Source: Candidatus Poribacteria bacterium | GTDB taxonomy: Bacteria; Poribacteria; WGA-4E; WGA-3G | Direction: 5' to 3' | Length of the DNA: 64,000 nt | Assembly: GCA_965197475.1 (NCBI GenBank) | Contig: CBDANF010000003.1 | Location: forward strand, 896,001-960,000 | Shown here: positions 1 through 64,000 of the stretch, piece after piece | How positions within the stretch are numbered: the first letter of the stretch is position 1 | Layout of the letters: each line of letters starts with the position of its first letter | Translations under genes and position numbers: made by a program | The notes under the pieces: model-generated | What the model saw: only the letters and a program-made list of their open reading frames with translations | Told to the model about the DNA's origin: nothing | The model's database searches: none

Positions 1-299
1 ACTGGCGCAACGAGTACACCCTGCAAAAATCCTTCTCGCCGCTCATTCACAACCGAGATTGTAGCAAAAATGGCTGTAAAAAGCAACACTAAAACAACGA
101 TACCAGGGTAGAAATACTCTATGTAACCTTGTTTCTCTGAATCTCCAAATGGTTGGAATGATGCACTCAAACCACTTCCGATTAGAATCCAAAATACTAA
201 GGGTTGTGCAATCGCACTAAAGAGTCTGCTCCTTTGTCGAAAAAACCTGATGATCTCACGCCACCATATCGTTGTAACTGGTAGCAAAACGCTCAACAT
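1..299 (-). CDS. ABC-2 type transporter permease (partial, runs off window)
   Basis: Minus-strand reading from ATG 299: MLSVLLPVTTIWWREIIRFFRQRSRL...EYFYPGIVVLVLLFTAIFATISVVNERREGFLQGVLVAP; directly follows the ABC ATPase. Confidence 0.85.
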   Translation of the reverse strand, partial: MLSVLLPVTTIWWREIIRFFRQRSRLFSAIAQPLVFWILIGSGLSASFQPFGDSEKQGYIEYFYPGIVVLVLLFTAIFATISVVNERREGFLQGVLVAP

Positions 300-310
300 T
301 TCGCTATCCC

Positions 311-1231
311 CTAAACAAAAGGGTTTCCTGTTAACTTGATGAATACGTCCTCTAATGTCGGTTTACCGAACCGAACCGCTTGAATCTCATCAGGGAATGC
401 TGCGACAACATCTCTAACAAACTCATGTGCACTTTCACATTCAATGCGCAAACAGTTCTCTGTTAATACTGGAAAAACATCAAACCTGTCAGCAATTGCG
501 GTACTGAGTGTTTCGCTGTTATCGCTTTCTATCAGAACAACATCACCACCAATTTGAGCCTTGAGTTCGTCAGGTGTTCCGAGGGCAACTAACCTACTGC
601 TATCCAAAATACCTACTCGGTTAGACAACTCCGCTTCATCCAAAAGATGTGTTGTCAGTAGAACAAGGATATTTTCCGTTTTCACAAGTAAACTCAGATA
701 GTCGCTCAGTTGTCTTCGGACACCAACATCCAGTCCACTACTCGGTTCATCAAGAAGCAAAACGCGTGGGGCATGGAGCATCGCTTTTGCGATTTCAACC
801 CGTCTTTGTAAACCTCCGGACAACTCTTCAACAAGGTCATCTGCTCTATCTTTGATGTCAAACTTTTCAAGAAATTCTGAAATTCGGTTGTTCAGATTTT
901 TACCTTTTAATCCATAGAGATGACCGTGATGTCGTAAATTCTCCTTAACAGTGAGTTTGACATCTAATCCGGGACGTTGAAAAACAACCCCTAATAATTT
1001 CCGAATTGCTTTTGCGTCAATGCTCAAGTCGTGTCCGAAAATTTTCACACTCCCGGACGTTGGCGGCATCAATGTAGACAGAATCTTAAAAAGAGTTGTT
1101 TTTCCACTACCGTTCGGACCGAGAAAACATAAAATCTCGCCACTTGATACGGTGAAACTTACATTGTCCAATGCACAACGTGTGTCGTAGGTGTGCGTCA
1201 GATTTTCGACCGTAATCGTATTTTCACTCAC
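311..1231 (-). CDS. ABC transporter ATP-binding protein (DrrA/NodI-like)
   Basis: Walker A GPNGSGKT, signature LSGG, Walker B LLLDEP, H-loop TTH. Confidence 0.95.
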   Translation of the reverse strand: MSENTITVENLTHTYDTRCALDNVSFTVSSGEILCFLGPNGSGKTTLFKILSTLMPPTSGSVKIFGHDLSIDAKAIRKLLGVVFQRPGLDVKLTVKENLRHHGHLYGLKGKNLNNRISEFLEKFDIKDRADDLVEELSGGLQRRVEIAKAMLHAPRVLLLDEPSSGLDVGVRRQLSDYLSLLVKTENILVLLTTHLLDEAELSNRVGILDSSRLVALGTPDELKAQIGGDVVLIESDNSETLSTAIADRFDVFPVLTENCLRIECESAHEFVRDVVAAFPDEIQAVRFGKPTLEDVFIKLTGNPFV

Positions 1232-2022
1232 TTAGATTCTTTTAGTTTTAGCGTGAAATCCAGCTTGACCTCTCCACCAGCAGCGATCGTGACAGTTTGA
1301 GGTTCCTTGTTATTGGTACCGCATGCTTCATGCCAATAACCTAATTTATAGGTTCCTGGTGGAACATCTTTAAGTGTGAATTCACCCTTTTCGTTCGTCA
1401 CAGCAAAGTAGGGGTGTGGGACATAAGCGACCCAAGCCTTCATCCAGCCATGGATATCACATTTCACTTCAACTGGACCTTCCGCTTTGGCTATACCTTT
1501 GAGTCGTAACTTCTTGATCATCCTCGTCTGCTGTTTATTAATATCATCATCAGCAAGCGTGATATGCACATTATGAGTAACCTTATCGTTATTCAGCATC
1601 GTGAGGCGAGCACCGACAGGAATGATCTGGACGTGCGGGGTGAATTTACATCCTTTCTGATCAATTTCTGGTTTTTTCGCTTCAGCGTCAAAGTCTTTGC
1701 CTGCTGAAATGTTCATCAGATAGACGACCGTATTTTTTAATGTTTTACCTTCACCGACAACAACAGATTCATCAAATTTTTCTGTAGCACCACAGACCAC
1801 TTCATCTTTCGTGATTTCCAGTTTTTTCATTTCAGGTACTTCGCCTTCAAACTTAACGACACCGCTGATTTTTCCACCATTGTTAACAGCCATGGTTTTA
1901 TATGATTTGGGAAAAACAATTTTATTCATATCTTCTTCTTTTTCGTGCTGGTCTGCAAACACAATCAGACCGAAGCAGCACGCGAGAAGAACTGTAAGAT
2001 ATGCGAACATTTTAGTTTTCAT
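1228..2022 (-). CDS. secreted cupredoxin-like / carboxypeptidase-regulatory-like domain protein
   Basis: Signal peptide; DQKGCKFTPH, HNVH...CDIHGWM type-1 copper-like ligand set; paralog of 8796..9563. Confidence 0.75.
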   Translation of the reverse strand: MKTKMFAYLTVLLACCFGLIVFADQHEKEEDMNKIVFPKSYKTMAVNNGGKISGVVKFEGEVPEMKKLEITKDEVVCGATEKFDESVVVGEGKTLKNTVVYLMNISAGKDFDAEAKKPEIDQKGCKFTPHVQIIPVGARLTMLNNDKVTHNVHITLADDDINKQQTRMIKKLRLKGIAKAEGPVEVKCDIHGWMKAWVAYVPHPYFAVTNEKGEFTLKDVPPGTYKLGYWHEACGTNNKEPQTVTIAAGGEVKLDFTLKLKESK

Positions 2023-2177
2023 TTTTTATCTCCTTTATTGACGCACATATTTGAATCGCTGATTTCCCACCATACATCAGGTGATAATTTTGCGTCCAAT
2101 GGTGCATCTTGATGAAGTTCCAAAATATAATTAAGGTTAGGGAACATCGCTGCTCCAGTTATTTTGATTCAATTGAA

Positions 2178-3887
2178 TTATGTATTTCTTCGCTGTACGG
2201 ACTCTCGTAGACCAATCAGTAAACCAAAAGAAAGAAGAGCCACTAACGGGGGATAAATAAACCTTTTTGATGAAGGAACCGGTTCAAGAACAAAAGTATA
2301 CCAACTTGAGATAACTCGTTTCGTGTCAACATCACCATTTGCGCCATCCCAGGCAGAAAAGGCGATAGGCACAAATACAGCGGGTTCAATCTGTAGGTCT
2401 TTCTTATCATCTGTTTTCAAGGCACGTTTAACCCATAACCTATACTGTCCATCAGTATATTTACCCTCTATCTGAATGTCGCCTTGAACCTCTTGATCCT
2501 CAGCTTTGTTGATACCCTTTGCAGTGAGTTCCGTAATCTTATCAGCATCAGATGCTTTCCACTGCCACAAGTAGACCGGGAGTTTTCCGCCCCAAAGGAA
2601 ATAAGGTTTTGGATCTGTGGGACTTTTCGGCACCTTTACCGGAAACTGAATTGTCAACCCATCTACATAAATTTTGCCAATCTCTTCGTTCTCTTTGACC
2701 GCGGTATTGTGTGTTCTGTCATCCCATGTAAAAAGGAATGCGATCTCTGTGTCATTGTAAAAAGATTTGACGTTAACCGAGTCAATTGTCGGATTAAACT
2801 GTCTCGGTTCAATAATAATCTGCCCAACAAGTGGAAAGTAGCTTGAATCAAGCGTCCCCCAGGCAGCATCGGCTAATGCTGGCAAATCACCTGTAACGTA
2901 TTGTGATCTAAGCACGTTGTTGCCAATCGCTGGCTCAGGACGTTTTTCAGGGACAAGAGATTTGACATAGTTTGCAAGATGCCAACTTTTTTCATAGACC
3001 ACCTTCATTGCATCATCATAGATTTTTTGAGCTTCAGGGGTTAATTCCATGCCCTCAGCACGATCAAGTGCAGCGTCAATTGCGTTTTCAATTTTCTCTG
3101 AATACTTCTCGTATTCAGATTCCTCATCTGGGGTTATCTCATCTTTGTTCTCTAATTCTGCAACGCGTTTAGATTCTTCTGGTGTCAATCCGAAATGATA
3201 GAAACTGTCGCCTTCAAATGCGGGCATTGGCGACCCCGCAATTCCGCCGATGAATCGCTTAAAGATGTCTTCGGGATCAGACCCGCCCCGGTAATTCCAA
3301 CTCTCAGTAAGATTGGCAGGCCAGGTTTTGAAATCCCAACTATCTGTTAGTGTTGGTGCTGATGTACCATCGCCTCTTCCCACATTCCCATGACATTCAA
3401 TGCAACCGAGTTCGGTGTACAACACCTTTCCAATTTCCACACTCTCTTTAGAGTATGCAATTTTACCTTCCAAACTAATTTGCCGTGGTGGAGTTTCACG
3501 TTCCTTGAACCCATCATAAAAAGTTTTAATATATGCTACTACTTCCCAACGCTCGTTGGCACTTAGAGATGTTTCCCATTCCGGCATTGACGATCCGGGC
3601 ATTCCTTTGGTAATGATATCAAATAAATCCTGATCGGTTGGAAGTTGACCACTTTCTGTAGAGCGAATCTTATACAACCCACGTGTGAAATCTCTGGGTC
3701 TCGGTAACAGATTTTCAGCTGCGCTTCCATCTCCACGACCTTCCGTCCCGTGGCAATGTGCGCAACTTTCCTCATAAACCTCTTTTCCTTTCTCAGAGAC
3801 TTCAGGAGCATCCTGCGCAAATGTTACGTTAAAAACAGCAAGTAAACCTAAAATCATGACTAAGAGAATAACAATTTTGTTTCTCAT
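2178..3887 (-). CDS. diheme cytochrome c fused to EB_dh (heme b, NxrC/EbdC-like) domain, C-terminal membrane anchor
   Basis: CAHCH and CIECH motifs; C-terminal half with WDD, KPYFLWG, AFSAWDG..K typical of DMSO-reductase type II heme b subunits; signal peptide and C-terminal TM helix. Confidence 0.8.
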   Translation of the reverse strand: MRNKIVILLVMILGLLAVFNVTFAQDAPEVSEKGKEVYEESCAHCHGTEGRGDGSAAENLLPRPRDFTRGLYKIRSTESGQLPTDQDLFDIITKGMPGSSMPEWETSLSANERWEVVAYIKTFYDGFKERETPPRQISLEGKIAYSKESVEIGKVLYTELGCIECHGNVGRGDGTSAPTLTDSWDFKTWPANLTESWNYRGGSDPEDIFKRFIGGIAGSPMPAFEGDSFYHFGLTPEESKRVAELENKDEITPDEESEYEKYSEKIENAIDAALDRAEGMELTPEAQKIYDDAMKVVYEKSWHLANYVKSLVPEKRPEPAIGNNVLRSQYVTGDLPALADAAWGTLDSSYFPLVGQIIIEPRQFNPTIDSVNVKSFYNDTEIAFLFTWDDRTHNTAVKENEEIGKIYVDGLTIQFPVKVPKSPTDPKPYFLWGGKLPVYLWQWKASDADKITELTAKGINKAEDQEVQGDIQIEGKYTDGQYRLWVKRALKTDDKKDLQIEPAVFVPIAFSAWDGANGDVDTKRVISSWYTFVLEPVPSSKRFIYPPLVALLSFGLLIGLRESVQRRNT

Positions 3888-3888
3888 T

Positions 3889-4665
3889 TTAGTGTCCCTC
3901 GGCGCGCGGCATATTTCCTGTATAGTCGGATAGGAACAGGATAACGTCCCAAATTTCGTCTTGAGTTAGGTGGTCTTCCCAGATAGGCATAGCAGAATTC
4001 CACGGCGTGCCAGATGGAGGTAACCCAGGCCCACCTTTACTAATTCGCCAAAAAAGATATGATTCCTGCAAAATTGGAATGATACCTACGTCTTGGAAAT
4101 TCGCTGGTAACGGATTCAGCGCGTGAGCAAAATGTCCTTGCCCATCAAGATGATCTCCGTGACAAAAAAAGCAGTTTTTATAATATACACTTCTTCCATT
4201 TTCCACATGTGACTTGAATTCTTCCGGGTTATCTTTTTCCAAATGCCGATAGGGATTCTCTACCTCCTGCATTGTCCCGATGACCTTATCTTTATATGTC
4301 AATTTGAATTCGGATGGTGGGGCGGGGTGTGCAACCCGTGGATCTCCCGCTGGATTGGCTTTTTGTGCGATATTTGTGTAGGTATATCCGAGCATAAGGA
4401 GCGGAATCAATACTGCCAAAACGATACGCCGAACACGACGGTTCTCATCAACGAGCGTCTCGTGAACGGGGCGGAGGAATTCCCGAAATCTTGTGTCTTC
4501 AACGGAGACATGCACCAAAATGGCGATGAGGACTAACCCCATATACATCGCTATCACGCTGCTCGGTATCGGTTTTGAGATAACACCGCCAATGACGAAC
4601 TCCAAAAACACCCAACATGCGATGAAAATTATGAAACATATTGTGAAAAGTGATAGCCTTTTCAT
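3889..4665 (-). CDS. membrane-anchored monoheme cytochrome c
   Basis: Three N-terminal TM segments, CFFCH, distal Met in SAMP. Confidence 0.85.
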   Translation of the reverse strand: MKRLSLFTICFIIFIACWVFLEFVIGGVISKPIPSSVIAMYMGLVLIAILVHVSVEDTRFREFLRPVHETLVDENRRVRRIVLAVLIPLLMLGYTYTNIAQKANPAGDPRVAHPAPPSEFKLTYKDKVIGTMQEVENPYRHLEKDNPEEFKSHVENGRSVYYKNCFFCHGDHLDGQGHFAHALNPLPANFQDVGIIPILQESYLFWRISKGGPGLPPSGTPWNSAMPIWEDHLTQDEIWDVILFLSDYTGNMPRAEGH

Positions 4666-4714
4666 GGTTCTTCCTCTTATGCGTTTTTATTACTCCAAAG
4701 AATGTGTTGTTTAG

Positions 4715-6244
4715 TTATTCTGTTGTGGCTTCGTTAGAATCAACTGATGCTTCAGTTGATTCTGCGGATGCGTCAGCTGTTGCTGTTTCGCCTGTCAATG
4801 TGCTTAAGAAAGCAAGTAGATTCGCCATATCCGATACCGATAAGATAATCGGAAAATTATCTGGCATTGGGGACTTAACAAGCAACCTTTTGCCAAAAGC
4901 GGCTGCTATAATAGCCTCTTCTATATCAAACGGATCGAAACTCTCTTCACTTCCATCAACCATTAAGACGATCTTGTCATCCGTTTCCGATACATATTCC
5001 CCGACAGTCTGTACACTATCATAATCCGTGAGAGTCATCTGCTTTTTCACATCAGTTTTAGACACTGTTTGGGTCTCATCTCCAACTTTGAGCGTCACAG
5101 CATCGTCGGATTCCTCAACGATTTCGCCACTTACGGGTGTGTCTGATCCTGTTGGTGTTAGCGTTAATGTGAAATATCCTTTATCCTTTAGATTTGCAAG
5201 GTCTTCAATCGGCTCCTCATCAAATTCACTGAACAAGATAGTGTGTTCTTCTTCTGTCCCATCGTCGGCTTTTGTGCGGACAACAATCTTTTCAGCATCT
5301 TGTGAAACAAGTGTTCCTTCGTAAGTTGTCCCTTTAGCTTTAATTTTAACCGTACCGTAACCACTAACAATTTCTGCATGCGGTTTTAGGATTGATTCTT
5401 CAATATAACGCGGTTCGTTAAATGCAGCAATCTCTGAGAGTTCTGGAGCTGTGACGACTTCAAAGTCTTCATTTCCCTCTCCAGCTTTCGGATTTTCTAC
5501 ACCTTTTATCTCATGACAAGAAATACAAGCTGCCTCTATAAAAACCTTCTTCCCAGCCTCTGGATCGCCAGTGAGTAAAGGTGGAAGTGCTTCTGCTGTT
5601 GTCCCTATGTCTGCTCTATTAATTGGTTCAGCAAAAGGTTCTGGGTCAATTTCACCGCCTTGGCTTTGTAGAAATGCGATGACCGCTTGAATCTCTAACT
5701 TTGTGAGTGCGATCGGATTTTTCCAAACCTCAGGCATTATTTTTCCGTATCCAGGCACCAAATATTTGCTTGGTTCATAAAGAGATTCAATCAGATACGC
5801 TTTCGCACCCATGCCGGGCTGGCGGTTCGCCGCGTTAATACCGATATCTGTCAAATCAGGACATCTACCTTTCGGCGCAGAGGTATCCAGGGTGTGGCAC
5901 GCGCTACACTGTCCTTTTGCATTAAAGATGGCTGCACCAATTTCAACCACCGCATCGGGGTCACTCCAGTCTAATTCAGTCACTGGTCCAGATGCTGTTG
6001 ATGTGTCCGGCACTAATCCTGCTATAAACGCGTAACACCATATTATACCAAGCGAGAACGACACCAATTTCATGACAGGGAACCACACCACCATGTTCAC
6101 CAAGACTGAAATCGTAAACCAGACCGACCACGGTAATAAGTTTTCAGAACCGATTGGAAAAGCGGGTGCTTTCGCAATATAGGCGATGAAACTTACCACC
6201 ATTAAGATTAAACCTGCGATTTTTATGAGTGTATTTCTTGACAT
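4715..6244 (-). CDS. membrane-anchored diheme cytochrome c
   Basis: CSACH and CISCH, N-terminal TM helices, KIMP/SPMP distal Met candidates. Confidence 0.85.
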   Translation of the reverse strand: MSRNTLIKIAGLILMVVSFIAYIAKAPAFPIGSENLLPWSVWFTISVLVNMVVWFPVMKLVSFSLGIIWCYAFIAGLVPDTSTASGPVTELDWSDPDAVVEIGAAIFNAKGQCSACHTLDTSAPKGRCPDLTDIGINAANRQPGMGAKAYLIESLYEPSKYLVPGYGKIMPEVWKNPIALTKLEIQAVIAFLQSQGGEIDPEPFAEPINRADIGTTAEALPPLLTGDPEAGKKVFIEAACISCHEIKGVENPKAGEGNEDFEVVTAPELSEIAAFNEPRYIEESILKPHAEIVSGYGTVKIKAKGTTYEGTLVSQDAEKIVVRTKADDGTEEEHTILFSEFDEEPIEDLANLKDKGYFTLTLTPTGSDTPVSGEIVEESDDAVTLKVGDETQTVSKTDVKKQMTLTDYDSVQTVGEYVSETDDKIVLMVDGSEESFDPFDIEEAIIAAAFGKRLLVKSPMPDNFPIILSVSDMANLLAFLSTLTGETATADASAESTEASVDSNEATTE

Positions 6245-6328
6245 TTATACGAAACTCCGATAACGGTTTTGAGAGAACAACTTTCCTGATAAAATAATGT
6301 GCGGACGCTGCTGTATCCTTAATCGGGG

Positions 6329-6802
6329 TTACCAACGCCTTTCCGTAGCAATTCTTCCCGCAAAAGTTCCTAACACTGTCGCCCACGGTGTTGCAATGCA
6401 CCCTGCAGTGAGAACCCCGGCAGTACAACCGAGGGATGCTGCATTTAGTGCATCTGTATTCCTTTGCCCTTTATAGTAAGCTACATAAAGGGCAATATAT
6501 TCAGGTGATTTGCCAACAAGGCGTGTCGGTGCCGGTGATGGTTCATAAAAATAAGCCCCTACAATGCCAAGGGAACCTAACAAGCAGCCGCCGCCTATCC
6601 CTAAACACAATCCGCCCGAACACCATAGCCATCTTTCAATTTTGGCATCAACAATTGCATCTGCTTTGGCGGTTTCAATAATCTGATGCTCGCGGTTGTC
6701 AGTTGTCATATAGTAAGTATCGGGAACACACCCAACTATCGAAAGCAATAGTATACTGAAGGCTACCAAAAGAAGCAAACTAACATCTTTCTTCTTTTTC
6801 AT
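6329..6802 (-). CDS. hypothetical lipoprotein (GKSPEY family), paralog of IS cargo 49312..49701
   Basis: Lipobox-like LSIVGC; GCLLG and LVGKSPEYIALY motifs shared with 49312..49701. Confidence 0.7.
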   Translation of the reverse strand: MKKKKDVSLLLLVAFSILLLSIVGCVPDTYYMTTDNREHQIIETAKADAIVDAKIERWLWCSGGLCLGIGGGCLLGSLGIVGAYFYEPSPAPTRLVGKSPEYIALYVAYYKGQRNTDALNAASLGCTAGVLTAGCIATPWATVLGTFAGRIATERRW

Positions 6803-6818
6803 TTCAGTCCTCTATTAG

Positions 6819-8753
6819 TTAGTCATCACTTTCCGCAGCGACTGCGGCTTCGCTGGGAACCGCCTGTTGCTTCTTTTTTTCACCCCACAAACCGAGCCAG
6901 AAAATAAACCCAACCAATGCGAAGAAGATTACCATTATGATCGCAACCATGTTTACGGCATCGCTCAGAGTAGGCGTGAAGGCATCGGGCGAAGTATCCT
7001 TCATAACACCAAAGATATGCCATCCCTCACGAAGGCCGGAGCGCGCATACCCCATCAAACCCATCAGCGAGGTAAAAGTAATTGCGAGCAGAATTAAAAC
7101 ATATTGAGACCTTTCTGTCATCTCTCCCCATTTGATAGTGCCTGATGTTGTTGCTTTTCGATACATAAAAATATCAATTATTGTCACGATAAACATAACA
7201 CTAAGTGCTATCATCACCTGCCAGGGTGTCAACACATTTTCGCGATAGAGGGGTGGAAGTTTCTTACTAAATCCAACGATACCGATAACGACAATTGAAA
7301 CCACGCCTAAAAAGAAAATTACCGAAATAATGATATTGCCCACGCTTTTCCAACTCGCCGTAGGTGTTTTACCGGAACGTCTATAAAAAAGAAAACTGAG
7401 GAAAGTTGTCAAAATAACGATATTTACCACAGTATTTTTGGCTGTCATCAACCCGAAAAATCCAAGGTGTGGATGGTTTGCCCCACCCATTGCACTCAGT
7501 TCAGATGCTGAGGAAATTGTTGATAGCGTCCGAGGAGTCATCCATACAGCCACACAGATTACAATGATTGCAATCATATATGGACGATAACGCGCATATT
7601 TCTCTGCCCCTTCAATTCTTCCCATCCCAGACCAAAGATAGTAGTTCGCACCTATAAAAAGCACACCAATCATTACCGCTTGAATGATAAATAGCCAAGA
7701 GAAGAGATTACCCATCATGTTGATGCCCATGGTGGTATCGAAATCATAGATTTCTTTACCTAACCAATAACCGGCGAAAGGCAGTGGAATCAGTCCGCAC
7801 AAAGCGATGAAGTTTCCGTTGTATCCCATCCAATCGTAGTGTGCTTTATCCTCTTTTGTTTTCGCAACGAGGTAGCGAAATGCAGCGTAAGCAGCCACAA
7901 TGGAACCGCCAAAAGCGATGTTTCCGATGAGACGATGAATATTGACAGGCATCCATGTAAAATTGTTGACTGCTTCCCAGACGTTCGCCAAGAATTCGCC
8001 TGTAGTTTCGTCGTGGAGTGAGATTACGGTTGCATCTATAACGCCTTCCAGTACTTCAGCGCGGGTTAATTCAGGATTCTGTGCTAAAGCTTGTTCTAAC
8101 CATGCTTCCTTGGTTTCATCAGATAACTTCCCGTATTGTGTCGCAGGACTTGTCTGATAGGTGAGCCACGTGTTTGAAACAAACATAATCGCAGTTCCCC
8201 ATACGTTTAAGAGAACACCGAGAAATAGGTGCCACCCTTTAAAACGTCCCTGCATCTTATCCCAACCGTAAGAATAGAGGTAAAGCGTAAACGTCTCTCC
8301 GAAAAACAAGACGACGTAGAAAATCATCGTCGGACCGAAGATTCCGCTCATCTTGCTCAATACTTTGGGATAACACCACACAAGGATAAAGACGAGAACG
8401 CCCCCAAGCAAAGCAGTCGTTGAAAATGCGCCCATACAGAGTTTGATAAACTCTTGTGCCATTCTGTCGTATCGTTCTTCCTTGGTCCGCCAACCGATAA
8501 ACTCAATGATAACAGCAAACATCGGCACACCAAGGATAAAGGAACCGAACAAAAGGTGCAGTTGTGCGGCAATCCAAGCAGCATTTCTGCTACCGATCTT
8601 CGGGAACGGACGGTATTCTGCATCCGTCATGTCTTCTGCAAATGCCGGCACAACTGCAAATAACACAAAACCGAGCAGCACAAAACCGAGTATGAGGTAG
8701 AGTCTCTTTTTAATAATAAGAGAGGAACAACAACGCATTTTCTTTTCTCGCAA
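6819..8753 (-). CDS. cytochrome bd-like oxidase subunit I (CydA-like, no CydB partner)
   Basis: Many TM helices; AQLHLLFGSF, NIHRLIGN and MGYARSGLRE..HIFG resemble CydA heme-ligand regions; extended 644 aa form. Confidence 0.8.
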   Translation of the reverse strand: MREKKMRCCSSLIIKKRLYLILGFVLLGFVLFAVVPAFAEDMTDAEYRPFPKIGSRNAAWIAAQLHLLFGSFILGVPMFAVIIEFIGWRTKEERYDRMAQEFIKLCMGAFSTTALLGGVLVFILVWCYPKVLSKMSGIFGPTMIFYVVLFFGETFTLYLYSYGWDKMQGRFKGWHLFLGVLLNVWGTAIMFVSNTWLTYQTSPATQYGKLSDETKEAWLEQALAQNPELTRAEVLEGVIDATVISLHDETTGEFLANVWEAVNNFTWMPVNIHRLIGNIAFGGSIVAAYAAFRYLVAKTKEDKAHYDWMGYNGNFIALCGLIPLPFAGYWLGKEIYDFDTTMGINMMGNLFSWLFIIQAVMIGVLFIGANYYLWSGMGRIEGAEKYARYRPYMIAIIVICVAVWMTPRTLSTISSASELSAMGGANHPHLGFFGLMTAKNTVVNIVILTTFLSFLFYRRSGKTPTASWKSVGNIIISVIFFLGVVSIVVIGIVGFSKKLPPLYRENVLTPWQVMIALSVMFIVTIIDIFMYRKATTSGTIKWGEMTERSQYVLILLAITFTSLMGLMGYARSGLREGWHIFGVMKDTSPDAFTPTLSDAVNMVAIIMVIFFALVGFIFWLGLWGEKKKQQAVPSEAAVAAESDD

Positions 8754-8795
8754 CTGTTAGAATTACTTTATAAAGTCAAATAGGATCAAAAACAT

Positions 8796-9563
8796 CTATT
8801 TTTTCTTAGGCTTTTTAAAATCAGTGCTTTTGAAGTCCACCGAAATATCCCCACTTGCAGGCACTTCAACGGTTTTGTTTGCTGATCCGAGCGTTTCGTG
8901 CCATGCAATTACACGCGCTCTACCCGCTGGAACATCCTTTATACTATATTTGCCGGTGTCAGCAGACTTTTCGTAAGCATCCGGATGAATCCAGTTATCC
9001 TTATCATCTTTTTGCCCTGTTACTGTATAATAGTTACTACTAACAGCAACGATGTAACCACTCATCCAAGCATGAATATCACATGTCAACTTGATTGCTT
9101 CTGCTTTGGTGATTGTGTATGGGTAAACAGTCCCTTTTTGGGCAATCTGGATGTTAGGAGCTTCATTTTTCGCGGCATGTGAGTGAACATTATGCGCAAC
9201 TGGGTCACCAGAGGTAATATCAACGGTAGCACCTACAGGAACCACAAGAACATGGGGTAAATAACGGCAACCCTTCTGGTCAACTTTAGGATTTTCCTTT
9301 GGCATCTTTAGTTCTTGTTGTCCGCGAACGCGCGCATAAATCACAACATTCTGAATACCTTTTCCTTTTGAAACAACAAGTGCCTCTGATTTTGCACCTT
9401 TTGTAGCATCAATGCAGTGTTGTTCTTGCGTTTTAATTGTCAAGATTGGACGCGCTGGCGCATCGCCTTCATAGGTTACAGTTCCCGTGATATTTCCTGC
9501 ATAGGCAACACTTACCATTGTTCCACAAACAAGCAAGGCGATTATTGTCTTAAGATTTTTCAT
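8796..9563 (-). CDS. secreted cupredoxin-like / carboxypeptidase-regulatory-like domain protein
   Basis: Signal peptide; DQKGCRYLPH, HNVH...CDIHAWM. Confidence 0.75.
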   Translation of the reverse strand: MKNLKTIIALLVCGTMVSVAYAGNITGTVTYEGDAPARPILTIKTQEQHCIDATKGAKSEALVVSKGKGIQNVVIYARVRGQQELKMPKENPKVDQKGCRYLPHVLVVPVGATVDITSGDPVAHNVHSHAAKNEAPNIQIAQKGTVYPYTITKAEAIKLTCDIHAWMSGYIVAVSSNYYTVTGQKDDKDNWIHPDAYEKSADTGKYSIKDVPAGRARVIAWHETLGSANKTVEVPASGDISVDFKSTDFKKPKKK

Positions 9564-9641
9564 TGTTTTTCTCCTTATAGAATTCTTTATTTATTATATT
9601 AACACCTTAAGATTTGAAAAGGCAAACCGTTAAAAACAAAC

Positions 9642-9657
9642 ATCACGGATATCCGTG
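9642..9657. promoter_or_regulatory. palindromic site ATCACGGATATCCGTG, copy 1
   Basis: 14-bp perfect palindrome in an intergenic region; identical 16-mer at 15674..15689. Confidence 0.45.
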
Positions 9658-9661
9658 TGAA

Positions 9662-10018
9662 TTAAGGGCGGAAGGTCATCTTTATATATTCAAGAAGTTC
9701 CTGTTGCTCATCAACGTTAAGGTAGTAGTGAAAGGCGGGCATATCGTTTTTACCATCACGGATGCTTTTAAGTAGTTGCGCGTCGCCGTGCATCCCCCAC
9801 AAATTGATGTCGGTCAGGTCGGCAGGGTCTAATTTTTTGAAACGACCAATCCGTCCGTTGCCCTCACCACTGTTCCCATGGCATCCAGCACAGTATCTTA
9901 CATATTTGTATTCTATTTCTGTCCGATACTTCGTGCTGGGGTCAACTTGTTTCCCTAACCAGATGAACCCATTTAGCCACACAAAGATCATTACGATGAT
10001 GATAAGTAGATGTTTCAT
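9662..10018 (-). CDS. small monoheme cytochrome c
   Basis: CAGCH, DMPAF, N-terminal anchor. Confidence 0.85.
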   Translation of the reverse strand: MKHLLIIIVMIFVWLNGFIWLGKQVDPSTKYRTEIEYKYVRYCAGCHGNSGEGNGRIGRFKKLDPADLTDINLWGMHGDAQLLKSIRDGKNDMPAFHYYLNVDEQQELLEYIKMTFRP

Positions 10019-10070
10019 ATAGGACGGAACCTCCCTCGGTAGGGTCGAATTGAATCCGTGCCTACACTCT

Positions 10071-13000
10071 TTAACGACCTAACGAAATCAGATAATCCCG
10101 AACCATTCTAATCTGCTTTTCGGCATCATCATCGGCATAACCCTCAACTGCCATGTGCTGTCCTCCGACGAGGGGCCATGCCTGCGGCATCGCAGTTCCG
10201 GGTTGGAACGTCTGCGGATCTTTCATCCAGTCAATAAGCCAATCTGCTTTAAGTCGTTGCTTCGCCATTGAGAGATCGGGTCTACCCGCTTTGTCGCTAC
10301 CATCAGGAATGACCTCGCCTATTGAAGGATGACATGAGTCGCATTTCAGTTCGTCAAAAATCTGTTTGCCAACTCGCAATTCCGCACTTGTAGACATAGG
10401 TGGTTCAAGCGTCTCATAAGGGAAAGGCTCATCGTCCAAAGTAGAGAAGTATTTAACAAGCGTAGTCGCTTCTTCATCTGACATACCGAATGTTGGCATA
10501 CGCACTTTGAGACCATAACGTATCTCGGAAGGCTCTTTGAGGAAATCAAACAACCAATCAGGATAAACTCTGGCACCTTCAGCTTTCAGGGTTGGTGGGG
10601 CAAACTGCTTCGCCGTGATCTCATCTAACCCTTCGTGTGGTATGATAACATCGCGGTAATAACTACCACCTTCACCTTCAATCTCATGGCACCCAGTACA
10701 GTTATATTTTTTGACGACTCGTCTGCCAGCATCAATTTGGTTCTGTTTCTCAACACGATGCGGTTCAACTGCATGCTCAAAGATATAATTGAGTGGGTAT
10801 TTCTGCGGTTGGAAACTTTTCAATAGCACGGCGATTGCCTTTGCGTCCTCGTCGTTGTCCTCATCGTTGAGTTTCTGGAAAACAGGCATACGTGAAACAA
10901 TCCGCCGCGTTTGGTAACGACGCGGGTTGGTAATCTTGCCAATTGTCCAAGCGTGCCAAGAATGGTGATCAATATCTACAGTGTCACCATAATCAAGTTC
11001 TTCAGCAAGTTTTGCACCGAATTCACCGAGATCAGCACCGACTTTGGATTCATTTTCAAACCCTGGTATTTCGTGGCAACCGAAGCACCCGTAAGTCCTA
11101 ACAAGTTTTTCACCTTCATCCGCATCTACTTTGCCTATTGAAGCAGTAACTGCAGTAGGTGTAGGTTTCTGTAGATTCATTAGATACGCTACGACGTTGT
11201 CAATTTCACTTTTGCTCAATCGCAAACTCGGCATAGCGGTATCAGGATCGTACGCTTTCGGATTTTCAATCCATTGCCGCAGATAGTTTGGTGTAACCTT
11301 TGCGCCAACACTGTCTAAAGCAGGGGCAAAATCCCTACCTAATTCGTCAACAGCATGGCATGTAAGGCATCCGACAGTTTTTACCGTCTCTTCGCCAGCC
11401 TGTATCGCACTTTCAGATTTAGAATATGTTCCCGGTGATTCATCTAAAGTTTGGTCGTTCATCTTCTGTGCGAGATATGCCGCAATAGATTTTACTTCGT
11501 CAACGACGCGTAAAACATCATCTTTCGGGTAGGGATATGTTGTGCCATCGTCTGTCTTTACAATGTAGCCTATGTCCGTTTCAGTGACAACCCCGGTGCG
11601 CTGTCCACCATTCTTAAAGTAAACGATTTGGCTCATCCCTTCTGCAGGGAAGAAGTTTGGCATAGTGGTATTCGGGAGATACGCTTCCGGTTTTTTTATC
11701 CAATTCTCAAGCCAAGCGACATCCTTCATTTTACTTCCGACCCTTTTTAGCGATGGTCCGACCTTCTCAATTTTTTCAAGCGCGCTGTATCCTTCTACTG
11801 CGTGGCATCCATGACATCCGAGGTCCTCAAAGAGTGCTAATCCTTTTGTAAGGTTCGGTGCATAGTCTACTGGTACGTTTGTTTCGGGATCCACGTCGAA
11901 ATCTAACTTCATTACACCGTCGTGGCAACGCCGACAGTTAGACTCCATGTATCCCTTTTTCTCTTCGGATGTTCTTTCCGTGACTATGCCTTTTTCGTCT
12001 TTGACTCTTTCCATCCCAAGCACAGGAGTAAGCCAGTACTCAGCATGCGTTAGCGCGTGGGAGGATTTTGCTGTCAATCCATGTCCTTGCCCGCCGTGGC
12101 AAGGCGTACAACCGAATCTTTTTACAGGATGTTTTGCAAGAAGTACATCACGATAGGGATGTGTTTGAAGGACCTGACGATACCCTGTTTTATAAGAAAT
12201 CTCTACTTCGCCAAAAACACCAGGGTCATTGAAAGTAAGGAGACCATTTTCTGACAATTCGTATTCATCTGCTTCAGTATCAAAGCCATCAATTACAATT
12301 GTCTCACTCCCAGGTTTAACTTTTGGATGTTTGAGTTGATATTTGACCAGATTTTCTCCATCGCCTTCAATTTCAAATGTCTCTTGCGCGTCGGTTTCAT
12401 AACCGCTCTTGTCAACTGCGAAATGACAAGTTTCACATCTATCAGCAGTATAATCAAACTCTTCAAGATAATATTGAACGATAGTGCGCGTCTCTCTAAA
12501 GGGGTTTTCCAGAAGACTGCCGAGGAAAGTTCGCTTAATACCACCGACATCCGCTAACTTCTCTTCAAGATGAGTTACAGCTTCATGTTGCGCTTTATTG
12601 GCTTCAAGGGATGCAAGTGCTTGTTGTGCTGCTGTAATACCATCAGCGATATCGGTATCTGTTGTCTTATATTTTTGTGCGACAAGGTAGGTGGAAAGTG
12701 CTTTGGCAGGGTCCCCACTGGTTTGATAAAAATCAGCAAGTGTTTTATTCGCATCCGCGAATTCAGTCTCAGCTTTAAGAATCGCAGATGTTAGTTCACC
12801 TTCAATTCGTCTTTCAAACTCATCTAATTTCTCTTTCCATTTTTGGACGGTTTCGGTGTTTTCCCCGTGTGCCTCGTGTAAACTATGTTGATATTTATAA
12901 TTAATCGCATCAGACTGGCTCTGTTCAAACTTGCGTTCTTGCATTGCCTCATTCAACTCAACCTGCTTTGTTTCCACAGCTTTTGTCAAGTTTCCCAACG

Positions 13001-13262
13001 CTTTCGCATCAATCTGAGGTTCGGAGGGTATTTCAGGCAAGTTTTTATTCGTATTTTCCAATTCTGCATTTGTCTTTTCATACTCATATTGATAGAAATC
13101 TTGTTGAATTTCTTTCCAAGGACGGCGGGTGATCATTTCATCCCAGAAACCCCATATCGTCACCAACCCTAACAGTGCTGACAGAATAAAGAACAAAACA
13201 GAATACGATTTATTTTCAGCGGGAATCTCTTTTTTGCTCCTCACGAAATCTATAACCTCCAA
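10071..13262 (-). CDS. membrane-anchored octaheme cytochrome c (bc-complex associated)
   Basis: Eight CxxCH motifs: CETCH, CTPCH, CRRCH, CHGCH, CLTCH, CFGCH, CTGCH, CDSCH; N-terminal TM and coiled-coil region. Confidence 0.9.
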   Translation of the reverse strand: MEVIDFVRSKKEIPAENKSYSVLFFILSALLGLVTIWGFWDEMITRRPWKEIQQDFYQYEYEKTNAELENTNKNLPEIPSEPQIDAKALGNLTKAVETKQVELNEAMQERKFEQSQSDAINYKYQHSLHEAHGENTETVQKWKEKLDEFERRIEGELTSAILKAETEFADANKTLADFYQTSGDPAKALSTYLVAQKYKTTDTDIADGITAAQQALASLEANKAQHEAVTHLEEKLADVGGIKRTFLGSLLENPFRETRTIVQYYLEEFDYTADRCETCHFAVDKSGYETDAQETFEIEGDGENLVKYQLKHPKVKPGSETIVIDGFDTEADEYELSENGLLTFNDPGVFGEVEISYKTGYRQVLQTHPYRDVLLAKHPVKRFGCTPCHGGQGHGLTAKSSHALTHAEYWLTPVLGMERVKDEKGIVTERTSEEKKGYMESNCRRCHDGVMKLDFDVDPETNVPVDYAPNLTKGLALFEDLGCHGCHAVEGYSALEKIEKVGPSLKRVGSKMKDVAWLENWIKKPEAYLPNTTMPNFFPAEGMSQIVYFKNGGQRTGVVTETDIGYIVKTDDGTTYPYPKDDVLRVVDEVKSIAAYLAQKMNDQTLDESPGTYSKSESAIQAGEETVKTVGCLTCHAVDELGRDFAPALDSVGAKVTPNYLRQWIENPKAYDPDTAMPSLRLSKSEIDNVVAYLMNLQKPTPTAVTASIGKVDADEGEKLVRTYGCFGCHEIPGFENESKVGADLGEFGAKLAEELDYGDTVDIDHHSWHAWTIGKITNPRRYQTRRIVSRMPVFQKLNDEDNDEDAKAIAVLLKSFQPQKYPLNYIFEHAVEPHRVEKQNQIDAGRRVVKKYNCTGCHEIEGEGGSYYRDVIIPHEGLDEITAKQFAPPTLKAEGARVYPDWLFDFLKEPSEIRYGLKVRMPTFGMSDEEATTLVKYFSTLDDEPFPYETLEPPMSTSAELRVGKQIFDELKCDSCHPSIGEVIPDGSDKAGRPDLSMAKQRLKADWLIDWMKDPQTFQPGTAMPQAWPLVGGQHMAVEGYADDDAEKQIRMVRDYLISLGR

Positions 13263-13328
13263 GTCAGTCGATATTTTTGAACACGTTGAGAACAGAACGT
13301 TAATGTCTAATCTTTATGTCGTAAGAAA

Positions 13329-14195
13329 TTAGATGTTGAACCAAGGTGATACCCAAACGTATTTCACATTCAATGCCAAACGAAGAATCATTTTAATCGG
13401 CAGTGCCATCATACTTAAAAATAGAAATGAGACGATAACATATCTAATAAGTCCGAGTTCTTGTAAAAAGCGGCTACTTTTGCTTTTCCAGAAATAGAAA
13501 ATTGGTCCGAGCGCGAAATAACCTGCGATAACAGCAAACCCGAAGAAATTCGCTGTCATGTCATCGCGAATTCCGAAGAGGTAAGACAAGTTAACATTGG
13601 TTAGTGGTACGATTTTGTGCGGATCCCAATACTGCCACGGCATAAATATGTTCCATCCCGGACCTCTCAAAAAAGTCCCCACTATCATCAAGACAATCCA
13701 CAATATGATAAATCCGAAGCTGAACACTGCAAGCGCGAACGGCCGCTCCTTTATTGTATAATAGCCTTTTCCTTTAGGGTTGATGTCAATGTAGGGAATT
13801 GCTATAAGACCGGCAATTATGAGTCCGGGCAACACGACTCCTGCAATCCACGGATCAAAGTAGACCAACATCTCTTGAAGTGCAAGGAAGTACCAGGGGG
13901 CTTTGGAGGGATTCGGTGTTTTTGCAGGGTCACTCGGCTCCTCAAGCGGTGCGTCAATCATAATTGACCAAACGCCCAACACGAGCATCACGATTATCGC
14001 ACAGATAAATTCATTACGACACAGATATGGCCAAACATAAACCTTATCGTTTAGCACAGCATCCGAGGGGACACCTGTGCGGTCTGTCTGGCGCGCCTGT
14101 TTATATGATAGCCATAGGAAAAATGGTATCAAAAACAGAATAGCCAAAATCGGTACATTATCAGGTTTCGTTACCAGTAATAGAAAAAACTCCAT
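13329..14195 (-). CDS. petD: cytochrome b C-terminal subunit (subunit IV-like)
   Basis: APLEEPSDP..TPNPSKAPWYF (PEWY-type Qo motif variant), IPYID; follows cytochrome b6-like gene. Confidence 0.85.
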   Translation of the reverse strand: MEFFLLLVTKPDNVPILAILFLIPFFLWLSYKQARQTDRTGVPSDAVLNDKVYVWPYLCRNEFICAIIVMLVLGVWSIMIDAPLEEPSDPAKTPNPSKAPWYFLALQEMLVYFDPWIAGVVLPGLIIAGLIAIPYIDINPKGKGYYTIKERPFALAVFSFGFIILWIVLMIVGTFLRGPGWNIFMPWQYWDPHKIVPLTNVNLSYLFGIRDDMTANFFGFAVIAGYFALGPIFYFWKSKSSRFLQELGLIRYVIVSFLFLSMMALPIKMILRLALNVKYVWVSPWFNI

Positions 14196-14254
14196 ATCTT
14201 ATTCCTATCTCTTTCTAAACGTAGATAATAACAATCACCGTTAATAATCAGATA

Positions 14255-15025
14255 TTATAGAGGTCCGGATATTCCGCCATCTTTACGGACACGCCAGAAA
14301 TGCAACGCCATCAGTAGACTTGCTACCAACGGAACAGCAACGCAATGCAAAATATAGAACCGTAACAAAGTTGACGGACCGACGATTGTGCCGCCAAGCA
14401 ACGCAAACCGCACATCGTTCGCTTGTGTAATATCAGGTGGCGCGAAAGGACCTTCATGTCCCAAAACAGGTGTGGCACGTGCCATGTTCGTTCCGACCGT
14501 AACTGCCCAATATGCAAGCTGGTCCCACGGAAGCAAGTAGCCAGTGAAACTCAAAAAAAATGTAATGAGCAACAAAATAACACCGACTGCCCAGTTAAAC
14601 TCACGCGGTTTTTTATAGGAACCTGTCAAAAAGACTCTGAACATGTGAAGCATTACTGAAATAACCATACCGTGTGCAGCCCAGCGGTGCATATTACGTA
14701 GGAGCATACCGAATGGTATGTCAAATTCAAGTGCCTGCACATCGCGGAATGCGTATTCGGCAGTTGGGCGGTAGTAAAACATTAACAGTACGCCTGTGAC
14801 AGCGGTCACGAGGAACATCAGAAAGGTGATTCCACCCATACACCATGTGAATCGGAAGTTAAGTGCGTGGCGAGAAATGCGCGGCGGATGCAAATGCAAC
14901 CATACGTTTTGCAGAACCTGTAATGTGTAACGGCGACCAATGTTTTCGTAACCGTGTCGGAAAATAGACTTCCAAATATCGGAATTTGTAATCTTTTCTT
15001 TTAGTCCTTTGCGTTCTTCGTTCAT
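14255..15025 (-). CDS. petB: cytochrome b6-type cytochrome b (N-terminal)
   Basis: WCMGG, RNMHRWAAH, LHMFRVF, GYLLPWDQ, RFYILH...LH heme ligands. Confidence 0.92.
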   Translation of the reverse strand: MNEERKGLKEKITNSDIWKSIFRHGYENIGRRYTLQVLQNVWLHLHPPRISRHALNFRFTWCMGGITFLMFLVTAVTGVLLMFYYRPTAEYAFRDVQALEFDIPFGMLLRNMHRWAAHGMVISVMLHMFRVFLTGSYKKPREFNWAVGVILLLITFFLSFTGYLLPWDQLAYWAVTVGTNMARATPVLGHEGPFAPPDITQANDVRFALLGGTIVGPSTLLRFYILHCVAVPLVASLLMALHFWRVRKDGGISGPL

Positions 15026-15087
15026 TATCTTCCTTTTTTAGTCTGATGATGCGCTGCATCTCCTCAGACGCGATTCTACCCCCTGAA

Positions 15088-15573
15088 TTAGACTTTCAAA
15101 GATGCGCCAGGGTCGCCCCATTGCCCTTTTTCACCTAAAAACTTAATTGATTTATCAATTTGAAGTTGTCCATCCTCGGCCAAGGTAATTTTCACACGTT
15201 CAAGCGGACGTGGTGCGGGTCCTTCATAATTAATCCCGTCACGGTCAAAACCGCTGCCATGGCAAGGACACTTGAATTTACTTTCAGAACCGAGCCAACG
15301 GGGTGTGCACCCCAAATGCGTGCAGGTTGTTAGAAGTGCGTAAAATATGCCATCCTCACGCCGTACAATCCAAACGCCAAAAGGCTCTTTTTTATATTTT
15401 TCGCTAACACTACCCGATGGATATTCTGCAGGAAAACCCGCTTTAAAAACAGATGAAGGTTCATACAGAACCCGCGGATAGAGATACCGCACTAACCCTG
15501 GACCGAAACATAATCCGAGTGCTGCTGTAAAACTCCCCCAACCGAGGGATTTGAAAAATTTACGTCGAGACAA
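15088..15573 (-). CDS. petC: Rieske 2Fe-2S subunit of Rieske/cytochrome b complex
   Basis: Tat motif SRRKFF; CTHLGC and CPCHGS boxes; GPAPRPL. Confidence 0.95.
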   Translation of the reverse strand: MSRRKFFKSLGWGSFTAALGLCFGPGLVRYLYPRVLYEPSSVFKAGFPAEYPSGSVSEKYKKEPFGVWIVRREDGIFYALLTTCTHLGCTPRWLGSESKFKCPCHGSGFDRDGINYEGPAPRPLERVKITLAEDGQLQIDKSIKFLGEKGQWGDPGASLKV

Positions 15574-15596
15574 CGTTTATGCCCCCTATCTACGAG

Positions 15597-15689
15597 TTAC
15601 AAATATTTATTTGTAAAAGTATATCACAATATAGAATTCTTTGCACGAAATTTGACCGCTTTAAAATTACTTTATCACGGATATCCGTG
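15597..15689 (-). promoter_or_regulatory. probable promoter of respiratory operon with two palindromes
   Basis: Minus-strand TGnTATACT (15618..15626); TTACAAAT-N4-ATTTGTAA at 15597..15616; ATCACGGATATCCGTG at 15674..15689. Confidence 0.5.
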
Positions 15690-15825
15690 AATTTTTGCGG
15701 TGTTGAAAATCGGCAAATGTGTTGCGGAAAGCGTCTCTTGACAAGCAATAGAAGCGAAGATTTCTAAGCAGAAGATCTGTGGCTTGGATAGAAAATGGGA
15801 CGAGTAGTCACCCGCCCCTCCATTT

Positions 15826-16879
15826 TCATTTGAGTTGTCCATTTTCTACATCAATAATTGCTCTTGCCAAAGCCCAATCTAATCGACGTCGGTAGTGTCC
15901 ATCGCGGCGTAATCCCTTGAACGCCGTCAAAAAAAATATCATGAGTTTTCTCACGGATCGTAGCTAAACGAACATTAAGTATGTCTATATCAACATGCCA
16001 CGGCACGCCAATTTTTGTAATTGAACGGCATTGGGTACGCACACGATACTCACCTAATTCTGCTGGGGCACAAAAACGGATAGAGGCAGAAACAGTATTA
16101 TCTATAGCGATGAGGCCTAAATTTCCTCTCGGTTGATTGAACACAATGCTACGATTGCAAGATGGCGGAGGCAGATGTTTCCTTAGTTCGCTGAGTTTTC
16201 CGAGTAGTTGATTGTTGCGCCACACCCTAATATCCGAGGTTACGTGCGGTGCAAACAGTGCAAGACCTACCGGATGTTCAGTGTCTTCAAACATATAACT
16301 TGTGTTTCTGCTTTTATTATCTTGCGTTGTTCCATTTTGTGTATGCGGAACTAAGGAGATAAAATCGCATAACCGATTCAGAAACAACCCACTCCGAATA
16401 AACGCCTCAGGGATAATTGCTGCGACCCATTCACAATGTGTTAAGCATTGCTCAAGAGCATATTTGTAAAGATCATCGTAGTTGGTCACTTCAGGAAATG
16501 GCAAACCGCGGCGTGTTGCGGAGTTGCGAGCAAGCCATGGCGGATTGGTAATACAAACATTAAATCCTTTTGGGAAGTCCGAGAGTGTATCACGTTGCAC
16601 GATCCCTTTTGCGCCTGGCTCAATATCGTAAAACACCCAATCTCGGCACCGCAAATGTGCTGAGTCAATTAATTTTGGAATATCCTTAGCACCTGCAAAA
16701 GGTTCTAAGGTGATCTGTTGTTCTAAATTTAACTCTTTTGCCCACGTCTGGAAAGATTTCAACTGAAACGGATTTCCGCGGGTGTAATAGCGTCCATTAG
16801 CACGTTTTCTGTCCATTTTGTTATCGTGTTGTTTATGCAAACTATATTTATATAATTGACCCTGGACAATTTCAAGCAT
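15826..16879 (-). pseudogene. amino-DNA methyltransferase, frameshifted in a T8 tract near the 3' end
   Basis: Motifs GRYYT, LEPFAG, NPPW; removing one T at 15929..15936 gives DIFLTAFKGLRRDGHYRRRLDWALARAII ending at TGA 15826; likely start ATG 16816. Confidence 0.7.
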
Positions 16880-17086
16880 ACTACTGTGAATGTAAAGGCA
16901 TCAAATGTCCTACGCACATTTAGTGTAGTGTTGATTTGGCAATAAAGTTTTCAAAATCAACAAGCACAGTAACCGAGAGAAAATGTATAGGTATTTCTAG
17001 ATCTTGCTATAGTTGAATGATCGTGCTTAGAAATAGGCATTGTAAATGTTGTTTAGGCAATCGGTCAAATGTATATTGCTAAAATA

Positions 17087-19573
17087 TCAACGAATAATCT
17101 TCACATTAATAACCGGACTATCCTGTTGAAAGGTTTTACCATTGATTATCGCTGTGGCGCGGAATCTAACTTGGTAAGTCTTCGGTTCAAGAGAACTAAG
17201 TGCCTCAAGCACAACCTCAACATCATTTTCGTTAATAGGAATCGTAGCGTCGGGAATAGTTATACCTTCTGGCACCACCGTTATCGGCTTAATGGTAACA
17301 ATGTCCGTAAAACTACCACGTCGAACAATACTCATTGTAAGTTTAGCGGATTTTTTAATCGTCTCGCTCTTTTCTGCGGTCTCTGGTTCAGCCTTTTCCG
17401 TTGGACTCGGGTTAGAGACAGCAACAGTTTCACCTTCACCTACAGCCGCCGCAGGTTCTGCTTCACTGACTGCCTTCGGGAAGACAATGCTAAAGCGTAA
17501 CGGTTCTATCGTAACAATAAATGGTGCTTCAACAACCGTCAATGGAATTGCAGGAGATGCCTCAGTATAGTTTTCTCGGTTGACAGATGCAGTTCCACTA
17601 ACGGAAATATAACTTGTGCCGGGTGTGGGGATAACAGAAAATTGTTCGCGTCGTTCAACGGTTCCCGCCCGGAGTGAAATCACAGCACTATTTTTGCCCG
17701 CAGGAATTGTGGCTTTTCCGCCTGAAATACGTGCTGGCATACCCTGTACCGAAAGACCGATAGGTCCATTAAAACCTTCTCGTCTATTGGCAATAACGTG
17801 AAAGTTTGTGGATTTGTTGTGCACAACATTGACATCAACATCTGCAAACGCGAGTGTAAATGGTGGTGCTTCCATCACTGTCAGTAAGATTTTTTTGGGT
17901 GATGTACTTGCTTCTATACGTCTGCCGCCAATTGCACCGACCCCAACGATGGAGAAAGGATACAGTCCAAGTGGCGCGTCCACTGGTGCAGTAATTGTCA
18001 ATAACGCTTGATTTTGACCGGGATAAAGAATTGTAGGACTAACCAGAAATCCTTTGGGAAGATCAGGTGAGTAGAAGCGGAGTGCGCCATTAAATCCATC
18101 CAGTCGTGCGGCAGAGACTGTCATCATGAAAGTGCCACCCCGACTAATACGAGGGTTATCGACATTAACATTTATGCGAAAACCGGGGTTCAATGGACGA
18201 ATGGTAAGCCTGTAAGGAAAATCTCCGCCCCCAGCACCATTTAGGTCTCGCACGGAAATACCGTAATCGCCTGTTTCTGGGAACGTAAAACTAAGCCGAG
18301 CATCTGTTCCGCTTGCATCATCGTTAACACTTAATACCTGTTCTTCAACGGTACCTTCTGCCTCGCCTTTTTTATGTGAATAGAGTGTCAGCAGTGGATC
18401 CAGTTGTGATCGAAATTCACGCGCTTTAACATCAAAAATTAAACTTGTTCCTTTTTCTACTTTGATGGAAAACCGATCCACATCACCAGGTTTCTCTATT
18501 TTTCCATTCACAGTTATCGGCGTTCCGATTTTGTTTTCTTGTGTTAAACCTTCATTCGGTTCCTTTTCAGTCGTCTCATTAAATTCACCGATGGCAAATG
18601 GGAATGGGTTCGTCTCTAAACCGTTTGGTGTACTCACGCGTAGTTCTTGAATCCCAAGTGATGCGTCCGGCGAGATGTCCAGTTGAATTGCATTCACTGA
18701 ACCCAAATTTGCGCCAGCGACATTAACATTGTTCGCTGCACCGCGTTTCCCACCGAGTGGAAAAACGCTCTGAAGATATGGCAACTCGCCTATACTTAAG
18801 CGATATAGGTAATTTCCGCCGCCTTGAAAGCGGATGTCGCGTAGGTGGAGCGTATATTCCCCTGCTTGTTGCGTTGTATAATCGATAAACGAATCTAATC
18901 CATTTCCATCCCTGCTTTTCGCTACCTCTGTGCCACTTGGGTCAAATAGGGTAATGTAGGAATCTAATGGCGATCCGATCCGTTGCGCGTGTATGTCACA
19001 AATAAGGCGCTCACCTTTTTTGAGTGTAAAACGGAACAGATCCACATCATCAATTGACGCAACTGTACCGTTGACAGTAGCAGGTAATTCAAGTAGGTTA
19101 GCCTCATCAGTTGTGGAATTCGGTTCCTGTTCCTTCATCTCAGGAAGGTCACCGACAATGAAGTTTTGTGGATTGGAAACACCATTTGGTGTGATAAGGC
19201 GAATCTGATGGTTGCCCAGCGGCGCATCAGACGCAATTTCAAACGATAGAACCAACTGTGGGTTGGTGGGAATGTTCCCAGAGATACCTGAACCGTTAAA
19301 ACGAACAGTTGCTGTAGGAGATTTTTTCTTTATTTCTGCCTTGATTCCCTCTTTGCTGAACCATATTTTTGCGTTTTCATTGATGTTTTTTCCATCTAAA
19401 GTAATTTCAATAGTCTGCCCGCGTTGTGCTGCACAAGGCGATATACTTGTCAGCTGCGGTGCAACCTGTGCATGCGCTATGCCTACAGCCAAGAAGAGAA
19501 TCAGGACTACTTGAATTAGGAACTGTTGTTTGTACCCTGTTTTTGTTTGTTTACAAAATAGTGTATCAGGCAT
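17087..19573 (-). CDS. planctomycete-type secreted PPC-domain protein
   Basis: Signal peptide; PxxxQRG start, repeated EQEPN/EKEPN...DVDxF PPC repeats, YRLSIG. Confidence 0.85.
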   Translation of the reverse strand: MPDTLFCKQTKTGYKQQFLIQVVLILFLAVGIAHAQVAPQLTSISPCAAQRGQTIEITLDGKNINENAKIWFSKEGIKAEIKKKSPTATVRFNGSGISGNIPTNPQLVLSFEIASDAPLGNHQIRLITPNGVSNPQNFIVGDLPEMKEQEPNSTTDEANLLELPATVNGTVASIDDVDLFRFTLKKGERLICDIHAQRIGSPLDSYITLFDPSGTEVAKSRDGNGLDSFIDYTTQQAGEYTLHLRDIRFQGGGNYLYRLSIGELPYLQSVFPLGGKRGAANNVNVAGANLGSVNAIQLDISPDASLGIQELRVSTPNGLETNPFPFAIGEFNETTEKEPNEGLTQENKIGTPITVNGKIEKPGDVDRFSIKVEKGTSLIFDVKAREFRSQLDPLLTLYSHKKGEAEGTVEEQVLSVNDDASGTDARLSFTFPETGDYGISVRDLNGAGGGDFPYRLTIRPLNPGFRINVNVDNPRISRGGTFMMTVSAARLDGFNGALRFYSPDLPKGFLVSPTILYPGQNQALLTITAPVDAPLGLYPFSIVGVGAIGGRRIEASTSPKKILLTVMEAPPFTLAFADVDVNVVHNKSTNFHVIANRREGFNGPIGLSVQGMPARISGGKATIPAGKNSAVISLRAGTVERREQFSVIPTPGTSYISVSGTASVNRENYTEASPAIPLTVVEAPFIVTIEPLRFSIVFPKAVSEAEPAAAVGEGETVAVSNPSPTEKAEPETAEKSETIKKSAKLTMSIVRRGSFTDIVTIKPITVVPEGITIPDATIPINENDVEVVLEALSSLEPKTYQVRFRATAIINGKTFQQDSPVINVKIIR

Positions 19574-19713
19574 ATTTGATTACCTCTCTGCCAGTTCAGT
19601 TATTTACTGCGTTGGACAAATTGCTGCCTTATGTTACCACATCGTTATATATTATACACCTTGATTTGAAATTGGAAAATGATGTGAAAGAATAGATAAT
19701 TAATGCTACTGCC

Positions 19714-20553
19714 TTAGATCATTACCGAAGCTAACCCTTCTGAAAAATGCCATGCTTCACTAAATATCGGTTCAATAACCCACTCACCAGATTTGTCAAT
19801 GTACCCATATTTACCATTTTTTTTGACAGCCGCAAGTCCTTCAGAAAACATGTCGGCTCTATCAAATTGCGGTTCAATGACGAGTGCCCCAGTTTTATCT
19901 GCATATCCATATTTTCCGTTCACTTTAACGACAACCAACCCTTCAGAGAAATAGGGAACATACGCTTCAAATTCTAATTCAAGAACCACCTGACCGGTTT
20001 TATCAATAAACACATGCTTCCCATCTTTTGTTTTAACATAAGCGTAGTCCTCGGAGAAGTCCCATGTGTCTTTAAAATGAAGTGGAATTATTAATTTACC
20101 ATTTTTATCAATATATCCCTGATCACACTCATCGTCTAATCCCCAGACACGTGCCAATCCTTCAGAGAAAGAGAACAGGGATTCATAAGGCGGAATGAAT
20201 GCCCACTCGCCATCGGTGTTAATATAACCAACGGTCGTTTCGGTTCTTACGAGGGCGAGACCGTCTAAGAAGTTCTCAGCATCTTTGTACGTTGGCGATA
20301 TTCTCATGGTGCCATCCTTATTGATATAACCGTATTTATCATCTACGAAAATAGGAGCTAACCCGTTACCAAATGGATGAGCACACTTATATTGAAGGGG
20401 AATGGCAAAATCACCTTGTTTGTCAATGAACCCGTATACGCCATCAATCTCAACTGCTGCTAACCCTTCGGTATAGAGGCAGCAATAATCAAACTGTGGG
20501 GGGATAACGAGCCTCCCACTTTTATCAATATAACCGTATTTTGACATATTCAA
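19714..20553 (-). CDS. WG repeat protein (array copy 13)
   Basis: Repeated FSEGLA.V..DGKYGYIDK.G..VI.P.F. Confidence 0.9.
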   Translation of the reverse strand: MNMSKYGYIDKSGRLVIPPQFDYCCLYTEGLAAVEIDGVYGFIDKQGDFAIPLQYKCAHPFGNGLAPIFVDDKYGYINKDGTMRISPTYKDAENFLDGLALVRTETTVGYINTDGEWAFIPPYESLFSFSEGLARVWGLDDECDQGYIDKNGKLIIPLHFKDTWDFSEDYAYVKTKDGKHVFIDKTGQVVLELEFEAYVPYFSEGLVVVKVNGKYGYADKTGALVIEPQFDRADMFSEGLAAVKKNGKYGYIDKSGEWVIEPIFSEAWHFSEGLASVMI

Positions 20554-20555
20554 AA

Positions 20556-21425
20556 TTAGACTTGCACCGCAGCTAATCCTTCCGAAAAAGGCCAGGCTTC
20601 CTCAAATCTCGGTTCAATAACCCACTCACCCGATTTGTCAATATAACCAAACTTACCATCTACAGCGACAGGCGCAAATCCTTCAGAAAAACACTCAACT
20701 TTGTCAAATCGTGGTTCAATCGTGACTTTCCCAGTTTTATCTACGTATCCATATTTCTGACCGATTCTAACACCAATTAATCCTTCAGAGAAGTAGGGTA
20801 GATCGATTCTAAAGCCTAATTCAAGAACCACCTGCCCAGTTTTATCAATAAACCCGCGTTTCCCTTCCTTTGTTTTAACATAGGCATAACCTTCGGAGAA
20901 ATCGGATGTGTCTCCAAAATGTGGTGGAATGACCTCCGCTCCCGTTTTATCAATATACCCTTGATTGATTTCCTCGCCTTCCAGAGAAACTCTCGCCAAT
21001 CCTTCAGAAAAGGAGTACATGCATATATAAGGAGGTATGAGCACCCACTCACCATCGGTGTTAATATAACCTTCGGTTGTGTCAGTTCTTACATGGGCAA
21101 GACCATTGACAAAATCATCAACAGTACAAAAGATCGGCGAGATAACTACCTCTCCAGACTTATTGATATACCCCCACTTGCCATCTCTGGAAATAGGAGC
21201 TAATCCCTCACTGAAACAATATGCCCATTCAAATTGGAGAGGGATCACAAAATCCCCATGTGTGTCAATGAACCCGGATTTTCCATCAACCTCTACAGCA
21301 GCTACGCCTTCGGTAAAATAGCCGGGAGTATCAAACTGTGGAGGAATGATGAACTTTCCGCTTTTATCAATGTAACCGTATTTCGACATTTTCAAGACCT
21401 TCTTGATTGGCAAAGCGGTTTCCAT
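20556..21425 (-). CDS. WG repeat protein (copy 12)
   Basis: WG repeats; probable start at MSKYGY. Confidence 0.9.
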   Translation of the reverse strand: METALPIKKVLKMSKYGYIDKSGKFIIPPQFDTPGYFTEGVAAVEVDGKSGFIDTHGDFVIPLQFEWAYCFSEGLAPISRDGKWGYINKSGEVVISPIFCTVDDFVNGLAHVRTDTTEGYINTDGEWVLIPPYICMYSFSEGLARVSLEGEEINQGYIDKTGAEVIPPHFGDTSDFSEGYAYVKTKEGKRGFIDKTGQVVLELGFRIDLPYFSEGLIGVRIGQKYGYVDKTGKVTIEPRFDKVECFSEGFAPVAVDGKFGYIDKSGEWVIEPRFEEAWPFSEGLAAVQV

Positions 21426-21458
21426 CGCGAACGGATTGTACGGATTTACACAGAAACA

Positions 21459-22334
21459 TTAGATTATTACCGAAGCTAACCCCTCTGAAAAAAGTCCGGC
21501 TTCCTTGAATCTCGGTTCAATAACCCACTCACCCGATTTGTCAATGTAACCGGACTTACCATCAACAGCGGCAGACGCAAGCCCTTCAGAAAAATCACCG
21601 ACTTTATCAAATTTCGGTTCAATGACAAGTGAACCAGTTTTATCTGCGTATCCATATTTCCCATCGATTTTAACAGCAACCAATCCTTCAAAAAAGTAGG
21701 GACGATACGTTTCAAATGCTAAATCAAGAACCACCTGACCGGTTTTATCAATAAACACATGCTCCCCATCCTTGGTCTCAACATAGGCGTAACCTTCGGA
21801 AAAATTGTAGGTGTTTCTAAAGTGAGTGGGAATCACCTCCGCTCCCGTAATATCAATATACCCTTCATTGGATTCCTCTCCTTCTACCCAAACTATCGCT
21901 AATCCTTCAGAAAATGAGAAACAGCATACATAAGGCGGAATCAATGCCCATTCGCCATCGGTGTTAATATATCCTTCGGTAGTTTCGGTTATTACATGGG
22001 CAAGACCATCGGAGAAGTAAGTAGCATATTTAAACGTCGGCGGTATCACCACGGTGCCAGCTCTATTGATGTAACCGTATTTGCCATCTATGGAAACAGC
22101 GGCTAATCCTTCACTGAAATCATCTGCATATTCAAATTGGAAGGGAAGTGCAAACCCTCCGTGTTTGTCAATAAACCCGCATTTTCCATCAATCTCTACG
22201 GCGGCTACGCCTTCGGTATGATAACCGGGAGTATCAAACTGTGGAGGAATGATGAACTTTCCGCTTTTATCAATGTAACCGTATTTCGACATTTTCAAGA
22301 CCTTCTTGATTAGTAATGCGGTTTCCATCGCCAA
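21459..22334 (-). CDS. WG repeat protein (copy 11)
   Basis: WG repeats; nearly identical to 29017..29892 except the C-terminus. Confidence 0.9.
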   Translation of the reverse strand: MAMETALLIKKVLKMSKYGYIDKSGKFIIPPQFDTPGYHTEGVAAVEIDGKCGFIDKHGGFALPFQFEYADDFSEGLAAVSIDGKYGYINRAGTVVIPPTFKYATYFSDGLAHVITETTEGYINTDGEWALIPPYVCCFSFSEGLAIVWVEGEESNEGYIDITGAEVIPTHFRNTYNFSEGYAYVETKDGEHVFIDKTGQVVLDLAFETYRPYFFEGLVAVKIDGKYGYADKTGSLVIEPKFDKVGDFSEGLASAAVDGKSGYIDKSGEWVIEPRFKEAGLFSEGLASVII

Positions 22335-22361
22335 CGGATTGTACGGATTTACACAGAGACA

Positions 22362-23324
22362 TTAGATTATTACCGAAGCTAACCCCTCTGAAAAAAGTCC
22401 GGCTTCCTTGAATCTCGGTTCAATAACCCACTCACCCGATTTGTCAATGTAACCGGACTTACCATCTACAAAAAGCCCGCCTCGCCTGAATTTCGGATCA
22501 AAAACCCATTCACCCGATTTGTCAAAGTAACCATACTTACCATCTACAGCAACAGGTGCAAGCCCTTCAGAAAACCTCTCGACTCTATCAAATCTCGGTT
22601 CAATCACGACGCTCCCGGATTTATCTGCAAATCCGTATTGATGATCGATATTAACACCGATCAACCCTTCAGAGAAGTATGGAGGATAAAATATTAACGC
22701 GGATTCAAAAACCATCTGACCCGTTTTATCAATAAAACCACGTTTTCCTTCCTTTGTTTTAACGTAGGCATAACCTTCAGAGAAAGCAGACGTGTCTGCA
22801 AAGTGAGTGGGAATAACCTCCGCTCCCGTTATATCAATATACCCTTGATTGATTTCCTCGCCTTCCAGAGAAACTCTCGCCAATCCTTCAGAAAAGGAGT
22901 ACATGCATATATAAGGAGGTATGAGTGCCCACTCACCATCGGTGTTAATATAACCTTCGGTTGTTTCGGTCATTACATGGGCAAGACCATCGGAGAAGTA
23001 ATCAGCATCTTTAAACGTCGGCGGTATCACCACGGTGCCAACTCTATTGATGTAGCCGTATTTGCCATCTATGGAAACAGCGGCTAATCCTTCACTGAAA
23101 TCATCTGCATATTCAAATTGGAGGGGGATCACAAAATCACCCTGTTTGTCAATGAACCCGCATTTTCCATCAACCTCTACGGCGGTTAAACCTTCGGTAA
23201 AATAGCCGGGAGTATCAAACTGGGGTGGAATAACAATACTCCCACTTTTATCAATGTAACCGTATTTTGACATTTTCAAGACCTTCTTCATTAGTAATGC
23301 GGGTTTTCTTGACAAAACGGGCAC
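22362..23324 (-). CDS. WG repeat protein (copy 10)
   Basis: WG repeats with one extra short repeat. Confidence 0.9.
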   Translation of the reverse strand: MPVLSRKPALLMKKVLKMSKYGYIDKSGSIVIPPQFDTPGYFTEGLTAVEVDGKCGFIDKQGDFVIPLQFEYADDFSEGLAAVSIDGKYGYINRVGTVVIPPTFKDADYFSDGLAHVMTETTEGYINTDGEWALIPPYICMYSFSEGLARVSLEGEEINQGYIDITGAEVIPTHFADTSAFSEGYAYVKTKEGKRGFIDKTGQMVFESALIFYPPYFSEGLIGVNIDHQYGFADKSGSVVIEPRFDRVERFSEGLAPVAVDGKYGYFDKSGEWVFDPKFRRGGLFVDGKSGYIDKSGEWVIEPRFKEAGLFSEGLASVII

Positions 23325-23345
23325 CTATAGATTTATACCACCACA

Positions 23346-24230
23346 TTAGATTTTTACCGCAGCTAAACCCTCTGAAAAACAAGTAGCGTACCTAAATATC
23401 GGTTCAATCATCCACTTCCCAGTTTTGTCAATGTACCCATACTTCCCATTTATTTTGACAGGCGCGAGTCCTTCGGAAAACAAGTCGGCTTTATCAAATC
23501 GTGGTTCAATGACGAGTGCCCCAGTTTTGCCTGCATATCCATATTTTCCGTTCACCTTAACGACAACCAATCCTTCAGAGAAATAGGGAACATACGCTTC
23601 AAATTCTAATTCAAGTACCACTTGACCGGTTTTATCAATAAACATATACTTGCCTTGTTTTGTTTCAACATAGGCATAACCATCGGAGAAATCCCACGTG
23701 TCTTCAAAGCGGGATGGGATAATTAATTCACCGGCCTTATCAATATACCCTTCATCATATCCACCATCTTTTTCATTTTGGATACCGATTTGGGCAACTC
23801 CTTCTGAGAAATCATATAAAATTGTTTCACCGGATGGCGTGAGTGCCCATTCACCCGTAGTGTTAATATAGCCTTCAGTTGTGTCAGTTTTTGCACGAGC
23901 CAGACCATCGGAAAATACCCACGCCTCTCGAAAGGTGAGTGGAATGATTACCTTTCCAGACCTATTGATAAAACCGCACTTTTCATCTATGCAAATAGGT
24001 GCTAAACCATCGCTAAACCAAAGTGCCCATTTATATTGGAACGGGATCGCGAAATTACCTTGTTTGTCTATGAACCTGTACACTCCATCAATCTCCACAG
24101 CTGCTACACCTTCAGAATAACCGTAGCAGTCATCAAACTGTGGTGGAATGATGAACTTTCCGCTTTTATCAATGTAACCAAATTTTGACATTTTCAAGAC
24201 CTTCTTGATTGGCAAAGCGGTTTCCATCAC
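23346..24230 (-). CDS. WG repeat protein (copy 9)
   Basis: WG repeats. Confidence 0.9.
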   Translation of the reverse strand: MMETALPIKKVLKMSKFGYIDKSGKFIIPPQFDDCYGYSEGVAAVEIDGVYRFIDKQGNFAIPFQYKWALWFSDGLAPICIDEKCGFINRSGKVIIPLTFREAWVFSDGLARAKTDTTEGYINTTGEWALTPSGETILYDFSEGVAQIGIQNEKDGGYDEGYIDKAGELIIPSRFEDTWDFSDGYAYVETKQGKYMFIDKTGQVVLELEFEAYVPYFSEGLVVVKVNGKYGYAGKTGALVIEPRFDKADLFSEGLAPVKINGKYGYIDKTGKWMIEPIFRYATCFSEGLAAVKI

Positions 24231-24260
24231 GAATGGATTGTACGGATTTACACAGAAACA

Positions 24261-25220
24261 TTAGATTATTACCGAAGCTAACCCCTCTGAAAAAAGTCCG
24301 GCTTCCTTGAATCTCGGTTCAATAACCCACTCACCAGTTTTGTCAATGTAACCAGACTTCCCATCTACAAAAAGCCCGCCTCGCCTGAATGTCGGATCAA
24401 AAACCCATTCACCCGATTTGTCAAAGTAACCATACTTACCATCTACAGCAACAGGTGCAAGCCCTTCAGAAAACCTCTCGACTCTATCAAATCTCGGTTC
24501 AATCACGACGCTCCCGGATTTATCTGCAAATCCGTATTGATGATCGATATTAACACCGATCAACCCTTCAGAGAAGTATGGAGGATAAAATATTAACGCG
24601 GATTCAAAAACCATCTGACCCGTTTTATCAATAAAACCACGTTTTCCTTCCTTTGTTTTAACGTAGGCATAACCTTCAGAGAAAGCAGACGTGTCTGCAA
24701 AGTGAGTGGGAATAACCTCCGCTCCCGTTATATCAATATACCCTTGATTGATTTCCTCGCCTTCCAGAGAAACTCTCGCCAATCCTTCAGAAAAGGAGTA
24801 CATGCATATATAAGGAGGTATGAGTGCCCACTCACCATCGGTGTTAATATAACCTTCGGTTGTTTCGGTCATTACATGGGCAAGACCATCGGAGAAGTAA
24901 TCAGCATCTTTAAACGTCGGCGGTATCACCACAGTGCCAACTCTATTGATGTAGCCGTATTTGCCATCTATGGAAACAGGTGCTAATCCTTCACTGAACC
25001 AATGTGCACACTCATATTGGAGGGGGATCACAAAATCACCCTGTTTGTCAATGAACCCGGATTTTCCATCAATCTCTACAGATGCTATGCCTTCAGAATA
25101 TTCGTAGCAGTCATCAAACTGTGGTGGAATGACGAAACTCCCACTTTTATCAATGTATCCGTATTTTGACATTTTCAAAATTAGACTTGTACCAAAGCTA
25201 ACCCCTCCGAAAAACACCAA
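24261..25220 (-). CDS. WG repeat protein (copy 8)
   Basis: WG repeats; true start probably about 25172 (MSKYGY). Confidence 0.9.
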   Translation of the reverse strand: MVFFGGVSFGTSLILKMSKYGYIDKSGSFVIPPQFDDCYEYSEGIASVEIDGKSGFIDKQGDFVIPLQYECAHWFSEGLAPVSIDGKYGYINRVGTVVIPPTFKDADYFSDGLAHVMTETTEGYINTDGEWALIPPYICMYSFSEGLARVSLEGEEINQGYIDITGAEVIPTHFADTSAFSEGYAYVKTKEGKRGFIDKTGQMVFESALIFYPPYFSEGLIGVNIDHQYGFADKSGSVVIEPRFDRVERFSEGLAPVAVDGKYGYFDKSGEWVFDPTFRRGGLFVDGKSGYIDKTGEWVIEPRFKEAGLFSEGLASVII

Positions 25221-26164
25221 GCTTCCTTGAATCTCGGTTCAATCACCCACTCACCCGATTTGTCAATGTAACCATACTTAGCATCTACAAAAAGCCCGCC
25301 TCGCCTGAATGTCGGATCAGAAACCCATTCACCCGATTTGTCAAAGTAACCATACTTAGCATCTACAGCAGCAGGCGCAAGTCCTTCAGAAAAATCTCCG
25401 ACATTATCAAATCGCGGTTCAATCACGACGCTCCCGGATTTATCTGCAAATCCGTATTGATAATCGATATTAACACCGATCAACCCTTCAGAGAAGTATG
25501 GAGGATAAAATATTAACGCGGATTCAAGAACCATCTGACCAGTTTTATCAATAAAACAACGTTTTCCCTCCTTTGTTTTAACATAAGCATAACCTTCGGA
25601 GAAATCGGATATGCTTTCAAAGTCGGGTGGAATGACTATTGTCCCCATCCTATCAATATATCCCATATCCTCCCAATCCGTTTCTTCATTCCAGACACCA
25701 TGCCGAGCGAGGCCTTCAGAAAAACCGTATAACATGTGATCATCAGTGAATGTTAATGCTTTTTCACCAGATGTGTCAATATAGTGCTCATGTATAGCAC
25801 CATCAGTTGCCTTAGTTCTTACAAGGGCAAGACCATCGGAGAAGTAATCAGCATCTTTAAACGTCGGCGGTATCACCACGGTGCCGGCTTTATTGATGTA
25901 ACCGTATTTGTTGCCATCTATAGAAACAGCGGCTAATCCCTCACTGAAATCATATGCCGAGTGAAATTGGAGGGGAATTACAAAATCACCCTGCTTGTCA
26001 ATGAACCCGTATTTTCCATCAACCTCTACGGCGGCTATGCCATCGTTATAAAAGCCGGAAGTATCAAACTGCGGTGGAATGATGAACTTTCCGCTTTTAT
26101 CAATGTAACCGTATTTCGACATTTTCAAGACCTTCTTGATTAGTAATGCGGTTTCCATCGCCAA
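25181..26164 (-). CDS. WG repeat protein (copy 7)
   Basis: WG repeats; TKATDGAIHEHYID module shared with 29920..30900. Confidence 0.9.
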   Translation of the reverse strand: MAMETALLIKKVLKMSKYGYIDKSGKFIIPPQFDTSGFYNDGIAAVEVDGKYGFIDKQGDFVIPLQFHSAYDFSEGLAAVSIDGNKYGYINKAGTVVIPPTFKDADYFSDGLALVRTKATDGAIHEHYIDTSGEKALTFTDDHMLYGFSEGLARHGVWNEETDWEDMGYIDRMGTIVIPPDFESISDFSEGYAYVKTKEGKRCFIDKTGQMVLESALIFYPPYFSEGLIGVNIDYQYGFADKSGSVVIEPRFDNVGDFSEGLAPAAVDAKYGYFDKSGEWVSDPTFRRGGLFVDAKYGYIDKSGEWVIEPRFKEAWCFSEGLALVQV

Positions 26165-26191
26165 CGGATTGTACGGATTTACACAGAGACA

Positions 26192-27187
26192 TTAGATTAT
26201 TACCGCAGCTAACCCTTCTGAAAAAGGTTCGGCTTCCTTAAATCTCGGTTCAATAACCCACTCACCCGACTTGTCAATGTAACCATACTTACCTTCTACA
26301 AAAAACCCGGTTCCCTTGAATCTCGGTTCAATAACCCACTCTCCTGATTTGTCAATGTAACCGGACTTCCCATCTACAAAAAGCCCGCCTCGCCTGAATT
26401 TCGGATCAAAAACCCATTCACCCGATTTGTCAAAGTAACCATACTTACCATCTACAGCAACAGGTGCAAGCCCTTCAGAAAACCTCTCGACTCTATCAAA
26501 TCTCGGTTCAATCACGACGCTCCCGGATTTATCTGCAAATCCGTATTGATGATCGATATTAACACCGATCAACCCTTCAGAGAAGTATGGAGGATAAAAT
26601 ATTAACGCGGATTCAAAAACCATCTGACCCGTTTTATCAATAAAACCACGTTTTCCTTCCTTTGTTTTAACGTAGGCATAACCTTCAGAGAAAGCAGACG
26701 TGTCTGCAAAGTGAGTGGGAATAACCTCCGCTCCCGTTTTATCAATATACCCTTGATTGATTTCCTCGCCTTCCAGAGAAACTCTCGCCAATCCTTCAGA
26801 AAAGGAGTACATGCATATATAAGGAGGTATGAGTGCCCACTCACCATCGGTGTTAATATAACCTTCGGTTGTTTCGGTCATTACATGGGCAAGACCATCG
26901 GAGAAGTAATCAGCATCTTTAAACGTCGGCGGTATCACCACGGTGCCAACTCTATTGATGTAGCCGTATTTGCCATCTATGGAAACAGCGGCTAATCCTT
27001 CACTGAAATCATCTGCATATTCAAATTGGAAGGGAATTACAAAATCACCTTGTTTATCAATGAAACCACATTTCCCATCAACTTCAACAGCAGCTACGCC
27101 ATCGGTATAATAGCCAGGAGTATCAAACTGTGGTGGAATGATGAACTTTCCGCTTTTATCAATGTAACCATATTTTGACATTTTCAA
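26192..27187 (-). CDS. WG repeat protein (copy 6)
   Basis: WG repeats with two extra short repeats. Confidence 0.9.
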   Translation of the reverse strand: MKMSKYGYIDKSGKFIIPPQFDTPGYYTDGVAAVEVDGKCGFIDKQGDFVIPFQFEYADDFSEGLAAVSIDGKYGYINRVGTVVIPPTFKDADYFSDGLAHVMTETTEGYINTDGEWALIPPYICMYSFSEGLARVSLEGEEINQGYIDKTGAEVIPTHFADTSAFSEGYAYVKTKEGKRGFIDKTGQMVFESALIFYPPYFSEGLIGVNIDHQYGFADKSGSVVIEPRFDRVERFSEGLAPVAVDGKYGYFDKSGEWVFDPKFRRGGLFVDGKSGYIDKSGEWVIEPRFKGTGFFVEGKYGYIDKSGEWVIEPRFKEAEPFSEGLAAVII

Positions 27188-27189
27188 AA

Positions 27190-28122
27190 TTAGACTTGTA
27201 CCGAAGCTAACCCCTCTGAAAAAAGTCCGGCTTCCTTGAATCTCGGTTCAATAACCCACTCACCAGTTTTGTCAATGTAACCGGACTTCCCATCTACAAA
27301 AAGCCCGCCTCGCCTGAATGTCGGATCAAAAACCCATTCACCCGATTTGTCAAAGTAACCATACTTAGCATCTACAACAACAGCCGCAAGCCCTTCAGAA
27401 AAATGCCCAACTCTATCAAATCTCGGTTCAATCACGACTCTTCCTGTTTTATCTGCAAATCCGTATTTCTGATCGATCTTAACACCGATCAACCCTTCAG
27501 AAAAGTAGGAATAACCATCGACCTTAAACGCTAATTCGAGAACCATCTGACCCGTTTTATCAATAAACCCGCGTTTCCCTTCCTTTGTTTTAACATAGGC
27601 ATAACCTTCGGAGAAATCGGAGGTGTCTCTAAAGTGAGCGGGAATAACCTCCGCTCCCGTTATATCAATATACCCTTCATTGGATTCCTCTCCTTCTACC
27701 CAAACTATCGCTAATCCTTCAGAAAATGAGAAACAGCATACATAAGGCGGAATCAATGCCCATTCGCCATCGGTGTTAATATATCCTTCGGTAGTTTCGG
27801 TTATTACATGGGCAAGACCATCGGAGAAGTAAGTAGCATATTTAAACGTCGGCGGTATCACCACGGTGCCAGCTCTATTGATGTAACCGTATTTGCCATC
27901 TATGGAAACAGCGGCTAATCCTTCACTGAAATCATCTGCATATTCAAATTGGAAGGGAATTACAAAATCACCTTGTTTATCAATGAAACCACATTTCCCA
28001 TCAACTTCAACAGCAGCTACGCCATCGGTATAATAGCCGGGAGTATCAAAACGTGGAGGAATGATGAACTTTCCGTTTTTATCAATGTAACCATATTTAG
28101 ACATTTTCAAGACCTTCTTCAT
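27190..28122 (-). CDS. WG repeat protein (copy 5)
   Basis: WG repeats. Confidence 0.9.
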   Translation of the reverse strand: MKKVLKMSKYGYIDKNGKFIIPPRFDTPGYYTDGVAAVEVDGKCGFIDKQGDFVIPFQFEYADDFSEGLAAVSIDGKYGYINRAGTVVIPPTFKYATYFSDGLAHVITETTEGYINTDGEWALIPPYVCCFSFSEGLAIVWVEGEESNEGYIDITGAEVIPAHFRDTSDFSEGYAYVKTKEGKRGFIDKTGQMVLELAFKVDGYSYFSEGLIGVKIDQKYGFADKTGRVVIEPRFDRVGHFSEGLAAVVVDAKYGYFDKSGEWVFDPTFRRGGLFVDGKSGYIDKTGEWVIEPRFKEAGLFSEGLASVQV

Positions 28123-28174
28123 TAGTAATGCGGGTTTCCATCGCGAATGGATTGTACGGATTTACACAGAAATA

Positions 28175-29056
28175 TTAGATTTTTACCGCAGCTAACCCCT
28201 CTGAAAAACAAGTAGCGTACCTAAATATCGGTTCAATCATCCACTTCCCAGTTTTGTCAATGTACCCATACTTCCCATTTATTTTGACAGCCGCAAGTCC
28301 TTCAGAAAACATGTCGGCTCTATCAAATTGCGGTTCAATGACGAGTGCCCCAGTTTTGTCTGCATATCCATATTTTCCGTTCACCTTAACGACAACCAAC
28401 CCTTCAGAGAAATAGGGAACATACGCTTCAAATGCTAATTCAAGAACCACCTGACCGGTTTTATCAATAAACACCTGCTTCCCATCTTTTGTTTTAACAT
28501 AAGCGTAGTCCTCGGAGAAGTCCCATGTGTCTTTAAAATGAAGTGGAATTATTAATTTACCATTTTTATCAATATATCCCTGATCACACTCATCGTCTAA
28601 TCCCCAGACACGTGCCAATCCTTCAGAGAAAGAGAACAGGGATTCATAAGGCGGAATGAATGCCCACTCGCCATCGGTGTTAATATAACCAACGGTCGTT
28701 TCGGTTCTTACGAGGGCGAGACCGTCTAAGAAGTTCTCAGCATCTTTGTACGTTGGCGATATTCTCATGGTGCCATCCTTATTGATATAACCGTATTTAT
28801 CATCTACGAAAATAGGAGCTAACCCGTTACCAAATGGATGAGCACACTTATATTGAAGGGGAATGGCAAGATCACCTTGTTTGTTAATAAATCCGTATAC
28901 GCCATCAATCTCCACTGCTGCTAACCCTTCGGTATGACCGTAGCAATAATCAAACTGTGGTGGAATGACGAAACTCCCACTTTTATCAATGTATCCGTAT
29001 TTTGACATTTTCAAAATTAGACTTGTACCAAAGCTAACCCCTCCGAAAAACGCCAA
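28175..29056 (-). CDS. WG repeat protein (copy 4)
   Basis: WG repeats; core nearly identical to 19714..20553. Confidence 0.9.
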   Translation of the reverse strand: MAFFGGVSFGTSLILKMSKYGYIDKSGSFVIPPQFDYCYGHTEGLAAVEIDGVYGFINKQGDLAIPLQYKCAHPFGNGLAPIFVDDKYGYINKDGTMRISPTYKDAENFLDGLALVRTETTVGYINTDGEWAFIPPYESLFSFSEGLARVWGLDDECDQGYIDKNGKLIIPLHFKDTWDFSEDYAYVKTKDGKQVFIDKTGQVVLELAFEAYVPYFSEGLVVVKVNGKYGYADKTGALVIEPQFDRADMFSEGLAAVKINGKYGYIDKTGKWMIEPIFRYATCFSEGLAAVKI

Positions 29057-29892
29057 GCTTCACTAAATCTCGGTTCAATAACCCACTCTCCTGATTTGTC
29101 AAAGTACCCATACTTTCCGTCTACAGCAACTGCCGCAAGTCCTTCAGAAAAATCACCGACTTTATCAAATTTCGGTTCAATGACAAGTGAACCAGTTTTA
29201 TCTGCGTATCCATATTTCCCATCGATTTTAACAGCAACCAATCCTTCAAAAAAGTAGGGACGATACGTTTCAAATGCTAAATCAAGAACCACCTGACCGG
29301 TTTTATCAATAAACACATGCTCCCCATCCTTGGTCTCAACATAGGCGTAACCTTCGGAAAAATTGTAGGTGTTTCTAAAGTGAGTGGGAATCACCTCCGC
29401 TCCCGTAATATCAATATACCCTTCATTGGATTCCTCTCCTTCTACCCAAACTATCGCTAATCCTTCAGAAAATGAGAAACAGCATACATAAGGCGGAATC
29501 AATGCCCATTCGCCATCGGTGTTAATATATCCTTCGGTAGTTTCGGTTATTACATGGGCAAGACCATCGGAGAAGTAAGTAGCATATTTAAACGTCGGCG
29601 GTATCACCACGGTGCCAGCTCTATTGATGTAACCGTATTTGCCATCTATGGAAACAGCGGCTAATCCTTCACTGAAATCATCTGCATATTCAAATTGGAA
29701 GGGAAGTGCAAACCCTCCGTGTTTGTCAATAAACCCGCATTTTCCATCAATCTCTACGGCGGCTACGCCTTCGGTATGATAACCGGGAGTATCAAACTGT
29801 GGAGGAATGATGAACTTTCCGCTTTTATCAATGTAACCGTATTTCGACATTTTCAAGACCTTCTTGATTAGTAATGCGGTTTCCATCGCCAA
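29017..29892 (-). CDS. WG repeat protein (copy 3)
   Basis: WG repeats. Confidence 0.9.
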   Translation of the reverse strand: MAMETALLIKKVLKMSKYGYIDKSGKFIIPPQFDTPGYHTEGVAAVEIDGKCGFIDKHGGFALPFQFEYADDFSEGLAAVSIDGKYGYINRAGTVVIPPTFKYATYFSDGLAHVITETTEGYINTDGEWALIPPYVCCFSFSEGLAIVWVEGEESNEGYIDITGAEVIPTHFRNTYNFSEGYAYVETKDGEHVFIDKTGQVVLDLAFETYRPYFFEGLVAVKIDGKYGYADKTGSLVIEPKFDKVGDFSEGLAAVAVDGKYGYFDKSGEWVIEPRFSEAWRFSEGLALVQV

Positions 29893-29919
29893 CGGATTGT
29901 ACGGATTTACACAGAGACA

Positions 29920-30900
29920 TTAGATTATTACCGAAGCTAACCCCTCTGAAAAAAGTCCGGCTTCCTTGAATCTCGGTTCAATAACCCACTCACCCGACTT
30001 GTCAATGTAACCGGACTTACCATCTACAAAAAGCCCGCCTCGTCTGAATTTCGGATCAAAAACCCATTCACCCGATTTGTCAAAGTAACCATACTTAGCA
30101 TCTACAACAACAGCCGCAAGCCCTTCAGAAAAATGTCCGACATTATCAAATCGCGGTTCAATCACGACGCTCCCGGATTTATCTGCAAATCCGTATTGAT
30201 GATCGATATTAACACCGATCAACCCTTCAGAGAAGTATGGAGGATAAAATATTAACGCGGATTCAAGAACCATCTGACCAGTTTTATCAATACACCCACT
30301 TTTTCCCTCCTTTGTTTTAACATAAGCATAACCTTCGGAGAAATCGGATATGCTTTCAAAGTCGGGTGGAATGACTATTGTCCCCATCCTATCAATATAT
30401 CCCATATCAAACGTATCTTCTTTTTCATTCCAGACACCATGCCGAGCGAGGCCTTCAGAAAAACCGTATAACATGTGATCATCAGTGAATGTTAATGCTT
30501 TTTCACCAGATTTGTCAATATAGTGCTCATGTATAGCACCATCAGTTGCCTTGGTTCTTACAAGGGCAAGACCATCGGAGAAGTAAGTAGCATATTTAAA
30601 CGTCGGCGGTATCACTACAGTGCCGGATCTATTGATGTAACCGTATTTGCCATCTATTGAAACAACGGCAAATCCTTCGCTGAAATCATCTACATATTCA
30701 AATTGGAGGGGAATCACAAAATCACCCCGCTTGTCAATGAAACCGCATTTTCCATCAATCTCTACAGATGCTACGCCTTCGATATGATAACCGGGAGTAT
30801 CAAACTGTGGAGGAATGATGAACTTTCCGCTTTTATCAATGTAACCGTATTTCGACATTTTCAAGACCTTCTTGATTAGTAATGCGGTTTCCATCGCCAA
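29920..30900 (-). CDS. WG repeat protein (copy 2)
   Basis: WG repeats. Confidence 0.9.
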   Translation of the reverse strand: MAMETALLIKKVLKMSKYGYIDKSGKFIIPPQFDTPGYHIEGVASVEIDGKCGFIDKRGDFVIPLQFEYVDDFSEGFAVVSIDGKYGYINRSGTVVIPPTFKYATYFSDGLALVRTKATDGAIHEHYIDKSGEKALTFTDDHMLYGFSEGLARHGVWNEKEDTFDMGYIDRMGTIVIPPDFESISDFSEGYAYVKTKEGKSGCIDKTGQMVLESALIFYPPYFSEGLIGVNIDHQYGFADKSGSVVIEPRFDNVGHFSEGLAAVVVDAKYGYFDKSGEWVFDPKFRRGGLFVDGKSGYIDKSGEWVIEPRFKEAGLFSEGLASVII

Positions 30901-30927
30901 CGGATTGTACGGATTTACACAGAGACA

Positions 30928-31887
30928 TTAGATTATTACCGCAGCTAACCCTTCTGAAAAAGGTTCGGCTTCCTTAAATCTCGGTTCAATAACCCACTCA
31001 CCCGACTTGTCAATGTAACCATACTTACCTTCTACAAAAAACCCGGTTCCCTTGAATCTCGGTTCAATAACCCACTCTCCTGATTTGTCAAAGTACCCAT
31101 ACTTTCCGTCTACAGCAACTGCCGCAAGTCCTTCAGAAAAATCACCGACTTTATCAAATTTCGGTTCAATGACAAGTGAACCAGTTTTATCTGCGTATCC
31201 ATATTTCCCATCGATTTTAACAGCAACCAATCCTTCAAAAAAGTAGGGACGATACGTTTCAAATGCTAAATCAAGAACCACCTGACCGGTTTTATCAATA
31301 AACACATGCTCCCCATCCTTGGTCTCAACATAGGCGTAACCTTCGGAAAAATTGTAGGTGTTTCTAAAGTGAGTGGGAATCACCTCCGCTCCCGTAATAT
31401 CAATATACCCTTCATCGAACTCCTCTCCTTCCAACGAAACTTTCGCCAATCCTTCAGAAAAGGAGTAAATATCTCCATAAGGAGGTATGAGTACCAATTC
31501 GCCTTCGGTGTTAATATACCCTTCGGTAGTTTCGGTTATTACATGGGCAAGACCATCGAAGAAGTAATAAGCATTTTTAAACGTCGGCAGTATCACTACA
31601 GTGCCGGATCTATTGATGTAACCGTATTTGCCATCTATGGAAACAGCGGCTAATCCTTCACTGAAATCCTCTGCATATTCAAATTGGAGGGGAAGTGCAA
31701 ACCCTCCGTGTTTGTCAATAAACCCGCATTTTCCATCAATCTCTACGGCGGCTACGCCTTCGGTATGATAACCGGGAGTATCAAACCGTGGCGGAATAAC
31801 AATTCTCCCACTTTTATCAATATAGCCAAATTTCGACATCTTATGTACCTCTTTTTTAGCAAGCGGGGCGTAGCATCTGTGTCGCAC
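30928..31887 (-). CDS. WG repeat protein (copy 1)
   Basis: WG repeats; AAAGAGG RBS before ATG at about 31839 (MSKFGY). Confidence 0.9.
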   Translation of the reverse strand: MRHRCYAPLAKKEVHKMSKFGYIDKSGRIVIPPRFDTPGYHTEGVAAVEIDGKCGFIDKHGGFALPLQFEYAEDFSEGLAAVSIDGKYGYINRSGTVVILPTFKNAYYFFDGLAHVITETTEGYINTEGELVLIPPYGDIYSFSEGLAKVSLEGEEFDEGYIDITGAEVIPTHFRNTYNFSEGYAYVETKDGEHVFIDKTGQVVLDLAFETYRPYFFEGLVAVKIDGKYGYADKTGSLVIEPKFDKVGDFSEGLAAVAVDGKYGYFDKSGEWVIEPRFKGTGFFVEGKYGYIDKSGEWVIEPRFKEAEPFSEGLAAVII

Positions 31888-31914
31888 GCCCCGCTTTTCA
31901 AACGTTAGAAGATT

Positions 31915-32872
31915 CTAAGGTGTTAGGATAAGCAACCCACCAACAGGTGCAGCAGGGGTGGGTAATAGCGCAATGCCAATGAGCGTTTTTCCACCTTTGT
32001 AGATCAGATATCCTGCACCAAGTCCCCCAGCAAGAGTCAACAGTCTACTGGGTGAAAACCAACTACCACCACTCGTTCGATTCATCCCTTTTTTAATTTC
32101 CTTTGCTTTTCCCTTAGAACTTCTCGGCAAGTTCTCAATAGTTTTGTCACCTCCTCCAATTTTCCATCCAGGGCTTTCCGCTGTGGGCGGATACACGTTT
32201 ATGTGATTTCCATCTGGGAAGGTAACATCATAATGGGGACCACCATGGCCTGAAGGGTCTTTTTTCCATATTTCTTCGTGTTCACCCTTTGCACCACCCC
32301 CCTTGTGTCTGGCAGGCCCCCGGTCAGGCTCCCTGTACCCTGAGTCTCTTGGTGGTATGCGTGTGAGTTCCACGACTTGTGCGTTATTGCCAGAAACAAC
32401 CTGATTCCCCAAAGCTAACACGTAGAAAGCCCATTCAACATCTCTACTATATGTGATGTTAAACTCATTTGTATCTTCACAGTATGTCACGGACTCAATG
32501 GGAACCGTGAATTCGTCGTAAACTGTCACGGTGTAAGAGTCCGAGTCTGAATCTATCGGCACTGTCGGATCTTCCTGACCATCAACAGGGAAAACCTCTG
32601 CTGTGATCTCGTACGCGTCGCCTATTGCACTACCACTGTTGAATATATATTCAAAATAAGAGGTCGTGTCTGTTCCATTACCGTAGTCTGTGTATGCCAA
32701 CGTTCCAAATCCGGATTCACACGGACTTTTTACATACCAGAAAACAACTCTATAAGGTTGGTTAAATGAAGCTTGACTGTATTGCGTAGTACCTGAGATA
32801 ATTGTGGTTAACCCTCCTGAACTTTGGCCAACGTAATCTACGGTGATCGCCGCATCAACGGCGGCGGAAATA
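31915..32872 (-). pseudogene. 5'-truncated polymorphic-toxin-like protein with Ntox37-like C-terminal domain
   Basis: Frame stays open upstream of the TTG at 32700 up to the IS630 end (..SAAVDAAITVDY..PYRVVFWYVKSPCESGFGTLAYTDYGNG); tip motif IWKKDPSGHGGPHYDVTFPDGNHINVYP then a hydrophobic Gly/Ala tail. Confidence 0.65.
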
Positions 32873-32889
32873 ATACCATTTCTGAATAA

Positions 32890-33438
32890 TTATATTCCAT
32901 TTGCGACTTTCGTGAAATATTTAAAATTTGTGATTTGAGCAATAGCTGCCTTCGTATACTTTCTCAAGATTTGTGTGATTTTGTCCTGCATTTCCTCTAT
33001 TGACCCCAATGTGTGCTGAAACAATTTGGCTTTGATGTCTTGCCAGAGTCTTTCGATCGGGTTCAACTCTGGACTATAAGGGGGTAGAAAAATCAAGGCG
33101 ATATTGTCAGGAAGTTGTAGCGATTTCGCCTGATGAAAACGACCATTATCAAGCACAAGGACATTTAGCGTCTTTGGAAAAGTCTTTGCTAACTCATCAA
33201 TGCATACTTGGAAACAGACACCATTGAGCCAGGGCATTTCAAGGAAGAAACTTTCTCCTGTTATCGGTTCCACAGCTCCGTATAGATAAAGGCTCTGGTA
33301 AGTGTGATCAACATTGGCAATCGGTTTAACACCGCGTAAGGTGGGATGCCGAGACGACACAGGCAAAAGACCACACCTTGACTCGTCTTGGCAAAAAAGT
33401 CGGACGCTTTGAAAAGAAGATGCCTTCTCCGAAATCAC
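32890..33438 (-). CDS. IS630 transposase, DDE part
   Basis: QDESR, LDNGRFH, LPPYSPELNPIERLW. Confidence 0.93.
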   Translation of the reverse strand: MISEKASSFQSVRLFCQDESRCGLLPVSSRHPTLRGVKPIANVDHTYQSLYLYGAVEPITGESFFLEMPWLNGVCFQVCIDELAKTFPKTLNVLVLDNGRFHQAKSLQLPDNIALIFLPPYSPELNPIERLWQDIKAKLFQHTLGSIEEMQDKITQILRKYTKAAIAQITNFKYFTKVANGI

Positions 33439-33482
33439 CTCCTCAACTTTGGTAGCGAAGTTAGCAACGAACGCATCACACG

Positions 33483-33947
33483 CTACATCGTTTTTTTATG
33501 ACTTTTGCGAGGCACTTTGAGTTTCGCATTCCATTTATACCGAACTAACGCATGAACTGTTTTATAGTGCATTTGGACACCGAAGGTTTCTTCAATATAA
33601 TCTGTTATCTGTTGATAACTGGAAAAACCTTCTGGTTTTTGAAGTTCCGCTCGCAGCAGCTCTTGTTGTTCTTTGGATAACCGAGGGGGACACCCCGGGG
33701 AATAATCACGATCCAAAAGCGCATCAAGTCCTTTAGTCTCATAAGTCACTATCCAGTGTCCAATCGTTTTTCGGCTGACACCTAACCTCTCAGCGACTTG
33801 CTTGCGAGTTATTGCTTGACCACTACGAAATAGGTAAAGGGCTGTCAATCTTTGCTTTTGATAACCTACTGATGTCTTTCTCAACAGCCTTTTCAACTCT
33901 GAAACACTTTCTGTAATCTCTGGAGGCTTTATGTGCATTGGTATCAA
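33483..33947 (-). CDS. IS630 transposase, HTH part
   Basis: HTH, ends in KLKVPRKSHKK; a -1 shift at A7 reads KKNDVACDAFVANF.. into the DDE ORF. Confidence 0.9.
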   Translation of the reverse strand: MIPMHIKPPEITESVSELKRLLRKTSVGYQKQRLTALYLFRSGQAITRKQVAERLGVSRKTIGHWIVTYETKGLDALLDRDYSPGCPPRLSKEQQELLRAELQKPEGFSSYQQITDYIEETFGVQMHYKTVHALVRYKWNAKLKVPRKSHKKTM

Positions 33948-34160
33948 TCCTATGATTTGTATAATTGGAAAAAGTATAGCAGAAATTGAAAACTTTTAAA
34001 AGGATAAATATATACAAGAAATGGTATAAATAGATGTGTCAAATTTTGTCAATAGTCTGGAAAGAAAGTCCATTAGTTATTATAACATTTCGCCCTGATG
34101 GGGCTGCTCCCAAGATGTATTTCCCACAAGTTTTCAATTAGTTTTCGGTATAAACCACTC

Positions 34161-34195
34161 GTAGATTGGGTTGAACACCGTGAAACCCAATCTAC
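34161..34195. repeat. REP-like palindrome / terminator
   Basis: GTAGATTGGGTT-N11-AACCCAATCTAC right after the stop of 34199..35251. Confidence 0.5.
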
Positions 34196-34198
34196 TTA

Positions 34199-35251
34199 CT
34201 AACGGAAACGTATTGAAGCCCCAGCCGTGAACTGCAATCGGTTTATGAGTTGTATCCCCGTTAGATTTTGATACACCGGTATCTGAATCTCAAACGCCAA
34301 ACGGTTCCGTTGAAAAGGCACTCCTGTAGGGATCATAAAATCAGTTGAAATAGCGATGTCAAGCTGCGTGTTGCCCTGGGAATCTATTTGGTGGATTGGA
34401 CTTCTGTTTTGATTCAACTCAGGATCGCTGCTGCTGAACGCCGCTTTGTGTGAAAATAGAAGCCTCCCTCCAAATTGGAACCAATTGTTTACGCGTTGTG
34501 TGCTCCAAGCGGTCACAGTGAAAGTGTTGCCATGCCGATATTTGCGCGCATTTTGATGTAAGGGTAAGGAACTGAGCAATTGACTACCATAGCTCCAGTC
34601 CTCTTTTGTGCCGAAAAGGGTGACACCCGGACGCGCTTCATAGGAACCACTACCCAGTTGCATTGGGTAAGGTAACACCTCCCCGTCATCTCCCGTTTCT
34701 GCGATACTCCCAGTTGGTAATGAAATACCGATGTTTCCGGTGAGCGTAAAGTACTCTTTTTTTAATAGCGTGAGCAGCGCGTCAAATTTGACATCGCCAA
34801 AACCTTCACTGTCTCTATTATATATCCCGACAGGCTGTTTTTGATGGCCTCCTTGTTGCTGATATGAACCTTCCATCTGCATGATGTGCTCATGATAATT
34901 CATTATCGCCATCAAAGTAATATGATCATGCGGGACGTAGATGGCACTGTACATCTGTGTTGACGTAATCATATGCTTTGGTGCCAGCATATAATCTTGT
35001 AGCACATCTGCTGTTTCAAGCGTATCTGTGCCAGACTGCAATGCCTGCAAACCTATCACCGTGCCTCGGTAGCTGAACATTGCATCACCTGCTTTATGTC
35101 CATGGTCGGCTATTACACCAATAGGTGCGTTCCCATCAAGGCGAGGTGTTGAGGTATCCGCGAAAGTGACAGACAACGTGAGTAGAAAAAGGGTAATGCT
35201 GAGTGTTATTCCCAAAACATTTGGTTGCCAACGAAACTTTTTAAATAACAT
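34199..35251 (-). CDS. putative outer-membrane beta-barrel transporter (MetA-pathway/transporter-like, possibly metal related)
   Basis: Signal peptide; APIGVIADHGHKAGDAMFSYR, GFGD, SLPTGS, PYPMQLGSGS; amphipathic C-terminal strand ending in F. Confidence 0.7.
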   Translation of the reverse strand: MLFKKFRWQPNVLGITLSITLFLLTLSVTFADTSTPRLDGNAPIGVIADHGHKAGDAMFSYRGTVIGLQALQSGTDTLETADVLQDYMLAPKHMITSTQMYSAIYVPHDHITLMAIMNYHEHIMQMEGSYQQQGGHQKQPVGIYNRDSEGFGDVKFDALLTLLKKEYFTLTGNIGISLPTGSIAETGDDGEVLPYPMQLGSGSYEARPGVTLFGTKEDWSYGSQLLSSLPLHQNARKYRHGNTFTVTAWSTQRVNNWFQFGGRLLFSHKAAFSSSDPELNQNRSPIHQIDSQGNTQLDIAISTDFMIPTGVPFQRNRLAFEIQIPVYQNLTGIQLINRLQFTAGASIRFR

Positions 35252-35261
35252 AATAATCTCC

Positions 35262-35303
35262 TCATTTAGTTCAAATACCCGCGTGGGGATTTGAACTAAA
35301 TGA
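35262..35303. terminator. long inverted repeat between DUF1501 and transporter genes
   Basis: TCATTTAGTTCAAAT-N12-ATTTGAACTAAATGA (15-bp arms) abutting the GAGGAG RBS. Confidence 0.45.
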
Positions 35304-35377
35304 CGAAAGAACTAATGGAAAGCCTGCACTTGAACTACAACTTTAGTCCAAACACAAGCTTCTGAATTATCCTGAAT

Positions 35378-36826
35378 TTAGAATATTCCGTCAATCACTT
35401 CACCTTTGACCAACTCACGTGGTTGTTCTAAGTGATTCAGCACGATAGTGTGCGGGTCAATACCGAGCGTATGGTAAATCGTAGCGAGGATATCTCGCGG
35501 ATGCACAGGTTTTTCAAGCGGTGTTGAACCCGTAGCATCAGACTTACCGTAAACCTGACCACCTTTGACACCCGCACCAGCGATTAGACCGGTATAACAA
35601 TAGGGCCAGTGGTCACGTCCATCAGGTGCGTTACCATTACCAGAGGTACTAATACCCATTCGTGGTGAGCGACCAAATTCACCGATAGCAAGCACAAGCG
35701 TTTCCTCTAACATGCCGCGCTGATCTAAATCTTCAAGCAGTGAAGAAACCGCACTATCTAACTTGGGACAGTGTAGGTTTTTCAGTGGGCCGAAGTTCGC
35801 TGCATGCGTATCCCATGCCGTTTCATTCGGGTTGCCGTTTGCAACAGAGGGCCAGTTCACCTGTACGAAACGGGTGCCTGCTTCAACCAGTCGGCGTGCA
35901 AGGAGCGCGCTCTGACCAAATGTATGGCGACCGTATTTGTCACGCATTTCATCAGGTTCCTGCGACAAATCAAACGCATTACGTGCTTTCTGAGACAAAA
36001 TGAGATTATACGCTTTTTCATAATACTCGTTCAGCGCGTAAGAATCAGCCACTTTGTCAATTTCTGGCATATTGGCGTTAATCGTTTCAAGTAGCGTTTT
36101 GCGACGCTGTAACCGAGCAGGCGGAATTTCTGGACGTAGCGTCAAATCATCAAGTTTTATCTCTTTATTGGGGTCCTGGAAAAGAAAATATGGGTCATAA
36201 GCTCTGCCGAGGAAACCCGCATTTCCGCCTTTACCGATGATACCACTCTCCTGCATTGGACGCGGGAGTTGGACAGCTGCTAACATCGGTTCATCTGGCG
36301 GTCTGAACTTAGCGATATGTGCTGCAGCATTTGGATGATCTGCAGGAGACGGTGGGTCAAGTTGTCCCGAAGGTGCAACCTTGTCCGGTGTTTCACCTGT
36401 AACCATCTGATACATCGCAGCGGTGTGATTGAAAAGTCCAGCTGGCGTATAACTTACTGAACGGATAAGACATGCTTTATCCATCTGTTTCGCTAAACGC
36501 GGCATCGTCTCTGACAACTGAATACCGGGAACATTCGTTGGAATAGGATTAAATTCACCACGGATATTAGACGGAGCATCCGGCTTTGGATCCCAGATAT
36601 CAATGTGACTCGGTCCGCCTTGCAAAAAGAGCAGAATGACAGAATTTGCTTTGCCCCAACCGTTTAGAGGCATCGCGGGGTCAACTGTCGTGCTTGCCTT
36701 GGCTTGGAGTGACAATACTTGTGGCAGGCTAATGCCCAGCATCGCCGCGCCACCCACGCGGAGAAATTCCCGACGTGAGAACCCATCACATAATCTTCCG
36801 GGTGCTTGTGGTAACGAAATCATCAA
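35378..36826 (-). CDS. DUF1501 domain protein
   Basis: SRREFL Tat-like motif, LQGGPSHIDIWDPKP, ARRLVEAG, WDTH, GEFGRSP, GRDHW. Confidence 0.95.
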   Translation of the reverse strand: MMISLPQAPGRLCDGFSRREFLRVGGAAMLGISLPQVLSLQAKASTTVDPAMPLNGWGKANSVILLFLQGGPSHIDIWDPKPDAPSNIRGEFNPIPTNVPGIQLSETMPRLAKQMDKACLIRSVSYTPAGLFNHTAAMYQMVTGETPDKVAPSGQLDPPSPADHPNAAAHIAKFRPPDEPMLAAVQLPRPMQESGIIGKGGNAGFLGRAYDPYFLFQDPNKEIKLDDLTLRPEIPPARLQRRKTLLETINANMPEIDKVADSYALNEYYEKAYNLILSQKARNAFDLSQEPDEMRDKYGRHTFGQSALLARRLVEAGTRFVQVNWPSVANGNPNETAWDTHAANFGPLKNLHCPKLDSAVSSLLEDLDQRGMLEETLVLAIGEFGRSPRMGISTSGNGNAPDGRDHWPYCYTGLIAGAGVKGGQVYGKSDATGSTPLEKPVHPRDILATIYHTLGIDPHTIVLNHLEQPRELVKGEVIDGIF

Positions 36827-36934
36827 TTATTTCCTCCATTATTACTGTGCTAACTTCCGATCTGGTTCACCAATCCATCCTTTGTAGCAGAGGTGACAAC
36901 CAAAGAAAACGGAGCGCACAAATCGGTTTCGGGC

Positions 36935-39424
36935 TTAACGGTTAAATAAAAACGCGGGACTATTGATTAATGCCCACAATAAATCTTGCGCGCCTTCCTC
37001 TTTCGATTCAGCTTTTGCAAGATGTTCAACCGCTGTCGTATATTCATTTTCCTCCGGTAACCGAGCAAATGTTGCAAGGTACAACTCTTCAACAAGGACA
37101 CGGTCGTCCTTATTGTCTTTGAGGAGTTTTGCAATTCGTCCATTTGGATCAATAATTGCATTCGCAACTGTCGGACCGTTAATAAGGTTCATTGCGTGTG
37201 CCAGGCTTACCTCCGTTGTCCGTTCACATTCACATGAACTTTCACGTTCTGGACGACCGAACAATTTCAAAAATCCATCATCCTTTACTCTGCTGTCCGG
37301 TAATTGTACAGCACGGAAGTTTTTCGGCACACCCTGAAACTTCGGTTGACTTCCCGTAGCAACACCGATAGCATCTAACAACTGTTCAGCTGTCAAACGT
37401 CGTGCGGTTGCGTGTGAGAAATTAATCGTATCCTCTTTGTTCCACTTGTTGGTCTTGATACTCTGTTGATAGGTGCGAGAACGGGCAAGTGTTTTCATGA
37501 TATGTTTCATGTCAAACCCGCTGTCCACGAAATCTTTCGTCAGCGCATCAAGCAAATCCGGATTACTGGGTGGGTTGCTTGTCCGTATATCATCAACCGG
37601 TTCAATGATACCGCGCCCCATGAAATAACTCCATATACGATTTGCACCTGCTTTTGCGAACATAGGATTCTCAGATGATGTGAGCCATTCAGCAAGAGAT
37701 TCACGTTGATCAGCAGCATCTTTCTGGACTTCGCCAAATGGAACAGATGGATTAACAACAGCTAACGTTCTCGGATGTTTAACCGGACTCGGACTAAAAC
37801 TAGCGTATACGATTTCATCACCCGGTAAACGTCCGTTTTTCAGCTTGACACCTGAGAAAAATGCGCCTAATTCGTAATACTGATTTTGCGTCCATACCTC
37901 AAACGGATGGTCATGACATTTATTACAGGCGAATCGAACGCCAAGGAAAAGTTGCGTCGTATTTTCCACAGCCGCAGTATATTCGCGCGAGACACGGAAA
38001 TAATTTGCTGCAGGATTGGCATAAGTACTGCCAGTAGCAGTAATCAGGTCATGCACAAATTGGTTATAGGGTCGATTTTTTGCAATTGACTCATGTATCC
38101 ATTCTTGGAAAAGCCACATGCCGCGTTCACCGAGGAATTTACGGTTCGATTGCAATAGGTCACCCCATTTATGTGTCCAATGGTCAACATATTCGGGTGT
38201 TTCGACCAGTATATCAATCAATTTTTCTCGCTTTTCCTTGGCAGGTGTTTTATCCGCAAGGAAACTCCGTACCTGTGCAGGATCTGGTGGAAGTCCTGTC
38301 ATATCGAAATAAATCCTACGAACGAACTCTTCATCTGTGCAAAGTTCAGATGGTAGAATCTTCAGTCGCTTCAGTTTGTTATGGACATGCGTATCAATGT
38401 AGTTGTATTCTGGTGTTTTAACCCATTCGTAACCACTCCGATCACCCATAACGATGATGCCGTTTGTGCTATATGCTCCCTCATATCGGGTTAGGATAGC
38501 GGTTTCTCCGCGGCGTTCTGCAGTTACCATACCGTCACCAGTTATTTTCGCAACTTCGTTGACACTACTGGTGAATTTTGCTTCACGGGTAACATCACGG
38601 GTCGTTCCATCTGGATAATGGGCAATTACCAACATTTGTTGTTTCGTCCCCGGCATAGACAATTCAGCGGATTCTGGAAACACCTCTAAGCTCTCAACAC
38701 GTTGGGTAGTTTCTACATCAGAGACAACCCCTTCACTTATCCACTGATGAATGAGATTGTAATCACGCGAATCCGGGACAATCACCTGACCCCCTTTGTG
38801 TGGCACTTCAGATGTTGTTTTGAGCAACATTAAACTCTGTTCGGGGAACGCACGATTAAACCGCCGTCCAGATATATCTTCAATCAGGAGTTCATAGTCA
38901 AAATCTGGATCGTAACCGCGCAGTGAAAGTTTGAAACCGTTTTTGCCTTTTGCAGAACCGTGGCAGGTGCCGCTATTACAACCGGCATGGCTTAGAATGG
39001 GCATCACATCTCGCACAAAACTCACTGGCGGTGCGTCAACGCTTGCAACGTTCACCGGTAATTCTGTGCTGATGCCTTTCACTGTAACCTTAATTGTTGC
39101 AGGACCAACTGAATTCGGAAAGATGTAACCATCTTCAAGCACCTTTACCCCTTCTGAGGTAGGTTTGAGAACTGCCGAAGACGTAACATCAACCCATTTT
39201 CCATCTTTAGTTTGCCCCGAAACAAGCACACGGCGACCATCGCGCGCATGCTCTAACGTCAACGACTCCGGGTGAGTCTTCAACGCTTTAATTTCAGGAA
39301 TGTCTACACTCGGTACAGCTTCCTCCATCTGGCTCCAACTTGAATGTTGAAATACCAAACAGCAGAAAAATACGATAAGGAGTGTAACAACCAAGTTATA
39401 CCTGAGTTTCACATTAACCTCCAA
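36935..39424 (-). CDS. DUF1549/DUF1553 (PSD1) protein with Ig-like (Big_2) domains
   Basis: GCNSGTCHG..KGKNGFKLSL, FLGVRFACNKCHDHPF, NRIW..FMGRGIIEPVDD, FGRPERESSCECER, DLLWALINS..FLFN. Confidence 0.95.
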   Translation of the reverse strand: MEVNVKLRYNLVVTLLIVFFCCLVFQHSSWSQMEEAVPSVDIPEIKALKTHPESLTLEHARDGRRVLVSGQTKDGKWVDVTSSAVLKPTSEGVKVLEDGYIFPNSVGPATIKVTVKGISTELPVNVASVDAPPVSFVRDVMPILSHAGCNSGTCHGSAKGKNGFKLSLRGYDPDFDYELLIEDISGRRFNRAFPEQSLMLLKTTSEVPHKGGQVIVPDSRDYNLIHQWISEGVVSDVETTQRVESLEVFPESAELSMPGTKQQMLVIAHYPDGTTRDVTREAKFTSSVNEVAKITGDGMVTAERRGETAILTRYEGAYSTNGIIVMGDRSGYEWVKTPEYNYIDTHVHNKLKRLKILPSELCTDEEFVRRIYFDMTGLPPDPAQVRSFLADKTPAKEKREKLIDILVETPEYVDHWTHKWGDLLQSNRKFLGERGMWLFQEWIHESIAKNRPYNQFVHDLITATGSTYANPAANYFRVSREYTAAVENTTQLFLGVRFACNKCHDHPFEVWTQNQYYELGAFFSGVKLKNGRLPGDEIVYASFSPSPVKHPRTLAVVNPSVPFGEVQKDAADQRESLAEWLTSSENPMFAKAGANRIWSYFMGRGIIEPVDDIRTSNPPSNPDLLDALTKDFVDSGFDMKHIMKTLARSRTYQQSIKTNKWNKEDTINFSHATARRLTAEQLLDAIGVATGSQPKFQGVPKNFRAVQLPDSRVKDDGFLKLFGRPERESSCECERTTEVSLAHAMNLINGPTVANAIIDPNGRIAKLLKDNKDDRVLVEELYLATFARLPEENEYTTAVEHLAKAESKEEGAQDLLWALINSPAFLFNR

Positions 39425-39492
39425 ATGTGCTATGAAACTTAACGTAGCGGTGTAATCCGCTCTATTTACTTTTTACTTCTGATTTTGGTTTT

Positions 39493-40314
39493 TTACCTCT
39501 GGTTTTTCAAGTTTCCCCACATTATCGGCAACTTGCCGTATGAGGATACATCTAAATATTTCGATTCACTCACTAACCAATCAATAACGTTTTCTGTAAG
39601 TTGCTCTAACTGGTCAATATCTTTATTATTCGCGTGGTAGTTTGGAAGTCGCCAATTCATGTTGAATACCTTGCCTTTTCCTGCTTTCCAATAACCGAAA
39701 GCTGCAATACCATCACCCCAATCGTTCGCTGGGGGACCCTAAGCGTTGGCAAGCGTAATAAAATTCTTCCAAAGTTTGTTGTAATAGTCACCAGTATTCG
39801 GATATCCAGTCGAATTAACCTGAATCCTATCACCAAGTTTCGGTGTGTCTCCATCAATATTCTTTAGACCGTCAACTAATTTGTGGTCAAGTGTCTCTTG
39901 GAGTACGGTAATGCCGACGTTCTGTCCATCGTCTAGTACAGGCGGAAACCCACGCGGTTGAGCATCTTCCAACCCCATCGGTGTAGCATAACGAATAGCC
40001 CATGCTGTCAACAATACTGCACCGTCGCTTTCAGCGTAGTCCAAAAACGCATCAATTTCTGCAGCGGACAATGCACCCGGATCGGTATCTCCTTCGTGCC
40101 ACCACACAACGGCAAACTTTTTGAACGTTGTACTCTTAAGGTCGTTTTTAGCCAATTCTGTCGTCTTATATGTCTCTTTTGCGAAATCCAGTGCAGGCGA
40201 AGTAAACGGTCCGTTATCTCCAAGATAGACAAAACCGACCTCTACTGCAGCATTTCCTATATTTAAACTACATAATACCATTAAAGTCAAGCAAAATACA
40301 AGTTTTCTATACAT
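39493..40314 (-). pseudogene. secreted protein with Poribacteria-type C-terminal tail, interrupted by an in-frame TAG
   Basis: After TAG at 39739..39741 the same frame continues about 81 codons to ..LDVSSYGKLPIMWGNLKNQR*. Confidence 0.75.
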
Positions 40315-40419
40315 CTTTCCTCCTAACTACGACAAACTTTGGTTTGCTTCATTTGGGAGATTCTCATTTCTGATTGAAATGGTGGGCAGAATGCACATAA
40401 GGCATTCTGCATGATTGGA

Positions 40420-40779
40420 TTATTTAGACACTATATAAAGCGTAATCACTGCAAGTACAAGACTCGAAATTGTGAGAATCATGCGGTAGTCGTCAACATC
40501 TGATCTGGTGTGCAGTCCTTTATTTTTTGTAGAAGATGTTTCAGGTGGTGAAGGTAGAATAACTCTATTAGACGAGGAACTTGTAGAAACCGTTGTCCGA
40601 ACTTTACGTACAAGCCGCATCTCCATGATGCCGGTATTCGGGTTTTCTACCAACTTCCATTCTTCCACAGTTGTATCTGATGCCATTATTGGAACTTGTT
40701 CCGTAGAAATTGTATGTGTTGTGCCTGAACAACCATAAAGAAATATTAACGCAAGCACGATACCTGTGCAATAACACAC
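40420..40779 (-). CDS. hypothetical small lipoprotein/membrane protein
   Basis: LYGC lipobox-like motif and C-terminal TM helix. Confidence 0.5.
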   Translation of the reverse strand: MCYCTGIVLALIFLYGCSGTTHTISTEQVPIMASDTTVEEWKLVENPNTGIMEMRLVRKVRTTVSTSSSSNRVILPSPPETSSTKNKGLHTRSDVDDYRMILTISSLVLAVITLYIVSK

Positions 40780-40884
40780 TATTAAGGATGTTACCGTGTC
40801 TGATCTTTTTCATTTTGGTACTCCCGTTTCTTAATTATCACACTTTATACAAAATGAGCAACTATTTTTATGAGATAGACTCTA

Positions 40885-42339
40885 TTACATCGGTCCAACG
40901 CGTTCAGGACCTCTGTCCATAGCAAATATTGACGCATCAAAACTTCTTTTTAACAAATCAAATTTAGTATCTTGCTTTTCTGACACATGCCATAGGTTGT
41001 TGAACTCATCCGGGTCATCAACCAAATCGTAGAGTTCTCCCTCTTCGTAACCGTGATATACTACCAATTTATAACGCTTATCCCGATACATCGTTGCGAA
41101 TGTGTGGTCACGCATGTCAAGCGCATTATAATATTCACACCGGACGAAGTCACGATGATGGTTTGCATCTGTTTCACCTCGGAGAATAGGCAATAATGAT
41201 CGTCCGTGCATCTGATCAGGGATAGGTAAACCCGCTAATTCCAACAGTGTCGGTGTTTTGTCAACAAGTTCAACGAGGGCGTTGCTTTCTAAACCGCTTA
41301 CAAAATGCCCTGGCAAGGAGAAAATCAACGGCACCCTGACTAATCCCTCATAAAACCGGCACCCTTTTTGTATAAGTCCATGATCTCCGAGTGTCTCACC
41401 GTGGTCGCTCGTGAAAATGATAACAGTGTTTTCACGTTGCCCTGTTTCATCCAAGACTTCCAGCATCCGACCTAACTGATCGTCAATCAGTTTTATCATT
41501 GCATAATATGCAGCCTTGAGTGTCTTGGCATCCCTTCCACCCACAATCTCAGCTTTAGTTTTAGTGCGCGGTGATCGTGGTAAGATCGGATCCCGTATGT
41601 CTAATTCATCTGGTGTTTGGACTTTCGACTGAAAATCAATTTGACGCAATCGGTGCTGCTGTTCTAAATCACTCTCCCTGAAAAGCGGTTCGGGCATGTC
41701 CGCAGGATTAAACTTTTCCCTATATGATTGTGGCGAATTGAACGGTGGATGCGGGTCATAGATATTAACACTCACAAGCCAAGGTCCGTCCCGTTCCTCG
41801 CGAATGAACTCAATCGTCTTTTCTGCACACCAAGTCGTTTGGTGTAATTCTGGTGGAACGCCCTCCGGATTCCTATTTAACTCACCAAGTGTATACCCTT
41901 TTGAACGAACCCAATCTGCGTAGTCGTGACCTTCCTCCCAGTCATCTCGTGGTGCGTGACTATACTGCCAATATTGATAACCGTCGTTTGCACGTGGTTC
42001 TACTCGGCGAAAAGCACTTGCAAGGTGAAGTTTGCCAATTAAGCCACAATCATAACCGATGTCCGCAAGTATACGCGTTACAAGCGGAAATGTGTCTGGA
42101 AAATAATCGTTCCCGTTACCATTAACATGTGTAGCATTCGGATACATGCCTGTCAAAAAACTCACACGACTCGGAGTGCAAATAGGGCTTTGACAATACG
42201 CATGTGTAAATGCTACGCCTTCTGCAACCAAACTATCAATATTTGGTGTTGACACATGCGGATTGCCTAACGCGCCTATCGTGTCATAACGTTGTTGATC
42301 AGTGCAAATCCATAGGATATTCGGATGTTGAATAGACAT
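40885..42339 (-). CDS. formylglycine-dependent (Cys-type) sulfatase
   Basis: PNILWICTDQQR, CTPSR.SFLTG, GKLH, PHPP, SDHG. Confidence 0.95.
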   Translation of the reverse strand: MSIQHPNILWICTDQQRYDTIGALGNPHVSTPNIDSLVAEGVAFTHAYCQSPICTPSRVSFLTGMYPNATHVNGNGNDYFPDTFPLVTRILADIGYDCGLIGKLHLASAFRRVEPRANDGYQYWQYSHAPRDDWEEGHDYADWVRSKGYTLGELNRNPEGVPPELHQTTWCAEKTIEFIREERDGPWLVSVNIYDPHPPFNSPQSYREKFNPADMPEPLFRESDLEQQHRLRQIDFQSKVQTPDELDIRDPILPRSPRTKTKAEIVGGRDAKTLKAAYYAMIKLIDDQLGRMLEVLDETGQRENTVIIFTSDHGETLGDHGLIQKGCRFYEGLVRVPLIFSLPGHFVSGLESNALVELVDKTPTLLELAGLPIPDQMHGRSLLPILRGETDANHHRDFVRCEYYNALDMRDHTFATMYRDKRYKLVVYHGYEEGELYDLVDDPDEFNNLWHVSEKQDTKFDLLKRSFDASIFAMDRGPERVGPM

Positions 42340-42415
42340 ATATTGTCCTATTTCAGGGCAATCTTTATATCGGGTTTACAAAACCCTCCTACAAGAAAAG
42401 ATAGCGGAACTCACA

Positions 42416-44020
42416 CTATTTGGCAGTCGCGGTAAATCCTGCTGTTTTAATGACTTTTGTAAGTTCATCAACTGTTACTGAGTTTTTCCGCACCTTAATA
42501 ACCGCCTGGTCGGGTAGAGAAACTTCAGCACTGATAACGTTTTGATGTTTTGTAAGTGCATCCTGCACTTTAGCGACACAAGCTCCTCACGTCATACCTG
42601 ACACTGCCAAGGCTACTTCCTCGCTAGCAGCCGTTTTAATTGGCACGGACATGAAAATGTTCAATTGTTTGCCAGAGTTAGCGTCAAATATACGGATTTT
42701 TCCATCAAAACCGCCCGTGGCGAGTTGCAGTTGCGCGCCATCAGGGTGAAAAGCAAGCGCAAACACACTCACAGTATCGCCCTGCATAGATAAAAGCCGT
42801 TTTCCGTTTGCTACGTTATAGATACGTGCTTCACCCGAAGAACCGCCGACTGCAAATTTGCTTCCATCTGCCGAAAAAGCGACTGATTGAATTGAACCCG
42901 ATTGAGGTTCATACGCACGGATAAGGTTGAAGTCTGTGTTGCCGACATCTCTACGGGTTTGACGGAACATTCTGTAAAGCCGAGGAATTCGGTCTTCTCC
43001 AACACTCAAAACCTGGTCTGCATTTGGGTGCCGCGCAATAGCGTTGATTTCTCCGTAGCCTTTGTTGCTTGAGTTAACATCGTCTACAAACGATCCTGTG
43101 TTTACTTCAACTAATTTGAGCGCAGTATCACGACTACAACTGACAAAATGTGTGCCGTCTGTAGAAAAAACAGTCCCGAACACCCAATCACCGTGATTAT
43201 CAAATTTTACAAGTTCCTTCTCGTCCGCAACAGAGATAACGCGTACTGTTTTATCTGAACTTCCAAACGCAACGCGACTGGCATCAGGTGAGAAAGAGAG
43301 TCCGTAGATCGTATCATAAGTGGAACGTATTGCTTTGGTGAGTTTATTTGTAGTGGTATCCCATAGCTGCACCTCGCCAAATTGTGCTGGGGAGCCACCT
43401 GCTACACCCAGTATTTTCCCGTCTTTGGTATAAACGATTGATTGTATCCGCCGCGCTTTTCCTACCAATCGTGCTTTTAGCTCAAAATTCTTTGTGTCAT
43501 ACAACAGAACTTCTCGGACGCCAGACACAGCGAGCATGCTTCCATCGGGTGAGTACGTCATAGCTGAAACAACCGGCGGCACCGTATAACTCGGGTAGTT
43601 TTCACCGTCCATTTCATCTGCTTTCGCGGGCGTATCATCTTTTGCTCCTTCAAGAATCCAACGTTGGATCAATGCTACCTCTTCAGCGGAGAGCGGTTCT
43701 TGGTTCTGCGGCATCGCAGGTGGGTCACCAGAGATAAGTTCAATTATTAAACTCTCATCCGGTTTTCCGGGGATGATTGCTTCTCCTGCCTTCCCACCTT
43801 GCTTGAGTTCAGCAAAAGATGTCACTATCAGATCGCCATTCGGATCGCCGGGGTGATGGCATCCTTGACAACTCCGTTTGAGAATGGGGAAAATCTGTGT
43901 GTGATAACTCACTGGTTCCTCTTTGGCATGGTTATCTGCCGCCACAAACGGACTCCACAGAACAAAACTGAGCAGAAAAATCCTTATATAATTCATAAAC
44001 TTCAATCTTAATATCTTCAT
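42416..44020 (-). CDS. planctomycete cytochrome c + WD40 + HMA fusion, predicted selenoprotein (TGA 42587..42589 = Sec)
   Basis: Signal peptide, CQGCH, WD40 repeats; reading through TGA gives VSGMT-U-GACVAKVQDALTKHQNVISAEVSLPDQAVIKVRKNSVTVDELTKVIKTAGFTATAK* (complete HMA domain), 534 aa. Confidence 0.82.
42548..42586 (-). promoter_or_regulatory. bacterial SECIS-like hairpin
   Basis: mRNA AAGUGCA-GGA-UGCACUU starting 16 nt after UGA, with G first in the apical loop. Confidence 0.65.
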
Positions 44021-44429
44021 GTTTGTTGAAAAACCCTCCCTGTCGTTTCGGCACGTTTTTCAGCCAAGCTACATTACAAATGATATTTTAACATATACTT
44101 TGGGGATAATTATATCACAATTTCACCATACAATTCAAGAAAAATCACTTTTATAATTCAAATCTAAAAATACTTCTACATTTTTCAGAGTTTGCGGCGT
44201 TGATTAACGAAATTGATTGCGTCTCTTACATTCTCATAGCCCTGCGATGCACAACCTAAACACCCAATTAACTCCTCAATTCATGAGTTTTTTCTGTGTA
44301 ACATTTGCAATGGAAGTAACGTAATTTCTTAAACTTGCAATTTTCGAGTATTCACCGCGAAAAGTATTTTTTATTGTCATTCAAATTAAAATTTTCATGG
44401 AATAAGGTATTATAAAAGGAATTGATAGA

Positions 44430-45411
44430 ATGGAAAAACAAGTCTTGAAGTTGAGTTTATGTTTTTTGGGACTGCTGCTTATAGTTACGGGTGGGTGTGA
44501 AAAAGAAAAAACAGAAGACATTACCAAGGTAATACCCGCGACTGAGAAAAAACTTAATGTCGTCGCAACAATTAGCATGATTACCGATATTTTGAATAAT
44601 GTTGGCGGCGATAAAATTGATGTTACCGGAATTATCGGCGAAGGGATTGACCCGCATCTCTATAAACCGACTGCAAGAGATACTAAGCAACTAACGGAAG
44701 CAGATATTATTTTCTACAACGGGTTGAACCTTGAAGTGAGAATTACAGGCACCGTACTTGACAAAATGGCAGATAAAACGAAAGCTGTCGCCGTAACAGA
44801 TAGGATTGATCGTTCACGACTACGGGTAGCGTCTGAATTTCTGGGTGGTTATGACCCGCATGTGTGGCATGATGCATCGCTCTGGATGAATGCGACTGAA
44901 AGGGTGCGAGATACGTTAACTCAAGCTGACCCTAAAAATGCCGAATATTATCATTCTAACGCAAAGAATTACTTGGCAGCATTAGAAAAATTGCATATTG
45001 ACCTGCAAGCCCTCGCAGCACAGATACCTGCTAAGCGTAAGGTTCTTGTCACGACACACGATGCGTTCGGTTACCTCGGAGGTGCTTACGGTTTTCAGGT
45101 GCGCGGACTTTTGGGTATAAACACAGAAGACGAAGTCGGCATCGCCGATGTGAGGGAGCTCGCGGCGTTTATCATTGAACCGTAAAATCCCAACGATGTT
45201 TGTTGACACCTCATCCTCGTCTCGAGGCATTGAGGCTGTTCAAGCTGCTGTTCACGCAAACGGTTTCAATGTCAAAATCGGTGGTGGTCTTTTTGCTGAT
45301 GCAATGGGATCGCCCGGAACGTCTGAAGGGACGTATATCGGCATGATGCGCTACAACATTGATACCATCGTGAACTCGCTTCAAACTGAGTTGGCTTATC
45401 AGGAGCAATGA
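44430..45411 (+). pseudogene. troA: TroA/MntC-like Mn/Zn ABC substrate-binding lipoprotein, frameshifted at about 45180
   Basis: Lipobox VTGGC, DPHLYKP, DPHVW, THDAFGY; second frame KIPTMFVDTS..LFADAMG..TYIGMMRYN. Confidence 0.85.
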
Positions 45412-45485
45412 GGATAGGATTGGTGGGTTATAGTAAAGCTTTTCATGCTGTAAGGCGGGGTCTCTGTGCCTCGCCACTTACATTG

Positions 45486-45859
45486 TCACGAAATCCATGA
45501 TTCAACATGTTCAGCAATTACCTCAATGTCGGTTATTGATCCATCCGCAATTTCATAACCTAACTTAATAATTGAATTATTGATGTCTTTACGCAGATCA
45601 CAATCGTTCAAATCTAAAAATTTGAGTGCGCACGTTAGACCGATACGCTTATTCCCATCCAGAAATATGTGCCTTGTTATTATATGACGGGCATATACAG
45701 CATCTTTTTGGAATATAAAGTTGGGTAGAGTTCCACATCACCAAATTTTGCACTTACTGCTTCGACTAAATAGTCCAACTGCTCTCTATGCAAAAACTGA
45801 TAATTACCCACTTGGGCCTCGGCAATGATTAGAATTTCCTCAATCGTCAAATATTTCAT
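45486..45859 (-). pseudogene. doc: Doc/Fic family toxin, frameshifted at about 45712
   Basis: MKYLTIEEIL..ELYPTL then in another frame HIITRHIFLDGNKRIGL (Doc motif HxFxDGNKR) to TGA 45486. Confidence 0.8.
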
Positions 45860-46088
45860 AGATTGCCGAGGGTTTTCCATGCGTAATCGTAATCTTTCAG
45901 TATTTTATCTAAGGCAATGAGAGAGTTATATTTCATGCATCTGGCAATCGCGAGGTCTAATTTAGCCCTTTCTCGCTTTTTGAGGCGTAACAAGGCTCCA
46001 TCGCGATAGTAATATGCCTCAGCAAAATCGGGATTGAGTGCTATCGCTTTGGAATAGTCAGCAATAGCAAGTTTTACCTGACTTTTTT

Positions 46089-47074
46089 GGCTCATGTAAA
46101 AAGTAAGTGCTATTTTTTCAAAGTTATGTTAGCGTGTTACCTATGGACTTTCCAATACAATCTCTCCTGGATGAAGAAAAAACTCAAGCGTGGGTGTTGG
46201 ATCATTTCCACCTTCAAGGGCTGTGTTGCCCAAAATGCCAAGCGAGCGTGGCGGAGGCACGCAAGTTCCGTCCGACTGAAACAAGTGGTCTACAAGTGTA
46301 TCGCTGCAAACACTGTGAGAGCATCTACAACCTCTATACCGGGACGGTCTTTGCTGGCACGCAGTTTCGTCCCTCACAGGTCGTTCTGCTTTTGCGCGGT
46401 GTCTGTCAAGGTGTTTCAAGTGCACAACTCGGGTGTGAACTGGGTCTAAGTCGTCAAACCGTTCTTTCTATAAGACGTAAACTCCAAACTTCGGCAGAGC
46501 AGATACAACCCGAAGCTGCTTTACCTGATGCTGAAGTCGAAACAGATGAGATGTTTCAAAACGCCGGTGAAAAAGGCGATAAGCACGTTGATGCTTCGGA
46601 TCCGCCGCGTCGGCGTGGCAATAAACGCAGGGGACATGGGACTTATGACAATGATCGTCCGCCTATTGTTGGGACGAAAGGTCGCGAAAGCGGTCTCCTG
46701 AGATTACGTGTTGTGCGGCACACCGATTCTGCGACGCTTTCAACACACGTTCATCAGTGGACGTTGCCGACTTCAACGGTGTATACGGATGGTTGGCGTG
46801 GCTATAACCGTATTCAGCGCGCCCGTGAGATTGTTCTCCATAAGGATGGCGAGTGGGCAAGAGACGCAGACGGTGATGGTCTTTACGAGATCCATACAAG
46901 GACGATTGAAGGTGCCTGGACGACGCTGCGAAACTTCCTTCGTCCCTTTCGTGGCGTTCATAAAAAGTTCCTCGCCGGTTACGTCGCAATCTGTGAGTTC
47001 GTCATGAATCTAAAAGCTGTCAGTGTTGATTTTATAGCAAAACTCGTCAAAAGCACTTACTCTTGACATGAGCG
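46089..47074 (+). mobile_element. IS1595-family IS (986 bp)
   Basis: IRs GGCTCATGTAAAAAGTAAGTGCT and (reverse complement) CGCTCATGTCAAGAGTAAGTGCT; 8-bp TSD ACTTTTTT at 46081..46088 and 47075..47082. Confidence 0.95.
46143..47066 (+). CDS. IS1595-family transposase
   Basis: Zn ribbon CPKC..CKHC, HTH, ETDE..YTDGW..TIEG.W. Confidence 0.92.
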   Translation: MDFPIQSLLDEEKTQAWVLDHFHLQGLCCPKCQASVAEARKFRPTETSGLQVYRCKHCESIYNLYTGTVFAGTQFRPSQVVLLLRGVCQGVSSAQLGCELGLSRQTVLSIRRKLQTSAEQIQPEAALPDAEVETDEMFQNAGEKGDKHVDASDPPRRRGNKRRGHGTYDNDRPPIVGTKGRESGLLRLRVVRHTDSATLSTHVHQWTLPTSTVYTDGWRGYNRIQRAREIVLHKDGEWARDADGDGLYEIHTRTIEGAWTTLRNFLRPFRGVHKKFLAGYVAICEFVMNLKAVSVDFIAKLVKSTYS

Positions 47075-47925
47075 ACTTTTTTTAGCATAGGCTAAACCAC
47101 GATTTTTATACGCAATCGCACCATTGGGATTTAATTCAATCGCTTTGTTATGGTCTTCAATGGCGCGATCAACTTCTCCTTTGTCCTTGTAAATCACACA
47201 TCGATTGTTATATGCACTTGTATAATCAGGTTCCAGTTCAATAGCTTTGTCATAGTTTTGCAGTGCCATATCCATTTCACCCATGATACTGTAAACCTTG
47301 CCGAGATTGTAATAAGCACCAGCATTATTCGGTTTTAGTTCTATTGACTTTTTAAGGTCTGTGAAGGCTTTTTCAATCTCACCTTTTGCGCCGTAAGCAC
47401 TTCCTCTATGGTTATAGGCCTCAGCATAATTTCGGTTCAACTCTATTGCTTTATTGTAGTTTTTAATAGCGAGATCTAACTCACCTTTTCTGAAGTAAGC
47501 ATTTCCGCGATTGTTATATGCACTAGCATCATCTGGGTCTAATTCTATCGCCTTGTTGTAGTCTTCAATGGCGCGATCAACTTTACCTTTACTGAAATAA
47601 GCTGTCCCGCGGTTGCTGTAAGTCATAACATGATACGGATCACATTCTATCGCCTTGTTAAAATCTTTGATCGCTCTGTCAACCTCACTGTTGCTGAAAT
47701 AGGCTGCCCCACGGATGTTATATGCCATAGCATAATTTGGGTTTAGATTTATTGCAGTGTCATAGTCTGTGAAGGCTTTGTCAAACTCGCCCTTTCTGTT
47801 GTAGGCATTTCCGCGATTGTAGTAGACAAGGGGACTATCTGGGTCAAGTTCTATTGCTTTGTTATAATCTTTCGCAATGAGTAGTTTTGGACTTGAGAAA
47901 AATTTTAAAAAATCGCTATAAAGCC

Positions 47926-48091
47926 TTGTGTCCACTGGGTTTATATGGTATAATATAGATAAGAAAATAGGGGGTTGGTAGCCCCCTAAATGAACACAAA
48001 AAGCGAGTTGCTTTTTGACGGTTCTAATCTTATCTGGTATTATATCAGAAATCCGTCAGAAAAAGCAACTCCTATTTCAAGGAGTTATCTG
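47926..48091 (+). promoter_or_regulatory. transposase promoter and structured leader with overlapping antisense promoter
   Basis: TTGTGT-17-TATAAT (47926..47954); hairpins; anti-SD AACTCC versus SD GGAGTT; conserved in copy B. Confidence 0.65.
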
Positions 48092-48973
48092 ATGGATTTG
48101 TTGAAGGTGATGGAGCGTTTTCCCGATCAAGAGAGTTGTATTTCGCATTTAGAGAAGATTCGGTGGCGAGGTAAACCTGTGTGTCCGCATTGTGAAAGCG
48201 ATCATATAGGAGAACGGACAGAAACAGAAATCGGTCGTATCGGTCGTTGGAACTGCCACGAGTGCCAAGTGAGTTTCAAGGTGACGTGCAGGTCGGTGTT
48301 TCACGGGACAAAGATAGCGTTACAGAAGTGGTTTTTGGCTATTTCGTTGATAACGAATGCGAAGAAAAGTTTGTCAAGTCATCAACTTGCGCGCGATTTA
48401 GACTTGAATCAAAAGACAGCATGGTATATCATGACTCGTATCCGTGCTGAAATGGCAAAGAAAGGTAACGTGCTACTACAAGGCATCATAGAGGCAGATG
48501 AAACTTACATCGGGGGTAAACCTCGTAAGCCTAATAAGAAGGAAGACCACGTGCCTGCCAAGCGTGGACGTGGAACAGAGAAAGACGCTATTATCGGGGC
48601 AGTACAGCGGGGCGGGAAAGTTGTAGCACAACTCGCTAAAGATTTGACAGGACGGACTATTTTAGACTTTATCCGAAGAGTCGTCAAAGTTGAGGATTCG
48701 GAGTTGATGACCGATGAGTATAAGGCGTATCTCGCTATCGGCAAGGAGATGAAACACCATATCATAGATCATCAAACGCAATTTGTTGAGGGTGATGTCC
48801 ACACAAACACAATTGAGGGGTTTTGGAGTCTACTCAAACGAGCTTGGTATGGAAGTCATCACCACTACTGGACTAAATATACGCCCCTGTATGTAGCAGA
48901 GGCGTGCTATAAATACAACTATAGGAGCATTGACAGTATCTTTGATAAGTTTGTTAATGAAAGTATGCGGTGA
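48092..48973 (+). CDS. IS1595-family transposase (copy A)
   Basis: CPHC..CHEC, EADETYIGG, TDEY, HTNTIEGFWS; ATG after AAGGAG matches the start of copy B. Confidence 0.95.
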   Translation: MDLLKVMERFPDQESCISHLEKIRWRGKPVCPHCESDHIGERTETEIGRIGRWNCHECQVSFKVTCRSVFHGTKIALQKWFLAISLITNAKKSLSSHQLARDLDLNQKTAWYIMTRIRAEMAKKGNVLLQGIIEADETYIGGKPRKPNKKEDHVPAKRGRGTEKDAIIGAVQRGGKVVAQLAKDLTGRTILDFIRRVVKVEDSELMTDEYKAYLAIGKEMKHHIIDHQTQFVEGDVHTNTIEGFWSLLKRAWYGSHHHYWTKYTPLYVAEACYKYNYRSIDSIFDKFVNESMR

Positions 48974-48982
48974 TGGACACAA

Positions 48983-49255
48983 CTAAAGGTATGCCTTATC
49001 AATCTTGTTCTTTTTGTCATCAGGATTTGAGGGAAAATGCTGTGGAAGTTCAAAAGTTGGCTTTCCATCTTTCAGAGCATCGATCATGTCAAGAGCAAAT
49101 TCCAACCTCTCATTGTCCGTGTCAAAAGGTTTCTGAATCACTACGCGAAAATTTGTATCAAGTTTTACAAGGGCGAGTTCTACAAAACTCTCTGTATGTA
49201 AGGCTAAAAGTGAAAAATCAACAGGATCGGAAGGCGGCTTGAATATTACCCACAT
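48983..49255 (-). CDS. cargo hypothetical protein (90 aa)
   Basis: AAAGGAGA RBS within the conserved spacer; fills the gap to the transposase stop. Confidence 0.65.
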   Translation of the reverse strand: MWVIFKPPSDPVDFSLLALHTESFVELALVKLDTNFRVVIQKPFDTDNERLEFALDMIDALKDGKPTFELPQHFPSNPDDKKNKIDKAYL

Positions 49256-49311
49256 GGGTTTAGTCTCCTTTGGGGTTAGAGGGGACAGAGTCCCCTCGTT
49301 GGTTGGAATTG

Positions 49312-49701
49312 CTAATACCCGTATGGAGAATCAGCAGCTGAAATTAAAATTATCCAAAGTCCCACCATAGTGCCAGTTCCAATAACACATCCTATTGTAG
49401 CATGTGTTATTTGGTCGTTTTTCACAAGTTTTTGATAAATGCTTGTGTAATAAGCAACATATTCTGGTGATTTTCCAAGCAATTTTTCTGGTAGTACCGT
49501 TGGTGTGACAACATACGCAATTAACATACCGGTAACACCAAGTAGACAACCAACAGTTCCCCATATTTGAGTGTTTGCAAGTGTTGCATCACGTCGTGCA
49601 TCAAATATTGCTTGCGCAGCATCACTTGTTTGTTGTGCAAGTGTGAGATATGGCGTAGTGAATAACATCACAACCATTATAAACGACAAAGTTTTCATCA
49701 A
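49312..49701 (-). CDS. cargo secreted/membrane protein (GKSPEY family)
   Basis: Signal peptide, AAAGGA RBS; homologous to 6329..6802. Confidence 0.8.
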   Translation of the reverse strand: MMKTLSFIMVVMLFTTPYLTLAQQTSDAAQAIFDARRDATLANTQIWGTVGCLLGVTGMLIAYVVTPTVLPEKLLGKSPEYVAYYTSIYQKLVKNDQITHATIGCVIGTGTMVGLWIILISAADSPYGY

Positions 49702-49768
49702 TGTTCCTTTTGTGAGGTAAAATGTGTATGTAGGGGATCAAAAGACCCCCTACATGTTTGCAAGCGGA

Positions 49769-49900
49769 TTATTTACACCGCTTGTGAGGTTTGACAGTTT
49801 CTTTCACCGTTGTGGCGGGACGGCGTTTGTCCGTGCCTTTGGGAAGGAACCGTCCATCTTTGGCATCGCGTACACGCGTGCCAGTGGCTTTTTTAGCCAT
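49769..49900 (-). CDS. cargo small basic protein (43 aa)
   Basis: GAGG RBS; MAKKATGTRVRDAKDGRFLP..RRPATTVKETV resembles a recurring mobile-element small-protein pattern. Confidence 0.65.
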   Translation of the reverse strand: MAKKATGTRVRDAKDGRFLPKGTDKRRPATTVKETVKPHKRCK

Positions 49901-50007
49901 AGTATACCTCACTTTGCTTGAGATAAATTGGTGCATAGCGTATTTCCAGTGCGTTATGCACTGTTCAAGCATATAAAATTGATACGTTAAACGGGTATCG
50001 TTCGTAG

Positions 50008-50084
50008 GTTCGTTTACACCTTTCTATGGGTGAGGGCAGGACACAACACAAGGAGTGTTGCGATAGAAATCCTGCCCAACGAAC
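50008..50084 (-). ncRNA. putative structured RNA (three-way junction with bulge-loop pseudoknot), copy A
   Basis: GUUCGUU|GGGCAGGA|UUUCUAU|CGCAACAC-uccuu-GUGUUGUG|UCCUGCCC|u|CACC-cAUAGAAA-GGUG|ua|AACGAAC, just downstream of TTGACA-18-TATACT. Confidence 0.7.
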
Positions 50085-50168
50085 TTGAGAATAGTATAAC
50101 ATGGAAAGAATTTGAGTGTCAAGTGAAAAATTTGAGAAAAAATTTCAAGTCCAAAACTACTCATTGCG

Positions 50169-50270
50169 AAAAACTATTCCAGTTATTACACAAACAATGA
50201 CACCGATCCAAAAAAATATTGAAATGATAGCTGGTGTTATCATTGTTTTAAAATTTAGAAAATCTTTCAT
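50169..50270 (-). pseudogene. DUF4282-like membrane protein 5' remnant, cut by element A
   Basis: MKDFLNFKTMITPAIISIFFWIGVIVCVITGIVF ends exactly at the IR. Confidence 0.7.
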
Positions 50271-50298
50271 GTGGATTCCCCCGTTTTATCCGTTAAGC

Positions 50299-51060
50299 TC
50301 AGGATTTGTTTTTCACACCTTCGGCCATCAATTTATATTCCGCCGCTCCCGATGCAATCCATCCGCCGACACCTACGAGTAGAAACTGCACACCTGCCTT
50401 CACATATTTTTCAACGGTATCATCCATCGCCAATATGCCAGCGACACGACCCGCATCTTGGATACGTGCCAATGCCGTATCAATAGTATTTTGCACATCG
50501 GGGTGGTTATGATTGCCAATATGTCCCATTGAAGTCGCTAAATCTGAGGGTGCTACAAAAAACACATCAATATGATCAACGCTGAGGATTTCGTCCAAAT
50601 TGTTTACTGCAACAATATCTTCAATTAAGACCACGAGCAACGTCTGTGAATTGGCGACCTCAAAATAGTTGTCCACACCGTAACCTTGACGACTCGTGAA
50701 CATGCCTCGATGTCCGATCGGTGCGAACTTTCCGCCATCAACAACATTTTGTGCTTCTGCTTTCGTGTTGACATGTGGCACGACGATGCCCATCGCACCA
50801 CAATCCAACGTGCGGTAGATAAGTGCTTGATCGTTACGATTGACACGTACCACAGATGTCATGCCCCACAGATCGCATGCGCGTGTGAGATTCCCCAGAT
50901 TTGACGCATCTACATTGCCATGTTCACCTTCTAACCACACGCTATCATATCCGTTTGGACCGAAGGCATCAATATCATCTGCGTTCGTCAATCCTGCGAT
51001 GATGTATGTGAGCTCACCATCAGCCAACTTCTGTTTTATCCGATTTGGTCTTATTTCCAT
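50299..51060 (-). CDS. HpcH/HpaI aldolase family protein
   Basis: LEGEHG, VRV, LDCGAMGIVVP, P.G.RG, IE, PSDL. Confidence 0.93.
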   Translation of the reverse strand: MEIRPNRIKQKLADGELTYIIAGLTNADDIDAFGPNGYDSVWLEGEHGNVDASNLGNLTRACDLWGMTSVVRVNRNDQALIYRTLDCGAMGIVVPHVNTKAEAQNVVDGGKFAPIGHRGMFTSRQGYGVDNYFEVANSQTLLVVLIEDIVAVNNLDEILSVDHIDVFFVAPSDLATSMGHIGNHNHPDVQNTIDTALARIQDAGRVAGILAMDDTVEKYVKAGVQFLLVGVGGWIASGAAEYKLMAEGVKNKS

Positions 51061-51080
51061 AATGTTTTATGTTCTCTCTT

Positions 51081-52463
51081 TCAGTTATTGGGTTTTGTAA
51101 GGAATTCTGTCGGTAACACTTGATGTACAGTATCAATCACCAATTGTTCAACACCAGGAGCAAATCGGGTTGGCTGCCCGAAATAGATCATTGCACCGCC
51201 ACCTTCGTATCCACCTTCAGCTAACACGCGTTCTGATGGAATATAGCCGGGGAATGCGTTTGCATAAGCACTTACCCATAGTCTTGTAGCATCAAATTCC
51301 TTTTTCAGACGCAGCGAAAAATCTACTACCACCTCACTTGCAAGGAAAAGCACTGCCAATTCATCACCGAACGTCCATGCCTGTATCGGATAGGATATTT
51401 CCGTCTTGATTGATTGTCCGTTTTTTAACATTTCAAGATGTTTTTTCGCATGGTATGCGGGTGCACCACCTTGTGCAGCCCGTGCCTCCCATTCTTCATG
51501 GGTCGGGAGTTTATCAAACGGTAAATTCACTCTCTCAAATACGCCTATAGGGACATTGGAAATGCTTATTGCCTCTCGTTCAAGTTGGTGTTCAACCTCT
51601 TGTGCAAGTGCATGTCCGTGTTCTTTTGCATAAGCGAGACGTGTTTCAAATACCTCTTGCTTTCCTTCAGGCATTGGTCGCATCCGTGACTCTGGGTTTG
51701 CGTCAGCCCCACAGCTGATCGTTATTAAGGCAGTTACGTCGGGCTGCGCTTTTTGAATCTCTTCTTGTGCATATCCTGCCCAGTCTCCACAGATATGGTT
51801 GTCCGAACCTGCTAACGTTGTGCAATGGCATGCGTAACTTGCCCACACAGCACGCAAAGTGCCATCTGCATCAGTAAACTGCATGACAGGTAATGAATGA
51901 TCGACAGGTCCACCATCTGTGCGCCGATTTTTTGCGAAACCGAGTTCTCCGATGTTCCATGCTAATTGACACGGTTTTCGCCTTGTGAGTGCCTCCATTG
52001 TGACAGTTTCCATCCAGTTAGCAAGTTGACGGGTGTATCGGTCAATCTTTTCTTGTTCTTCTGGCGAAATATCGGAACTGAAAATGAACGATGCAGCGTT
52101 TGTCAGGCACGGCGCGCTATGCGTATGTGTGAAACATGCAACAAAATTCTCCCGTGAGATTCCAGTTTTATGTTCTACGCGATGGGACACTTCTTCGGTC
52201 AACTCATCAGGTAACCCGCAATTTTCTACGGTTACCATGACCACGGGACCCTCTGCATCGCTACCAATGGCGAGTGCCTTCGCCCATATCCGCTGAATAA
52301 TACCTTCGGATTTTGTTCTCCGACTTCCGTAACCGTTGAGTCGAATTGGGTAATCGGGAGTAATGTCAATTTGTGCAACGCCAACTTCAATAAGAGTATC
52401 TCTATCTGTCATTTGAATTTCCTTTATACTATGCCACTTTTTCAAAGATAATACGTTTTTCAC
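51081..52463 (-). CDS. neutral/alkaline ceramidase-like hydrolase
   Basis: DITP..LNGY, THTHSAP, YACHCT, GADANP, GYIP..GGYE; likely start ATG 52412. Confidence 0.85.
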   Translation of the reverse strand: MKNVLSLKKWHSIKEIQMTDRDTLIEVGVAQIDITPDYPIRLNGYGSRRTKSEGIIQRIWAKALAIGSDAEGPVVMVTVENCGLPDELTEEVSHRVEHKTGISRENFVACFTHTHSAPCLTNAASFIFSSDISPEEQEKIDRYTRQLANWMETVTMEALTRRKPCQLAWNIGELGFAKNRRTDGGPVDHSLPVMQFTDADGTLRAVWASYACHCTTLAGSDNHICGDWAGYAQEEIQKAQPDVTALITISCGADANPESRMRPMPEGKQEVFETRLAYAKEHGHALAQEVEHQLEREAISISNVPIGVFERVNLPFDKLPTHEEWEARAAQGGAPAYHAKKHLEMLKNGQSIKTEISYPIQAWTFGDELAVLFLASEVVVDFSLRLKKEFDATRLWVSAYANAFPGYIPSERVLAEGGYEGGGAMIYFGQPTRFAPGVEQLVIDTVHQVLPTEFLTKPNN

Positions 52464-53425
52464 TCCACTTCCATTGCATCGGCAAAAACATCCTCAAGAG
52501 AGTGCCTTACCTCTCTCAATTGACGAAGTTGGACACCCGTTTCATGTGCCAACTTAAAGAAAAATGTTCCATCAGTCTGCTCTTGTTCGTTTGATGTCAC
52601 GCGGACGTGCCCATCTGGTCTTAACTCCGTATCGTAGGGATAAGGTTCTAAAGCAGCAACGTAAGCATCGCGGTCACCTACAATTTTCAGATCAAACGCT
52701 TGCCCGTGATTTTTTCTGAGTTCTTCTATCTGTCCTTGGACGACAAGGCTTCCATGAGACAGTGCCATTACGTCCTTACACGCGGATTCAACATCTGGTA
52801 AGAGATGTGAAGATAACAGGACATCTATTCCCTTATCCACGGCAATGTCTTGAACGAGCAAAAGCATCTCCTCTCTTCCAGTTGTATCCATGCCATTTGT
52901 GGGTTCATCAAGCAGTAGCAACTTCGGATCATGCACTAAGGCTTGTGCTAACTTAACACGCTGCCGCATACCTACTGAATATCCGCTGATAGGTCGGTAG
53001 CGTTCTTCATCAACACCGACATAATATAGCACTTCGTGTGATCGCTGCATCGCATCACGCGACGGCATGCCGCAGAGTTGACCGGCATAAGCAACAAGTT
53101 GAACGGCATTCATCTGAGGGATTAAGCAATCATCTTCAGGCATATATCCGACCTGTTGTCGGATATATGCCTGTTCGGTTTGCACATCCAATCCGAACAC
53201 TTTTGCTTCACCTCGGCTCGGTTGAATAAAACCGAGTAGCATCTTAATCAACGTGCTTTTTCCTGCGCCGTTAGGGCCCAGTAATCCAACAGCACCACCC
53301 TCTAATTCTACAGATAACTCGTTTAGCGCAGGATTTGTGCCAAAAAAGACTGATACGTTTTTTATTTCAATTAGCATTTTGTTTATGGATATGCCTATTT
53401 TATTGAGACAGCATTGAAAGCACAC
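52460..53425 (-). CDS. ABC transporter ATP-binding protein
   Basis: GPNGAGKS, YSVGMRQ, LLLDEP, SSH; likely start ATG 53378. Confidence 0.93.
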   Translation of the reverse strand: MCFQCCLNKIGISINKMLIEIKNVSVFFGTNPALNELSVELEGGAVGLLGPNGAGKSTLIKMLLGFIQPSRGEAKVFGLDVQTEQAYIRQQVGYMPEDDCLIPQMNAVQLVAYAGQLCGMPSRDAMQRSHEVLYYVGVDEERYRPISGYSVGMRQRVKLAQALVHDPKLLLLDEPTNGMDTTGREEMLLLVQDIAVDKGIDVLLSSHLLPDVESACKDVMALSHGSLVVQGQIEELRKNHGQAFDLKIVGDRDAYVAALEPYPYDTELRPDGHVRVTSNEQEQTDGTFFFKLAHETGVQLRQLREVRHSLEDVFADAMEVE

Positions 53426-53454
53426 TTACAAAGCGCGCCTACAAGCAATGTCTA

Positions 53455-54570
53455 TTATGAATAAATTCGGTTTACGCGTTTTCCTATATTTGTTAAGATT
53501 TCATACGGAATTGTATCGGCTCGTTCAGCTATTTCACCAATTCCGATCTCTTCATTCCCCTGTTTGCCTATCAACACGACTTCATCACCAACAGAGACGT
53601 TATCTGAAAGTTCTAACTTAACCACCATCACATCCATACAAACACGACCAAGAATAGGGCGGCGCACCCCCCTAATTAACACCTCACCGATGTTAGAAAG
53701 TGTTCTCGTATAACCATCACCGTAGCCAACTTGTATGCCTGCCACACGGATTCTGCGCTGTGCCTTATATGTCAATCCGTAACTTACACCTTCACCTATT
53801 TCAATAGAGTCTACCCATCCGACACGCGCCTTCCACGCGAGCGCAGGTTGCAACTGAATCGGTTTTTCCTTTGCGGGATAGATCCCGTATAGACTCAAGC
53901 CGGGACGGACAGCATCAAAATGAGATTCCAGTATCGCAAGAGCCGCCGCGCTGTTCGCGACATGTTTCAGCGGCACATTGGAAACACTCGTAAACACGGA
54001 AGAAAACCTGTTTAGTTGAAGATGTGCAAAACTTTTATCTACCTCGTCTGCTGTTGCAAGGTGTGTAAAAATACCTTCGATTTCAAGCCCAGGCAGTGTT
54101 TTTAGTGTTTCAAGAAATTGTGCTGTTTTGGTGTAGTGAATCCCACTTCGATTCATTCCGGTGTTAATATCAACGTGAACTTTTACTTTTTTTGTAGATG
54201 TAAGTTGCAATCGGGTCTTACCATCTTCTACTACTTTGTTCAACTTTTGCGCTAAAGTCAAATTATCAACCGCCGGAGTTAACTCATAGGTAACGATTTC
54301 TTCTGCACAATCCGGCAAAGGACTAAACAGAATTAGGATTGGCTTATGAATTCCTGTCTGACGCAGTTCAATGGCTTCGTCAACTGTTGCTACTGCAAAC
54401 ATATCCGCAATTGTTTGCAATGCCTCTGCAACAGGAATTGCACCGTGTCCGTAGGCATCCGCTTTCACAACAGCGATTAGCCGCTTTCCTGTGTGCGACT
54501 TTATCGCTTCAGCGTTGGCTCGAATTGCCCTCAAGTCAACTTCTGCGTGTGATTGGCTACTTGATCCCAC
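53455..54570 (-). CDS. alr: alanine racemase
   Basis: AVVKADAYGHG PLP site, TGMNR, ANSAA, VRPG, GRVCMD, TIPYE. Confidence 0.97.
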   Translation of the reverse strand: MGSSSQSHAEVDLRAIRANAEAIKSHTGKRLIAVVKADAYGHGAIPVAEALQTIADMFAVATVDEAIELRQTGIHKPILILFSPLPDCAEEIVTYELTPAVDNLTLAQKLNKVVEDGKTRLQLTSTKKVKVHVDINTGMNRSGIHYTKTAQFLETLKTLPGLEIEGIFTHLATADEVDKSFAHLQLNRFSSVFTSVSNVPLKHVANSAAALAILESHFDAVRPGLSLYGIYPAKEKPIQLQPALAWKARVGWVDSIEIGEGVSYGLTYKAQRRIRVAGIQVGYGDGYTRTLSNIGEVLIRGVRRPILGRVCMDVMVVKLELSDNVSVGDEVVLIGKQGNEEIGIGEIAERADTIPYEILTNIGKRVNRIYS

Positions 54571-54587
54571 AACTATTTCCTGTCGCG

Positions 54588-55343
54588 TTAACGTATTTCT
54601 GACAGAGTGCCTTCAACCCCGATCAACGTCAGTTTCTGTAACAACCATGCATCTTCCATTACGTTCACGATCTCCAGCGTAAGGGTAAGCTCATAATTCC
54701 CCGGGGCAGTAAGAATTGAGGAAACATCTACTTCATCTGCAATTATTAACGGTCCGTCGGGCTGTACGGCACCAATTGCGCGGTCTCGAATAACATTCGT
54801 CCCGTTGATAGCTATACTCAAAAACGCGCCTGCGCGCGCTGTCTCCTGAAGTATTTCATATCGCAACGTGATGTTCTCACGAAACAGTTCTTCAACGTTC
54901 AACCGATATGTCAAAGTCTGCGTGAAGGTGTTCCCTTGCCAATAGCGGTTTGGCATAACAACGATCGCATGACCGATATTTACTTCAATTCGAATGTCCT
55001 GACGTTTAGTTATTGTTCCATCAGACACTTCAAGGGTTATCATATAGGTGCCAGCCGATTCAGGTGCAACATAAACAACGCTTGTCCCATTCCCTGTAAT
55101 CCTTCCGCCGCTTGCGTCCCATTCGTAAACCAGCACCGCAGGATCCCCAGAATAGTTTACCGATGCTGTGATGGTTGTAGTATCACCAATATTGAGTGTT
55201 TGAGACTCGGATTCTAAATCAATATCAAGCATCTCCTTATCCATGCTCAGCAAGTTGTTTGTATCACAAGCTGATATTAGACTGGCTGCACACAATAAAC
55301 AGAGGATTTTAAAATAAAAAAATTGGGTGTTGTAGATTTCCAT
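54588..55343 (-). CDS. lipoprotein with PKD/Ig-like domain
   Basis: LISAC lipobox; L.YEW.ASGG.I.G.G.SV.Y.AP..AGTY.ITLEVSDG. Confidence 0.75.
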   Translation of the reverse strand: MEIYNTQFFYFKILCLLCAASLISACDTNNLLSMDKEMLDIDLESESQTLNIGDTTTITASVNYSGDPAVLVYEWDASGGRITGNGTSVVYVAPESAGTYMITLEVSDGTITKRQDIRIEVNIGHAIVVMPNRYWQGNTFTQTLTYRLNVEELFRENITLRYEILQETARAGAFLSIAINGTNVIRDRAIGAVQPDGPLIIADEVDVSSILTAPGNYELTLTLEIVNVMEDAWLLQKLTLIGVEGTLSEIR

Positions 55344-55548
55344 TAATTCTATTATACTATAGAGACTGAATTTGTGCTATAATTAAAAGGTTTTATGTAG
55401 ATGGATCACATTGCATACTTATAGTTTTGATTGGCAAATTGCAGAACTAATGTTTTTGTGTATTTGCAGTCAAACGGGATTTTGATAGAGTTTAAAAACA
55501 TTTGTTTCTTAAAAATAGCGTTTTGGTTGATTTCAAAGGGAATTCAAA

Positions 55549-57297
55549 TTGTTACGTTTTCCGAATCCTGGATCAGACATTAACAGTTTCATCAGAATAT
55601 TCTACGAGATTTTTGATGCCCTAAAGGATCGAGAATCCTTTTCTTTAGATGACATAACATCAACTCTGGTTGAGCGCAACCTAGCTACTTCCTGTGGATT
55701 TGCTGGAGAAGAAGCCCTTTCACACTCAACACGGAAGGATAGGAGCCGTGATCCTTTGTATAATCAGTCCAAAATGTACTCTGAACTATTCAAAATATTA
55801 GGTTGGATCCATCCATTCAAGGGGAAACAATTAGACTTCCAATTTACTTTTTTTGGCGCACATGTCGTTAGGGCAATACAGGATCCGGCGGCGATTTTCA
55901 GAGAATCTGCTTTAGGAGTTGCTTATCCAAATGAAATTTTAGATGTCAAAGGTAACCACCAACTAAGACCATTTGCAACTATATTACGAACATTAGGGGC
56001 ACTAGACGGTTTGTTAGCACGCGATGAATTAATAATTGGTCCGATGTGTCTAGATAACGATCGAGACGATAATCTTTTCAGTAACATGATTAAGGAAATT
56101 CATACTTTAAGAGGTTATTGGAAAGCTTTAGATAACAAGATGAAAGAAATTGCCAACCAAAGAAACATTAAACCAAATACAATGAAAAATTACACACGAT
56201 TCCCTTTAGCAGTGTTAAGATGGACAGGTTGGACAAAAGATGAAACCATAAAAGTCATTTATGATAAGGCAATAAAATTTGACAAATTGACAGAAAAAGG
56301 GAAAATGGTTTTAGAATTTCTTGAAAAATGTAAAGATATTAGAAAATTCGATTTGGAAAAAATCAACAGAGAAACAAAAAACGCTATTATCCGATTCAGT
56401 TTTTATCAGATGTTAGAAAGAGCGGGTTTTGATACTGCTCCCGTTGATTCCATGCTTTCTAACGATAAAACTTTAATCACAAGTTACTTAGGTTCTGAAA
56501 ATCGTCCTGTCCTTTTTTCCCCATTCCAAGAAATGTCATCTGATTACCTACTGAATATTTTCCCCAATCCGTCAGGAAGCGAAACAACTCAAGCACGCCA
56601 AAAGTTGATTGCTTCAACTACTAATGTCGAAAGACGTGAATTTCTGTACTCTAATGTAGAACTTAAAATCAGTAGTGCATCAGATCTGAAGATTGTTGAA
56701 CCTGCCGATTTTAGGAACAAAATGCTGAATCAGAATATTGACGCACCGATACTGAATTTGTTCGAAATGGCAATTACAAAATATAGAAGTCTTGATCCTG
56801 CAATTGAACCTATTGCTATTCAATATTTAGATGCCAATCAGGATAAGTTCTATCCTCTGATTGTAAAACTGTTTAATGCAATTGGATATGATTGTAAACT
56901 TTCTCGGCCTGGAGTAAACTATGAAAGATGGGATGCAATGATTATAGATAAACAGCACTCTATGCCAATAGAGATTAAGTCTCCTGGAGAAGAAATATTT
57001 CTATCAGTCAAAGCTATCAGACAGGCATTGGAAAACAAAGTGATCCTACTTGCTAGGTCCGCGTATCCAACAAAGTTCCACGACACATCTCTCGTTGTCT
57101 GCTATAATTTGCCTAATAACCGGTCAGAAGTAAATTCACTGATTAACGATATTTTTGAAACTTATAAAATAGTAATTGGAGTGATAGATTTTAGATCTTT
57201 ACTAAAAATTGCTGGATCACAGTTATTTCTGACAAAACAACATCGTAAAGACCAATTGGAAAAGTTACATGGTATCATCAAATTATCGAATTCTTAA
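55549..57297 (+). CDS. putative restriction endonuclease, large subunit (C-terminal PD-(D/E)xK domain)
   Basis: ERWDAMII..PIEIKS catalytic-like motif; located in an AT-rich island with two DNA methyltransferases. Confidence 0.65.
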   Translation: MLRFPNPGSDINSFIRIFYEIFDALKDRESFSLDDITSTLVERNLATSCGFAGEEALSHSTRKDRSRDPLYNQSKMYSELFKILGWIHPFKGKQLDFQFTFFGAHVVRAIQDPAAIFRESALGVAYPNEILDVKGNHQLRPFATILRTLGALDGLLARDELIIGPMCLDNDRDDNLFSNMIKEIHTLRGYWKALDNKMKEIANQRNIKPNTMKNYTRFPLAVLRWTGWTKDETIKVIYDKAIKFDKLTEKGKMVLEFLEKCKDIRKFDLEKINRETKNAIIRFSFYQMLERAGFDTAPVDSMLSNDKTLITSYLGSENRPVLFSPFQEMSSDYLLNIFPNPSGSETTQARQKLIASTTNVERREFLYSNVELKISSASDLKIVEPADFRNKMLNQNIDAPILNLFEMAITKYRSLDPAIEPIAIQYLDANQDKFYPLIVKLFNAIGYDCKLSRPGVNYERWDAMIIDKQHSMPIEIKSPGEEIFLSVKAIRQALENKVILLARSAYPTKFHDTSLVVCYNLPNNRSEVNSLINDIFETYKIVIGVIDFRSLLKIAGSQLFLTKQHRKDQLEKLHGIIKLSNS

Positions 57298-57425
57298 GCA
57301 AAAGAAAACATCCAAAAGACTAAAAACAATAGCAAAAGATATCGCAATGAGTAGTTTTGGACTTGAAAATTTTTCTCAAATTTTTTACTTGACAAAATCC
57401 TGCCAGTATAGTATCCTATTAACAT

Positions 57426-57507
57426 CACGAAAACTTTGGTAGAGAATGTTACCCGCGTCGCAAGGCGCGGTCTCTACCATAACCAAGTAACATTGGAAAG
57501 TTTCGTG
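57426..57507 (+). ncRNA. putative structured RNA (three-way junction with bulge-loop pseudoknot), copy B
   Basis: CACGAAAaCUUU|GGUAGAGA|AUGUUAC|CCGCGUC-gcaa-GGCGCGG|UCUCUACC|auaa|CCA-aGUAACAU-UGG|AAAGUUUCGUG, after TTGACA-17-TATCCT (57389..57417). Confidence 0.7.
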
Positions 57508-57628
57508 TGTATAGTTCTCGTGAACCAAACAGTTAACATCATATTTATAGAATCAGCGACATAATAATCGCTTTGCATTTAGCTTATTACATCGCTGAAA
57601 CCACTCCCTTTTACACAAGGAGACTATT

Positions 57629-58003
57629 ATGTCTTTGTTTTCAGATTGGAAAGAACGCAGGAAACACAAAGATAGAGATAAGTGGCTTATAAGGGAATTC
57701 CCTCGTCTTGCATTGACACATTATGAAACCTTGCGTGATCTAAACCCTTCTGATACTCCCAAAAAGCAATTGTATGAAACGATTATTAGAGGGTTTGCTC
57801 TCACCTTTGGTGTGCCCAATGAAAAGCGCGATGAATTTACCGAATGCATTTTGCATACAGCAACTCTTGGTGAACCATCTGAACCTTTTGGTTTACGTAT
57901 GATTGTTGTCTCACTTATATGCTCGACATGGAGCTTAAAGAGTGAACTATCTATTGCTGTAGCAATAACCAGCGTGTCAGAAGTAATCCCCGAATACTTA
58001 TAA
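57629..58003 (+). CDS. cargo hypothetical protein (124 aa)
   Basis: AAGGAGA RBS; inside element B. Confidence 0.7.
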   Translation: MSLFSDWKERRKHKDRDKWLIREFPRLALTHYETLRDLNPSDTPKKQLYETIIRGFALTFGVPNEKRDEFTECILHTATLGEPSEPFGLRMIVVSLICSTWSLKSELSIAVAITSVSEVIPEYL

Positions 58004-58058
58004 CAACTCTGACAACGAGGGGACCCTGTCCCCTCTAACTCCAAAGGAGATTAAAATC

Positions 58059-58331
58059 ATGTTTTTCGTTGAATATACCGAAAATAATGAAAGAAAAGCA
58101 TTAAACTTGGCTATGTGTCAGAGAATTGAAACTGAAGAACGCCACATAAGCGCAAAAAGTAGTTTCTACATCTACATACATCACAAAGAACGCGCAAAAA
58201 TGGTGTTAGAATTCAAATCAAAAGAGGAAATGTTAACCACTTTTGATAATTTTATGGACGCACTCAACCGGTGTCAAGCTCACTTGTTTTCCCAGAATGT
58301 TTTGTCTGAGGAACATTATCGGCAGTCCTGA
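58059..58331 (+). CDS. cargo hypothetical protein (90 aa)
   Basis: AAAGGAGA RBS within the conserved 43-nt spacer. Confidence 0.7.
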   Translation: MFFVEYTENNERKALNLAMCQRIETEERHISAKSSFYIYIHHKERAKMVLEFKSKEEMLTTFDNFMDALNRCQAHLFSQNVLSEEHYRQS

Positions 58332-58493
58332 ATTCTTCAACATACCTGTGAAATGCATCGATGAAATATTCAGCAACGATACAAAATTCTTCAAAGAATT
58401 CTGTTTCAGAAAGAGCAGATCTTGAAGGACTATCACTTTTCTTATCTAGTCCGTGCTGACTCAATACATCTGCCATAGAATCTCTAACTTCTC

Positions 58494-59375
58494 TCACAAC
58501 ATACTTTCGTTGACAAACTTGACAAACAAGCTGTCAACGCTCCTATAGTTATACTTATAGCACGCTTCCGCCACATACAGCGGTGTGTATCCTGTCTGAT
58601 AATGGTGATGCTGTCCATACCAAGCCCGTTTGAGTAGTGACCAGAACCCTTCAATCGTGTTTGTATGTGTATCACCATCAGCAAACTGCACCTTGTGGTT
58701 GATAACAGCGTGCTTCATTTCCTTTCCAATAGCGTTGTAAGCCTGATACTCATCGGTTATTAGTTCCGAGTCCTTTAGGTTTACAGCACTCCGAATAAAC
58801 TCAAGGATAGTGCGTCCTGTGAGGTTATGTGCCACCTGTGCGACAACCCTACCCCCACGTTGCACTGCTCCTATTATAGCAGTTTTCTCCGTTCCTCTGC
58901 CACGTTTATGTGGTTCATCATCTTCACGTTTGTTCTTTTTACGAGGTTTACCGCCAATATAGGTCTCATCTGCTTCAATGATACCTTGTAGTAAAGCCCC
59001 GCCTTTCTTTGCCATTTCAGCACGAATACGTGCCATCATAAACCATGCTGTCTTTTGATTCAAGTCTAAATCGCGCGCCAGTTGATGCCTTGACAAACTT
59101 TTCTTCGCATTCGTTATCAACGAAATAGCCAAAAACCACTTCTGTAACGCTATCTTTGTCCCGTGAAACACCGACCTGCACGTCACCTTGAAACTCACTT
59201 GGCACTCGTGGCAGTTCCAACGACCGATACGACCGATTTCTGTTTCTGTCCGTTCTCCTATATGATCGCTTTCACAATGCGGACACACAGGTTTACCTCG
59301 CCAACGAATCTTCTCTAAATGTGCAATACAACTCTCTTGATCGGGGAAACGTTCCATGACCTTGATTAAATCCAT
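58494..59375 (-). CDS. IS1595-family transposase (copy B)
   Basis: Same motifs as copy A. Confidence 0.95.
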   Translation of the reverse strand: MDLIKVMERFPDQESCIAHLEKIRWRGKPVCPHCESDHIGERTETEIGRIGRWNCHECQVSFKVTCRSVFHGTKIALQKWFLAISLITNAKKSLSRHQLARDLDLNQKTAWFMMARIRAEMAKKGGALLQGIIEADETYIGGKPRKKNKREDDEPHKRGRGTEKTAIIGAVQRGGRVVAQVAHNLTGRTILEFIRSAVNLKDSELITDEYQAYNAIGKEMKHAVINHKVQFADGDTHTNTIEGFWSLLKRAWYGQHHHYQTGYTPLYVAEACYKYNYRSVDSLFVKFVNESML

Positions 59376-59434
59376 CAGATAACTCCTTGAAATAGGAGTT
59401 GCTTTTTCTGACGGATTTCTGATATAATATCAGA

Positions 59435-59503
59435 TAAGATTAGAACCTTCAGAAAGCAACTCTGCTTTTTGGGTTAATTGGGAGGCTACAACCTCCCTTT
59501 TTT
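59435..59503 (+). ncRNA. putative antisense RNA to the transposase leader
   Basis: TTGCTT-18-(TGn)TATAAT at 59399..59428 and terminator GGGAGG-ctacaa-CCTCCC-TTTTTT at 59480..59503. Confidence 0.55.
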
Positions 59504-60597
59504 CTTATCTATATTATACCATATAAACCTTGTCTACACAAGGGTTTATCACACTTTTTCACATGTTTTTTGCAAGTCCAAAACTACTTACTGTGAAAGA
59601 TATTATTCCTATTTCAATTGAATGGGGCGAGAGTGCAAAACAACCTATAATAAAATTTTCTGACGGTGGGCAGGTATTAGGTTCTTGTATCCACTGTATG
59701 AATCCGCCTTGTATTGAATATACAGGTAACGAAATTTACTCAGAAACATTTCGGGAGTTTCCTTCAGATAGAAACTTAGAAGTATGTCCAACTAAAGCAA
59801 TAAACTGGCCTCAGGACAACGATTCCCCTACAATAGATAGTGAAGCATGTATCTTCTGCGGTATATGCGTTAGCCGCTGCCCCGTTGCAGCAATTTACCT
59901 TGACTCGGAAGTAGGAACAGCTATATTAAACGATCAACCAAACGAGTACTTTCTACTTCAAAACGAAGAAGTTTCTGAAAAGGTTCAAAAACCTTTACTT
60001 CAGAAGTTTTCGCAAATCTCTGAAAATGGAATTTTCCTATTAGAAAACGAACACATTCTCCAGCAGTTCTTTGAAAAATTTAAGTCCGTCGCTACTGGAC
60101 AAAGTACCCAGTTCCCTAACCATCTTGTTCGCAACTTAATGATAGAGTTAGGTATTAATACATTGATGAGTCGGCGTGGAGACACTAATATTCGAATGGA
60201 CATTGTTTTTGAACAAATTGGAAAAACTTGCGGAACATGTGAAGTGGAATTAGGCAATGGAGTACTAGATGCGCCCAGAAACCTACTTGATAACGTTGCA
60301 GTTTTGGTATCAAGATACAAAATTAGCAAAGAGAACATTTTGCCGTTAGTCGTGACTTTTTCATTACCTAATCACCGTTCAGAATATTGGAATGTAATAA
60401 AAGATATAAAACAAGTGTTAAACCTAAAAATTAATTCTCTGACTGTTGGGATGTTAGTTTTGTTGGTTTGGAACAGAGTTAAAGTATCTCTCGATTCAAG
60501 TGAGATCTTTTATGCTGACTCAGAACAATATTCTGTAAGGGAGAAATTTGAATCTGTACTTGGAAGAGAACTAAATGTTACAATGGGTTATCCTGGG

Positions 60598-61380
60598 TTA
60601 CTGGAAAGCCAAAAGTAGATTTGAGTTGGACTCCTTCCAGTCGTAAATTCTTTTCTCGGCAATTTCAACATACCGTGGGTTGAGCTCAAACCCTAAATAG
60701 TGTCTGCCTTCCATCAATGCTGCTAAACATTCAGTCCCACTGCCAGCAAAAGGAACGAAAACCAAGTTGCCTTCCATAGAAAAATGTTTCACGATCCGCC
60801 TTGAAATTGACAAAGGTTTTTGGGTAGGATGATCCACCTTTTCATTTGCAAACCTGCGACCAGCTAGTGTTGGAAATTGCCAGACATCACCAGCTAACCT
60901 TCCTTCTGGATGCGGCTGCCACACCTTACCATTCTTACTAATCTTATGCTTTAGACGTTCCTGACTCTTATAAGGTTCGCGAATTGGTTTATATATAAAG
61001 TCGTTAGTTTTCGTCATCCAAAGAAGAGGTTCATAATGAGCAGCGGGTTTTTTAGTGTAGCCAGAAAAACCGTTTTCATAATTCCATATAAATAATCGAC
61101 CGTACTCCATTCCCATTTCCATTAAGTCAACCTGTAAATAACAAATATACTTATGGATACCATAGACAAATAAAGAACCATTTTCGCTCAAGACTCGATA
61201 GCATTCTTGTAACCATTGCTGACACCAGTCCCGCCAGACAGTTAAATCTTCAAAATATTGATTTATCCCGAAGTCTTTTCCTATATTATATGGCGGATCT
61301 GCTATAATTAATTCCGCAAATTGATCGGGGATTTTTTTTATAAGTTTAAGAGCATCGCCCTCAATAATCATATTTTTCAT
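60598..61380 (-). CDS. site-specific DNA methyltransferase (N6A/N4C, beta class)
   Basis: DPPY, HPTQKP, VPFAGSGT, GFELN; start set at MKNMIIEGD just after the upstream MTase stop. Confidence 0.93.
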   Translation of the reverse strand: MKNMIIEGDALKLIKKIPDQFAELIIADPPYNIGKDFGINQYFEDLTVWRDWCQQWLQECYRVLSENGSLFVYGIHKYICYLQVDLMEMGMEYGRLFIWNYENGFSGYTKKPAAHYEPLLWMTKTNDFIYKPIREPYKSQERLKHKISKNGKVWQPHPEGRLAGDVWQFPTLAGRRFANEKVDHPTQKPLSISRRIVKHFSMEGNLVFVPFAGSGTECLAALMEGRHYLGFELNPRYVEIAEKRIYDWKESNSNLLLAFQ

Positions 61381-61384
61381 ATTA

Positions 61385-62428
61385 CTAATGGAATACTTGA
61401 AATAACAGAATATACTGATGATGGATATTGGGAATATAACAAAACGGGTACCCGTACGGATAAAGTTTCTTATTAGGCTGTTCAAGCATTGAAACTCCAA
61501 TCAACTGAATTGTTTTATTACACAAATTCTGATATAAATCGGAATGAAATGGGTAAAATTTTGACCCATGGCGGAAGTCACTAACAACGATTGCCATATA
61601 ACGTTTATTTTCAATTTTAGCAGCAATTTTACGAAAGACATTTGTCAGTTCTTGCAAAAATTTTTCGTATTTCTCAATATTACCTAAATCACTTTGGTTG
61701 TCTGAATATTGGGTGGCTAAATTGTTTGAGAGTCTTTCTTCTTTTACTTTATGATCTCCATTTTTCGTTAAAATATTCCAGTATGGAGGGCTAGTGACCA
61801 TAAATTGGAATTGTTCATCTCTAAAATTGGAAAGAGCAGCACGAATGTCGTTGCAGACTACTTTTTGGTCATGGTCGGTTCCAATTTCTACAGCTAATCG
61901 TTCTTCTGCTAACTCTGCCCACGTGGAACTCAATTCTACACCTGTACCCTTCCGAGTAAGAATAGCACAAGCTTTCAAAGTGGATCCAACCCCACAAAAT
62001 GGATCAAGAACTTGTTCATCACTTTTTGTGAAAAAACGAATTAATCGCCCGACATCTTGATACGAGAAAGGCGCAGGATGAAGTTTCTCATAGAAGGTAT
62101 GAGGGTGCCCTTTTCCTAATCCCTTCTGTCTCCAGCTAGATTTTGTTTCCTGAATCCATACTCTTCCGGGTAAATCGTTAAGGTGATTCTGATTAGAGTA
62201 CTTATCGTCAGACCTGGTCTCAATATACAAAGTATGTTTTGCTTCATCACGGCAAACTTTGCTCATCGCCAAAGCAATTTTTGAGACAGGTACCCCAAAT
62301 TCCCGCACAGCTTTAAGGTTTTTTACCGATACATGTGTATCAAATAATTCAAGTTGAGTGTCTTTAACATAATCTGCTGCGTTAACTGAAGAAACATCAC
62401 TTGGAAATATAGTTCCCGAAGTATTCAT
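61385..62428 (-). CDS. DNA methyltransferase (probably N4-cytosine)
   Basis: HPAPF, LDPFCGVGST, TSPPY. Confidence 0.9.
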   Translation of the reverse strand: MNTSGTIFPSDVSSVNAADYVKDTQLELFDTHVSVKNLKAVREFGVPVSKIALAMSKVCRDEAKHTLYIETRSDDKYSNQNHLNDLPGRVWIQETKSSWRQKGLGKGHPHTFYEKLHPAPFSYQDVGRLIRFFTKSDEQVLDPFCGVGSTLKACAILTRKGTGVELSSTWAELAEERLAVEIGTDHDQKVVCNDIRAALSNFRDEQFQFMVTSPPYWNILTKNGDHKVKEERLSNNLATQYSDNQSDLGNIEKYEKFLQELTNVFRKIAAKIENKRYMAIVVSDFRHGSKFYPFHSDLYQNLCNKTIQLIGVSMLEQPNKKLYPYGYPFCYIPNIHHQYILLFQVFH

Positions 62429-62600
62429 TCATTTGTCCTCGTCTTGCTCTAAAATGCTTATGTTAAAATCCATGATGCTAAGCACTCACTGTTTACAGAT
62501 AACAAAAGTTTGTAAACTATTATAGACAAATTGGTAAACATACACGTACTTACACGACATTCTATTATACCATAAGTACTACATCCATACCATAAAAAAA

Positions 62601-63374
62601 TCATCTGTCCAATAGAGATTTGCCCCGAAACCATAGGAATAATAAAATGAATACGATTGAATTCACTAACAACATCGTTGAAATAGCGTTCAGTTCAGGT
62701 GTGATACCGAACTTAAGGCTTGAATATATATGCACTGACAGCGTTGTATATCCAACGCCAGCGGTAAAGAAAGTAATCACAAAGTCGTCTATTGAGAGCG
62801 TGAAAGCGAGCAGTGCGCCGCCGATAATCCCTGGTGTGATGAGCGGAAAAGTTATCTGCCAGAAAGCGTGCCATTCGTTAGCACCAAGATCAAGTGCTGC
62901 CTCCTCTATCGTGTCATCATAACCTTGTAAACGGGCACGGACTACTATTGTAATGTATGCGATATTAAAAACTACATGTGCAAGAATTACCGATGTTAAA
63001 CCTAACGGAATTTTGACCTGCACATAAAACGTCAGCAATGCTATCGCTAAAACGATATCTGGAATAATTAGCGGTAGATAGAGTGATCGAATTAAGGTAT
63101 TGCGTAACCGAAACCGATATTTTTCTATTGCGAGTGCTGCTGCTGTTCCGATGACTGTTGAGATGAATGTCGCGACACATGCAATAACCAAACTATTTCT
63201 GCACGCGCGCCAAACATCCGGATTCTTAAACAGTTTTGCATACCATCCAAGCGAGAACCCTTCCCAAACTGCAATCTGATCTCCACTATTGAATGAGAAC
63301 ACAACAACGACTAAGATCGGAACATAGAGAAAGAGAAAAACCAATACGATGTTGATTTCAAGAAGTCGTTTCAT
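62601..63374 (-). CDS. potC: spermidine/putrescine ABC transporter permease
   Basis: FLYVPI..FSFN, EEAALDLGA, FTLSIDDF, GITPELNA. Confidence 0.9.
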   Translation of the reverse strand: MKRLLEINIVLVFLFLYVPILVVVVFSFNSGDQIAVWEGFSLGWYAKLFKNPDVWRACRNSLVIACVATFISTVIGTAAALAIEKYRFRLRNTLIRSLYLPLIIPDIVLAIALLTFYVQVKIPLGLTSVILAHVVFNIAYITIVVRARLQGYDDTIEEAALDLGANEWHAFWQITFPLITPGIIGGALLAFTLSIDDFVITFFTAGVGYTTLSVHIYSSLKFGITPELNAISTMLLVNSIVFILLFLWFRGKSLLDR

Positions 63375-63417
63375 TCTTCTTCACTAAACGGTAGTAGCCG
63401 TGAGATAGTCACATCTT

Positions 63418-64000
63418 CTAAGTTTCTGCAGATTCACTGCCTTGCAAAGCACGGAAATATAGCACTGTTCCTGCAAGTACTATACCCATAAGCATAAATG
63501 AGAGTGCAGACCCAAACGGAAAGTCTCGCGCTGTTCTAAATTGTCTTTCAATCACATTTCCGATAAAACTCACCTTTCCGCCACCAAGGATATCTGGCGT
63601 TAGAAATGCACCGACCGTCGGAATAAAAACTAACATTGATCCTGCAAGGATACCGGGAAGGCTTAGCGGTAAGGTTATGTGCCAAAAGGCATGCCGTGGC
63701 GATGCTCCCAAATCTTTCGCTGCATCTATCAGAGACAAATCCAGTTGCTCCAATGCTGCGTATAGCGGCAGAATCATAAACGGCAGATAACCGTAAACCA
63801 ATCCTATCTGCACTGCGAAAGGTGTATTGAGTAGTTCAAGCGGTTGAAAACCTGGAATTAGAAGGGCTAAAAAACTGTTTAGAAGACCTTCGGTGCGTAA
63901 AATCAGTATCCACGCGTAGGTGCGGATGAGGAAGTTTATCCAAAACGGCACAACCACGAGCAGTAACAACACATTTCGCCATATTGGTCTGTAGCATGCC
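63418..64000 (-). CDS. potB: spermidine/putrescine ABC transporter permease (5' part outside window)
   Basis: PFWINFLIRTYAW, YLPFMILPLY, DAAKDLGA, RDFPFGSA. Confidence 0.9.
   Translation of the reverse strand, partial: ACYRPIWRNVLLLLVVVPFWINFLIRTYAWILILRTEGLLNSFLALLIPGFQPLELLNTPFAVQIGLVYGYLPFMILPLYAALEQLDLSLIDAAKDLGASPRHAFWHITLPLSLPGILAGSMLVFIPTVGAFLTPDILGGGKVSFIGNVIERQFRTARDFPFGSALSFMLMGIVLAGTVLYFRALQGSESAET

Follow-up and report, generated by a model that had tools for sequence, protein, structure and literature searches.

A 5'-truncated Ntox37-like toxin gene followed by 13 WG-repeat genes in a Poribacteria genome, a candidate toxin-immunity array

Our results indicate that the 5.7-Mb genome of a Candidatus Poribacteria (a sponge symbiont) harbors, on the minus strand, a 5'-truncated gene for an Ntox37-like toxin (31915-32872) followed by 13 genes for WG_beta_rep proteins (PF14903; 19714-31887). 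The window, i.e., the stretch of 64,000 nucleotides that was analyzed, provides the coordinates used throughout (Table 1). We regard the locus, with moderate confidence, as a conflict module of the polymorphic-toxin type in which the toxin gene is inactivated and the immunity array expanded, and it seems to a similar degree probable that WG_beta_rep is a new immunity family inside a known kind of system. If, as we consider most likely, the WG genes protect against such toxins, they would represent a new kind of toxin-immunity protein. A toxin-immunity interpretation had been put forward in the initial annotation, and the sequence comparisons described here support it.

Table 1. Features of the locus (window coordinates)
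Feature	Position	Strand	Basis
WG13, type B, 277 aa; last gene of the array	19714..20547	-	ORF, paralog comparison, tree
WG12, type A, 277 aa	20556..21389	-	ORF, paralog comparison, tree
WG11, type A, 277 aa	21459..22292	-	ORF, paralog comparison, tree
WG10, type A, 303 aa	22362..23273	-	ORF, paralog comparison, tree
WG9, type B, 281 aa	23346..24191	-	ORF, paralog comparison, tree
WG8, type A, 303 aa	24261..25172	-	ORF, paralog comparison, tree
WG7, type A, 313 aa	25181..26122	-	ORF, paralog comparison, tree
WG6, type A, 329 aa	26192..27181	-	ORF, paralog comparison, tree
WG5, type A, 304 aa	27190..28104	-	ORF, paralog comparison, tree
WG4, type B, 277 aa	28175..29008	-	ORF, paralog comparison, tree
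WG3, type A, 277 aa	29017..29850	-	ORF, paralog comparison, tree
WG2, type A, 312 aa	29920..30858	-	ORF, paralog comparison, tree
WG1, type A, 303 aa; adjoins the toxin gene downstream	30928..31839	-	ORF, Pfam, AF2, tree
9-bp perfect inverted repeat, GCGGGGCGT...ACGCCCCGC	31863..31894	-	Seen in sequence; 75-nt spacer between toxin stop and WG1 start
Toxin gene, 5'-truncated (~18 codons gone)	31915..32872	-	ORFs and alignment to full-length P0002
Basic linker and C-terminal hydrophobic hairpin	31918..32184	-	Conserved residues; weak PF15654 matches in homologs
Ntox37-like core, TRIPPRDSGY...WKKDPSGHGGPHYDV...HINVYPP	32185..32364	-	Sub-threshold PF15535; homologs above cutoff; hhalign
N-terminal secreted, beta-rich toxin part	32377..32871	-	Paralogs in same genome; no Pfam family
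IS630-family insertion sequence	32871..34027	-	1157 bp; orfA HTH 33483-33947, orfB DDE_3 32890-33438

The 13 WG genes had been described as intact, co-oriented, and free of signal peptides, and this is borne out by their ORFs, starts, and dN/dS values. The head-to-tail ORFs (279 to 331 aa) each contain an ATG that opens the sequence MSK[YF]GYIDKSG, and the resulting products of 277 to 329 aa begin directly with the first repeat and therefore have no hydrophobic N terminus. The three WG proteins that were scanned match PF14903 with 287 to 302 bits and 8 or 9 repeats, and all 94 matches to this repeat in the whole genome lie inside the array. Pairwise identity among the paralogs is 58 to 96%, and dN/dS is 0.15 to 0.56 (median, 0.30) in all 78 pairs, so that no copy resembles a decaying pseudogene; the genes remain under purifying selection. 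The predicted structure of WG1 (AF2; pLDDT, 93.8) is all-beta and beta-propeller-like, and this fold, together with the absence of an export signal, identifies the WG proteins as cytoplasmic, beta-propeller-like proteins. Within each repeat, the paralogs vary most at the five residues that precede the F of FSEGLA and at +6/+8; the excess of dN at the variable columns is only apparent and circular, because the columns were picked for their variability.

The open toxin frame runs from 32889 down to 31915 (324 aa), of which 32873 to 32889 is IS sequence, and the earliest in-frame start codon left is a TTG at 32700. The full-length homolog P0002 (335 aa) is 65% identical to the window toxin in the homolog search and 61% identical over 323 alignment columns, and its residue 19 aligns with the first residue past the IS junction, number 7 of the frame, indicating that the toxin has lost only its start codon and most of its signal peptide. 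An IS630 element had been said to cut the toxin gene and spare the array; indeed, about 18 N-terminal codons are lost and the 13 WG genes are whole. Intact relatives (P0002, P0003, P0004, P0006, and the genes of genomes G105 and G072) have ordinary Sec-type signal peptides, followed by one or two lineage-specific beta-rich domains, the Ntox37-like core, a basic linker, and a hydrophobic tail. The N-terminal part, which the initial annotation took for a secreted type distinct from Rhs/CdiA, gave no match in the Pfam scan, to RHS and CdiA or otherwise, and has paralogs at five other places in the genome, in secreted proteins, the best of them (44% identity, residues 12 to 137) in a 534-aa protein with a signal peptide. 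By these comparisons it is a lineage-specific domain.

The C-terminal region of the open frame carries GYREP..EIWKKDPSGHGGPHYDVTFPDGNHINVYP and the hydrophobic end that had been noted previously. The two-segment tail (about 31918-32043; LLTLAGGLGAGYLIYKGGK TLIGIALLPTPAAPVGGLLILTP) is conserved at G-Y-L-I-Y, T, and P...P-COOH. Tox-WTIP (PF15654), a predicted pore-forming two-helix tail, occupies the same place behind the Ntox37 core in P0009, P0015, L057, L085, and L089, and the window tail is similar in its Y-L-[IL]-Y-[KR]-G-x-[KR], second hydrophobic segment, and final proline but has KGGK and LPTP instead of RxxR and Wx[ST]IP. The Pfam scan gave no PF15654 match in the window protein and weak ones on the tails of three homologs (E, 0.0014 to 0.0096); in its location and amino acid composition, the tail resembles Tox-WTIP. 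A membrane immunity protein would be the more usual counterpart of a hydrophobic tail that possibly acts on membranes, a point against soluble WG immunity.

The expectation that WG genes would also follow toxin homologs elsewhere proved correct within Poribacteria, where a WG gene comes next, within about 17 to 90 nt, after all six toxin copies that have both core and tail. These copies derive from four genomes (the present one, G000; G016; G072; and G105, with three at two loci) and five genomic contexts with up to class-level divergence; G072 belongs to another family of the same class, and its toxin is followed by at least three WG genes. No core-plus-tail copy without a WG gene was found among the six. 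As for tail-only remnants, a WG gene comes next in 2 of 3, the exception being remnant L115 of G105, which has none nearby; the order in G105 is toxin-WG-truncated toxin-WG-...-tail remnant-WG. WG genes without a toxin or remnant are present at 10 loci in 9 genomes, and most genomes with WG genes are without the toxin (of 61 genomes, WG matches were found in 20 and the toxin in 3). A toxin always beside WG genes that are themselves often alone is the pattern expected for an immunity gene, although the same asymmetry would be compatible with a WG function of another, independent kind.

Within the genus, this WG subfamily is found in only 8 of 36 sampled congeners. WG copy number at the syntenic site is 0 (all five WG-less congeners), 1, 1, 1 (frameshifted), 2, or 13, the accessory island is absent from all five WG-less congeners, and comparison of the syntenic sites marks the locus as an insertion hot spot. 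In the tree, all 13 array genes fall into mostly toxin-less clades, shared with toxin-less WG genes of the genus and set apart (98/95 support) from the toxin-adjacent WG clade of G105 and G016, and WG1 thus may not be the coevolved partner of this toxin. The three toxin copies in the genus are all damaged (by the IS, by a frameshift, and as a remnant), so that no functional toxin-WG pair is seen there.

These features raise the possibility, which we consider doubtful, that a repeat protein with a cellular or host-related role of its own (e.g., a cytoplasmic scaffold or sensor) has expanded here independently of toxins, and that toxin genes often end up beside WG genes because the two share variable, recombination-prone islands. 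The toxin-less WG loci, the clustering of the G000 genes with toxin-less copies, and the hot spot all agree with this, as does the wide occurrence of WG_beta_rep beyond toxin contexts, with a lipoprotein form and a retron-associated accessory cluster described in sections of PMC8855297 and PMC13712802, respectively. It is countered by the immediate, co-oriented adjacency across all five contexts and class-level divergence, and by G105, in which WG genes are interleaved with truncated toxin pieces much like orphan toxin-immunity modules; a chance position beside one of the 1 to 13 WG genes that a genome of about 5 Mb carries would be very unlikely. The conserved adjacency implies a functional link of an unspecified kind, and a cytoplasmic, propeller-like protein would be equally suited to the role of adaptor or inhibitor. 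A partnership other than immunity, with the WG protein as cytoplasmic chaperone, stabilizer, export adaptor, or activator, is nevertheless improbable given the ordinary Sec-type signal peptides of the intact relatives, the persistence of toxin-less WG genes, and the consideration that a chaperone without a client would not stay, reach 13 copies, and keep purifying selection.

The resemblance of the core to Ntox37 (PF15535), likewise proposed in the initial annotation, falls below the Pfam cutoff of 27.8 bits when the window toxin itself is searched (E, 0.0044; 18 bits) and is established through its homologs. Among 1.84 billion representatives, 18 relatives were found, 8 of which, including P0002 and P0003 (58% identical to the window toxin), pass the cutoff and 14 of which reach an E of ≤0.01. 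By hhalign, the Poribacteria-type family matches other Ntox37 proteins with 99.2% probability (E, 1.3e-19) over 42 to 70 profile columns, more than the motif alone, in an alignment that stops short of the hydrophobic tail. The core is all-beta with the family motif PPxxSGY...W.KD.S.HGGPH[WY]DV...H.NV.PP and the invariant residues H44, G46, H48, D50, V51, N60, and P63 (153-aa numbering); the window toxin reads KGEHEEIW in place of the family D..GN.W. These comparisons identify the core of the upstream gene as Ntox37-like at the level of sequence homology. Its toxicity would follow by analogy, because Ntox37 cores tip RHS proteins (C-terminally in P0014-P0016 and P0018) and small immunity-type genes come next. 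That the gene encodes a nontoxic, secreted or membrane-anchored surface protein sharing only the short HGGPH[WY]DV motif, with no conflict system, is accordingly unlikely in view of the extent of the homology, the homologs above the cutoff, and the RHS tips and neighboring genes, even though the window toxin and the scanned Poribacterial genome copies stay under the Pfam cutoff at 18 to 26 bits (except a stand-alone 67-aa core in G080, at 33.8 bits, followed by another small ORF that is not WG), the G072 copy gave no Pfam match whatsoever, and the literature searched holds no experimentally characterized Ntox37 member.

Screening of 185,579 species genomes gave 60 loci with the Ntox37 motif, of which 3, all in Poribacteria, have WG genes, compared with 0 of the 57 outside Poribacteria. 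In the latter, the core is mostly the protein end and the next gene is immediate, namely, a HEAT-repeat gene (10 of 53), a TPR gene (1 or 2), or otherwise an ORF of about 100 aa or an unannotated one; a terminal core immediately followed by a ~100-aa ORF or HEAT gene is the classical toxin-immunity layout. The initial annotation had named, as findings that would speak against it, the lack of a toxin-domain match together with a lack of toxicity, or else other immunity families behind toxin homologs and WG arrays apart from toxins. The latter two are observed in part, since the distant non-Poribacterial toxins have other families next and WG genes occur without toxins.

Among the 53 further loci that were scanned, none had Imm32, the reported immunity family of Ntox37, as the neighbor at an E of ≤0.001. 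The window toxin shares with Ntox37 systems the all-beta core, the H-x-[DH] signature (here HYD), and the layout of toxin and then protecting gene, but its core is not C-terminal (the linker and the hydrophobic tail add about 90 residues after it), its N-terminal carrier, a domain that is small, lineage-specific, and exported via Sec, is neither RHS nor WXG, and its neighbor is WG instead of Imm32. The acquired interbacterial defense systems of Bacteroidales are heterogeneous, often recombinase-associated islands of orphan immunity genes against T6SS effectors; the WG array is similar in persisting with no toxin to match, in a community that is dense and host-associated, and differs in consisting of one family beside a Sec-type toxin. 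Rhs and CDI loci hold orphan toxin-immunity modules, which G105 resembles with its full toxin-WG, 5'-truncated toxin-WG, and tail remnant plus WG; the window differs in having no toxin fragments amid the WG genes, and the Poribacterial toxins differ as short Sec proteins that contain neither Rhs nor FHA repeats. Such modules are also described in part of the 2012 survey (PMC3482391), according to which most toxin domains of this sort are nucleases, by prediction only.

The covered part of the same survey (Zhang et al. 2012) defines homogeneous polyimmunity loci as tandem paralogs of one family in one orientation with very short spacers, never interrupted by toxins, whose copy number varies among related genomes and which are suggested to provide preemptive cover against non-kin toxins. 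The families given there are SUKH, Imm6, Imm11, Imm28, Imm33, Imm36, and Imm41, and the repeat-type immunity proteins include HEAT, ankyrin, and LRR; WG_beta_rep was not found in that part of the main text. The WG array is alike in its single orientation, spacers of 8 to 75 nt, copy number that varies between related genomes, and absence of toxin genes within and differs in the repeated family and the directly abutting toxin gene. It fits a homogeneous polyimmunity locus within an accessory island.

On the toxin-immunity reading, the intact toxin would be a small Sec-exported protein that WG proteins would bind and neutralize once it is in the cytoplasm. The 13 paralogs would be related binders that differ mainly in one loop, which is the same in each of the repeats, and they would give protection from variant toxins of neighboring Poribacteria in the sponge. 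The toxin start and signal peptide have been lost to the IS630-family element, with the putative WG immunity genes being kept, a loss that has probably turned the cell into an immune nonproducer.

About nine further full-length copies of the element are present in the genome, most of them with a TA duplication; here, a TA is found at the junction on the toxin side and none on the far side. The far-side flank was considered as the missing toxin 5' end and rejected, as the DNA there instead flanks a porin-like gene on its 3' side. This flank and the missing duplication point to insertion followed by adjacent deletion or rearrangement. Judging from its sequence, the inverted repeat between the toxin gene and WG1 is possibly an attenuator or terminator hairpin.

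Our results indicate that the 5.7-Mb, three-contig genome containing the window has a single WG locus, as all 94 PF14903 (WG_beta_rep) repeat matches above cut-off genome-wide lie inside one array of 13 co-oriented genes (coordinates of this and other features are in the table below). Every gene starts with ATG and encodes a product of 277 to 329 aa beginning with MSK[YF]GYIDKSG, and the spacers between a stop codon and the next ATG range from 8 to about 75 nt. The products are cytoplasmic; they open with the first repeat and have no hydrophobic leader. The three copies scanned gave 287, 291.6, and 301.7 bits (Pfam gathering cut-off, 25.6 bits) over 8 or 9 repeats of about 35 residues. Pairwise identity among the paralogues is 58 to 96%, and dN/dS is below 1 in all 78 pairs (median, 0.30; range, 0.15 to 0.56; median dS, 0.57), so that all 13 look like maintained genes. 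Positive selection, considered on account of a median dN/dS of 1.55 at the 35 most variable columns, was rejected because these columns had been picked for their variability. Scanning 19300-34300 for promoters and terminators gave no excess over shuffled sequences (38 versus 35.3 and 15 versus 13.1, respectively), and as these counts equal the shuffled expectation, we claim no operon structure. GC skew over 20000-32000 is -0.16 to -0.22, versus about -0.05 to -0.07 in the flanks, with GC content unchanged at 0.42; the skew probably reflects the repeated coding sequence.

The gene preceding the array encodes a candidate toxin with an Ntox37-like core and a hydrophobic tail. Its family was searched in 61 relatives, by profile in 176 genomes of the phylum, and by the pattern HGG[PE]H[WY]DV in 185,579 species, one genome each, and an HMM derived from the 13 paralogues of the array was run over every fetched locus. 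Ten pieces were found in Poribacteria, namely, six copies with core and tail, three tail-only remnants, and one stand-alone core. The core-and-tail copies belong to the window's own genome (G000), G016 (divided between two frames), G105 (three copies over two loci, one of which has two), and G072, which belongs to another family of this class and differs strongly in base composition; since their flanking genes differ, the six represent five separate genomic contexts. Each of the six has a WG gene on its own strand within about 17 to 90 nt downstream, and in G072 at least three WG genes follow; this is the conserved, immediate, and co-oriented adjacency expected of a toxin-immunity pair. Two of the three remnants also precede a WG gene, in G007 (a WG gene carrying a stop codon) and in the third module of a G105 locus; the remaining one, at locus L115 of G105, does not. 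The stand-alone core, in G080 (67 aa; 33.8 bits, above the Ntox37 cut-off), overlaps the start of a small ORF (87 to 115 aa, with no Pfam family) that is not a WG gene, and the two may form a minimal toxin-immunity pair in another family of Poribacteria. These two exceptions among ten pieces count against an immunity role for WG.

The expectation in the initial annotation that toxin homologues would be followed by WG genes was thus borne out for the core-and-tail copies within Poribacteria but failed outside it, where none of 57 confirmed loci had a WG gene within 6 kb. The first downstream ORF was scanned at 53 of these loci, the other four having none or being duplicates; HEAT repeats were detected in 10 and TPR in 1, with one further weak TPR match, and the remainder, mostly of about 100 aa, had no Pfam family. 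Ntox37 subfamilies therefore use different neighbours, other repeat proteins among them, and WG appears, from these gene contexts, to be the Poribacterial solution. We consider it fairly likely that an exported toxin is neutralised by WG immunity proteins, with the 13-copy array broadening the cover.

WG genes of the array's subfamily also occur without a toxin, at ten loci in nine genomes, and most WG-bearing genomes lack the toxin. No toxin remnant was found at these ten loci by hmmsearch up to E = 10, and tblastn gave one 12-residue match (E = 6.7). Four of them correspond to the window's syntenic site (PSD1, DUF1501, and, further on, an 828-aa PPC-domain protein), which holds one WG gene in G035 and in G016, one frameshifted copy in G029, two in G031, and 13 in the window. 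In five of five WG-less congeners checked, the PPC gene lies 191 to 2063 bp after DUF1501, and WG gene, toxin, and porin-like gene are all absent; in one of them, G003, the flanking proteins are 92 to 97% identical to those of the window. As these congeners lack the insert, the porin-like gene, the IS, the toxin gene, and the 13 WG genes constitute an accessory island at a variable site. Of the 36 congeners sampled, only 8 have the WG subfamily.

A maximum-likelihood tree of 32 WG proteins places WG1, 2, 3, 5, 6, 7, 8, 10, 11, and 12 (numbered from the toxin) in one clade, type A, shared with the site-1 copies from G035, G016, and G031, and WG4, 9, and 13 in another, type B, together with copies of G011, G026, G007, and G034. 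The array accordingly combines two or more old WG lineages, in the interleaved order A A A B A A A A B A A A B. Both types are separated (98/95 support) from the clade of toxin-adjoining WG genes in G105 and G016, and WG1, going by this grouping, is not obviously the co-inherited partner of the window toxin. WG genes next to a toxin turn up in several parts of the tree (G072 clade, G105/G016 clade, and type A), a pattern that would fit, though it does not prove, an old linkage with repeated loss of the toxin. All three toxin copies of the window's own genus are damaged, by the IS in G000, by split frames in G016, and by reduction to a remnant in G007, and the WG genes persist.

That the window's WG genes group with toxin-less copies, and that most WG genomes have no toxin, counts against the immunity reading and is what an independent WG function, unrelated to toxin immunity, would produce; we regard such a function as unlikely in view of the WG gene behind every core-and-tail toxin. 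A further point against the immunity reading is that, were the tail to do the killing, a soluble immunity protein would be unusual. WG proteins could instead be a non-immunity partner of the toxin, such as a chaperone, which would likewise place the two genes side by side; this alternative seems improbable to us, as WG genes have outlasted all three toxins of the genus.

An immunity protein would have to bind the toxin, and the WG proteins have features compatible with binding. The AlphaFold2 model of WG1, from a 32-sequence alignment, is all beta (pLDDT, 93.8; pTM, 0.88), and its best Foldseek matches in the PDB are beta-propellers (BamB, designed 8- to 10-bladed propellers, and Fbw7), with TM-scores of only 0.45 to 0.57; as modelled, the WG protein is propeller-like, yet no close copy of any solved fold. 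Searching sequences of solved structures with the WG profile gave no match. Among the paralogues, variability is highest, in every repeat, at the five residues preceding the F of FSEGLA and also at +6 and +8 after the motif, and hardly any change is seen at G, I, P, F, SEG, A, and V. This periodicity is compatible with one variable face.

The toxin gene has lost its 5' end to the IS630-family element. Its open frame of 324 aa gave 61% identity over 323 columns in a BLASTP comparison with the full-length homologue P0002 (335 aa), and residue 7, the first past the IS junction, aligns with residue 19 of P0002, at the end of the signal peptide. Only the start codon, most of the signal peptide, and the promoter have therefore been lost, and the remainder is intact. 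The resemblance to Ntox37 that had been suggested from family motifs holds at the level of profile comparison, whereas the window protein itself stays under the Pfam cut-off, with 18 bits against PF15535 (E = 0.0044; profile positions 52 to 76 of 78; cut-off, 27.8 bits) and 19.2 bits in the genome search. With the last 153 toxin residues as the query, phmmer found 18 proteins at E ≤ 0.001 among 1.84 billion representatives. Eight of these relatives pass the Ntox37 cut-off, including P0002 (65% identical; 35.3 bits) and P0003 (29.4 bits), and 14 match Ntox37 at E ≤ 0.01; the other four (P0001, P0005, P0006, and P0013) have no Ntox37 match. RHS-type sequence precedes the domain in several relatives, as a Pfam RHS_repeat match in P0015 and as a typical RHS end in P0014, P0016, and P0018. 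In hhalign, the Poribacteria-type alignment matched an alignment of seven other relatives, three of them over the cut-off, with 99.2% probability (E = 1.3e-19; 42 columns) and an alignment of RHS/WTIP-type members with 99.2% over 70 columns. H-Y-D is present in the window protein, and H44, H48, and D50 are invariant across 11 sequences. On these profile alignments, we accept the window protein as an Ntox37 homologue, without formal Pfam membership. Its sub-threshold score and a stretch that is altered where the family reads D..GN.W count against the immunity reading; the low score would also be expected if the upstream gene were not a toxin at all, which hardly seems likely beside such profile matches.

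The text of the 2012 survey describes Ntox37 as an all-beta domain with conserved E, [KR], and Hx[DH], linked to Imm32, and predicts that most novel Ntox domains are nucleases (PMC3482391). The best hit of the toxin profile among sequences of solved structures had E = 0.22 (antibody chains), and this search gave no match. A toxin variant about 92% identical occurs in a sequencing run of another study; a metagenome scan with the Poribacteria-type toxin profile gave 219 pattern matches, none of which was confirmed, and hence no further contexts. Two RNA libraries of a single study contain contigs that agree with the toxin gene over 31922-32578 with no mismatches, one of them with a 2-nt gap, and that closely match parts of WG1; with DNA carry-over possible, they are only a weak hint of toxin and WG1 transcription.

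After the Ntox37-like core, the toxin has a basic linker and then two hydrophobic segments, LLTLAGGLGAGYLIY-KGGK-TLIGIALLPTPAAPVGGLLILTP. Elsewhere the core is succeeded by Tox-WTIP, a predicted two-helix pore-forming tail (47.3 bits in P0009 and 45 bits in P0015). Tox-WTIP (PF15654; cut-off, 25 bits) has two membrane helices with RxxR and Wx[ST]IP motifs; the window protein has no Pfam match to it, and its motif positions read KGGK and LPTP. Three homologues (P0005, L046b, and L045) match weakly, with 16.5 to 19.2 bits (E = 0.0014 to 0.0096), and the hhalign profile-profile alignment ends ahead of the tail, so that the likeness is one of place and composition, short of membership. A PEP-CTERM or sortase-type sorting signal was dropped as an explanation of the tail, as no such motif was seen on inspection of the sequence. 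The N-terminal part has no Pfam, RHS, or CdiA match, and paralogues of it occur in further proteins of the genome that carry signal peptides, in agreement with the proposal that it is a secreted-type domain rather than one of Rhs or CdiA type.

Taken in sequence, the proposed immunity mechanism would begin with an exported toxin entering nearby cells, perhaps with the aid of its hydrophobic tail, and acting in the cytoplasm, by family expectation as a nuclease. There a matching WG protein would bind and block it, and 13 paralogues would widen the cover against variant toxins. In the window's genome, the toxin is no longer exportable.

The array matches a homogeneous polyimmunity locus as the survey text defines it (PMC3482391), with at least four tandem genes of one family in one orientation, small spacers, a toxin-free interior, and a variable number, here 0, 1, 1, 1 (frameshifted), 2, or 13 WG genes at the same site. 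It differs in that WG_beta_rep is no established immunity family. The searched part of the main text of that survey does not mention WG_beta_rep as an immunity family; the literature found that names WG_beta_rep gives it neither a toxin-immunity context nor a tested role, and we found none that pairs Poribacteria with polymorphic toxins. NCBIfam and PADLOC returned no meaningful match for the toxin or the WG proteins. One paper naming WG_beta_rep lists it, in a passage on repeat families, as having no known structure, and PMC13712802 names it among the accessory clusters that go with a retron lineage. In G105, the order toxin, WG, truncated toxin, WG, two other genes, tail remnant, WG recalls the orphan modules of Rhs/CDI systems. 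From comparative sequence, then, this would be a system of known kind with a new immunity family and in a new host phylum.

If the immunity reading is true, WG_beta_rep, a large repeat family, gains a function, a beta-propeller-type scaffold joins the known polymorphic-toxin immunity families, and extended polyimmunity loci reach Poribacteria, a dominant uncultivated sponge-symbiont phylum. The decay of the toxin in three congeners, with immunity genes that persist and multiply, would illustrate a common evolutionary path. The pair is small enough for assays in E. coli (about 150 aa for the toxin region and about 300 aa for a WG protein), and the 13 variants offer a specificity panel. Our results also raise the more tentative possibility, which we would not call probable, that WG_beta_rep beta-propellers are an unrecognised immunity superfamily and the array a recombining binder repertoire, with a variable loop per blade, that confers pre-emptive resistance to Sec-exported Ntox37-plus-membrane-tail toxins of co-resident Poribacteria. 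If so, it would be genomic evidence of strain-level toxin warfare, and of escape by immune non-producers, shaping an uncultivated sponge-symbiont phylum.

The element that truncated the toxin gene has the DDE_3 transposase, N-terminal HTH, terminal inverted repeats, and TA of the IS630 family. Its termini are ATACCATTTC...GAAATGGTAT; most other full-length copies have TA on both sides, and the window copy has it at the toxin side only. About nine further full-length copies (91 to 100% identity) are present in the genome, plus fragments. The transposase lies in two frames, orfA and orfB, joined at a seven-A run (CATAAAAAAACG), and some ten near-identical full-length copies suggest an active element with programmed frameshifting. 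The 171 bp past the IS, distal to the toxin, is 3'-flanking sequence of a porin-like gene (Phenol_MetA_deg). None of 12 left flanks of other IS copies encodes the lost start and signal peptide of the toxin, and neither the 171-bp left flank nor the toxin-WG1 spacer matched the relatives' loci. Promoter-like hexamers inside the IS end (TTCACG-16 nt-TATAAT, 10/12) face outward, toward the truncated toxin gene and the WG array; they are only a lead, the overall scan being no richer than shuffles. Among sequencing runs with about one-quarter of the sampled words, the IS region was by far the deepest in the three examined, and such runs probably contain mainly the IS. Behind the porin-like gene, a stem-loop (GTAGATTGGGTT...AACCCAATCTAC) is part of a palindromic element of about 31 nt, REP-like in look, with at least six more copies in the genome at about 90% identity.

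Positions of features in the window (window coordinates) and at other loci
Feature	Position	Strand	Remarks
Multi-haem cytochrome gene run	2181-15573	-	
Eco57I-like match	15851-16879		weak
13 head-to-tail WG ORFs	19714-31887	-	
Toxin frame	32889-31915	-	
Promoter-like hexamers	32889-32916	-	
IS630-family element	32871-34027	-	orfA HTH + orfB DDE_3 (PF13358, 87.7 bits)
orfA/orfB junction	near 33483-33495		
Other IS630 copies, e.g.	G000:C3:2481200-2482356; C2:715660-716817		
Stem-loop	34158-34195		
IS1595-family (ISXO2-like) transposase genes	46107-47063; 47990-48970; 58497-59375		
TPR-repeat gene	47060-47935		
N6/N4 DNA methylase genes	60601-62428		two, adjacent; second apparently partial
Stand-alone Ntox37 core, G080	L117 7321-7762		
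GFGPYPELP-motif protein (256-263 aa)	L046 9869-11166; L045 7907-8988; L115 7239-8030; L003 3-749		L003, own genome

Elsewhere in the window lies what looks like a gene cluster for a respiratory complex, a long run encoding multi-haem cytochromes c, a cytochrome b/b6 pair, a Rieske protein, and an ethylbenzene-dehydrogenase-like haem domain. Two of the IS1595-family genes flank the TPR-repeat gene, in a region rich in mobile elements. In G105, a protein with an N-terminal membrane segment and the motif (I/V)SP(Y/F)GFGPYPELP, for which no Pfam family was found, recurs between the toxin-WG modules and may be a further component of these islands. It is often followed by a secreted protein of 96 to 168 aa, and its paralogue in the window's genome adjoins a protein carrying the N-terminal domain of the toxin.

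Follow-up and report, generated by a model that had tools for sequence, protein, structure and literature searches.

P-type ATPases, MerP-like proteins, and members of the UxxU family are already known to carry selenocysteine (Sec) in HMA (heavy-metal-associated) motifs (available portions of the review PMC13188914 and the GOS study PMC2398784). For the P-type ATPase, the UxxC motif suggests that its Sec lies in the HMA domain. There is no entry for WD40, propeller, PF00403, PF07635, sponge, or Poribacteria in the available portion of the review PMC13188914, and the combination of heme c, WD40, and Sec-HMA was not found in the literature searched. Sec in a UxxC motif of an HMA domain is known already; what is new in the gene considered here is its architecture and lineage only.

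The product of this gene resembles the known Sec-containing soft-metal proteins in that Sec would take the place of a Cys ligand of a CxxC motif and the UGA is followed by a downstream hairpin. It differs from the known Sec-HMA proteins, being neither a P-type ATPase nor a small standalone protein: its HMA domain is appended to the C-terminus of a putatively secreted heme c–WD40 protein. Unlike the UxxU family, it carries a UxxC motif, with an invariant Cys as the second ligand. Among the NCBIfam models, NF041115 (UxxU_metal_bind, metal-binding (seleno)protein) matches the tail best, but the score is 38.9 bits versus a cut-off of 95, UxxU is absent, and the HMA domain is joined to a scaffold of 465 residues, all of which place the protein outside that family. 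The tail shares its fold with MerP (1afi), CopZ (1cpz), and the copper-ATPase domains (7si3, 7xuk), in which the GMTCxxC loop also starts helix 1, and, like MerP, it is predicted to be extracytoplasmic. In contrast to MerP and CopZ, its first ligand would be Sec, and it forms part of a much larger protein; the scores remain below the family cut-offs for MerP (TIGR02052, 36.2 versus 92.55) and for CopZ (NF033795, 36.2 versus 91; NF033794, 35.4 versus 95).

The remainder of the protein belongs to another well-populated group. PSCyt1, PSCyt2, PSD1, and DUF1501, described in Pfam as domains of unknown function, occur in great numbers in Planctomycetes and bacteria related to them. Approximately residues 12–477 are 40–50% identical to widespread PSCyt1-WD40 modules, as found in the Planctomycete-type PSCyt1...PSCyt2-PSD1 proteins. 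Unlike in those proteins, the module is a separate gene in Poribacteria and bears the Sec-HMA tail. In an exhaustive representative search, neither the HMA motif nor a GM-x end was present in the 150 best representatives; since none of the 150 has the HMA motif, the tail appears to have been added in the Poribacteria group only.

The stretch of DNA analysed (the window, 64,000 nucleotides of a Candidatus Poribacteria contig) contains the gene on its minus strand. We propose that 44020..42416 very probably encodes one 534-residue secreted selenoprotein, in which UGA478 is recoded as Sec via a SECIS-like hairpin. The features of the gene are as follows:

42416..44020, minus strand, proposed full selenoprotein coding sequence: 534 codons, one of them an in-frame UGA (Sec478), closed by TAG; same structure in all 80 orthologous loci
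43937..44020, minus strand, signal-peptide-like segment, approximately residues 1–28 (basic start, hydrophobic core, ...FVAAD), recognised by sequence
43709..43870, minus strand, PSCyt1 (Planctomycete cytochrome C), residues 51–104, by Pfam PF07635
42650..43591, minus strand, seven-bladed WD40 beta-propeller, approximately residues 144–457, by Pfam WD40 and propeller families, AF2, and Foldseek
42422..42625, minus strand, HMA domain, residues 466–533, by Pfam PF00403, AF2, and sequence matches
42587..42589, minus strand, UGA codon 478 at the first ligand position of GMT-U-xx-C, by frame translation, HMA alignment, and orthologues
42578..42580, minus strand, Cys481, predicted second ligand of U-x-x-C, invariant in orthologues
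42554..42570, minus strand, SECIS-like hairpin with a 7-bp stem and a GGA loop (42561–42563), by folding and frozen synonymous sites
42416..42418, minus strand, true terminator TAG, by translation; variable across orthologues

The standard ORF (44020..42587, minus strand) has a length of 477 aa, ends with ...ALAVSGMT, and is closed by the TGA at 42589–42587. When this TGA is read as U, the frame gives U478-G-A-C481 and then 53 residues (...TAGFTATAK) up to the TAG at 42418–42416; the extension past U478 comprises 56 residues, and the total protein comprises 534 aa. An earlier sequence-only reading had noted that the ORF call ends at VSGMT and that the same frame stays open for 56 further residues, and the translation of 44020..42416 bears this out. 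Elsewhere in the window TGA serves as a normal stop, terminating 9 of the 34 Pfam-supported ORFs, so the genetic code is not reassigned and a global reassignment of TGA was ruled out. A scan of the window for loose contexts returned 16 in-frame TGAs close to a Cys, Ser, or Thr; the codon described here was alone among them in having a long ORF on both sides and a domain spanning the TGA, the Pfam search having been made for this target only. Promoter and terminator searches in 40500–44500 gave counts no different from those in shuffled sequence.

The order of the domains is a signal-peptide-like segment, PSCyt1 heme c, a seven-bladed WD40 propeller, and a C-terminal HMA domain. Residues 2–22, within the putative signal peptide, are helical in the AF2 model, and the segment suggests export of the protein. 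Putative export fits the periplasmic requirement of heme c attachment. PSCyt1 is recognised with 38.7 bits versus a cut-off of 22 (PF07635); the predicted heme-binding motif, C51-Q-G-C54-H55, lies at 43856–43870, and C51, C54, and H55 are invariant in both alignments (A1 and A2). AF2 confidence is low for the PSCyt1 segment. The strands of residues 144–457 have pLDDT values of mostly 80–94, and a Foldseek comparison with the PDB returned seven-bladed WD40 propellers with TM scores of up to 0.92 (by target length). The Foldseek search with the whole model against the PDB gave only such generic seven-bladed propellers and offered no lead to the function.

The tail has the HMA fold, the sequence-only reading having called it a full CopZ/MerP-like domain: PF00403 matches residues 471–529 (profile positions 2–61 of 62) with 38.9 bits versus a gathering score of 24.8, and the AF2 model shows the beta-alpha-beta-beta-alpha-beta fold with pLDDT of approximately 85–93. 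Because the match begins at residue 471, the HMA domain starts seven residues ahead of the TGA. The UGA splits the domain, with the first strand and G-M-T before it and x-x-C and the remainder after it, so a 477-aa product would end inside the domain. Sequence searches with the tail returned metal-binding domains of copper ATPases and MerP (1afi). In the alignment to solved HMA domains, U478 falls on the first Cys of GMTCxxC, exactly where the sequence-only reading had put the TGA. The loop reads GMT-U-GA-C, which would place selenium instead of the first thiolate ligand.

The orthologue set consisted of 80 genome loci (the best 80 of 236 relatives) with 81 gene copies; the record titles of 77 loci name Poribacteria, and those of the other three read 'uncultured bacterium'. 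It had been suggested that orthologues be checked for TGA or Cys at the UGA column. The column is TGA in all 81 copies and in all 80 loci; Cys, TAA, and TAG never occur there. The context is GMT-TGA-xxC in 79 loci (one of them with two copies) and GMM-TGA-TVC in the remaining one, L080. In the codon of Cys481, TG is invariant, while the third base is T in 49 and C in 32 of the 81 sequences; this Cys is also invariant in alignment A2. The extension has a length of 56 codons in all copies but one, which has 57 (80 and one of the 81). By contrast with the internal TGA, the true terminator is variable: TAG in 57 copies, TAA in 23, and TGA in one.

The second conserved element is the hairpin, AAGUGCA-GGA-UGCACUU, which has seven Watson–Crick pairs in 17 nt, starts 16 nt past the A of the UGA, and overlaps codons K484–L489. 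Folding confirmed the 7-bp hairpin with its GGA loop at the distance that the sequence-only reading had given. In the 81 orthologue sequences the stem bases are nearly invariant and both G's of the loop are invariant, whereas the third loop base varies (A in 59, G in 12, C in nine, and T in one). This base is a second codon position, and its variation alters the amino acid. The mean wobble entropy of the 301 conserved, degenerate codon columns is 1.17 bits; only five of them have 0.1 bits or less, namely the U column, K484, V485, Q486, and A488, and the lowest five-column window of wobble entropy in the gene is at 484–489. Over the six hairpin codons pS is 0.053 versus 0.63–0.68 elsewhere. The hairpin is under selection at the RNA level.

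In a single sequence the geometry is rare by chance: 21 of the 2612 TGA trinucleotides of the window (0.8%) precede a hairpin of this geometry with 7 bp or more and no mismatch. The MFE of the 81-nt stretch around the hairpin is unremarkable against shuffles (z = −0.32). The strength of the signal comes, accordingly, from the comparison of orthologues and not from the one sequence. No compensatory covariation was found in the stem across the orthologues, since the stem is invariant. The structure is deduced from the frozen synonymous sites, which another constraint at the nucleic acid level could in principle freeze as well. A Rfam scan of 42300–44100 with E up to 10 gave no SECIS family and three chance-level snoRNA or riboswitch matches; to our knowledge, Rfam has no general bacterial SECIS model.

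The hairpin of the E. coli fdhF-type SECIS lies within the coding sequence, 3' of the UGA at a short and constant distance, and has a conserved G in its apical loop; in the bSECIS model an apical loop of 3 nt is near the small end. The hairpin described here likewise lies in the coding sequence just 3' of the UGA and keeps its loop G. It differs in its shorter stem, in having no evident bulged U, and in its loop of 3 nt (5 nt if the closing A-U pair opens, as in L080). By its position, loop G, and frozen sites it is SECIS-like and probably acts as a bacterial SECIS. In the proposed mechanism, UGA478 would be recoded as selenocysteine during translation; the 17-nt hairpin (GUGCA/UGCAC with two A-U pairs and the loop GGN) would be the bacterial SECIS, recruiting SelB with its Sec-tRNA(Sec) to the ribosome, and selenium would replace the first thiolate ligand of the HMA loop G-M-T-U-x-x-C. 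Sec insertion would thus be SelB-dependent.

If Sec did not take part, translation would mostly terminate at the UGA; the 477-aa protein would be the chief product, and occasional read-through by near-cognate decoding (as Trp, Cys, or Arg), stimulated by the downstream hairpin, would give a minor isoform with the HMA domain. The two isoforms depending on selenium that the sequence-only reading had suggested might fit such a scheme. This explanation is in line with no Sec machinery having been seen in the sequence examined: ARAGORN reported 0 tRNAs, and with them no tRNA-Sec, for the window and for each of the 80 loci, and Pfam found no selA, selB, or selD in 41 of the 60 window ORFs of at least 120 aa. 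It is also in line with a hairpin that is short and lacks covariation. Against it stands the TGA of all 81 copies, set exactly on a metal-ligand Cys, and the shorter product would end within the HMA domain after beta-strand 1. SelB-binding loops keep GG, and so does the loop of this hairpin. Reports on the lineage also speak against termination. Sec-containing group 4 [NiFeSe] hydrogenases have been reported from Poribacteria (available portion of PMC13582414). SelA and SelB have been reported as enriched in bins of sponge symbionts, and the column Ca_Poribacteria_WGA3G in Table S4 of that paper lists SelA 2, SelB 1, and SelD 1, the columns being counted by hand (PMC5649159, available portions). 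The TGA orthologue is itself present on a WGA-3G contig (locus L058). This literature on related Poribacteria gives indirect support to Sec decoding here, and Sec-independent read-through seems improbable.

It is considerably less probable that two products are made, the 477-aa protein and a separate tail initiated at the in-frame GTG at 42568, in which case the frozen bases would be an initiation region. A 50-aa ORF with a GTG start does exist at 42416..42568, and an AGGAG-like string overlaps the TGA in the window. This string is not conserved, however, and the codon after the TGA varies (GGG, GGA, CCA, TCG, and others). Moreover, the 50-aa fragment would be devoid of beta-strand 1 and of both ligands of the HMA loop, and residues 479–484 (xxCV.K), which lie upstream of the GTG, are conserved in amino acid sequence while their wobble positions vary freely.

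The extension past a UGA might also be the relic of a pseudogene, an ancestral TGT or TGC having mutated to TGA and the HMA tail now decaying. Decayed genes and many IS elements do occur in the window, a frameshifted ZnuA gene being one example. Substitution patterns were compared by the Nei–Gojobori method in 600 random pairs: dN/dS is 0.138 in the extension (codons 479–534, pS 0.57) and 0.070 in the upstream part. The extension is under purifying selection at the protein level. The TGA is common to all 80 species-level genomes, which are not near-identical copies (pS of approximately 0.6–0.7), and the 56-codon tail is open; in the orthologues, the reading frame decays only past the true terminator, and no Cys orthologue exists among them. 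A simple nonsense mutation, named by the sequence-only reading as the outcome that would overturn it, does not fit the 80 TGA loci and the conserved hairpin, and we consider this explanation hardly credible. A sequencing or assembly error hiding a true TGT or TGC is the least credible of all, as the same TGA is present in 80 independent assemblies, including long-read complete chromosomes, and the database proteins, too, end at GMT.

Recoding of UGA478 as Sec, which all comparative tests carried out here favour, also agrees with the way the family is recorded. Each of the 120 best database proteins stops at GMT, which is what a selenoprotein that has gone unrecognised should look like. Since these copies stop in the middle of a domain, the gene catalogues of Poribacteria miss a selenoprotein together with its metal-binding domain. 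It is very likely that the selenoprotein family is new and that its database copies are recorded short. A search for a Cys form with residues 455–534 (word index) returned a single match, a P-type ATPase-like protein of 880 aa. Among the orthologues compared, every member has the Sec codon and none is a Cys form. Bacterial selenoproteins without any Cys-containing orthologue are unusual, and the gene adds such a Sec-only family, for which no Cys form was found, to the selenoproteome. Selenium use has so far been barely described in Poribacteria, an uncultivated phylum of sponge symbionts. The frozen synonymous sites over the hairpin provide a clean example of how a SECIS can be detected when the stem shows no covariation.

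The gene is the first of a conserved same-strand cluster, with a sulfatase, a hypothetical protein, PSCyt2/PSD1, and DUF1501:

40885..42339, minus strand, sulfatase gene, following after 76 nt in the same orientation, Pfam PF00884, in 70 of 80 loci
39739..40314, minus strand, conserved hypothetical protein of 191 aa, in 71 of 80 loci
36935..39424, minus strand, PSCyt2 (DUF1549)/PSD1 (DUF1553) gene, by Pfam, in 70 of 80 loci
35378..36826, minus strand, DUF1501 gene, last conserved member of the cluster, PF07394 with E 2.4e-104, in 67 of 80 loci

The gene order is kept in 67–71 of the 80 loci. In other lineages, PSCyt1-WD40 followed by PSCyt2 and PSD1 was found in one chain in all three long representatives tested. 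The conserved order and these fusions support the link to the DUF1501/DUF1549 module that had been suggested earlier. NCBIfam gave no families for seven PSCyt1-WD40 homologues. The 191-aa protein has no Pfam match above the cut-off and, at E up to 0.1, sub-threshold matches only; the same search with the first 341 residues of the PSCyt2/PSD1 protein likewise gave sub-threshold matches only. A Pfam search of the neighbouring ORFs found no mer or cop genes nearby.

The signal-peptide-like segment and the predicted heme c suggest a periplasmic location. There, the Sec–Cys pair might bind a soft metal or metalloid similar to Cu(I) or Hg(II), or else cycle as a selenylsulfide, working beside the heme within a module of the sulfatase, PSCyt2/PSD1, and DUF1501. 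Domain identity and synteny are the two indications of such a metal or redox role. Since a recognisable soft-metal or redox site is placed on the PSCyt1/PSCyt2/PSD1-DUF1501 module, a concrete hypothesis of function can be formulated for it.

A bolder explanation, which we regard as unlikely, is that the Sec-HMA tail is the working end of the PSCyt–DUF1501 systems, an obligately selenium-dependent and heme-fed site. The site would be periplasmic, with no Cys form anywhere; the c-type heme next to it would supply electrons for reducing or handing over the soft metal or metalloid, or the selenylsulfide, to the benefit of the sulfatase, presumed to be co-transcribed, and of the sulfatase-like DUF1501 enzyme. 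If this were true, the PSCyt1/PSCyt2/PSD1-DUF1501 gene pairs would for the first time have a function that experiments can approach, and the selenium supply of the sponge host would be tied to the glycan or sulfate-ester metabolism of the symbiont.

ZnuA was considered as a functional neighbour and ruled out, as it adjoins the gene in only 11–12 of the 80 loci. In the window the ZnuA gene is frameshifted at approximately 45175–45185, and in locus L013 it is a single frame.

The minus-strand gene encoding the PSCyt1-WD40 protein is read under translation table 11 as an ORF of 477 residues (44020..42587), which ends in ...ALAVSGMT at a TGA stop (42589-42587); a 50-codon ORF follows in the same frame. 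When this TGA is read as selenocysteine (U478), the frame is unbroken for 534 codons, ...SGMT-U478-G-A-C481-VAKVQDALTKHQNVISAEVSLPDQAVIKVRKNSVTVDELTKVIKTAGFTATAK, and is terminated by TAG at 42418-42416. The sequence-only reading, according to which the frame stays open past VSGMT-TGA into an HMA domain, is borne out by the Pfam matches.

Domains of the 534-residue product (minus strand, Pfam)
Residues 51-104: PSCyt1, 38.7 bits (cut-off 22)
Residues about 126-465: WD40 / beta-propeller, many families
Residues 471-529: HMA, 38.9 bits (cut-off 24.8), E 1.2e-9

Seven residues of the HMA match precede the TGA. An AlphaFold2 model based on 25 read-through orthologues (mean pLDDT 73.7) shows a propeller of seven blades and, at the C-terminus, a beta-alpha-beta-beta-alpha-beta domain (466-533, pLDDT about 85-93), whose first strand (466-474) is coded upstream of the TGA; the PSCyt1 region is modelled with low quality. 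Searched by sequence against the PDB, the C-terminal 71 residues match metal-binding domains of copper ATPases, MerP (1afi, E 2.2e-7) and CopZ. In these matches U478 is aligned to the first Cys of GMTCxxC, precisely where the TGA had been placed. Since the first strand precedes the TGA and U478 falls on the first Cys, a 477-residue product would stop in the middle of a domain. Among NCBIfam models, the best match of the tail is NF041115, far under the cut-off (38.9 vs 95), and the MerP and CopZ models also score below theirs; the tail is therefore an HMA domain outside these named families.

The names of the best protein matches and the titles of related loci indicate that the source organism is Candidatus Poribacteria, a sponge symbiont. 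The best 120 proteins from a collection of 5.8 billion are 446-494 aa long, with 73-91% identity, and all 120 have the C-terminus G-M-T. At the nucleotide level, the best 80 of 236 related loci were compared, with one genome per species (77 titled Poribacteria and three 'uncultured bacterium'). GMT-TGA-x-x-C is found in 79 of these 80 loci, one of which (L076) has two copies, and the remaining locus, L080, has GMM-TGA-T-V-C. The codon is thus TGA in 81/81 copies, and neither TGT, TGC, TAA nor TAG occurs at this column in any of them. The true terminator differs among the copies (TAG 57, TAA 23, TGA 1). The tail is 56 codons long in 80 of the 81 copies and has 57 codons in the other; beyond the terminator the frame is rich in stops, with a mean of 2.3 per next 60 codons. 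The two GMT-TGA-GAC regions of L076, each with the tail, lie about 1 kb apart (about 6470 and 7484) and differ in a few bases; either a local duplication or a faulty assembly might account for this.

Substitution rates were estimated for 600 random pairs drawn from the window and 79 copies, without L080 and the second L076 copy.

Nei-Gojobori estimates for parts of the gene
Codons 38-477: dN/dS 0.070, pS 0.68
Extension, codons 479-534: dN/dS 0.138, pS 0.57
Six hairpin codons: dN/dS not informative, pS 0.053

By its dN/dS, the tail is translated and evolves under purifying selection.

The hairpin described earlier as a 7-bp stem with a GGA loop was found at 42570-42554 in the predicted fold of 42600-42520: AAGUGCA-GGA-UGCACUU, with seven Watson-Crick pairs, starting 16 nt past the UGA. 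Taken in full, the 81-nt stretch folds with an ordinary energy (z -0.32), and Rfam gave no match at the hairpin region. As a chance control, every TGA trinucleotide on both strands of the window was screened for a hairpin with a perfect stem of 7 bp or more, whose loop begins 16-37 nt after the TGA and has a G within positions 1-2; 21 of 2612 (0.8%) pass, two of the 21 being the target hairpin itself.

A codon alignment of the final 497 codons covered the window, 79 loci (all but L080) and the second copy of L076, 81 sequences in all. Third-position entropy averages 1.17 bits over the 301 columns in which the amino acid is conserved and degenerate, and is at most 0.1 bits in only five: the U column, K484, V485, Q486 and A488. 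The gene-wide minimum of five-column windows lies at 484-489 (0.13 bits). In the same 81 sequences, the stem GUGCA/UGCAC shows little or no variation and neither loop G ever changes. The third loop base, which falls on position 2 of codon 487, does differ (A 59, G 12, C 9, T 1), turning Asp into Gly, Ala or Val. Wobble positions flanking the hairpin vary freely (0.8-1.6 bits). Compensatory covariation was not found in the 81 stems because the stem does not change. Frozen synonymous sites beside a free non-synonymous loop base are the pattern expected for an RNA element overlying a coding sequence, and this pattern fits the bacterial SECIS layout. In L080, a U to C substitution removes the closing pair, and the loop would widen to 5 nt. 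This locus (11426-11460) is the sole orthologue with GMM before the UGA and the sole one seen with the change at the loop-closing pair; its lower stem also has AAG in place of AAA.

A simple nonsense mutation, with Cys in the orthologues and no conserved hairpin, had been named as the alternative. Cys is encoded in 0 of the 81 copies, no Cys-form orthologue was found in the protein and genome collections searched, and the hairpin is conserved. The replacement of CxxC by UxxC, as first proposed, is supported by TGA in all 81 copies, the tail under selection and the frozen synonymous sites, and UGA478 very probably encodes selenocysteine.

TGA terminates 9 of the 34 Pfam-supported ORFs of the window, which indicates the standard code. 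A tRNA search of the window and of the best 80 of 236 loci gave no hit, a Pfam scan of 41 of the 60 window ORFs of at least 120 aa revealed no SelA, SelB or SelD, and no further selenoprotein candidate stood out in the window. Sec-containing group 4 [NiFeSe] hydrogenases are reported for nine phyla including Poribacteria (2026 paper, PMC13582414), and SelA and SelB are reported to occur together in most sponge-symbiont bins (Slaby et al. 2017, PMC5649159). Table S4 of the latter gives two SelA, one SelB and one SelD for Ca_Poribacteria_WGA3G, the column being assigned by hand count (36th genome). A contig of the same WGA-3G genome (L058) carries a TGA orthologue. Together, these reports and the L058 copy are indirect support for Sec use in the lineage.

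Among 1.84 billion cluster representatives, searched exhaustively with phmmer, there are many PSCyt1-WD40 proteins of about 450-510 aa (37-51% identity) whose chain stops soon past the final blade; the 150 best lack both a G[ML]xCxxC motif and a GM-x end. With residues 455-534 as the query, one protein was matched, an 880-aa P-type ATPase-like sequence. As far as these searches reach, the Sec-HMA tail is thus specific to Poribacteria, added there to a heme-propeller module that is itself widespread. Several long representatives match target residues about 12-477 at their N-termini, and in all three scanned with Pfam, PSCyt2 (DUF1549) and PSD1 (DUF1553) lie C-terminal to the module. These fusions, and the gene order below, uphold the suspected tie to the DUF1501/DUF1549 module.

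Genes of the cluster, with the number of loci sharing the window's gene order (best 80 of 236; contig ends shorten some loci)
40885-42339, minus strand: sulfatase, downstream of the target gene; 70/80
39739-40314, minus strand: hypothetical protein, 191 aa; 71/80
36935-39424, minus strand: PSCyt2/PSD1 protein; 70/80
35378-36826, minus strand: DUF1501 protein; 67/80

The divergent upstream gene for a ZnuA-type metal-binding lipoprotein (plus strand, 44430-45411) was rejected as a member of the unit, being present in only 11-12 of the 80 loci. It is broken into two ORFs (44430-45185 and 45175-45411) that overlap and use different frames, whereas their counterparts in L013 share a single frame; the copy in the window thus carries a frameshift, from which it is a pseudogene or contains a sequencing error. 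Synteny with other Poribacteria is lost upstream of the target gene, near insertion-sequence elements. Many transposase genes are present (32890-33947, 46107-47066, 47990-48973, 58494-59375): one IS630-like DDE_3 gene, accompanied by an HTH ORF, and three copies of the IS1595 family, of which one is seemingly partial.

Sec in metal-binding CxxC motifs of the HMA kind is already catalogued: the table of a 2026 review (PMC13188914) includes 'Putative mercuric transport protein' among Sec families, and the family lists of the GOS study (PMC2398784) and the Olavius symbiont paper (PMC1976440) include MerP and ATPase. In the portion of the review text consulted, WD40, propeller, PF00403, PF07635, PF00400, sponge and Poribacteria are absent. 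The architecture had not been recognised as described, and likewise no published description of the family was found by full-text searches of the literature on Poribacteria selenoproteins, WD40/cytochrome c selenoproteins or DUF1501/DUF1549/DUF1553. We rate the family and its architecture as new and the recoding mechanism as ordinary. As a selenoprotein family it is solid and unannotated, its members are conserved throughout an uncultivated phylum, and the SECIS signature is clean; the gene is a useful handle on the PSCyt/DUF1501 module, not a new principle.

By analogy with established bacterial Sec decoding, the hairpin would bind SelB, loaded with GTP and Sec-tRNA(Sec), when UGA478 is in the ribosome, and Sec would be inserted; under selenium scarcity, termination at this codon might give a second isoform. 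Export of the protein is suggested by the signal-like segment at its N-terminus and by the assembly of c-type hemes in the periplasm; the U-x-x-C loop would then act outside the cytoplasm, as in MerP. The selenolate-thiolate site, positioned by the propeller near the c-type heme, might bind soft metals or metalloids or undergo selenylsulfide cycling, with the PSCyt2/PSD1, DUF1501 and sulfatase proteins as partners. This functional reading is plausible, and in its general form we give it an even chance.

Several other features of the window can be noted. A tandem array of 13 paralogous genes (19714-31887, minus strand; about 280-330 aa; best-match identities 71-97% among themselves) suggests recent gene amplification. 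The two array genes scanned consist of WG_beta_rep repeats (PF14903, E down to 1e-89), and most share the start ...KMSKYGYIDKSG; the adjoining 14th ORF (31915-32700) has no similarity to them. A large respiratory-type cluster (2178-15573, minus strand) encodes a Rieske protein, cytochrome b split into N- and C-terminal genes, a multi-heme cytochrome c of 1063 aa and a protein that distantly matches Cyt_bd_oxida_I. It also encodes several cytochrome c proteins, of which one carries a heme domain of the EB_dh (ethylbenzene dehydrogenase-like) type. N6/N4 DNA methylases are encoded by two neighbouring genes (60598-62428, minus strand) with an overlap of about 115 nt; the GC content of this stretch is 0.38-0.39 vs about 0.43 elsewhere, and the pair may be a mobile restriction-modification remnant.

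Follow-up and report, generated by a model that had tools for sequence, protein, structure and literature searches.

C4 of phages P1 and P7 and CI of phage P4 are small structured RNAs made from the leader of the operon on which they act, RNase P maturing C4-type RNAs into discrete species. They complement a downstream ribosome-binding region, and their short complementary segments change together and set specificity. In IncI-alpha and IncB plasmids, translation of repZ or repA depends on a pseudoknot and is under antisense RNA control, the short pairing sequences defining incompatibility. For the rpsO operator, a pseudoknot and a double hairpin have been described as being in equilibrium (PMC3985624). 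The 5'UTR of IS200 is reported to be processed into a regulatory sRNA (PMC5435999), TnpB guide RNAs are placed at the 3' end of the gene, running into flanking DNA (PMC10691335), and Rfam 15 includes IS605-orfB-I, HEARO and c4-2 (PMC11701678).

The RNA described here is encoded at the cargo ends of two insertion sequences of a Candidatus Poribacteria bacterium. Like C4 and CI, it is a leader RNA with a sequence complementary to a downstream initiation site, and its complementary segments co-change. The sequence-only reading of this DNA, which preceded our analysis, had called it loosely reminiscent of these phage RNAs. The logic is indeed shared (an anti-target in the leader, a target downstream), but the Rfam C4-type models do not match, within the fold its complementary segments bind one another and are not displayed in open loops, and the hosts are insertion sequences, not phage immunity regions. 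IS10 (fold-back inhibition, RNA-OUT) and IS200 (5'UTR stem-loop, art200) offer a second likeness, in that a 5' cis structure on a mobile-element mRNA can hide the initiation region. Theirs are simple hairpins or antisense pairs on transposase mRNAs, whereas the leader RNA, found before tnpB, combines a three-way junction, a 7-bp pseudoknot and a putative decoy of the initiation region. With repZ/repA and rpsO it would share the principle that pairing of a loop with a distant site in the leader decides the use of the start region; their pseudoknot includes the initiation region and is controlled by antisense RNA or by protein S15, whereas here it lies inside an upstream domain and has no known antisense RNA or protein partner. 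Finally, omega-RNA (TnpB), HEARO (upstream of IscB) and IS605-orfB-I (RF03065) are likewise structured, pseudoknotted RNAs encoded in the same elements, and the HEARO and IS605-orfB motifs, like the leader RNA, adjoin a nuclease gene. Unlike the guide RNAs, the leader RNA is found at the 5' end, wholly inside the element and with no adjacent guide: its own promoter precedes it inside the element, the gene follows it, and it is distinct from the 3' hairpin of the elements.

Architecture of the leader RNA in elements A and B

The window, that is, the whole 64,000-nt stretch of DNA that was analysed, contains two mutually inverted IS1595-family insertion sequences, A (~47872-50172) and B (~57342-59598). 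Both encode a DDE_Tnp_IS1595 transposase with a zinc ribbon, are bounded by terminal inverted repeats and carry small passenger ORFs; the Pfam domains and the inverted repeats, together with 8-bp target duplications at several genomic copies, place both in the family. At their passenger ends, 53 nt comprising the repeat and the TTGACA box are 96% identical and are followed by total divergence. A and B further share a 50-nt stretch (90%) and the transposase region (82%). The features of both elements are collected in Table 1.

Table 1. Positions of the features of elements A and B, counted from the first letter of the window
Feature	Positions	Strand	Basis or remark
B terminal inverted repeat, cargo end	57342..57369	+	inverted-repeat pairs I2, I6; same end at ~30 paired genomic elements
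B sigma-70-like promoter TTGACA-17-TATCCT, inward-pointing	57389..57417	+	promoter scan, 10/12 matches
B leader RNA, B/D subfamily	57426..57507	+	fold; R1 score 88.6 bits; covariation on alignment A6
B P1	57426-57437 with 57497-57507	+	
B P2	57438-57445 with 57471-57478	+	
B bulge (key) AUGUUAC	57446-57452	+	exact reverse complement of GUAACAU
B P3 hairpin, GCAA loop	57453-57470	+	
B P4	57483-57485 with 57494-57496	+	
B loop partner of key, GUAACAU	57487-57493	+	
B imperfect second copy of P1 3' strand	57513..57522	+	AGUUCUCGUG vs AGUUUCGUG (57499-57507)
B second hairpin, 5' of ribosome-binding site of first cargo gene	57553..57598	+	-15.9 kcal/mol, z -4.65
B first cargo ORF, 124 aa	57629..58003	+	no Pfam family
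50-nt stretch common to A (49252-49301) and B	58013..58062	+	G+C hairpin and ribosome-binding site of next ORF; pair I3, 90%
B second cargo ORF, 90 aa	58059..58331	+	no Pfam family
B IS1595-family transposase, DDE_Tnp_IS1595 and zinc ribbon	58494..59375	-	Pfam E 2.5e-37
A terminal inverted repeat, cargo end	50145..50172	-	inverted-repeat pairs I2, I4
A promoter-like TTGACA (50122-50117), 18 nt, TATACT (50098-50093)	50093..50122	-	read by eye
A leader RNA, A subfamily	50008..50084	-	fold; R2 96.7 bits for identical genomic copies; covariation on alignment A9
A key UUUCUAU	50069-50063	-	exact reverse complement of AUAGAAA
A loop partner of key, AUAGAAA	50027-50021	-	
A P1 3' strand, ACGAAC	50013-50008	-	
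A second copy of P1 3' strand, ACGAAC	50000..50005	-	2 nt past first copy
A second, weaker stem	49916..49970	-	z -2.34; 5' of 43-aa basic-peptide ORF (49900-49769)
A IS1595-family transposase	47990..48973	+	Pfam E 3.9e-36

When folded with ViennaRNA, the leaders of A and B (~80 nt) gave an identical nested architecture of P1, P2, a 7-nt bulge, P3 and P4. The computed energies were -34.9 kcal/mol for B (z -6.54) and -34.6 kcal/mol for A (z -6.56), with none of 200 shuffles as good in either case, and the opposite strands were less stable (-28.0 and -32.8 kcal/mol, respectively). In both RNAs the bulge, which we call the key, pairs with the last 7 bases of the 8-nt P4 loop and so closes a pseudoknot. 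The promoter-like sequence of B ends 8 nt 5' of P1. Much of this had been seen in the sequence-only reading: the common fold at both places, the exact bulge-loop complementarity, the TTGACA promoter directly upstream, the GNRA loop of B (GCAA, in P3) and the bias of G-U pairs towards the promoter strand all held on calculation. Its statement that the primary sequences are nearly unrelated held as well, A and B representing two subfamilies that MAFFT cannot align. A second long hairpin, said to precede the first cargo ribosome-binding site in both elements, is clear in B but weak in A, and the cassette spacer that it mentions, the 50-nt stretch, is real and shared, but its hairpin is only modestly better than shuffled sequences (z -2.95 and -1.87). 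The second hairpin of B recurs with small changes in one relative (L115).

Database comparison gave no name for this RNA. No Rfam family matched: Rfam 15 yielded no match at gathering scores on the window, and nothing relevant on the two RNA regions at E up to 10 (C4, riboswitch and ribozyme families included), on four tnpB/GIY-YIG loci at E up to 1 or on four mini elements at E up to 0.1. IS605-orfB-I (RF03065) and RF02033 did not match the window or the four tnpB/GIY-YIG loci (E up to 1), no family model of the small self-cleaving ribozymes (hammerhead, twister, pistol, hatchet, HDV-like) matched at E up to 10, and ARAGORN found no tRNA or tmRNA gene between 47000 and 60500. In the literature we found no description of a 5' structured RNA in tnpB or IS1595 elements, although supplementary motif lists could hold one. 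The leader RNA is a real, abundant and apparently undescribed structured RNA family.

The surroundings of the RNA hold further structured sequences. The cargo ORFs in the window have no Pfam family, the sole match to cargo being DUF805 in a type E element. An accessory-protein family upstream of the transposase is not supported, as the 90-aa ORFs of A and B have no BLASTP similarity. In L116 and L128, the 43-aa peptide gene of A and its leader recur together behind other RNA variants. Such genes, encoding lysine/arginine-rich peptides of 43-47 aa and preceded by their own conserved leader (in A at 49769-49900, minus strand), recur behind different RNA variants, often with DUF805 or another small membrane protein next. 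The leaders of the transposase genes (47897-47989 in A, 59376-59568 in B) are themselves structured and conserved. They contain a long helix and a G-rich hairpin in which element types differ by compensating changes (GGGGGUUGGUAGCCCCC versus GGGAGGUUGUAGCCUCCC), and a predicted AACUCC/GGAGUU pairing would occlude the transposase ribosome-binding site; Rfam gave no match for them within the window. Just beyond element A, inside a 292-aa ORF (47057-47935, minus strand), a 102-nt unit is present in seven tandem copies (47105-47871; 63-72% alike).

Distribution, covariation and genetic setting

Copies were sought in the 5.7-Mb genome with a strict descriptor that specifies structure only and has no sequence requirement. 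It found 25 places, all beside an insertion-sequence end, and none in three shuffled genomes; the reversed genome (9 matches) is not a valid control, since any helix remains a helix when complemented. Among the ~30 paired elements of the genome, the RNA comes in five variants, each with its own key. Those of types B and C differ by a compensated change (AUGUUAC:GUAACAU versus AUGUUAG:CUAACAU). In one decayed copy of this genome (L062) bulge-loop complementarity is lost, and across the family a few copies have one mismatch. Nine 1.14-kb IS1595 relatives in the same genome (G000, e.g. C3:1109794-1110932) have a slightly different end, AGUCGUUUUGGACUUG, and carry neither passenger genes nor the leader RNA.

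To follow the RNA beyond this genome, we built a covariance model, R1, from ten B/D-type RNAs. A-type RNAs were misaligned by MAFFT and reached only 9-16 bits with R1, so a second model, R2, was made for that type. R1 matched in 91 of 150 related Candidatus Poribacteria genomes (E up to 0.01) and R2 in 38 of the 150. In a phylum-wide sample, R1 matched in 97 of 151 genomes (E up to 0.001). These matches were confined to two families, f1 (79 of 99 genomes) and f3 (17 of 26, all 17 of one genus); the sample's 25 genomes from seven other families gave none. The organisms that carry the copies are Candidatus Poribacteria, sponge symbionts. Beyond Poribacteria, the exact pattern of inverted repeat plus promoter matched two Bacteroidota contigs, both lacking the RNA.

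The alignments show that the fold is kept while the sequence changes. In the B/D-type alignment A6 (45 distinct RNAs among 53 rows), 95.4% of paired cells are complementary, compared with 78.4% after shuffling and 33-44% in slid controls; none of 500 shuffles reaches the observed value. The covariation score is 0.496, against 0.170 in shuffles. The pseudoknot helix is 98.4% paired, with both-side changes in six of its seven pairs. Over all pairs, G-U combinations outnumber A-C by 55 to 8, which assigns the structure to the promoter strand. In the A-type alignment A9 (30 distinct rows) pairing is 98.4% overall and 98.1% in the pseudoknot. Further copies therefore keep the bulge-loop complementarity while changing its sequence, in both subfamilies, as the sequence-only reading would have it. 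P2, by contrast with this variation, is nearly invariant within a subfamily and different between subfamilies. Fifteen independent copies from metagenome contigs and IMG/VR, found with a degenerate pattern and confirmed by R1, form all seven pseudoknot pairs in 14 cases and six of seven in one (48 of the 57 pattern matches in the metagenome scan were chance inverted repeats). A TTGAC box lies 37-45 nt 5' of the model start in 33 of 36 members.

Two arrangements seen in relatives deserve mention. At G123:C1:5955535-5955692 two RNAs (L147/L157) stand in tandem, 10 nt apart, behind an IS1595-like end, and their keys differ at one compensable position. In relatives G016 and G017 (L031, L048) the same IS1595 end and TTGACA box are followed by a different structured leader of ~120 nt, distinct from the RNA under study, in which GGGUAUCC pairs with the downstream GGAUACCC.

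Outside the source genome, most copies sit at the left end of IS605/IS1341-like tnpB elements, ~45-120 nt inside that end. In many loci an ORF of 373-399 aa begins 12-20 nt 3' of the RNA, and its OrfB_IS605 and Cas12f1-like TNB domains identify it as TnpB (Pfam, tblastn). In the second family a same-strand TnpB match lies within 300 nt downstream in at least 22 of 29 distinct loci. The tnpB copies of one genome have a small left-end hairpin that overlaps the -35 box and shows compensating changes. The sole tnpB gene of the source genome, outside the window (G000:C3:2860500-2862700), adjoins a type-A IS1595 copy and is preceded by a third subtype of the RNA (bulge UAAUGAG, loop CUCAUUA), which both covariance models and the strict descriptor missed; the family is thus wider than the counts given here. 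Some copies precede GIY-YIG genes, five of them on contigs classed as viral by IMG/VR. The GIY-YIG-associated RNAs on viral-classed contigs are L177/L179 (on a 16,394-base IMG/VR contig), L178 and L181-L183, one contig carrying two RNAs. Finally, mini elements lacking any ORF (L262-L270, in several relatives) consist of a promoter, an A-type RNA and ~300 nt of conserved non-coding sequence, ending in a hairpin that is found elsewhere after the tnpB stop codon. They are probably guide-RNA-only derivatives.

How the RNA came to IS1595 elements is suggested by the D type, where the 40 nt 3' of the RNA align to the Shine-Dalgarno sequence and the opening codons of tnpB, though no longer as an intact frame; the alignment scores 20, and the best of 500 shuffles scores 18. 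On the simplest reading of these sequences, IS1595 elements appear to have captured a left-end fragment of a tnpB element, comprising promoter, RNA and first tnpB codons, as a ready-made module, which would now drive the passenger genes of A and B. The cargo-expression system specific to IS1595 that the sequence-only reading had proposed does not survive this comparison, as the RNA elsewhere lies mostly 5' of tnpB, and also of GIY-YIG genes and in ORF-less mini elements.

RNA libraries touch the locus as well. In contigs from four metatranscriptome runs of one study the cargo ends of A and B are covered and the single-copy genes between them almost uncovered; being contigs from a single study, of a multi-copy element and with DNA carry-over possible, they are not proof of transcription, starts or ends. 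Where contigs end at 57387-57402 and at the RNA A borders, element types diverge, and these ends are probably assembly breaks. In two of the four runs contigs stop exactly at the RNA A borders (50008/50011 and 50084), which fits co-existing strains with common flanks and a different RNA core, as in types A and E, and may equally be an assembly effect.

The repeated P1 strand and a candidate translational gate

Most of what we suggest about function is carried by a feature absent from the sequence-only reading, a repeat of the P1 3' strand. At least 5 nt of this strand recur 0-14 nt downstream in 42 of the 45 distinct RNAs, some of the shortest repeats being probably due to chance; in the other three an exact repeat is absent. 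The repeat follows every change in P1, also inside IS1595 elements (examples are AAUUCGUG, AACAACGU, GUAUUGUG, CUACGUUAAU and AAGUAAUGC). Among the 42, the second copy contains the start codon of an ORF of at least 100 aa in 13 RNAs, and the spacer is Shine-Dalgarno-like in 15. The tnpB leaders of the first family thus read copy 1, a GGAG-type spacer and a copy 2 containing AUG (13 RNAs). In the second family, copy 2 (GAAAGNC) ends 6-9 nt 5' of the tnpB ATG, at the Shine-Dalgarno position, in eight script-parsed loci; at the loci outside these eight the repeats are imperfect or the script chose an upstream in-frame AUG. The RNA accordingly stands between promoter and start codon on the sense strand, and a segment of it is complementary, with covariation, to the Shine-Dalgarno/start-codon region.

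The P1 5' strand can close the structure with either copy. The median energy difference between the two closures (a nearest-neighbour estimate that leaves out the pseudoknot) is 1.15 kcal/mol (range -3.1 to +7.0), and 42 of 58 cases stay within 3 kcal/mol, a near-equality that is almost automatic with two identical copies. For one tnpB leader out of five, the predicted most stable fold is already the one in which P1 pairs with the start-codon copy.

We propose, at a probability of about one half, that the leader RNA, native to tnpB elements, acts in cis and switches between two states to gate translation of the first reading frame downstream. The RNA would form the 5' end of the transcript, with its first base at or close to the start site set by a strong sigma-70-type promoter; it folds into a three-way junction locked by the 7-bp pseudoknot between the bulge of the P2/P3 arm and the P4 loop. 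The P1 5' strand would serve as an anti-initiation sequence complementary to two identical sequences, of which copy 1, the P1 3' strand, would be a decoy or mimic, and copy 2, in the native tnpB setting, the real initiation site. Pairing with copy 1 would leave the initiation region free (ON) and pairing with copy 2 would hide it (OFF); the pseudoknot-stabilised core should favour the ON fold. In the cell the two folds would interconvert, and their balance, however set, would control translation.

Copy 2 does not fit this proposal everywhere. In the IS1595 and GIY-YIG settings it misses the initiation region of the first real gene. There it is kept and co-varies, and at most contributes a GUG or AUG that opens a short unconserved frame of 2-49 codons; in B, the GUG at 57520-57522 opens a 14-codon frame ending at 57564, inside the second hairpin. 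Furthermore, since the ORF-less mini elements keep the RNA, control of translation cannot be its sole use. A benefit to the transcript itself, such as protection of its 5' end, is a probable further function of the module, and some hosts may keep the switch only as a vestige.

Key variation, rival explanations and significance

Which parts of the RNA change fastest bears on the main alternative. In 72 close pairs of RNAs, at most 12% different elsewhere and not independent of each other, the four free key positions differ in 48%, P1 in 42%, the unpaired linker in 33%, P3 in 7% and P2 in 2%. The segments that require double or triple compensation thus change fastest, suggesting selection for new specificities or frequent exchange between copies. 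The element-specific 7-nt keys of the sequence-only reading are borne out to the extent that the key is among these fastest-changing parts, with 30 different keys among the 45 distinct B/D-type RNAs; as codes open to a partner they fare less well, every variable segment being paired inside the monomer.

Such keys could act in trans. Leaders of identical elements would pair as kissing or domain-swapped dimers, or bind the initiation regions of sister mRNAs, so that expression falls as the copy number of an element type rises and new keys escape the resident copies, much as in the heteroimmunity of P1/P7 C4 RNAs or the multicopy inhibition of IS10. The pace and diversity of key change are what this reading expects, co-resident types do carry different keys (five types here, and in one genome two kinds of key among otherwise similar tnpB leaders), and the bulge and loop of two like molecules could cross-pair by construction. 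Relaxed constraint or gene conversion could, however, produce the same pattern of rates. Apart from one chance match in type D, the five element types offer the key no second site; within the leader, only the P1 5' strand has a complement downstream, and this strand is paired in the fold. Moreover, the keys of B and C are one position apart, and cross-pairing between them would keep six of seven pairs. Because nothing variable is exposed in the monomer and these two keys are so close, we rank key-specific recognition second and think it unlikely. We scanned element B for an antisense RNA and found no promoter-like site on the minus strand between 57300 and 58100, a further point against recognition. 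RNA-guided target choice was rejected, the 8-bp target duplications of IS1595 copies being A+T-rich and unrelated to the key.

In its most specific form, which we regard as more doubtful still, key and P1 'address' would be self-recognition codes: identical leaders would pair bulge to loop and loop to bulge, and this would flip the leader to its closed state. If so, each element type would count its own copies and throttle its nuclease, new keys would be favoured by escape, and transposons would possess a sense-sense RNA copy-number sensor. We know of no mobile element for which such sensing has been described.

The RNA might instead be a plain 5'-end module, a pseudoknot-locked structure at +1 that protects the message from 5'-end-dependent decay and insulates it, with the P1 repeat a historical leftover and no switching. 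It does stand at the predicted transcript start in every context, before unrelated genes and at the head of mini elements that encode only a guide-RNA-like region, and its sequence varies freely while the fold is kept. A single hairpin would suffice for this purpose, however, and the complementarity of P1 to the tnpB initiation region, as well as the tracking of P1 changes by copy 2, would be left unexplained. We consider it unlikely as well.

An aptamer for a ligand or protein, working as a riboswitch-like ON switch, or a small self-cleaving ribozyme is a good deal less probable. The set of anti-initiation strand, mimic and initiation region does resemble the platform of a translational riboswitch, and the near-invariance of P2 within a subfamily suggests a recognised surface. 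P2 nevertheless differs between subfamilies, the junction and loop bases where ligands usually bind are unconserved, linker and loop columns being among the most variable, and the Rfam 15 riboswitch and ribozyme models stayed silent. Least credible of all is a single-stranded DNA structure of the IS605-type left end acting in transposition: its position inside the tnpB-element end, next to the hairpin over the -35 box, and its retention in mini elements would suit such a role, but IS1595 elements and GIY-YIG loci, which show no IS605 end, retain it together with its promoter, the IS1595 target duplications do not relate to the key, and promoter spacing and G-U bias fit a transcript.

The two-state gate on tnpB translation is the reading we prefer. 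TnpB nucleases, from which Cas12 descends, are widely engineered; to our knowledge, little has been learned of their control beyond the 3' guide RNA. The leader RNA would be a second, 5' RNA of tnpB elements, with hundreds of copies, unusually clean covariation and a long bulge-loop pseudoknot. It would also be a case of a promoter-plus-leader module passed between unrelated mobile elements (IS605-like, IS1595 and homing-endonuclease genes). With its three-part pairing scheme around the start site, it is a compact candidate for a bistable translational gate, possibly one with sequence-coded self-recognition.
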